A DNA stretch of 34,002 nt from Neoconidiobolus thromboides FSU 785. Taxonomy: Eukaryota > Fungi > Entomophthoromycota. A program made the translations under genes and the position numbers. Positions 1 through 34,002 of the stretch are shown here, piece after piece (the first letter of the stretch is position 1; every line of letters starts with the position of its first letter). The DNA lies in assembly GCA_025603075.1 (NCBI GenBank), contig MU626464.1:1-34002 (forward strand), given 5' to 3'. A model generated the notes under the pieces. That model ran no database searches. It saw nothing but the letters and a program-made list of their open reading frames with translations, and was not told where the DNA came from.

Positions 1-804
1 AGGTGGTACATGAGGTACAATATCCTTGTTATTAGTAACTCTTGTAGATAATAAACTCAATGAATCAAACCAAGTAGCAAAATCGGAATTTCCTACTCTT
101 GGTTGTCCATAGGTGAATAATTGTATATTTCCCCATGAGAGTTGTTGAGATGCTTGAAGATCAATAGCAGCTAAATTTGCAATTGCACCGCCTAAAGAGT
201 GACCAGTGACAACTAATTTAAAACCTGGATTGTTCTTTAATAAATCTTTGACTACAGGTGTATAAACTAAACTAAGTGCATCCCTAGCTTGTTTAAAACC
301 AAGATGAACTTGAACTTTACTATTACCAGAAAACAAATCCACTTTATCTACTTTAACATTTTGTACCCAATTTTTAATATTTGATGTGCCTCTAAATGGA
401 ACAACAATAAACTTGTTAGTGGGATCAAGTCCAATATAACCTCTAGTCTCATATCTATTTTCATTGAACGCTTTAACTACCTTTAAACTACCACAATCCA
501 AACAGTGGTTTCAATTCCAATTAATCAAGGCAAAGTCACCACAATAAGCAGCACCGGGTAATCGTGCAATTCTTTTGGCAGTGACTTCATCGGAAATGAA
601 CAATCTATTTATTGGTGGCCCCTTAGTTTCTCTCACTGGGATGTCCTTGAAATCCTTAAAAACTTGGCTAAGATCATGAATCAAATTATTGAAGTAGAAA
701 TCAGAGGAAGCCAAAGTACAACTAAGCTTAGCTTTTTGCTGTAACACACCATTAATGGCGGAAAGATAAAAAAGAGAAGCCAACAAGATATTGTTTAATT
801 CCAT
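1..804 (-). pseudogene. Secreted class 3 (fungal-type) triacylglycerol lipase interrupted by one in-frame TGA at 511-513; 3' end runs off the window
   Basis: The frame of ORF 511..804 (signal-peptide-like N-terminus, AAYC) continues past the TGA with no further stop to base 1: WN*NHCLDCGSLKVVK...IVVPFRGT...VHLGF...VTGHSLGGAIA...LFTYGQPRVGN...RVTNNKDIVPHVPP. GHSLG (nucleophile) and DIVP (catalytic Asp) are hallmark lipase_3 motifs. No GT..AG intron brackets the stop. Confidence 0.85.
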
Positions 805-1115
805 ATTGAAATGTGTTTATAGTAATAAAATTAGCGCTTTATATCTATACTACTTTAGTTTATTATAACATATATATATGTCGATTCGAAATTGATTTGT
901 ATAAAATGCAAATGATAAACTTCTCCAACAACTCGATAATCAATTATGTAAAATTAAAAGATCAATGACAAAAATCTCAATAGTTAATGAATCAAGTGAT
1001 TCTGTAGTTACCATCTAGTTTTTTTATAGATAAATAAAATCAGCAATGACTATAACTAATCCTTTATATTTTATATAATAGCTTAGAATATTATAACAAC
1101 ACAATAAAAATATAT

Positions 1116-1213
1116 AGAGTATATTTTTGTATTTAAGAATTTTACTACCAATTTTTCTACTCAAATAGTGCTTGAAAGGTGGAAAAAGTAATGGAGCCAA
1201 AAAAAACATCACC
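1116..1213 (+). mobile_element. MITE type A, copy 1
   Basis: Matches the repeat core TTTAAGAATTTTACTACCAATTTTTCTACTCAAATAGTGCTT...AAAAAACATCACC; flanked by ATAT on both sides; left end degenerate. Confidence 0.8.
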
Positions 1214-1602
1214 ATATAATATTATACTATAATTATTTGAGCGTCGATGTCTTTTATTTAATTGTCTTAAAATATAAGCTCAGGCGAACATGATAGAAAC
1301 AATTTCAAGTCCGAATGTTGTAGAAGCACCTTATAAGCTGAAAACATAAATTTAGAATTGGACACCGCATGTTTTAGTGTTAATTACATATCTGATATTT
1401 GATATATAAGTGGTTATTTTATGCTTACACATTAACAAACTCCTATTGAACATGAGAAATTATTCTTTTGATTATTTGAGGAATTATATTTTAATTTCTC
1501 TTACTGTAACTATATAGTTTTGGTGCTTTTTTTATTCTGTTTTAAAGCCATTTAAATTTAATGAAACATATTAGACGTTGCAAACATTCTAAATATAATT
1601 AT

Positions 1603-1691
1603 AAAGATGTCTTTTTTATTTCAGCATTTCACTGACAGTTTATCAGATGTTGACATTGCGTAAAAGGAGATCAAAAAAATAAAGCATTCCG
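1603..1691 (+). mobile_element. MITE type B, copy 1
   Basis: Shares AAGATGTCTTTTTTATTTCA and the internal TTTATCAG..TTGACATTG segment with 11285-11375; ends in AAAGCATTCCG followed by ATAT. Confidence 0.55.
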
Positions 1692-4600
1692 ATATACCAA
1701 CTTATAAAAAATAACTCTTTTATTGAATGCTAATGATCAAAAGTAGTAATGGGATTTTTATGGTTTCAACTTCAATTTAGTTAAAACTTCATAATTTATA
1801 TGAGTAAGTTTAAAACTCGATTAGAATTAAAAAACCCCAATTTTACTTTTTTTGCTCATTTCCTATGTAACATGAACTTTTTAAAAGCTATTAAATGAAA
1901 CCAAACAAAGAAACATTCTATGAATATTTTGAAATTAAGCAACATTTGTAGCGTTTAGTACTTAATTTACGATTTTTGCTAAAAATCAAAATTGTAAAAG
2001 TTTGAATCAGCTTTTAAACCAGTCCCTATTAATTATTTTAGTATCAAATTAAATACTGTTTTATAAAATTTCAAAGTACAATAAATTACATTTAATAAAC
2101 AAGGCACTTTAATCTATTAAATTTTATTAATTACTCATAAAAAATCTCAGTTTTTTATAGAACTCTTTTATAATAATATGATAAAAGGTGAATTGATAAA
2201 GCTTAAAAATATTGAAATTATCTATAGTTGGCAATCAGTATTGTAATTTATTTGTAGAAAAATTATGTGGGATTTATAGCAGAATTTAAACTAAGAATAG
2301 GTATGATAAGCTTTCAGATAGGAAGCTCTTTTGTTACTGGATTCATATTAGAACTGATGCAGGAGATAAGATGAGTTTATAGTAAAGCTTGTGTGGAATA
2401 TACAACCTAATCTCTTAAGATAGCTTATAAATACAGATTATCTTATTTAAAGATAAAACCAGGGTATTAACAGCATTGAGACATAAAGACCACTCTATTC
2501 GCAAAGGGAGAACAAGATATGGTTTGGAGAAAAGACGATTTGGTATCAGAAAACTGTACTTCAATATAGTAATAGGCATATAGTTAATGATTTTATTATT
2601 TTTAATATAATACTCTAAAAATAGGTTTGATTAAAATAGACTCTTTATTTGCTTTATTGACCTTTTTTTTTCGATTCTTGTTTTATATTATTAAACGCTT
2701 AATTAATTTATTTAATTAATCTAATTATTGCTTATTGCTACTTTTCTATCTATTGCCTAAACAATTCATTTCATTGATTTAGTAAATTGATCAGTAATGC
2801 TTATTTAGATATTTATTGAGTATAATCTGATTAACAAATAAAGTATTTATTTGAATTGAAAGTTTATCTCATCTGAAAGCAAACCAAAAATAAATTGTAG
2901 TAAAAAAGTAACTATAATAACCTCAAGATGAATGCCTATTGAACAAATACAGGAATAGAGTCTCATGTTAATTAGCTTTTGTTTGGACTTTTGTATAGCA
3001 CATTTATATTTTATAGGAACTTGCCTTTTATAACCACTTTAATCTATCATATCATATTAACATATCCCTTCGTTCTAGTCAAATATTAAATTGTTCCACT
3101 GCCTCTGCTAGATTTCCAAATGGCAGTTCTAACTCCTTTCAATTGAATTACTTTATTTATTCAAACATCTAATAAATGTAATTTAATCTTTTATTACTAT
3201 TTTAGTTTCTATAACATTTAAATATAAATAAACAATTTCTTCCTAAAAATTAAATACTCAATTATAAATATTCAAAGGATCACTGATAACTTTAAATTAG
3301 TCTTAAAGCTAGTAGCTACTATATGAAAACATAACATTAAACATCTGACTATTGATTTGCGTTTACAATTCAATAAGTAAATTACATATTATCAAATTGT
3401 AGGATCTAGATATTAAATCGATAACAATGGATAGCTCATTTAAATTGTTTTTATTGCTGATGTCTATATTTATAGCTCCAAATGATAGTTGATAAACAAT
3501 AAAATTAAAATTCCAATTCAGCTCATTAAATTCAAGCTTTAACTATTCACACAAGGCCACTAATCACCAACTAAATAACTGGAATAACCCAAAAAGACCC
3601 GTTTAGCCAATATAAGTGAAAGGAAGCTAATGTCTAGTCTAAAAATAATGTAAGACTTAGGAGAATGGGATCTCAGCAAGAGTTGTTTAAATCATAAAAT
3701 TTTCATTTAATTATATTGAACAATTAAAAAGTATTAACCTATGTACAACAGTTAATGGAAAAAGATGAGCAGATGAGTAAAAGATCCTTGACTGAAATGA
3801 TCAATAGTGATAACGAATATATTATTTGATTGCCTAAAGACAGTCAATAGCATTTTGTTGATAGTTTATAATCTAATAAGTGCAAAATGTTACTGTTAGT
3901 TACTTTTGGGATATTTTTATTTTAAGCTTTCTAAGTCTAGTTTTAGGCATTCAGAGTCTATCTACTACCAAAACAGTATTTAACACCAAAGTACCAAAAG
4001 CGCTTAGTACTGATCAAAAATTTGAGCTACAAAAAAGTAACTATTTTTTTAACTGAATACAAATGAGAGGAAAATGCCTACTCACACAAATTCGATTATC
4101 TTGTGATAAAAATATGCGAAGTTATGGGGTGCCACAGTCGATCTTATTTATATTTAGAAGCAAAGAAAAATGCCTTAAAGTTCGCACATATTTGTAACTA
4201 AACACTCCTACTAACAAAGGCTTTCCAAAAAAAGATTGAGTACATATAAATGTAACATTTACTGCCTTACTTGTCTAAAAATTATGAGATCCGTGAATTC
4301 TATTTTTGTACTTATTTCAAGTAGCCCAATATGATTAAGTTGGATGTTTCATTAAAGTTAAGTAAGTTTAATCATATTAATCTATTATTCAATTATGTTG
4401 AGTAACAATGTAAATTTATAGTGATAAATCCGATAGCGTTAGAAGAACTTAAGGTTTAATTAACGAACTTTATAGTACATAGAACTATTGATTTATACTA
4501 TTAATATTATTCATAGATTTTGTTTTTACTTGTTTTAATGCTATTCATATATATTATTGCTATATCAATACAAACGACATTATTTGCTACAATATGCGTC

Positions 4601-5604
4601 ATTTTTAATTCGTGTAATATTTTTATTTACCACCATTTTTGAGCCTTAGTATACATCAAAGCTTTTAGTTAAATCATAATATAAATATATGTTTTACCCT
4701 GTTAATTATACAATACCAAATTTCTAGAATAAACGGATACTTTTTCATATATCATTCTATTTATTTATAGACAAAACATAAGGACCAAGTGTGAGTCTAG
4801 GAGCTCTTATATAACGGTGGTTCCTATATAAGGATTAACTATTAGGAGATTATAACGTGAACTTAATTAAACTATGGTGACTTAGTTATAATTATCTCAA
4901 CAATAATTTGGCCGAGTATCTTATTCGCAATCTTGGAACACAGATAAAAAAATACATTTAAAATTCACTTATAGTGACCCTTATTACATTCATGTATTGA
5001 TAGAAACTCTTTGGGAATAATTTTTTGCCAAACTTTTGCTGTCACTATTAACTTAATAATTACTTTGAATTGACTATAGAAAGATATTTTAGTTAGAACT
5101 CGCTATTATTGGATTTTCTATTAAAAAACCTCAGAACCAATTGTGGAAGTTTTCAACAATTTAAATAATATATGTTTAATACAGAAAACCTACTTTTACT
5201 AATAACACGAATGATTTATAATACGAGATGACTAAAACAACATAACATCTGTATATGCGAAAAGTAAATAGGCAGGTAGTTAAAAATGTATAATTATTTT
5301 ATAAATTGAATTAAATTTAACAAATTAAACCAGATTGTACTTTCGCGATTTTATAAATGGAAATACGGTAATTGTGAAACTCTAAAAAGGGATTAATAAA
5401 TTAATTAGTGTTTTTTTACGTTGTAAGAGAAAGCTAATCTATAAAGTTGAAATTTATTTTTAGAAGTATGTGGCTAGATAACCAACTAAAATAACTAGAA
5501 CTGATGAGGAAAAACTTTGGATAAATTTGGTATTTCGAGAAATTTTAAACTACATGTGACCTTGAGAATTGGCTTCTGTTAATGTACTTGGTATAAAATG
5601 TAAG

Positions 5605-5613
5605 TATATAAAG
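5605..5613 (+). promoter_or_regulatory. Candidate TATA box of HTH paralogue 1
   Basis: TATATAAAG 41-49 nt upstream of the ATG at 5654. Similarly placed TATA words occur at 11067-11074 (-), 16565-16571, 19663-19670, 31327-31336 and about 33442. The AT-rich background weakens this. Confidence 0.35.
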
Positions 5614-5653
5614 ATTTTGTTGTCCATTAATTTATCTACCAATTTTTGTTAAA

Positions 5654-6367
5654 ATGAATGCAGCTTTGAGTAAACGTAGAGTGTTGGATATCAAAACCAA
5701 AAAGAACATAATAGAAAAAAGTGAGCTTGGTTTATCTCATCAAAAGATTGCGGATATGTATAATATAGGCCGTAGTACAGTAACTAAGATCATCCAAAGA
5801 AAGCAGTATATACTTAGTAGCACAATAGCTGAATACAGATCCAGTAGAAAACGTATTCGAAAAACAGAGCATGATTTACTTGAGAAAAAATTGCTAGAAC
5901 TTTGCTTTGATTTTAACGATGGAAGATCTTTAATTAAACCTGGAGTAGATGCTGAAAAGATTATAGCTAAAGCTAATGAACTTGCGGTTGAATTTGGGTA
6001 TTGGAATTTTGTTGGTGATTTGACATGGGCTGGTAGGTTCCGTAGGAAATATAATTTAAATTTCAAAATAAGTAAGAAGAAATTAAATAATAACCCTGTT
6101 GTAACAAGCAATGTTACACCAGACATTACGAATAACCAGTCTCAAGCTAGCAGTTCTTTTGATTCCAAATCATACGATCCTACTTTAATTGGGTATAATA
6201 ATAATAATTTGTTTGATGCTGCGTATTTTAATTTTCCTTCTATTGAACCTTCCTTTTCTTCTTCCCCATTGCTTTATTCTCAACACTCACCATCGTTTGA
6301 ACATAATTTTATGTTTGATCAATATTGTCAGGAGATTTACTATCCTTTACCACATTACTATAATTAA
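5654..6367 (+). CDS. CENP-B/pogo-type double HTH DNA-binding protein without DDE domain, paralogue 1 (237 aa)
   Basis: RRVLDIKTKKNII..SHQKIADMYNIGRSTVTKI (psq/CENP-B_N-like HTH), RKRIR linker, LEKKL..IIAKANELA..W..RFRRKY (Tc5-type HTH), then a Ser/Pro/Asn/Tyr-rich tail. Confidence 0.9.
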   Translation: MNAALSKRRVLDIKTKKNIIEKSELGLSHQKIADMYNIGRSTVTKIIQRKQYILSSTIAEYRSSRKRIRKTEHDLLEKKLLELCFDFNDGRSLIKPGVDAEKIIAKANELAVEFGYWNFVGDLTWAGRFRRKYNLNFKISKKKLNNNPVVTSNVTPDITNNQSQASSSFDSKSYDPTLIGYNNNNLFDAAYFNFPSIEPSFSSSPLLYSQHSPSFEHNFMFDQYCQEIYYPLPHYYN

Positions 6368-7516
6368 TTTATATGAAATTAGATCTTTTTGTTTGTAACA
6401 TAACTATTAAAATATTGAATATTAAAACTTTGAATTTCATTTTTTATTTTGAAAGTTTTTATTTTAGCTTATAGTATCTTTTATAATATGACTATAAAGT
6501 TTGAAGAGAATATGGTAATGCATACAACAAAAGTCGTCATTTATTATCTTAATATTTATTGATTTTATTCTTTTTAAAATGTGATAGGATAAAAGTAAAT
6601 GTGAAATTTGTGAGGGAAGTGTAAAATAAATTTTATATTTAAAATCGGACATAATAAACAAAATTTAGAATTTAAATTAATCATACTAAACTTAACAAGG
6701 ATACGGGTGAGTTAAAAACCTGATTAAAATTTAAAAAAATCATCAGCTTGAGAGTTATGATTGAAGTTACAAAAATTGCGTGACTAATTTAAAAAAAAAG
6801 TAAAAAGCGACTTTTTATATATTTATGGCTAGCTTACACTTTTTATAAAATAGTAAATATGGAAAGTGGAACCTTAAGTTCAAATCAGATTTTATATGAT
6901 TGCGGTCACTTTTAATGGCATTTTTTCACTTAAAAATTAGCGATAGTATTCATTCTTTCTATTAAAATTAATTTTGTCATCATTTAATGAAACTGGTTTT
7001 CATTTTACAGCTTTCTTACTTTCAGCCTTTCTAACTTATATACTACAAAATAGTCTCTACTGGTTATTGAATGATAGGTATCAACTTGATAGTTTTTACT
7101 TAAAAATAACCCCTTAAAAGGACTTTATAGTTAAAGGTTAAACCAAAATAGCTATTGAACTATTATAAATAATGATAAGTAGATTTGTATAAGATCTTAA
7201 GGATAGTCTAGATGCTCCTTTCCAAACCAAATCTAACCATTTTATATTTTGAATACTAATTTATTAGAAAATTTTCATATTTTCCACTTTAAATTAAATA
7301 GAAAATGGTATTAAATCGCGGTCTACCCTTTTAGGACTTTTGAATAATAGACTATTTTAGGTAACTACATTAATTCTATTTAGTTATATAAATTGCAATT
7401 TTCAAAATGTTACAAAAAATTAAACTAATAGAAGCAAGTAATATTTATTCTAGAGCATTAAAATGTTAGCGCGATTTTATAAATAAACACTAAATATGGT
7501 AATTGATATTTCAAAT

Positions 7517-7539
7517 AATCCTGCTTGATAAGCAGGATT
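7517..7539. repeat. Perfect 10-bp inverted repeat with a 3-nt loop
   Basis: AATCCTGCTT-GAT-AAGCAGGATT read directly. Confidence 0.8.
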
Positions 7540-9299
7540 GAAGTAGCTACTTAATGAACATTGCGTTTTGGAACTTCACTTTACTTTTAAAAATGTCGTT
7601 TCTCATTCTCGTCATTAAAATTTTATTAGTTCCCATACTCATATCTTATTCGCTCCTCTTATTTGTATATCGCTTTATATGTCTTCCCTTTAACTTTATT
7701 TGATAATTAATAGTGAAATTCGATTCTACTATCGGTTCATCTTGAAACCATATATTTCTTAATAGCAAAATTAATTTTATTATGCTATGAAAAATAATCG
7801 TCATTTCAGTCCAAGTGTTATTGATGGAAATTGTAATACAAATGTGATTATGTTTGAAAATCGAAATCGCTGTTAATTTTATAGCTTTGTCAAACAGGAA
7901 TCTTATAATCAGCTATTTTGAATATAATGAGCTAATATTTTGACGAAATACAAATGTACAAATAGTTGTTTACAACTTTTTAAAAAGTAAAATAAAGCTT
8001 ATAGACTATTTATTATGAAATTTGCAGCAATTTTTTCCAAAATGTGTCAGCTCAATAGATTAATAATGAGTTTGTTTGTATAAAAAAGAGCAGAAAGAAG
8101 GCAAACTTAATATAAAAGCAGAAATTTGAAATTCGATGAAGCAACCTATACACAAACTCAAAATCTAAAAAAGACCTGACTATAAATTCGAGCTGTATGG
8201 ATGTGACTTTTAGGCTATAAAAAAACAAACTTGGTTTTCAAGAAATAAATTAATAATAGAAATAAAGAGAAATACGGCTTCTGATTTTATACTACAAAGC
8301 GTTAAAGTTATGCGTATAATCCATAATCTGTAAATTATAACCAAAAGTAAAGATTAAAAAGCAAGAAGTTAAAAAGGAATTTAGACGAGTGTTTAATACT
8401 AGATTCAAACAAAAAGGCAAAAGAACTATAATGCATCGTATCTAATCCAGCCCTCTTAATTCATTTTTTGAGTTTACTTCAAGGGAAATTAATTTTTTTA
8501 CACTAAAACAAAAACTAGCAAATGTAAATATCTTTGATGTTTAAGGATCCTACCAACAGCTTTTTCGTTCAGCGTTGCTTAATAATTGGAAAAATAAAGG
8601 GAGCCAAAAGATTGATTCCCAGATTAACTTTTTATAAACTAGTAAATAATTTAGGAAAATTACATACAAGTTCTACATTCCAAAAAACTCAAAAAATGAC
8701 CAAACTATATTGTATTAAAAAATGTTAATCCTAAAAGCTGAGAAATTTTTGGTCAAGAAGCAGTTTTAATAATTTCAATAGCATCATCATACTTACTATG
8801 GCTCATATTCTCTTTCCAGGTAGAGGGGTACTCTTGATAGATAAATCCCTCCTCTCTTCTCCTTTTCCTAATACAAGTAATACAGAAAATGTGAATTCCT
8901 TGCACAAAACTCTTTTGATTATGTATATCGACTAGAACCATATTCATCAATCCCTTAAATCCACTCACATCCCATCTTTAGCCTTAATGAAAACTGGTAT
9001 AGATACGCAATTTTCAGAAAGCAACTTTGATAGTTGTTGAAATCGTTAGAAATTTAGTATACAATCAGTATCTAACAAGGACCTTTTAGTAATGAATGAG
9101 AAATTAATTATTAATACATACTTTCTTAAAAGGGTAATTCACAAATTATTTTGATATTCTATCTGATCTTGACTTTACATTTTAAATTTACTTTTATATT
9201 TCTTTAGACAGGTATTGGAACAGTTTTAGGAAAAACTAGTGAGTGACATAAAAGCTTAATATTATAATTTTGTATTAGGATCTAAATGATATCAGCAGT

Positions 9300-9860
9300 A
9301 AGTCCTTCGTTAATTTATCCGAAAATAGAGTAACCAAAAGGTTTTGGCTCATTAGGTCTACAATAACAAAATGACTGAACCATTTCGGAAGAACATGTTT
9401 ATTATGGACTTTTAGTTTCATTGTAATAAATACTTGTTCTTAAACACAAATTCTAGGCCAACCTAAAAATAATCTGCTCTTAAAGCAAATCGTAAGGTTC
9501 TAAAAATCAATAATTATAGTGCATGATGAAAAATAACTAGACATAATATACCGTCTGACTGAAACTTTTTCCAACCATCTAAAGATAAATTCATAATGTC
9601 TTTTCAGGAAATCAAATAAAAAAAGTACCATTGGATTTTTATAAAGCCCATCAAAACAGTATTGTATACATGAGACAGATACACTGCCACCTCTATTGAC
9701 CTCACCTATTGACCCCATATATATTAAATACATATGGCTTTTGCTTCAACCACTACATTATTTATTTGTAGTGTAAAGAGCAATTTCAGTTTATTTGTAT
9801 ACCAGCTTTAGAGCAAATTTGATGTTATTGTCTACAACTCTTATTATGGGTATTTATAAG
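9300..9860 (-). mobile_element. Possible heavily decayed Ty3/gypsy integrase relic
   Basis: Fragments across frames appear in the expected order: VDNNIKF, GSIGEVNR (GxxExxNR-like), YLSHVYNT, LPKWFSHFVIV (PKWxGPFxIV-like). Many stops. Confidence 0.3.
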
Positions 9861-10170
9861 TTGATAGCTAAGAGATTAAATTTTAAAGTGAATCGAGTAT
9901 AGTTAAAATAGCAATTTAAATCAAAAGACCACAAATTTTTTATGTACTGGTAATATTAGTGACGAACTTGTCCGATATAATATGCAAATACATAAGAAAC
10001 AGATTTAAATCACATTAAGTCGTTGAAAAATAATACTTAAAGTAAGTTATAAATTTAAAACAGAAAAAATTGTATAGTAGCAATCTCAAAAAAACCAAAT
10101 ATGTTAATCAGTTTTTATTAGTTTTATTTTTTAATGTTTTTACAAAATAACAAAGGGAAAACCAACTCTT

Positions 10171-11007
10171 CTAATTATAATTATTATAGAGGCCTAACTC
10201 AAGAAAGGAAGTGAGCTCAGACGTTGTTTGAGGAAATTGGTTATATTCTGGGATAGAAGGCGATGATATGCAATTAAATACGTCTAAAGAGTGAATTGAA
10301 GGAGATTCTGGGTTACAGTTATCCAGAGGGAGGAAAGGGTGATCAGGACCAGCACCCCAATTTATTGAAAAGTAAGAGAAGTTGTTAGAGTTCAATGGTG
10401 GAAAGTTTGGGATATAGTAATTTGAGCTGTTCAAATCCAAAGGGAATAACTCATTATTAAAACTAGAAGGATTCTGGATTGGCGATATACTATTGCTATT
10501 TGCTGTATATACAAATGGATTATACACTATGTTACTACTTACAATATTTGTGGGCGAGTAATCTACCTCGCTAGGAACTTCTTTTTTTGTCACTTTAAAG
10601 CCAAGTTGAAATCTCTTGCGGAACTTTAATAGCCAAGTATGAGTGGCCTCAAAGTTGCCTATATCCAATTCTTTGGCGATTTGATTTGCTTTATAGATGA
10701 TGTCATGTGGTTGAATTTGAATGCTATCATTGCTCTTTTCACTGTTGAAATCATTGTACCATTCTATAACTCTTTTTTCAATTATATCAAATTGATTTAT
10801 CCTGATTCTCTTCCTGTTATCATCATATTCACCAATAGTATTATTTAAAATCACATCTTTTCGTAATAGTATTTTGGTTACTGTACTACGTCCAATATTA
10901 AAACTCTCGGCTATCTTTTGATGTGAGTATCCACTTTTACTAAGCTCAATAATATCTTTTTTGGTTTTGATGTCTAAAACACGACGTTTGGACTGATTTG
11001 GCGACAT
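10171..11007 (-). CDS. CENP-B/pogo-type double HTH DNA-binding protein without DDE domain, paralogue 2 (278 aa)
   Basis: KRRVLDIKTKKDII..SHQKIAESFNIGRSTVTKI, RKRIR linker, IEKRVIEWY..IIYKANQIA..FEATHTWLLKFRKRF, then a Ser/Pro/Asn/aromatic tail. Confidence 0.9.
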   Translation of the reverse strand: MSPNQSKRRVLDIKTKKDIIELSKSGYSHQKIAESFNIGRSTVTKILLRKDVILNNTIGEYDDNRKRIRINQFDIIEKRVIEWYNDFNSEKSNDSIQIQPHDIIYKANQIAKELDIGNFEATHTWLLKFRKRFQLGFKVTKKEVPSEVDYSPTNIVSSNIVYNPFVYTANSNSISPIQNPSSFNNELFPLDLNSSNYYIPNFPPLNSNNFSYFSINWGAGPDHPFLPLDNCNPESPSIHSLDVFNCISSPSIPEYNQFPQTTSELTSFLELGLYNNYN

Positions 11008-11284
11008 AATAATTTATATTTAGTTAGTAATCTTTTGGATTTTGTTTTTTCGGGATTACTTCTCACCTTTTATACATTTTGAAATTAATCTATCTATTCC
11101 AAAAACGAAATCTATTCTCTTATTCGCGAGCCTCCATCTCGAGTTCCCTTTTATGAATATAAAAACCTTTGCTTACTATATTTATAAAAGTTCTTTAACA
11201 TTGTAAGAACAGTTTAAATCAAACTCCGTAATTTTAAGGTATAGTCAGGCTTGAAATTTTATGTTGATTCTATAAACAGTATAT

Positions 11285-11375
11285 GAAGATGTCTTTTTTA
11301 TTTCAATATTTAGTTTGCTGTTTTCAGTTTTACATTGTATAAATATATACAAGTAATGAACCAAAAGTCATTTCT
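11285..11375 (+). mobile_element. MITE type B, copy 2
   Basis: ATAT-GAAGATGTCTTTTTTATTTCA...AAGTAATGAACCAAAAGTCATTTCT-ATAT. Homologous to 1603-1691; its right end resembles type A (AAGTAATGAAGCCAAAA). Confidence 0.6.
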
Positions 11376-11775
11376 ATATTCTTTCTTCTATATTATTTAT
11401 TTGTGCTAACCAAAAGGTTCGCTTTTGTACATTTTTCTATTTAGCTTATTTTTTAGGTACCTGATTAATTTCTACTATGTAGTGCTAAAATTTTTCCAAT
11501 TTTGATTACCTTTTTAATCATACATTCTATATAATGCTTAATTGTTGGCGTTCTTTTAAGGTAAATATCATACTATAAATGGTACAAAGAACATACCTAG
11601 AACAATTAATATTTTTTATATATTAATTGTGTTTCAAAAATCAACAATGGTTTAATATAATCTTAAATAAACTTATCATTTATTTACTACATAAACTCAC
11701 ATTATAAGATATGGGTTTTTCAATCAAACAACTAAATCACAATAAAGCGTTACTTATAAATAGAATTATACATAT

Positions 11776-11883
11776 GAGGATGTATTTTTATGTTTAATAA
11801 TTTTACCAATAATTTTACTAATAATTTTTCCACTCAAATAGCGCTTAAAAATCGAAAAAGCAATGAAACTAAAAAACATTCTG
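11776..11883 (+). mobile_element. MITE type A, copy 2 (internal 12-nt tandem duplication)
   Basis: ATAT-GAGGATGTATTTTTATG...CCACTCAAATAGCGCTTAAAAAT...AAAAAACATTCTG-ATAT; contains AATTTTACCAAT AATTTTACTAAT in tandem. Confidence 0.85.
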
Positions 11884-14199
11884 ATATGTTTAAGCTAGTT
11901 TTTGTTTCTAATAGCCATATCTACTTCAAAGTTATTATGCGGTTTACTTAAAAATTTTAATGATTAGTTTAGTTTTAAAGTTTTATACAAATTCTTTTGA
12001 GCAATTATGTGATAAAAACCACTGCTTCAAATTGTCCTACCCTTTTAGTTTATTATTGGAAGCCAACCTTATCTTGTCAGGCTAACCACTGTTGACCAAA
12101 TATATACCTTTATTCGGAATTAGTAACTTAAAATATATATTCTTTAAGTCGGAACAATTATCCTATGACAAACGCCTTAAAAGATGCTTATTATTGATAA
12201 CACTCCTTTTTTTCGCTTTTTCATATTTTATCAAAGTATTCATTAAATATATACTTTATTATAATTATACATATTTGTACCTTTATCTAGATTTGATGAT
12301 TTATTGGTTTGTTCATCTATTAAAAACTTAATGTGAACCTCATTATTTTTTATTCAAGTAAATATCCCACGTGTTTGCATATATATATTTTTTGTATGTG
12401 AATTTTATATAAAATATCATATATGATTTCCTCATAATTTCCTTTTATAAAAGCTTTGTAAAAGTTCTATTGTACAAATCACATTAAATAGTCTATTCAT
12501 ACGTAATGTCCGAAAACTTCATGCACATAAATAACACAAATGTTGCCACGGACACTAGCTTCTCTATATAATTCAACTTTTTTCTTCGTTTTATTTAGCA
12601 AACCGTCAATGCTTTTAAACGTAAATCGTGTTTATATCCACTAAGCTTTAAAAGTAAAGCAATATTATTTTAGATGAGCTTTGTTACTATTTATGAATAT
12701 AAGCAAGGACTGAACGTTTGTTACAAAGATTGTTTGTCTATTTTTATAAACTATAGCTATAGGCAAATATTCACATTATTAAAAAAAAGAGTAAAAGTAA
12801 CTTTATCGAATTCGAAACAAGTACTTGGGATAAATTTCTTAATTCAAAAATCTTATCTTAATAATATCAACTCTTCACTAAGTTCAAATCTTTACACTAT
12901 AAGAAGTAATCAGAGCAATTGACAAAATTATGACTTTATTGAAATGTGAAGAAGCATATACTTTATTTGGTAAAATTTTTCTATTCTATACTGAATTAAC
13001 TAATAACTTTGCCAAGTTACTCTGGCACCTTTGTGGTGTATGTAGTACAAAATTGCTATATTTTAGAATTTTAAAGCTTCAAGTGAAAAATATCACTAAT
13101 ATTTTAATTCCTGTTTAAAATATAACGAATCAATTAGCTCTATTGGAGATTACTTAATTTAGATAAATAACAGTGATTTATAATTCTATTACAATAATTG
13201 TTTGTAGAACTAGTGTGCAGATTGTTATTTAATTTTACTGCTCAAAATTTAAGTACTTATAAGGGTGCAGTAACTAAGATGACTGCAAGGAAAAAACAAA
13301 GCTTGGCAAAATACAGCAATTACAATTTGATTTTGTGCCTCATTAAATTGAACTCACTATACTTTTACCTTAAATTTAGCATTCTCTGACTTCAAAATGT
13401 GACGAAAGTTAAGCTAGACGCTAATTTAAAAAATCAATTTAAGATAACTTGGTACAAAGAACTTAATTTACTGAATCACGAAATCAAATTGTAATTACTC
13501 TACTTGATCTTAATAATTTTTATTTGACTTTCGTTATAAATTATTAGTTCATTTTGGTTTATAATGACCAAGGATAAAACGTTGGTTGTTTTTTATTGAT
13601 ACAAAGCAGCTCTACTCAAAAGATCAAAAAATAATGCTATAACAAGGAAACCTTTATAGCTTGTTTTTCGATATAATCAAAATTTTGTTTGATTGGGATT
13701 TATTTTTATGAAAAATAGTGGCAACTTCCACTGTTGCAACCTATTACCTTTACATAAAAAAGTTCTGATGATTTCTTCACTACCTGTATCATTACTTACA
13801 GAAACACCTAATATAAGCTAAACAGCTGATCTCAGGTGATGGTTGACTATCAAAGCTTTATCTAAACCTTCAATCAAGTTTAAAATAACAAAAGGGAGTA
13901 TCTGATCAACTCAAAATTTGTTGGTAAAAATAATACTTGTTTATCTTTACTATTAATTCTAATCCTTTATGCAATAGTTTGTTTAATGTCATATTACTGC
14001 TTTTTCTGTTTATTTTTGATTTAGTTACTGATAGTTTAATATCGTATATCTTTAATTTAATTACGTATTCGCTTTAACTTTGATATTAGTAAAAATAATT
14101 TATTTGATATTTTTAAGCACAGATAAATTTACAATTATTATTTTCAAATTTGGCATAAATGTAAACTATACTACGATGGTTAAAAATATAACTCAATGG

Positions 14200-14590
14200 C
14201 TTAATTGACATTCAAATCAAAAGTACTCAGTAGTATAATAATAAAATACCTCCACTTATCTGAAATGACCATGAGTAAGCACAGGTTGCTATTAAATAAA
14301 CAGTCTAATTTTGTGTACCATAACATTAGCCATTGCCCAATAACATCAAAAGATAAAATATTACCTTTTAAAGACAAATGTAATACTTTCAAAGCTCAAG
14401 AAAAGCACTATTCATTTATTAATAAACTTATTTCATACTAAAGTCTATACAGAAGTTTACCTCGAGTTTACATTTTCAACCCATAATTAGTTCCAGTTTT
14501 CTAAGCCAAAGTGTAGCTTAGGAAACTTGCAGCATTTTAAGCAAGCAGCCTTTAATTTTGGCCTAAAACTGAGAACCATTTCCATCAAAC
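14200..14590 (-). mobile_element. Decayed LTR-retrotransposon (Ty3/gypsy-like) integrase core relic
   Basis: Minus strand reads DGNGSQF*AKIKGCLLKMLQVS*AT, resembling the SDNGxQFT..LLKMLxV segment of the integrase core; downstream sequence is stop-riddled. Confidence 0.4.
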
Positions 14591-14858
14591 TTGAAATAGT
14601 CAAATCCTATACTAAAAACCAAAAATGAAAAACGAAAAATTCCGGGTAAAAATTATATACTTTAAAGTTACTAAAAAATATTTATTATAGCAAAATAAGC
14701 ATATCATACAACTTTAAAAACTTTTTCAGTGAAAAGCCGCATATCAAGTATCCTCCACTCAGGTTTATTTGTGATATAAATGTACTGTCGCTACTTTCTA
14801 TAAATAATTAATACTAGTAGGATGTAAATTTCTAAGATGATCTATAAATCTAAAATAT

Positions 14859-14957
14859 GGAGATGTTTTTTTTGATTTCATCACTTTTTCCATTTTTTAA
14901 GCGCTATTTGAGTGGAAAAATTGTTAATAAATTCTTAAACAAAAAAATACATCCCCC
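14859..14957 (-). mobile_element. MITE type A, copy 3
   Basis: ATAT-GGAGATGTTTTTTTTG...AAGCGCTATTTGAGTGGAAAAATT...AAAAATACATCCCCC-ATAT. Confidence 0.85.
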
Positions 14958-15010
14958 ATATGTTATAAGAACTATTTTCCACATTTATTCATTATTGAAT
15001 CAATTAATAT

Positions 15011-15033
15011 AGAGGTGCTTTTCAAGCACTTCT
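15011..15033. repeat. 10-bp inverted repeat (one G-T pair) with a 3-nt loop
   Basis: AGAGGTGCTT-TTC-AAGCACTTCT read directly. Confidence 0.7.
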
Positions 15034-15317
15034 AATTAATAACCATTTCTCTAGTATCACAAAGGTAGCAAAAAACTATAATAGCTATGTAATCATTATA
15101 AAGCTTTATAGCTATGTCGCTTAGATATACTCTAAATAATGGATTGTACATTAAATATATTAAAGATTTGAATTTTAAATTTTGTTTTGAATAATAAGCT
15201 ACCTTTGGATTCTAGAATCATATCATTTCAATGTATTTTCTTTTTCTTCATTCATTGTTTATTTTTAATCTTTTTTCTATTAAAAATACTCTTTTTGAAG
15301 CAATTAAACTATCATAT

Positions 15318-15414
15318 GATGATGTGTTTTTTTGTTTAAGGATTTTACTAGCGATTATTCTACTCAAATAGTGCTCAAAAATGAAAAAGGTGATGAAACT
15401 AAAAAATATCCTCC
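15318..15414 (+). mobile_element. MITE type A, copy 4
   Basis: ATAT-GATGATGTGTTTTTTTGTTTAAGGATTTTACTA...CTACTCAAATAGTGCTCAAAAAT...AAAAAATATCCTCC. Confidence 0.8.
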
Positions 15415-16626
15415 TATTTTTCTTATATGTTAAATCCTAGTATTTCATTTGTAGTATTTATATTTTAAATAGTAGGGTTTAATTACTAACTTTACATTTG
15501 TAGTAAAATAATATTTAGTGCTCCATCTAATAAAAACATACTTTGATAATAGTGCTCATATGTTTTTATCGGAACAGTAGCTGTAAAAAATGCAATAATA
15601 TTATCTTGATGTAGTTTTAAATGGTAGAAATCAACCTTGATACGGTTTGATTTATAATGCTTGGCATTATTAAGCTTCATGAATAGAGTAATCCAGTCAT
15701 GGGGGACATGGTATATGATTAAGGATTATAACTAAAAATGGTAGACTAATACATCTATTTAATTTAAATAAAATAGTAACTAGGATTTAATTATTCTTAG
15801 TTATTACACAATATTTTTTAGGAATAACAATAATTGTTTGTAAAAGTTTTAGAACTAAAACATAAACTCTTAAACATCACTTAGGTATATAATAGCCTAA
15901 ATTCATAGGAGCTATTGATATTTACTTAAACCTTCATGTTTTTTAATTATCAGACTTATAAATCGTGTTTACTACTATATTTGAACTAAAATTAAGCTTA
16001 AGCTGATTCATGAAATTGATGTTCCGATTTGATATTACTTATTCTTAGATTTTATCAATGAAGTAAATCCTTTATTTAGTAGTAGAACATTAAACAAAAG
16101 GAATAAGAATATATAGGTTAAATCATCTAAGTGTAACTGATAAAAGTTCCACTTTCTTTCTAAACAATTAGTATAAATTTAGACTTTATTTGGAACTATC
16201 CGCCGCTGTAATGTTATTTGGCGATAAATCTTGTATTTGATCGCATTTTGCTAACTGCTATCAAGCAAGTCTATATTCAAATTTGCTTCAAATTGTTATA
16301 GTAAAGGCAAGTTTTAAGTTACAATTTTTACCTAATATTATATTTAGGGTTTGAAGTCTTTATTATACTCAAGATTCAAAATAAAAGTAAAACACTGGCT
16401 ATATATAACAAGAATGACAATTTATAATTGCCTATAAATAATTTTGAGTTTTTAATTTATTTTTGTGTGAGGAAAATTACAAATTAAATCGCTATATATG
16501 GAAAATGCATTCTTTGAATGTTTACAATGTAGTCACAATTTCAAATGTGGTATAAATAGTCAGATATAAAATGGAGGTGGAAATAGTAAAAGTTTAGAAA
16601 AAAATTATTTAAATTATAACTATATT

Positions 16627-17355
16627 ATGGCTATCATGGAAACTAAGGGTAAAAGGGCAACATTAGATTTGAAAACTAAAAGAAAAATAATAGAAATCGC
16701 CGAGCTTGGTTATTCTCACCAAAAGATTGCAGATAAATTCAACATTGGGCGTAGCACAGTAACAAAAATATTGTTAAAGAAGGATGTCCTATTAAACACA
16801 ATTGAATCAGAAATTGATTTGAGTAGAAAAAGGTTAAGGCGTACTGAGCTTAATGGTCTGGAAAATAAGTTGGCAACCTGGTACTTGGAAGCGAATATAA
16901 ATAAATCCCATATAGTAGATCTTCAGGCATTAAAATCTCAAGCTATCGCCCTTGCTAAAGAAATGGGAATTAATAATTTCAATTTCGATAGCGCTTGGAT
17001 CCAGAAATTTTGTACTAAATTCCGTTTACCTACTCAAGACCAAATTAGAATTGAGCCTGTAGTTAAAAGTAATGTACCAGAATTTCTTTTTGATCTTAGT
17101 TCCAACCATCTCGATGTGGACTTAATGGGTGATAACAAACATAGTCCAAATACCGGTAATTTTAGCCTAAGGGCAGACGGGAGCCTTAGCCCAATTGCCA
17201 CTAGCATAAATTTAGCTCCTGATAACAGCCTTGGTTCGAATTGTTATTATGCTAACTCACTAGGTCGCTTATATTCTCCATATAGCGATTCACCTGTAAA
17301 TGAAATAACGCTATTTCAATACCAACAATACACAAGTAATACGCACTATTTTTAA
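16627..17355 (+). CDS. CENP-B/pogo-type double HTH DNA-binding protein without DDE domain, paralogue 3 (242 aa)
   Basis: KRATLDLKTKRKII..SHQKIADKFNIGRSTVTKI, RKRLR linker, LENKLATWY..LKSQAIALAKEMGINNF..WIQKFCTKF, KSNVPE, then a Ser/Pro-rich tail. Confidence 0.9.
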   Translation: MAIMETKGKRATLDLKTKRKIIEIAELGYSHQKIADKFNIGRSTVTKILLKKDVLLNTIESEIDLSRKRLRRTELNGLENKLATWYLEANINKSHIVDLQALKSQAIALAKEMGINNFNFDSAWIQKFCTKFRLPTQDQIRIEPVVKSNVPEFLFDLSSNHLDVDLMGDNKHSPNTGNFSLRADGSLSPIATSINLAPDNSLGSNCYYANSLGRLYSPYSDSPVNEITLFQYQQYTSNTHYF

Positions 17356-17539
17356 GTTTAATTAATTTTTAATAAAAAGTACATTATATCCTTTTACATA
17401 GTAGTGTTTATCTTATTTATTACATTTACATCTAGTCTATATTATGTCCAATTTGTTTTTTTGTTTATTCATTAAAAACTAAATCTCCAAAGCGCTTTAT
17501 TATAAGATCAAAATATATTCTTGATTTAGTTAGCTTAAT

Positions 17540-18070
17540 GACACAACCAGCGATAGATAACTTCTGAGAGAATGGCTTCATCTAATGCTTTTCCGTCTTC
17601 AAGAGGGGTTGAAAGCCATGAATGGTACCATTTATTTATATTTTTAATAGGCTATTCATTAATTTGTGAGGTTGCGAAAACTAAAGCCTAAAAGATGGAG
17701 ACCTGGAAGTCAAAATAGAAAGCGATAAATCTTTTGTATATGGATCGAATACTAATTGGAAAACCTAAACCTTTAAATAGAAAGGGCAAACTTGGTAATG
17801 TTGTACCTACAGCGAAGGAGCCTACCAATAGTTTAGTATAATCATAATAAAAGTGCAATTAATTCGTTACGGGTGGTCAAATGCTAAAGACTAAGGAGAG
17901 AAGTAACCAAATGACAGAGAGAATTGATAGTAAGTGGTATATAGCAAGAAATTTTATCTAGGAGTTGTTAATATTTAATGATTATAGTCTGTGATACAAA
18001 ATCTAAGCATGATAGGCTTTTATAAGGATGTTGACGATTTAAGGTTTAAGCCTTGACGAGGGAAAAAGAG
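17540..18070 (-). mobile_element. Decayed non-LTR (LINE, L1/Tx1-like) reverse transcriptase relic
   Basis: Minus-strand fragments in canonical order: PRQG (GxRQG motif), FKGLGFPI (KYLGxP motif), INKWYHSWLS..GKAL..AILSEVIYR (post-RT segment). Multiple stops and frameshifts. Confidence 0.45.
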
Positions 18071-18385
18071 TCAAAAAAGCAAGAGGAAAGTGATTGTAAC
18101 ATTAAGCTGATTCATCTCTTATTTTTTTATATTTCTGAGCAAGTTTTTTAAAATATTGGCTATTGTTTTTAAAAGTAGACATTAGTTACAATAGTTTTTT
18201 AAATAATTGTTTGTGTTTGAGCTATGCTTGAATTATGTCTGGTAGCTTTAATCGAGGAAAACCGTAAACTATTACATTGCTAAGATAACACTTATTTGAT
18301 TTTTTTAAAATTGTTACTTAACATTAAGTAGCAATTTATTAATAAAAAATTTTATCAGAAATTTCCAGTTAAGTCCGTTTTTAAA

Positions 18386-18457
18386 TTTATTACTTTTTTC
18401 ATCACTTATTTCATCATTCTTTTTATTACTTTTTTTATCACTTATTATAACATCTAA
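18386..18457. repeat. Degenerate 12-bp minisatellite with 36-bp higher-order period
   Basis: TTTATTACTTTT TTCATCACTTAT TTCATCATTCTT TTTATTACTTTT TTTATCACTTAT TATAACATCTAA; unit 1 equals unit 4, and unit 2 differs from unit 5 by one base. Confidence 0.6.
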
Positions 18458-19707
18458 TTATTTATTCAATAAAAAACAACAACCCAAGAGGTAAGCAAAA
18501 GGAGAAAGGAGACTGATACTTTTAGGCTTATAGTTTATAATCTTTGTTTTTAATATATGTTTATTTAGTTTACAAGTTGCACTGTTACGCTATGGCAAGG
18601 AATAGGTATATATTAATTTATGATTGGGAATCTAAAATAGAATGTTATTAAATTGAGGTGACTATATCGTTAACTTTTATGATTTGATATCGCCTTTTAA
18701 ATAATACATCACTTCAGCTGTTAAAAAATATACTCGTTTATATTAGTCTTGCGTTACATCATACATATTTGTTGTATTATAACAATAGTATCAAATTATT
18801 GCTCTATATACCTAAATTAGTTATTTAGTTTAGTGGAAAAAGTCCATATCAAGAAATGTTATTGAATTAGAGATATTATTAGAAATCCAGCTACTAAATT
18901 GCTACTATAGCGAGGAGGCAATAATGGAAGGTTGGTTTATTTAATACCTCGTTTTATATAAAATTGCGAAAGTATGTTCTATTTTTTTTTTGACTAAATG
19001 AAAGTCTAGTTATTAAATTTAAATTTATAGATTGAGAAATAAGGTGAGAACTCAAATTCATTATTCTAAGTTAGCATTTTGATTAATGCATGATATAAAG
19101 AAGTAGAAACATTCGAAAGCGTATTCCTGTTGAAATGATACCTGTATATAATATTATAGCAATAGATTTATAATAAAAAATAAATGAGCTTGTTTACTTT
19201 ATTTGTTTAGATATTTATTTAAATAACAATTTTACAATTCATATTACAAAATCTAAATTTACAAAGATATTTGAGGTATATAATAACCGATCATTCTAGT
19301 TTATAAATCTTTTCTTTTCGATACCCAATTCAATCACATTTTGGACCTAGAACTATTTTTAAATTGAGTATTATATGGTATAGTGACTACTATATAGTAC
19401 AGTTACTCAATATTGTAATGAAAAATAATATAACAATTTTGTAAATAAAACATTAATTTTAAGCAACTTAGTTATTATGGAAATAACATTGTCAAATAAT
19501 AATAAGCTGTCTATAAATTACCCTATAAATAAGTATAACCTGCGCCACAATAAGAAAGGCTAACAAAGTTTTTATCACCACAAATAAAAACAAGAATAAA
19601 AAATTAATAGCTTCCCATATACAGTGGTCATTAGTTAAGAACATTAGAATAACAAAAAATAATATATAAACAGCCTTAAATTTCGTATAGCTAGTATAAA
19701 TCATTAA

Positions 19708-20352
19708 ATGTTTCAATTTGAGAATAAAAAAAAAAGACGTATTTTAGACATTGCTACCAAAAAAAATATTTTGGAAGCATCCAAGTTAGGCTATTCACAC
19801 CAAAAGATTGCTGATATGTTTGAAGTAGGTAGAAGCACAGTGACTAAGTTACTATTGAGAAAGGATATAGTATCAAAAGAAGTAGAGCAATCACCGAAAG
19901 ACAGTGAGATGAGTAATACTGAAATTTTCGAAGCTAAATTATTAAAATGGTGTAAAAGTGAAGTTAAAAAAGGAAGTAGAATAGTAAATATAGATTTAAT
20001 AAACAAAGCTAGCTTAATAGCAAAAAACATGAAATTTTATGATGTTGAAATCAATTCAACTTGGGTTACTGATTTTTGTGGAAAATTCCAACTTGATATT
20101 GAAAGTGAAACTACGTCAATTTTTGAGATAAAAAGTAATGTACCAGAGTATATAATAACCCCATTGATACACAACAGAATTCTCACTAACCAATTGCTTT
20201 ATCTAAATCACTCTTGTCCTCCATATACTGATAACTATCATTATAATACTTTTATTCAACAAAATAGCTCACCATTGGGTTCGTTTATTAGTCCTTATAT
20301 CAGCCCTGTTTCCACATTTTCTTCTCAATTTGAATATTTTAATCCTTATTAG
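19708..20352 (+). CDS. CENP-B/pogo-type double HTH DNA-binding protein without DDE domain, paralogue 4 (214 aa)
   Basis: KRRILDIATKKNIL..SHQKIADMFEVGRSTVTKL, FEAKLLKWC..LINKASLIA..WVTDFCGKF, KSNVPE, then a Ser/Pro/Tyr-rich tail; the RKR linker is absent. Confidence 0.88.
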   Translation: MFQFENKKKRRILDIATKKNILEASKLGYSHQKIADMFEVGRSTVTKLLLRKDIVSKEVEQSPKDSEMSNTEIFEAKLLKWCKSEVKKGSRIVNIDLINKASLIAKNMKFYDVEINSTWVTDFCGKFQLDIESETTSIFEIKSNVPEYIITPLIHNRILTNQLLYLNHSCPPYTDNYHYNTFIQQNSSPLGSFISPYISPVSTFSSQFEYFNPY

Positions 20353-20418
20353 TTTTATTTTATCTTTCCTTAATAATTTTCCAAATAAATCAATTTTTCA
20401 GTAATTGAATCATGTTAT

Positions 20419-20512
20419 GAGGGTATTTTTTTGGTTTTATCACTTTTTCCATTTTTAAGCGCTATTTGAGTGGAAAAATTATTAATGAAATCCTTGAATA
20501 AAAAGCATTCCC
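20419..20512 (-). mobile_element. MITE type A, copy 5
   Basis: GAGGGTATTTTTTTGG...AAGCGCTATTTGAGTGGAAAAATT...AAAAAGCATTCCC; flanks TTAT/ATAC. Confidence 0.8.
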
Positions 20513-20520
20513 ATACTAAA

Positions 20521-20780
20521 ATGTCATCTCAGCCATCAAAGATACACGAAAATATGTATTCCCCTATCGCATCTGTTAAGGAAAACGTAGGCTCTGTTAC
20601 TGATAATCACTCTCTTCAAGCAAAGGATACTGGTCAAAAGGCTGAAGGTAACGACGTTTAACACCAAGATCCTAAATCAAAGGGTTATGTTGAAGGCACC
20701 ACAAATAATTTTGCTGGAAGTATTAAGATAACATTGGTTCCATTCCAGATGATAATGCCAAAATAGAATCTAATGTTTAA
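20521..20780 (+). pseudogene. Hmp1/CsbD-like small hydrophilic stress protein pseudogene
   Basis: MSSQPSKIHENMYSPIASVKENVGSVTDNHSLQAKDTGQKAEGNDV*HQDPKSKGYVEGTTNNFAGSIK, then a one-base frameshift to DNIGSI. The PS..G....G.VKE.VG...G...L and KGYxEGT pattern is typical of the fungal Hmp1/CsbD family (recognised from memory). Premature TAA at 20659-20661. Confidence 0.65.
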
Positions 20781-20786
20781 GCATTT

Positions 20787-20884
20787 GGGGCTGTTTTTTC
20801 GGCTTCATTACTTTTTCCATCTTTTAAGCATTATTTGAGTGGAAAGATTGTTAGTAAAATTCTTAAACATAAAAATACATCCCC
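20787..20884 (-). mobile_element. MITE type A, copy 6
   Basis: ATTT-GGGGCTGTTTTTTCGG...ATTTGAGTGGAAAG...AAAAATACATCCCC-ATTT, with an exact non-palindromic 4-bp direct repeat. Confidence 0.88.
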
Positions 20885-21056
20885 ATTTATTAGTTAAATA
20901 AATTGTTTTTTTGTAAAAAATGGAATTTATAGAAGCTTGAATATTGTAATAGCATTGTAGTAGTTTAGTTTATATTAATATAGTTTATTAGGGGATATCG
21001 TCATAAAAAACCCAAGATAATTTTTTTAATAACATTGATTTTTAATATTATATCAT

Positions 21057-23297
21057 CTAATGATTTTTACTACGACATTTATGACGGGTGGTAGTAGCAG
21101 TAACACTGGTAACTGGGATAAAGGTATATGTGCCAGTTTGTACTGATGAGCCACTGGTAACTGGTACAAGAGTATAAGTGCCACTTGGAACGCTATAACT
21201 TGTATATGTGGATGATTGACTATCAGTCACTGGGTAAGATCCAGTTTGAGTATATGAGTTAGTGGAGGAGTTAATTAAGCTAGAGGATATACTAGATATA
21301 CTAGAAGATGATCGGGTAGAAGTAGTAGAGCTAGATTCAGTTACTGAATAAGTCTCAGTCTCGATAGTGGTATTATAAGTACTTGAAGAAGTAGATTTAG
21401 TACTAGTAGAACAAGAAGTAGACGATGAGTTGATAGGAGTGGTTACTGGATAAGTCGAAGTTTTAGAAGTAATGGAACAAGGGGTGGTAGATGCACCAGT
21501 AGATGATTCAGATTGAGTGGAAGTTACAGTTGATGATTGAGATACAGAGGTAGATGTGGTTGTAGATGTTTCAGATCCAGAGGTAGTAGTAGCAGTCGAA
21601 ATTTCAGATCCGGAAGTAGAGGTTTCTGATTGAGTAGAAGTTATAGTTGAAGTAGTAGAAGTTTCCTCTTCTTTCTTAACAATTTTAATTCTACCATCAG
21701 TGTAAGGAGATACAGGAGTATGCTTTTTAACATAATCACTAACAATGATGTCGGTAGCCTCGAGGGTAGCAAAATCAGTGATAGGTGGAGCAATAAAGTT
21801 ATCTCCACCAGTAGCAATAAAATCTAAAGTTGTACAGGTGTATACTTTTTGCAAATCTAATTTGACATAGGTTGCTGTTTTAGCTTTACGATCCAAAATA
21901 TCAACTGAGACTAAACGAGATTGAGCTGGTGCAGTTGGATCATAAGTAAATTTCATACCACCAATTTGAATAAATGAAGTGACAGGGCGGCTATTTACTT
22001 TATTTACTTTAGATACAATGGCCTCTAACATGTTCCAAATCTGGTCCCCTTTTAATTTTATATCAACAATAGCATTACCGAATGGGAATACAGTTAAAAC
22101 ATCAGATACTTTAATGTCACCTTTAGTGATACCAGCACGAATACCACCAGCATTAATAAAGGATACATCTGAGTTTGGTCTTTTTTCTAAAATAATATCG
22201 GAAACAAAAGAACCAAGAGAGCATTCCTTTGTTTGACAACTAGCTTGATCAAAATCATCTGTTGCTACGCCAAGTACAGTCTTACCAAAAGCATCAAAAG
22301 GTTCTCTCCATTCTTGAGCTTGTTTATTAGCTTCTTCATTTAATGGAACTAAGGAGTTTAATTCAATTGGGAAACCATCGATTTTATTTAAATAACCATC
22401 TTCATTAAACTTAATATCAACATGTCCTAAGAATCGACTCCAACAATAAGCTTGAACAATGTAGGTATCTTTGCCATCTAAATTTTTAACTGAAGTTGGA
22501 TAAATACCAACTGAGTTTGGAGCATTTGTTACGTTATTTAATGGGGAGGCAAGGTAAGAATGAGAATGACCACCAACAATAAGTGATAACCCTTTAGTTT
22601 TTGATGCTAATTCTTGATCTTCTTTATAACCATTATGAGAAACAGCAATTACTCTTTTATAACCCATTTTTTTAACTTCATCAATAGTTTCTTGTAAAGT
22701 AATAATAGGATCAGATACTTTGAGCAATTTACCAAGGTTCGAAATAGAAGGAGCAGTGTAAGTGATATAACCAACAACAGCTAAATTGTATTTTGGGAAT
22801 AATTGATATTTTTTAATTAAGCTTGAAAGTTGAGGATGTTGAGAGGCATCGATATTGGAGGATACTAACGGAAATGTAAAATTTTGAGCTACTCTAGCTA
22901 AATTATCTGGTCCATTATCAAACTCATGGTTACCAATAGTCATAACGTCATATTTTAGATAATTCATAGCTCTTGCTGTAATGTCTCCTTTATAATAAGT
23001 ATAGTACATAGTACCTTGGAACTCATCCCCACCATCTAATAATAAATTATTAGGGTGTTTTTCACGTAATTGATCAATGGCTGTTTTTAATCTTGCTAAA
23101 CCACCATAACACTGTTTGTTTTCAATTTGAGCCTTAGTACAATCCGTTCCATACTTATTACTTTGGTCGTATCTTGAGTGGACATCATTAGTATGTAAAA
23201 TAGTCAAATCGTAATCTGAATCTTCTCTTCTTATTATACTACCCTCAGTGCAAAAGGTTAAGAGCAATAAAACCAAACTACTACTTTGAAATAACAT
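21057..23297 (-). CDS. Secreted 5'-nucleotidase (calcineurin-like metallophosphoesterase plus 5'-NT C-terminal domain) with a Ser/Thr-rich tail (746 aa)
   Basis: Signal-peptide-like N-terminus; LTILHTNDVHSR, LLLDGGDEFQGT, YDVMTIGNHEFDNG, SHNG, GGHSH, INAGGIRAGI motifs; about 200-aa S/T tail. Confidence 0.93.
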   Translation of the reverse strand: MLFQSSSLVLLLLTFCTEGSIIRREDSDYDLTILHTNDVHSRYDQSNKYGTDCTKAQIENKQCYGGLARLKTAIDQLREKHPNNLLLDGGDEFQGTMYYTYYKGDITARAMNYLKYDVMTIGNHEFDNGPDNLARVAQNFTFPLVSSNIDASQHPQLSSLIKKYQLFPKYNLAVVGYITYTAPSISNLGKLLKVSDPIITLQETIDEVKKMGYKRVIAVSHNGYKEDQELASKTKGLSLIVGGHSHSYLASPLNNVTNAPNSVGIYPTSVKNLDGKDTYIVQAYCWSRFLGHVDIKFNEDGYLNKIDGFPIELNSLVPLNEEANKQAQEWREPFDAFGKTVLGVATDDFDQASCQTKECSLGSFVSDIILEKRPNSDVSFINAGGIRAGITKGDIKVSDVLTVFPFGNAIVDIKLKGDQIWNMLEAIVSKVNKVNSRPVTSFIQIGGMKFTYDPTAPAQSRLVSVDILDRKAKTATYVKLDLQKVYTCTTLDFIATGGDNFIAPPITDFATLEATDIIVSDYVKKHTPVSPYTDGRIKIVKKEEETSTTSTITSTQSETSTSGSEISTATTTSGSETSTTTSTSVSQSSTVTSTQSESSTGASTTPCSITSKTSTYPVTTPINSSSTSCSTSTKSTSSSTYNTTIETETYSVTESSSTTSTRSSSSISSISSSLINSSTNSYTQTGSYPVTDSQSSTYTSYSVPSGTYTLVPVTSGSSVQTGTYTFIPVTSVTATTTRHKCRSKNH

Positions 23298-24023
23298 CTA
23301 TCTATTTTAACAATTAATTAAAAATTAACTTTATTTTAATAAAAGTTAAAGCAGTTAACAGTTTTTGTTAACCTATTTATATTAATTTGTACTCAAATTT
23401 CATTATTAGTTTCCAGCCTCGATTTAGAAAGAACATATTAAATTGTGATATTCTTTATTGTTTATTTATAAATTAAATTTTCATTCGAAATCTTTAAACT
23501 AAAAAACCAATCATTTATTATCTGATTACCATATGCGATAAACTACAAAATACAAGTAAAATATTTACTATGGTTCACTTTTAATGTTGTCTTTTATCTC
23601 TTAAGTAATATATAAAGAAATGATAATAAATTAATTTTCTTTTTTATAAACTTAAAGTTACTTATTAAATATTAAAATCCGTGCTATTACCATTCATTAA
23701 AGACTAGTTTATTATTTAACTGGGTTTGCCATTTGTTTATACAATTTAATTAAAAATTATTTTAGATACTCATATAGTCAACCTTAGATTAGGTCTAAAG
23801 TACAAAATACCGATAAGGTTTGGTAACCATTAGTCTATTGAATCCTGGCTACTATTGACAATAAACTATAATGTATGTTCAAGTTAATAGTTCTATCAAC
23901 CCTTTTATTAAAAATTAAAAACTATAATAAAAATGCCCAAAATTAATTCGTCAAAAAATCTTCTTTAGTAATGAATATGAGAACACGTGGTATAATGGTA
24001 AGTAAAAACAAAAAAATTAAATA

Positions 24024-24106
24024 TGATCAGGATGGGATTCGAACCCACGCCTCCGAAGAGACCGCGGCCTTAACACGGCGCCTTAGACCAACTCGGCCAC
24101 CTGATC
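24024..24106 (-). tRNA. tRNA-Leu(AAG), intronless
   Basis: GATCAGGTGGCCGAGTTGGTCTAAGGCGCCGTGTTAAGGCCGCGGTCTCTTCGGAGGCGTGGGTTCGAATCCCATCCTGATCA. Acceptor stem GATCAGG/CCTGATC, anticodon loop TTAAGGC (AAG at 24069-24071), long variable arm, GGTTCGAATCC T-loop. Confidence 0.95.
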
Positions 24107-24309
24107 TTATTTATTAATTAAGTAACAATAATTTAAAGCTTGTTTATAACCTAAGTAAAAAAGTAAATTAGATTATACCAAGTAGATGGAACTTTTAGAT
24201 ACTGCGTAAAATTATTTAACTGAGTCAAAATAAGCTGAGAAAAGTCTAAAGCTTTTTTAAAAGGGATAAAGTGTGATTTTAAATATTCAATACATACAAA
24301 TCAAAAATA

Positions 24310-24756
24310 ATGTTAAAGAAAAGAGAAACAAAAGATATACATGAACAATTAAGACACAGTAGTAATTTAAGAGAAAGGCAAAAAAAGACAAATGACAAAT
24401 TACAAAAGATATTAAAAAAGAGGAATATTAACAACAGTATATTATTAGAGGAAGAGATTGAAGTAAGTTTAAATTTTTAATTTAAAGAGATGAGGTTTAT
24501 TTTTTATACACTCAGGAATTAAATAAATTATGGTTAGAAGAATGTAAAGAGATTGGATTAATTAAAGATATAGATGAGAACTTTGACTTCGGAGAAGATG
24601 AGGAGTTGGATCAAGAAGGTATGATTGCTAAGTTTATTTTTTAAAATGAATCTTAATAAGTAATATTTTATTTTAGAAATGGAAATTAAGTTATTAGAAG
24701 AAGAAGAAGAACCCATTGAAGAAATGCTGTTACGGTTAGGTCAATTAGAGCTGTAA
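24310..24756 (+). CDS. Hypothetical 111-aa protein (basic N-half, acidic C-half), 3 exons: 24310-24462, 24516-24618, 24677-24756
   Basis: Two GT..AG introns (53 and 58 nt) join into a stop-free frame MLKKRETKD...LEEEIEELNKLWLEEC...EEMLLRLGQLEL*; not in the ORF track. Confidence 0.7.
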
Positions 24757-24917
24757 ATTCATCTAGTTTTTATAATAATAATAAAATATATTTATTTTTA
24801 ACATTGTATTTTTTTCGCTTTAAACCAATAAAAATTTCATTTCATTTTTTTTACCAATTAAAACTACATAATCATAGATTTTGATTTCTTTTTTTTAGGT
24901 TTAAGTAATCAAAAGAT

Positions 24918-25787
24918 ATGAAACGAAAAGACCAACAATATAGAAAAGAAAATGAAAAAGGATATAAGAGTAAAGAGGGAGACATTACACTAACACAAGA
25001 AGAAGAGTATAAACAATACCAAAAAAAGCTAAGAGAAGAAAAAAAAAGAGAAAAACAACTTGATGAACAAGCTAAATTATTGGAATTAGAATTGGAAGCT
25101 TTGTTAAACGAAGAAGTAGAAGAATCTGTAAAAGAAGTTGAAAATGTAAAAGAAGAAATTATTATTGAAGAAAAAAAAGAAGTCAAATATAAAAGATATT
25201 CTCAGTTTGCATTACCTGGTATGATTAAAGTTGAAAAAGGTTGGGTTTATCCAGATGAGATTGTAACTGAAAGAAATAAAACTTTTATTATGAACAAAGT
25301 TGATGAGATTCCATTGAAAAAAGAACCTGAACCTGAAGTCAAACAAGAATTAAAAGAAGAAGAAAGAAAGAAAGAAGAAGAAATTACAGAAGAGATAAAA
25401 GTAGAACCAGTAAAAATTAAGGTTAAAGAAAACATTGGTTTAAAGTTACTAAGAAAACAAGGTTGGAAGGAAGGTACTGGCTTAGGTAAAAATAATACTG
25501 GTATTATTGAACCAATAACTAGGTACCTATAATATAATATATATAAGTACAATAATGTATAATATTTATTTTTAGTCAAGAAAAGAAAACATTAAGTTCA
25601 GCTCCAGTTAATGAACGAGAAGAATATGAAATTTTATTGGAAAATGGAAAGATTGAGGTTGATTATGAAAGTTATCGTTTAAAACAAATGGAAAAATATA
25701 AACAACGGTATACAGTAAAGTTTAATTTCTACTATTATAGAACTATATATTTTAATACTAATATTTATTTAGAGTCATCAAGAATAA
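24918..25787 (+). CDS. G-patch domain protein, probably 3 exons (24918-25522, 25576-about 25714, 25773-25787)
   Basis: NIGLKLLRKQGWKEGTGLGKNNTGIIEPI G-patch motif. Intron 25523-25575 (53 nt) restores an open frame; the last intron has a TACTAAT branch-like site but its donor is ambiguous. Confidence 0.8.
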
Positions 25788-25818
25788 TAATTAATTAGAA
25801 TCATTAGTTATTAATTAT

Positions 25819-26994
25819 TTATACTAATACAATAAATACTACTGTAAATATATAAATAATAATAATTAATACGATAAATAAATAACTTAATAAAGAGGTA
25901 TTAAATACGCTCTTATTTAATTTATCTAATAATTTTAAATCCTTGGTCAATGATGTTACATTCTTTTCCAATTTTTGTTCTGCTTCGTTTAATACCTATT
26001 AAAAGTTAAATTTCAATTGGTTTAATATAATAATAGCTAAAAGTTACTTGTTTATCTTTTTTTAATACGTCACCAAAAGCTAATGTATTACTCTTTAATA
26101 TTTGGGTCATATTAACTAAATCTAAAGCTATTTCTTGTTGTATCTTTTCTTGTTGCAATATTAAACCTTGTTTTTCATCATCATTTAATGAGTTATTTGA
26201 TTTGTTTTGATCTGAATTTCTGTTGGTTCTATAAAATATTAAGTTAATTTTATCATTTGTTTGTTTATTTTATTTATAATTTAGATTACCTTGACCTTAA
26301 ATTTCGGATCCAATTTTCTAATATTTAATAATAAAATGATTTTTAGTACTATTACTATTTAAGACTCACCACTTTCTTTTTCTTCTTCTGCTCTTGTCTT
26401 CTTTTTATCTTTTAATAAATTTGAAACTGCTGGATCATTACTAATATTATTTTTGTTTTTGTTTTCTTCATTTACTTCCTTTTCTTTAGTTTGGTTTGTT
26501 TGTTTGTTTTCTTTTTCTTTTTCTTTTTCTTTTTCTTTTTCTTTTTCTTTTTCTTTTTCTTTATCTTCTTTCTCTTCGACTTCCTTTTTCTTCTGCTCCC
26601 TTTCTCTCGACTCCTTCTCTTTAAGCTCCTTCTCTTTCTTTTCGTTTTCAATTTGGTTAAGCTAAAATAATCAACAAAATAACTTCATGATTTAGTACCA
26701 ACTTACTTTATTTGTTACATCTTCTAATAGTTTATTTAATTTAGAATTCATTACTCCACTATAATAAAAAAGTTAGAAATTTAATTCAAATCCGTTCTTT
26801 CGGTTTACTCTTTATTATCATATCGCTTTAACAACAATAACAAGTTCTAAACAAGTGTCAGCATATTATAATAATACTATTTGTATTTTATATCAAATTA
26901 CTATATAAACATTTTTAATTTCTAACTCCCCCTTTTGGTTTTTCACCTGAAGCTCAAGTTGATTAAGAATTTGAAAATTACTAATTGAATTCAT
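25819..26994 (-). CDS. USE1: USE1/SLT1-type ER Qc-SNARE, 7 exons, about 286 aa
   Basis: Exons 26994-26902, 26846-26809, 26758-26707, 26661-26370, 26317-26290, 26228-26048, 25995-25819 join via six 45-61 nt GT..AG introns into one frame. It contains QQEIALDLVNMTQILKSNTLAFGDVLKKDKQVLNEAEQKLEKNVTSL and a C-terminal transmembrane helix. Missed by the ORF track. Confidence 0.82.
26507..26562. repeat. (TTTTCT)9 hexanucleotide microsatellite encoding a KE repeat in USE1 exon 4
   Basis: Nine C residues at an exact 6-nt period, from 26511 to 26559. Confidence 0.9.
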
Positions 26995-28067
26995 TATAAA
27001 AAGAGAAAGTACTTTCTATCGTCATAAAAAATAAGGCAAGCATATATATCAATTTCGTTAGTGAAAAAAGAAAGCAAATAAAGAGTTAGATACTTCCAAT
27101 AAATTATAGGGTAATTACTCTTTATATAAACATGTCATTAAATTAATAGCAATAAATAAATAATTAAAGCGTACATATGGATTTTATTAGGAAAAATGAG
27201 AGTTAAAAGGGAGACTTAGGAAAGAATAAATTAAAAGTTAGTTACTTTTAACAATTTACTAGATGGTACAAAACTCTTTGTATAAAAATGTTGTTGAATT
27301 AATAACATTGAAGAAGTATTATTCAATTTTAATTTTAAGATAGAGTTGTACTTGTTATTAATTATACTACTGTTCTTCTTATTAGTAGATATTGTAACTT
27401 TTGTCTTGTTATTCTCAATACTTTCGTTTAATTTACTTCCATTCTTCTTTTTACAACCATGTTCTTGTATTGTAATACTTAAAGAGATTAGATCTAAATT
27501 ATGCATAATTATTTAGTCAATTGATTGTTATAATTTTATATTAAAAAATAATAAATTATTATTAAAATTAACATATTTATATACTTTTTTTAAGTTTTCA
27601 ATATTAACTGATAATTTCGCGAAATGACTCATGCTTAACTAAAGCTTAGTTACCATCAATCAAACCCAATTTCATGTTTCTTGCAACAGTTAACAAATTT
27701 ATGCTAAAACTTATGTTTGAGGTTTATGATAATGACTATATATATTTTTATTTACCAATCATGAAGTCATTTTAAAGTTAATTGATAGCTTATTGTAACT
27801 GCTAGTTCAATCCCTTAATGGTTTATTACTTTTAATTTTCCCCCTCCTTTTCTCCGTAATATGGAAATTCAATCTTTATAGCTCTATAATGTATTAAATT
27901 TCCATAACTTAAACTGCGCTTATAAACTATAATATTTTTTATTAAATAGGGTTAAATTGATATTAAATTTGAACTAAAAAAAATCATTTATTTTACTTAT
28001 TGAAATTTAATTTTAACATTAATTTTTATTTTAAGACTACATGCTATAGTTTTTTATTTTTATATTT

Positions 28068-28139
28068 TAAGGCTGTACACTATAGTTCTTTTAGCTTTAT
28101 TTTTAAGCTTATTTTAAGGCTTATCCTTGTACAGCCTTA
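28068..28139. repeat. 72-bp element bounded by a perfect 12-bp inverted repeat (possible tiny MITE)
   Basis: TAAGGCTGTACA...TGTACAGCCTTA; readable as TA-AGGCTGTACA...TGTACAGCCT-TA. Interior has degenerate TTTTAAGCTT repeats. Confidence 0.6.
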
Positions 28140-28635
28140 TGAATTAAACATACTGGCTTGAAAGTAAGTGGGTTTAAAGTTTAAATTAGATCTTTGAAAT
28201 AGACACCCAAGTATCAAAGTAATCAATGATTAGTAAAAATAAGTTCAATAATCTAGGTGATTAATATTTAGTAATATGAGCTTTCACACGACTATTTATA
28301 ACTATTCTTTAATAAATTACTCTTTCAAAAATATATAGCTGTTAACGATTGTTTTATGTTTCCTTCTAATTTGATTTAAAAATAGACTAGGCATTTTCAG
28401 TTTATATTTGTTAAACCTATTTACAATAATTTCTTAATTCTTATATTGAGGTGATAAATCAGAAATGCTCAATCTATTTTTAAATCAAATTAGAAGGAAA
28501 CATAAAACATTTGAAGTTAAACAATTGTATCCATATTTTTATAGTTGCTTTTTTTTTTACAAATGAGAGATCACTTCAATAAATTGATACAATTTAAAAA
28601 TTCTTGGATTAACCAAAAAAAATTGATTAACAAAT

Positions 28636-28733
28636 GGGGATGTATTTTTGTGTTTAAGAATTTACTACCAAATTTTCCGCTTAAATAGTGCTCAAAAAAA
28701 TGGAAAAGTAATGAAGCCAGAAAAAACATCCCC
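28636..28733 (+). mobile_element. MITE type A, copy 7 (closest to intact termini)
   Basis: GGGGATGTATTTTTGTGTTTAAGAATTTACTACCAAATTTTCCGCTTAAATAGTGCTC...GAAAAAACATCCCC; flanks AAAT/TAAT. Confidence 0.88.
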
Positions 28734-29021
28734 TAATTATGTTTTTAATTCAACTAAAGCAATAGTATGTTTATTATAAATTTCAAAAGATAAGATCATT
28801 ATAATAATTTGAGAAGAGATAAGCAACATTATTAATGTCCAATATGTAACAAGTTGTACTTAAATTATTAAATTTTATATATAACTTTGTTAAATAATTT
28901 AAAATACAACTCGAATTAAGTAAAAGTCCTATTTACATAGATAAACATAAGTGGGGGGCATCTTTATATCTTGATAAAAATTAAATCCTCAGCTATTAAA
29001 TATAAAATAAATTAAATGTCT

Positions 29022-29115
29022 AGAGGCGTTTTTTGATTTTATTATTTTTTCTATTTTAAGTGCTATTTAAATAAAAGACTATTAATAAAATTCTTAGACA
29101 AAGAAATACATCTCC
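29022..29115 (-). mobile_element. MITE type A, copy 8 (diverged)
   Basis: AGAGGCGTTTTTTGATTTTATT...AAGTGCTATTTAAAT...AAAATTCTTAGACAAAGAAATACATCTCC. Confidence 0.7.
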
Positions 29116-30240
29116 ACATATTAAAGTATTGGAAAGTCTAATATTAGCTTAGGAAATCAAAATATATTGCTTATAAGTATAATGTTTCTATAATTTCATT
29201 ATAAAAAACTTATTCAACTCTTTTTAATAAATTATTTCTTATGTTTACAAGCTTTCATATTTATACTAAATATTAGTTGTTAATACTATTGTGAAATCTG
29301 GTATTCAGTGATTGGAGTCAAAAATAGTTATTGGCTGGTTGACTACACTGTAAGTCAAAAGGTCTTAGTTTATGTAACTAAGATAGACTTGAATTATGAA
29401 AAATAGCACGTAATAGGCTACAGACTATGTAAGACAAATAGAATAGACAATACTAACGTAAAATCTACATAAAATATTATCAGAAAAATTCAGTAGCTTT
29501 ATTAAATGTACGAGATATCAGGGAATAATTCAGTTAAAAAGTCTTTAGCTACTATGTTCTAAAATCTCTTTTATGGTTAAATAAGTATGGATATCAAAAC
29601 GAGAGGATAACATTTTTTGGAATAAAGTTGGAAATTCTTGCAGTAAATCAAACTAAGAGCATGGGATTGATTGTCTCTAAACTCGGGAACACAACGACTT
29701 AAGTGATTATTATGTCATGATCAACCATGGAGTCGATAAAACGATATTTCACATAAAGATAATTAATTATAGTCATGAAACTAACCATTTCTTCTTATGC
29801 AGCTATTTACTAACTTAGTAATATATTAATAATAAAACCATGATATTGATATATATGCTATATTAGTAAAAACCTTGCTAACCTAGGAATTTTCATTAAA
29901 TTTAGTAAAAATTCTGCTAATTTATAATATAAATTATAATAAATAGTCTAAAAATCTGCTAAGTACTTTTGCTTTTAATAGCGAAGTTATTTTTATAAAG
30001 TTTCAAGTCAAGTTTTTGTAACAAAATATTTAAATAAATTCTATTAAACATTAAAATTTAAAATGAACTTAATATTAAGATTTTTATATATACTTTATTT
30101 TAAAATATTATATTTAGAAAAGATTTTTTTTATCGCACTATTGTATTTTGGCCACTAAACATAAACTCTAGGATATAAAAATAAAGTTTTTATAATTAAA
30201 AAGTTAAAATTTTTATAATAAATTTAAATAATTAATATAT

Positions 30241-30338
30241 GGGAGTGTTTTTTTTGACTTCATTATTTTCTCCATTTTTAAGCACTATTTAAACGGAAAA
30301 TTTGGTAGTAAAATTCTTAAACACAAAAATACATCCCT
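30241..30338 (-). mobile_element. MITE type A, copy 9
   Basis: ATAT-GGGAGTGTTTTTTTTGACTTCATT...AAGCACTATTTAAACGGAAAATTTGGTAGTAAAATTCTTAAACACAAAAATACATCCCT-ATAT. Confidence 0.88.
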
Positions 30339-30409
30339 ATATTATAAATTAATGTTTAAAATAAAGTCATAAAAAATGAATAAATTTTAGTTATCTGTAA
30401 TTTATATAT

Positions 30410-30494
30410 AGGGATATATTTTTAAATTTTACTGATAGCCTTTCCACTCAAATAGTGCTCAAAAATCGAAAAAGTGAAACTAAAAAATACTCCT
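30410..30494 (+). mobile_element. MITE type A, copy 10 (internal deletions)
   Basis: ATAT-AGGGATATATTTTT...TTTCCACTCAAATAGTGCTCAAAAATCGAAAAAG...AAAAAATACTCCT-ATAC. Confidence 0.78.
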
Positions 30495-31381
30495 ATACAT
30501 TTTGCAACTTCAAATTAAAATTATAAACTAAATTTTTGATTTGGACTTATCAAGGTTTTAAATTTGGCCCATACACTTTCTAAAAACGTTGGCAAATACT
30601 GAATTTAAAACAGATTTGTCTATTAGAAGCAAATATTATAACAAAATAGAAGAAATACTATTTGTATAAGCACCTTATGAAGTTTTAAGTATAAAAAAAT
30701 AAAAAAACAGTCAAGTACTATTACTTTACAAAATCTAAATAAGTAACATTTTTAATTTGTTATTTTTTTGTCTTAAATTTCTTTTAAATTTCTTTATCAA
30801 TAAAGTAATCGATTATCACTTGATTTTATGATGATACTTCAGCTGAATTTATAACTAAACTACCCTTTAAATAAATGAATATAATGAGTGGTCATATTTT
30901 GTGTTTTAAACATAATTTAAATTCATGTTGTTTTTTGCAATAATAAATAACTATAGTAAAATTGATTTTAAATATCAAATTTTAGTTTTATTAAACAAAT
31001 AAACTTCCCAACAATGATAAGCTATTATTGCCTTTACAAGTATCTAAGCTGTAATTTATTATAAAATGTAAGAAAAATAATTTCATAAAATACAATAATC
31101 AAGACAAAAGATACATCACATTACATTAGTATAATTTTTTTCATAGAACAATGATATAAAAAAAGCGGGTTGTTAGAAAACTAACAATATAATTAGACTA
31201 CTAATTCTAAGTAGATAATACGCTATAATAATACAGATAAAATCACATGTAAATATAAATCCTAGTCACTACTATTGCTGTTTAACTTGCATCATCATAA
31301 TAGCGAATTTGAGTTAATAGGAGCACTATATAAAAGACTTTATTTATAACAACAAAAATAATTAAAAGTAAAACAAATAAA

Positions 31382-32473
31382 ATGAAATCGATTCAACTTG
31401 TATTAGCTTCCCTATTTACCTTTACCTTGGCTGAAACTACTGCCAGTAATGGAGGTAAAAGATTAATTCAATTGAGTGAAAATGAGCCTGCTTTATTAAT
31501 GACAGATGAAGAAGTATTAACTAAACTCATCCAAAAAAAGAAACATTTCATGGATATCACTGACTTCAAAGATTCTAGAGCTAGTCCATGGACTCCAATT
31601 AATAAAGCTCTACCTACCACTTTTAAATATCAAACCTTTATAAAGCCTCTCTATAATAATATCAATATTGATAGAATGAAATCATTTTTAACCTCCTATT
31701 CCAACTTCAATAACAGGTATTACAGAGTACAATCCGGTGCTGATGCTTCTAATTGGTTATTGAGTCAAATTAAAGAGTCTATCACTTCTACCGGTTATAC
31801 TGGTCCAATTACTGTTGAAAACTTTAGTCACTCTTTTCTTCAAAAATCTATCATTGTACGTATCACTGGTAGTGACGCCACCCTAAAGAATGAAATCGTA
31901 GTTGTCGGTGCTCACCTTGATTCTATTAATCAATCAAATCCAACTAGTGGTAGGGCCCCTGGCGCTGATGATGATGGTTCTGGTACCACCCTTAATGTGG
32001 AATCCTTAAGAGTGTTATTGGCTGCTAACTTCCGACCAAAACGTACAGTAGAGTTTCACTTCTATGCTGGTGAAGAAGGAGGTTTATTAGGCTCTCAAGG
32101 GATAGCTCAATCGTATTCTAGTCAAAAGAAGAACGTAATCGCCATGACCCAATTTGATATGGTGGGTTATCTCTCCGCACAAAAACAAATTGCATTTGTA
32201 ACGGATTACACCAATGCTGAATTAACCAATCTTTTAAGAAAAGCAGTAACTGAATACTGCTCCTATACCTCTACCAATACACAGTGTGGCTACGCATGCT
32301 CCGATCATGCTTCTTGGAATAAGTATGGGTTCAAATCTGCTTTCCCATTCGAAGATGAAGAAAGTCCATATATTCATACCACTCAAGATACCTTAGCTAC
32401 TGTTAATTTTAACCACATCAAGGAGTTTGTTAAACTTGCTATTGCTTTTTTGGTTGAAGTAGCTGAAAAATAA
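31382..32473 (+). CDS. Secreted M28-family leucine aminopeptidase (LAP1-like, 363 aa)
   Basis: Signal-peptide-like N-terminus; VVGAHLDS, APGADDDGSG, FYAGEEGGLLGS, QFDMVGY, CGYACSDHASW, PYIHT motifs. Confidence 0.93.
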   Translation: MKSIQLVLASLFTFTLAETTASNGGKRLIQLSENEPALLMTDEEVLTKLIQKKKHFMDITDFKDSRASPWTPINKALPTTFKYQTFIKPLYNNINIDRMKSFLTSYSNFNNRYYRVQSGADASNWLLSQIKESITSTGYTGPITVENFSHSFLQKSIIVRITGSDATLKNEIVVVGAHLDSINQSNPTSGRAPGADDDGSGTTLNVESLRVLLAANFRPKRTVEFHFYAGEEGGLLGSQGIAQSYSSQKKNVIAMTQFDMVGYLSAQKQIAFVTDYTNAELTNLLRKAVTEYCSYTSTNTQCGYACSDHASWNKYGFKSAFPFEDEESPYIHTTQDTLATVNFNHIKEFVKLAIAFLVEVAEK

Positions 32474-33502
32474 AAATTGTGAATAGTTAATATTTATGTT
32501 TTTTTATAATTCTAATTGTGACGATAGATATCATAAGAATTATTTATAATGCTTTTACTCTGCTAAAATTATTGAGGGACAATCTTTTCTAAAAATAATC
32601 ATCAAAAAACATCCTTTTATTATAAAACCTGCAAGCATTTAGTAATATAAATTATTGATATAAATATTTGTTAAAATAATAATAAAGTTAATCTTTGTAT
32701 TAGAGTATTTATCAATATCTTCTAAATTTGAATTAATTTGATCTACAGTCATATTATGACAACAATATATTTTAGTTAAGTCTTTGTATATTATATTAAG
32801 CAGCATTCATATATTGAGATATTTTACTAATAATAAAAATCTGAGGGCTTATTTCTTAAGGTATACTTTATTAAGATTAAAGACAAGTAAACAATCACTC
32901 ATATTTAGATATTTTATCTGGAAATCCTATCCCATATTATTGAATTCTATAACTTAAGGTAGAAAGCAACTAATAATCATTTAAATGATACCAGCTTTAA
33001 TCTAAAGTGCTATCTTTATAATATTCATAAAAAATATATCAACAGAATAAAATGCGATTGATTATTTTGATTTTTTTTTAAATTTTAAATTTGGATCATC
33101 TTGATTGATTTGACAGAAAAATATTGACTCCATTTATTATTGTAATAAATTGAAGAACAGTAATTTAAGCAAAAAAAATAGAGTTTTGGGGAAATTAAGC
33201 AATCTTTTAATCCAATCATTTTGAAACAAATGAAATGACTAAGTTTTATTCCTTGTAATGAGAAAACCACAGTAAGCTGAGTAAAGCTGATCTGAGCTTG
33301 ATTGGCTGGATCATAGGATTTTTGTGCCAACCCTTCATTTTTGTCACACTACGCTTTGCACAGCAACTAAACTAACTAAAAATCATCATCTTTTTTAATT
33401 TCCCATAATACTTTAGGATTAAAAGCAATCCTTGAAATAACTATAAATTCCCCCTGATTTATCTTTTATTCTTGTCTTTTACTTGTAAGAGTATTATATA
33501 AA

Positions 33503-34002
33503 ATGTCTGCTACTGACGGTAAACAACATTTATCCATTGTTATCTGTGGTCACGTCGATTCCGGTAAGTCTACCACTACCGGTCGTCTTCTTTTCGAATT
33601 AGGTGGTATTCCAGAGCGTGAAATGGAAAAATTAAAGCAAGAAGCTGAACGTCTCGGTAAATCTTCCTTCGCTTTTGCTTTCTTCATGGATCGTCAAAAG
33701 GAAGAACGTGAACGTGGTGTCACCATTTCCTGCACCACCAAAGAGTTTTTCACTGATAACTGGCATTATACCATTATCGATGCTCCAGGCCATCGTGATT
33801 TCATCAAAAACATGATTTCTGGTGCCGCTCAAGCTGATGTTGCTCTTCTTATGGTCCCAGCTGATGGTAATTTCACCACTGCTATCCAAAAGGGTGACCA
33901 CAAAGCCGGAGATATCCAAGGTCAAACTAGACAACATGCCCGTTTACTCAATCTTCTCGGTGTTAAACAACTTATTGTTGGTATTAACAAGATGGATTCA
34001 GA
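33503..34002 (+). CDS. EFL: Elongation factor-like GTPase (EFL), 5' part; runs off the window
   Basis: [36 protein letters not shown]...[16 protein letters not shown]...[15 protein letters not shown]...[28 protein letters not shown]...[15 protein letters not shown] and the [12 protein letters not shown] insertion distinguish EFL from canonical EF-1alpha. Confidence 0.93.

Follow-up and report, generated by a model that had tools for sequence, protein, structure and literature searches.

Between positions 5654 and 20352 of the window analysed here lie four open reading frames that we read, with moderate confidence, as functional host genes: derivatives of pogo transposases that are reduced to the DNA-binding domain (DBD) and would act as transcription regulators. 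The window is the whole stretch of 34,002 nucleotides, positions 1 to 34,002 of the forward strand of contig MU626464.1 in the assembly GCA_025603075.1 of Neoconidiobolus thromboides FSU 785. It was compared with contigs, taken with their depth, from DNA runs, X3 (a sister strain) and X5, and from RNA runs, X2 and X7. The features that matter for the argument are the following.

5654-6367, plus strand: gene A, ORF of 237 aa; DNA-binding module at about residues 1-140 (5654-6073), VVTSNV motif at 6098-6121, disordered tail at 6122-6364
10171-11007, minus strand: gene B, ORF of 278 aa; DNA-binding module at 10588-11007, IVSSNI motif at 10522-10545, tail at 10174-10521
16627-17355, plus strand: gene C, ORF of 242 aa; DNA-binding module at 16627-17046, VVKSNV motif at 17059-17082, tail at 17083-17352
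19708-20352, plus strand: gene D, ORF of 214 aa; EIKSNV motif at 20125-20148, tail at 20149-20349
21057-23297, minus strand: 5'-nucleotidase gene (Pfam Metallophos and 5_nucleotid_C)
24024-24106: tRNA-Leu, the sole result of Rfam and tRNA scans

The first-pass annotation had described four intact, intronless ORFs of 214-278 aa as the only intact genes across this span, and both statements hold. Wherever RNA contigs cover the genes, they run collinear with the genome, so that no intron lies in these parts, and between the four genes there is no other independent ORF of at least 90 aa, the one further frame of that length being nested antisense inside gene A (5740-6126, minus strand). The longest spacer ORF, of 82 aa, looks random, while an open stretch of at least 214 codons has a chance expectation of ~1.5e-5 in the local DNA of 27% GC; a tblastn search of the window spacers for pseudogene remnants of former copies detected none at E < 0.5. 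The true start of gene C may be Met4 at 16636; strains X3 and X5 lack the first ATG (G16629A). Gene B was not returned as its own match in protein searches and is absent from the protein collection, and is therefore probably unannotated.

What identifies the four proteins is the two-HTH pogo/CENP-B module that had been proposed for each of them. Pfam finds CENP-B_N and HTH_Tnp_Tc5 in all four, in part below the curated cut-offs: both domains pass in genes B (HTH_Tnp_Tc5, E 3.1e-9; CENP-B_N, E 6e-7) and C, gene A passes for CENP-B_N (PF04218, E 3.6e-7) with a weak HTH_Tnp_Tc5 (PF03221), and gene D stays under the cut-off for both, its match to the family profile (as P0008) having an E of 6.5e-66. 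An N-terminal HTH of the psq/CENP-B_N type is thus present throughout (PF04218 in A, B and C; weak in D), and Pfam, profile and model agree on a second, Tc5-type HTH that follows it directly in a CENP-B(1-129) fold. The family profile aligns to the CENP-B DNA-binding domain 1HLV over residues 4-129, including both HTHs (E 4.5e-15), and it matches the N-termini of full-length proteins with CENP-B_N, HTH_Tnp_Tc5 and DDE_1. The AlphaFold (AF2) model of gene B has seven helices, arranged in a first bundle (H13-24/H29-36/H40-48), a second bundle (H74-90/H100-113/H123-133) and a short H50-55. Its pLDDT is >90 for most of residues 1-135, drops to 75-79 in the linker and near residue 95, and is <50 in the tail. 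The top Foldseek match for this model is 1hlv_A (E 7e-7, TM 0.68), other matches being 2elh, the CENP-B_N domain of Dan, and, weakly, the Abp1 structure 1iuf. In all four proteins the module is basic, with 25-29 Lys and Arg in 140 aa.

Conservation is distributed unevenly over these proteins. The four genes are 36-44% identical in pairs over their full length and 31-51% in local alignments, and identity falls from 0.67 in HTH1 to 0.32 in HTH2 and 0.24 in the tail. The HTH1 recognition helix, GRSTVTKI, is nearly invariant across paralogues and HTH2 is variable; gene D is the most divergent of the four and has no basic RKR linker. Behind the DNA-binding module follows a family-specific motif, (V/I)xSN(V/I)(P), whose (V/I)xSN(V/I) core is conserved outside the transposase-derived part. 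The tails are disordered, rich in Ser, Asn, Pro, Tyr and Phe, net acidic and almost devoid of Lys and Arg (in the four genes, 0-3 K+R, 2-9 D+E and 12-18 F/Y/W), a composition that resembles that of an activation domain. Since the tail of gene C evolves almost as fast as the spacers, a portion of each protein could be almost free of constraint.

Of the transposon from which the module derives, nothing else was found. Pfam detects no DDE_1 in the four genes, and tblastn with the catalytic parts of eight pogo transposases recovered no DDE remnant, and no spliced DDE exon downstream, in the window (best E 1.3) or in the sister clusters described below (best E 0.7-0.8). No inverted repeats bracket any of the four genes, in keeping with the earlier claim. 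The strong repeats of the window are all copies of a ~110-bp MITE, which lie between and beside the genes; this element has GGGGATGT... TIRs and possibly TA target-site duplications, and is extremely abundant, with a summed contig depth of 1e4-1e5. The four genes are at single-copy depth, ~45x in X3 DNA contigs, and have no flanking DNA in common, the HTH1-coding 107 nt being all that repeats among them (67-76% identity). Many near-identical, TIR-flanked dispersed copies, the pattern expected of deleted transposons, were looked for and not seen.

The genes are transcribed. RNA contigs cover all four of them in X2 and X7, the spacers being at zero in the same runs, where contig depth is a poor gauge of expression and contigs do not tell the transcript strand. 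For gene A, an X2 contig (5892-6342) has a depth of 105 and no differences from the genome, with contigs also in X7; for gene B, the X2 contig (10192-10962) has a depth of 7.6 and no differences, and X7 a depth of 46-52. Gene C is represented by X2 contig 16613-17341, with no differences, and X7 contig 16642-17371, with two, and gene D by X2 contigs 19399-19763 and 20009-20455 and X7 contig 19732-19973.

They are also under purifying selection. As synonymous sites are saturated in every HTH paralogue pair, dN/dS between paralogues is unusable, and strain polymorphism served as the selection test instead. Ten of the 12 coding differences from the sister strain X3 are synonymous (p = 6e-4 against 66% non-synonymous expected), and over all listed runs four of 15 are non-synonymous (p = 0.002 against the same expectation), both in a small sample that is incomplete for genes C and D; gene A contributes four synonymous and three non-synonymous SNPs (N37D, V149I and P233A). 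A second haplotype of the cluster, ~10% diverged and found in X5 and X7, also speaks for selection, as it differs by ~4-4.5% in DBD-coding parts, by 6-10% in the tails and by 10-12% plus indels in the spacers. Neither silence nor signs of a dN/dS near 1, two of the outcomes named beforehand as fatal to the proposal, were encountered. The cluster is found again in X3, 99.4% identical, on contigs of 10.4 and 5.1 kb, which adds a conserved position to an intact ORF, the lack of TE hallmarks, purifying selection and expression, the features by which domestication is recognised (PMC13548663).

The four genes are part of a larger family, with at least 21 members in the same genome, arranged in at least three clusters plus singletons: the four genes of the window, six genes and one pseudogene relic in the sister cluster on MU626427.1, six genes on MU626404.1, and five dispersed genes. 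Word-indexed protein searches missed most of these paralogues and returned N. thromboides proteins only, so that an exhaustive profile search was needed. Protein and profile searches detected no orthologues in other named fungi, and the present data place the family in N. thromboides alone. High-scoring animal proteins from scorpion, oyster and shrimp (600-2300 aa) were rejected as close relatives, being multi-HTH polypeptides in which scores add up. The duplications within the family are old, their synonymous sites being saturated. Of the original description, a lineage-specific, expanded family thus stands, while the stand-alone cluster of four genes gives way to one cluster among several.

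The 5'-nucleotidase gene provides a synteny anchor between the window cluster and that on MU626427.1. Its paralogue (L001 14082-16451) lies beside the six-gene cluster, at 88% DNA identity, dN 0.046 and dS 0.35-0.47, and one RNA run contains both copies. An allelic relation of the two blocks is ruled out by the single-copy depth of each in X3. One-to-one orthologues were sought between the two clusters and none were found, as cross pairs look as old as pairs within a cluster. The two blocks might be old duplicates from which different array members were lost, or duplicates with a flank made uniform by gene conversion.

How might such proteins work? By analogy with CENP-B(1-129), the basic two-HTH module would bind a bipartite DNA site, in which the near-invariant recognition helix of HTH1 could read a half-site common to the family, while the variable HTH2 and the linker would give each paralogue its own preference. 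Tail and motif would then bring in the transcription machinery or a partner that the paralogues have in common. From sequence features, we infer a transcription-factor function for the four genes and, for the family, DNA binding in vivo to target genes; the composition of the tails suggests that its members are probably activators. Against this model, no upstream k-mers are shared across 15 family genes except one MITE-derived word. Abp1, Cbh1 and Cbh2, the pogo-derived proteins of fission yeast, act in heterochromatin and TE control and not as classical activators, which we count against the activator reading. The core of the first-pass annotation, namely transposase-derived, DDE-less two-HTH genes under selection as candidate transcription factors, withstood each of the refutation tests named with it.

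We regard it as unlikely that the family is instead a TE- or repeat-recognition array, whose proteins bind transposon ends or repeats such as the ~110-bp MITE and thereby nucleate silencing, compete with an active transposase or form a diversifying repertoire like KRAB zinc-finger clusters. The module does derive from a transposase that natively targets a TIR, fission-yeast CENP-B homologues act at Tf elements, and the MITE is hyper-abundant between and beside the genes; the clustered arrays, the variable HTH2 and the pseudogene relic in one cluster moreover suggest birth-and-death evolution. However, nothing ties the family proteins to the MITE, whose ends are presumably unlike known pogo TIRs, and the tails look activation-like rather than repressor-like, with no repressor or chromo-type domain detected by Pfam. 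In a further form, to which we give only a slim chance, this reading makes the clusters diversifying transposase-derived readers of transposon or MITE ends, with HTH1 as fixed anchor and HTH2 as evolving specificity, whose members are born and lost within arrays duplicated with a chromosomal block, a fungal counterpart of the vertebrate KRAB zinc-finger arrays.

Highly improbable is a self/non-self, mating or developmental switch locus kept as strongly diverged haplotypes. The second haplotype of the cluster, ~4-12% diverged, is indeed found in DNA run X5 and RNA run X7, and both haplotypes are expressed; the sister cluster, for its part, has no one-to-one orthologues despite its closely similar 5'-nucleotidase flank. 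However, the two haplotypes in X5 may be ordinary, and in X3 the loci of the window type and of the MU626427.1 type both have the single-copy depth of the genome and are therefore paralogous, not allelic. No known mating-type gene was found in the window. At least three clusters plus singletons, with old duplications, do not fit one switch locus, and the earlier suggestion of a single special locus of this kind finds no direct support here.

That the genes are relics, internally deleted non-autonomous pogo elements with a chance-open N-terminal frame and no host function, agrees with their transposase-type domain content and the MITEs nearby, but is scarcely credible and already largely refuted by ORFs of 214-278 codons with a chance likelihood of ~1e-5, single-copy depth, the lack of common flanking DNA, TIRs and DDE remnants, transcription amid silent spacers, the excess of synonymous strain differences, and a family-specific motif conserved beyond the transposase-derived part.

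As host genes with a putative regulatory function, the members of the window cluster can be placed among known systems. Their N-terminal 140 residues are homologous, in the same order, to those of autonomous pogo, Tigger and Fot transposases, from which they differ in having no DDE_1, TIRs or near-identical multiple copies. With CENP-B, S. pombe Abp1/Cbh1/Cbh2 and S. cerevisiae Pdc2 they have in common the pogo origin and the bipartite module of CENP-B_N and Tc5 HTH. However, proteins of the CENP-B, Abp1-Cbh, Pdc2 and JRK-TIGD type retain a DDE_1-derived domain, and CENP-B a C-terminal dimerisation domain, whereas the window genes end after the DBD in unrelated disordered tails. To our knowledge, the characterised fungal pogo domestications (Abp1/Cbh and Pdc2) all keep a remnant of the catalytic domain and are single genes. 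Plant FAR1/FHY3, a lineage-specific expansion of transcription factors derived from the Mutator transposase, and the clustered KRAB zinc-finger arrays are likewise DNA-binding families that multiplied while their recognition parts diverged, though from another source superfamily, with another fold and in another host kingdom.

The closest parallels are the DBD-only domestications of pogo/Tc1-mariner transposases in animals, such as Drosophila cag, CG4570 and the pipsqueak-type dan/danr, and vertebrate CENPBD1, which are single-copy genes with no DDE and no TIRs, under purifying selection, and are regarded as transcription regulators (PMC13548663; PMC7386202; PMC10027918). Like these, the window genes have retained nothing of the transposase but its N-terminal HTH module. 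The animal genes, however, are singles or pairs, old and conserved across many species, whereas the fungal family comprises at least 21 paralogues in at least three clusters within one lineage, and has its own (V/I)xSN(V/I) motif and aromatic, acidic tails. DBD-only pogo domestication is thus already known in animals as a route to new regulators; what sets this case apart is an early-diverging fungus in which such a derivative has multiplied to at least 21 genes in several arrays, with a motif of its own and activation-like tails. With one HTH frozen and the other free, the family forms a compact natural series suited to the study of how two-HTH specificity diversifies, and it could account for a considerable share, unrecognised until now, of the means by which an aphid-pathogenic fungus regulates its genes or defends its genome.

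What is the role of genes A, B, C and D, the four DDE-less ORFs with CENP-B_N and HTH_Tnp_Tc5 domains in this AT-rich window (34,002 bp, GC 27%)? An ORF scan places them exactly where the first-pass annotation had put them:

5654-6367, + strand, gene A, ORF of 237 aa
10171-11007, - strand, gene B, ORF of 278 aa
16627-17355, + strand, gene C, ORF of 242 aa
19708-20352, + strand, gene D, ORF of 214 aa

Across the 14.7-kb stretch, no independent ORF above 82 aa lies between them; the sole longer one (128 aa, 5740-6126, - strand) is antisense and nested within gene A. If each codon is a stop with probability 0.085, about 1.5e-5 open stretches of at least 214 codons are expected by chance in this region. 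In each of the four, Pfam recovers the ascribed two-HTH pogo/CENP-B module as a CENP-B_N domain and, after it, HTH_Tnp_Tc5; the curated cut-offs are exceeded by both domains in B and C, by CENP-B_N alone in A, and by neither in D, which matches the family profile at 6.5e-66. Gene B, which has no entry in the protein collection, probably lacks annotation.

The family profile, built from ten sequences, aligns with CENP-B(1-129) (PDB 1HLV) across both HTHs (E 4.5e-15). The AlphaFold model of gene B comprises two three-helix bundles, with pLDDT >90 over most of residues 1-135, falling to 75-79 in the linker and near residue 95, and below 50 in the tail; its sole significant Foldseek match is 1hlv_A (E 7e-7, target TM 0.68). 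Mean pairwise identity among A-D is 0.67 in the first HTH (HTH1), 0.27 in the linker, 0.32 in the second (HTH2) and 0.24 in the tail. A-D all have the same HTH1 recognition helix, GRSTVTK, which hardly varies elsewhere in the family. In nearly all members a (V/I)xSN(V/I) motif, often directly followed by P-E/D, lies 5-15 residues past the two-HTH module (DBD), beyond the transposase-derived part. The tails of A-D are rich in Ser, Asn, Pro, Leu, Tyr and Phe, end in Tyr/Phe-rich tips and contain 0-3 basic, 2-9 acidic and 12-18 aromatic residues, while the DBDs hold 25-29 Lys+Arg per 140 residues. Judged by composition only, the combination of a basic DBD and a disordered tail of acidic and aromatic character would match the pattern expected of an activator.

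A first word-indexed protein search returned a single outside match, a protein of N. thromboides FSU 785 itself, on contig MU626427.1. This contig carries a sister cluster of six intact family genes (349, 254, 246, 242, 224 and 217 aa) together with a single broken relic. The latter, a pseudogene resembling sister gene N3, lies between two intact members (26748-27205 of the rebuilt contig, approximately 12526-12983 of its stretch L002) and indicates that genes die within the arrays. Six further intact members form a third cluster on MU626404.1; one of them appears to lack annotation (331 aa, L005 14330-15325, - strand). With five further dispersed members, the family comprises at least 21 genes in N. 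thromboides. Searched exhaustively with the family profile, 1.84 billion proteins yielded 27 matches <1e-30, namely N. thromboides proteins, one protein from a public run, and long animal proteins whose scores sum several HTH modules. No close relative from another named fungus is among the matches listed, in line with the proposed lineage-specific expansion.

How old are these arrays? After the six sister genes comes a 5'-nucleotidase gene oriented as in the window, and gene and flank are duplicated (window 21031-23426, L001 of the sister contig 14082-16451; 88% DNA identity), with dS of 0.35-0.47, identical codons at 82% of conserved residues and a Ser/Thr stalk that differs by a 30-nt indel. 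The RNA run X2 also contains the MU626427.1 version, in which the substitutions and the 30-nt deletion of that contig recur. Transcription is seen from both copies and, in X2, is about 30-fold stronger for the one in the window. The presence of both versions in X2, and the single-copy depth of each in the DNA run X3, led us to reject the two contigs as alleles and identify them as paralogous blocks of one genome. In a DBD tree, A-D group with N2, N4, N5 and N6 of the sister cluster and one dispersed gene (support 95/92), the third cluster being separate, a grouping compatible with common descent of the two arrays next to the 5'-nucleotidase paralogues. HTH pairs are without exception saturated, both within a cluster and between clusters (33-61% identical codons), and window and sister cluster share no one-to-one orthologues. 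Lacking young orthologues, the arrays disagree in age with the 5'-nucleotidase flank, besides which the alignable sequence of the two blocks is limited to a CsbD-like remnant (78% identity), a 378-bp piece (86.5%) and copies of a MITE. We prefer a scenario in which the block duplication took in an old, larger array, each copy of which would then have lost a different contiguous set of members; alternatively, the flank may have been homogenised by gene conversion. The remnant, whose counterpart is an annotated 88-aa gene in the equivalent place beside the sister 5'-nucleotidase, and the ordinary neighbours to the right are:

20470-20736, CsbD-like remnant between two MITE copies (Pfam CsbD E 0.003)
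24024-24106, tRNA-Leu(AAG)
24918-25532, G-patch protein exon
31382-32473, M28 peptidase

As a functional reading demands, all four genes are covered by RNA contigs in both X2, which shows zero differences from the window, and X7, a second RNA study (4/4 genes, alleles of a diverged haplotype included). The X2 contigs are:

5892-6342, gene A, depth 105
10192-10962, gene B, depth 7.6
16613-17341, gene C, depth 8.6
19399-19763 and 20009-20455, gene D, depths 2.5 and 11.4

The neighbouring 5'-nucleotidase reaches about 220. Long spacers, such as 6600-10000, are at zero in the RNA runs yet evenly covered in the DNA runs; thus, the signal is RNA and not contaminating DNA. The contigs, which give neither strand nor transcript ends, are collinear with the genome, so that the covered parts are intronless, as originally described. 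In the otherwise silent C-D spacer, 18000-18200 and ~17400-17500 have X2 depths of 110 and ~240 and a DNA depth somewhat over single copy; with neither Rfam match nor ORF, they may represent a small repeated or transcribed element.

Paralogue dN/dS is useless here, as no pair has a dS that is both defined and unsaturated. Between X3 and the window, the cluster is 99.4% identical, and 10 of 12 coding differences are synonymous (p = 6e-4 against the 66% non-synonymous expected for transitions); over all listed variants, 4 of 15 are non-synonymous (p = 0.002). This agrees with selection on the open frames, as had been supposed, and not with a dN/dS near 1. Of the two non-synonymous X3 differences, one is the conservative V149I, within gene A's motif, and the other abolishes the initial ATG of gene C, which reads ATA (16629) in X3 and in X5, another DNA run; translation there therefore probably begins at the in-frame Met4 (16636), and perhaps does so in the window strain too. 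A second haplotype in X5 and X7 diverges by ~4-4.5% in DBD-coding parts, 6-10% in tails and 10-12%, plus indels, in spacers: constraint is clear in the DNA-binding module and much weaker in the tails. Over 5400-11399 and 16000-20450, the whole cluster is present in X5 as two haplotypes, each at roughly half depth, that diverge from the window by ~1% and ~10%, which suggests that the sample is mixed or that the fungus is a heterozygous diploid or a heterokaryon. In X7, both cluster alleles are expressed.

We consider it probable that the A-D family encodes sequence-specific DNA-binding regulators, in which HTH1 would read a half-site common to the family, HTH2 would tune specificity, and tail and motif would serve as effector. 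By analogy with the S. pombe CENP-B homologues, the proteins might instead recognise the ends of TEs or MITEs and thereby act in silencing or compete with a transposase, a role we hold to be rather unlikely: arrays, variable HTH2, relic and a very abundant MITE are compatible with it, but nothing ties the proteins to the MITE. This ~110-bp element (inverted ends GGGGATGT..., also given as GGGGATGTATTTTT...; possibly with TA target-site duplications) reaches summed contig depths of 1e4-1e5 at its positions in the DNA runs; its sequence is found in RNA contigs too, and MU626427.1 likewise has many copies. Those in the window are:

1109-1228, MITE copy
11771-11891, MITE copy
14845-14971, MITE copy
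15303-15421, MITE copy
20403-20523, MITE copy
20776-20918, MITE copy
28591-28735, MITE copy
29029-29125, MITE copy
30199-30351, MITE copy
30399-30487, MITE copy

A mating or compatibility switch (the first-pass annotation had entertained a mating switch) is highly improbable, having no specific support and fitting poorly with a multi-locus family. That A-D are dead transposon relics is effectively refuted: in X3 they are carried by single contigs whose depth (~45x) equals that of other unique contigs, and do not occur as near-identical dispersed copies; none is bracketed by an inverted repeat, as already noted; and the only DNA-level repeat they share is a 107-nt HTH1-coding stretch (67-76% identity), the remaining strong repeats in the window all being MITE copies.

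A pogo-type origin is nevertheless well founded, because the family profile matches the N-termini of full-length CENP-B_N + HTH_Tnp_Tc5 + DDE_1 proteins. With the catalytic parts of eight such transposases as queries, neither the window nor the sister clusters yielded a DDE remnant (best E 0.7-1.3), which for A-D bears out the described absence of this domain. Our literature search found no paper on the A-D family, or on Neoconidiobolus together with CENP-B or pogo. While the fungal pogo domestications described to date retain a DDE remnant (PMC4231638, PMC5391189), unlike A-D and the sister clusters, the family resembles animal cag, CG4570, dan/danr and CENPBD1, for which DBD-only co-option of pogo/Tc1-mariner transposases is established (PMC13548663, PMC7386202, PMC10027918).
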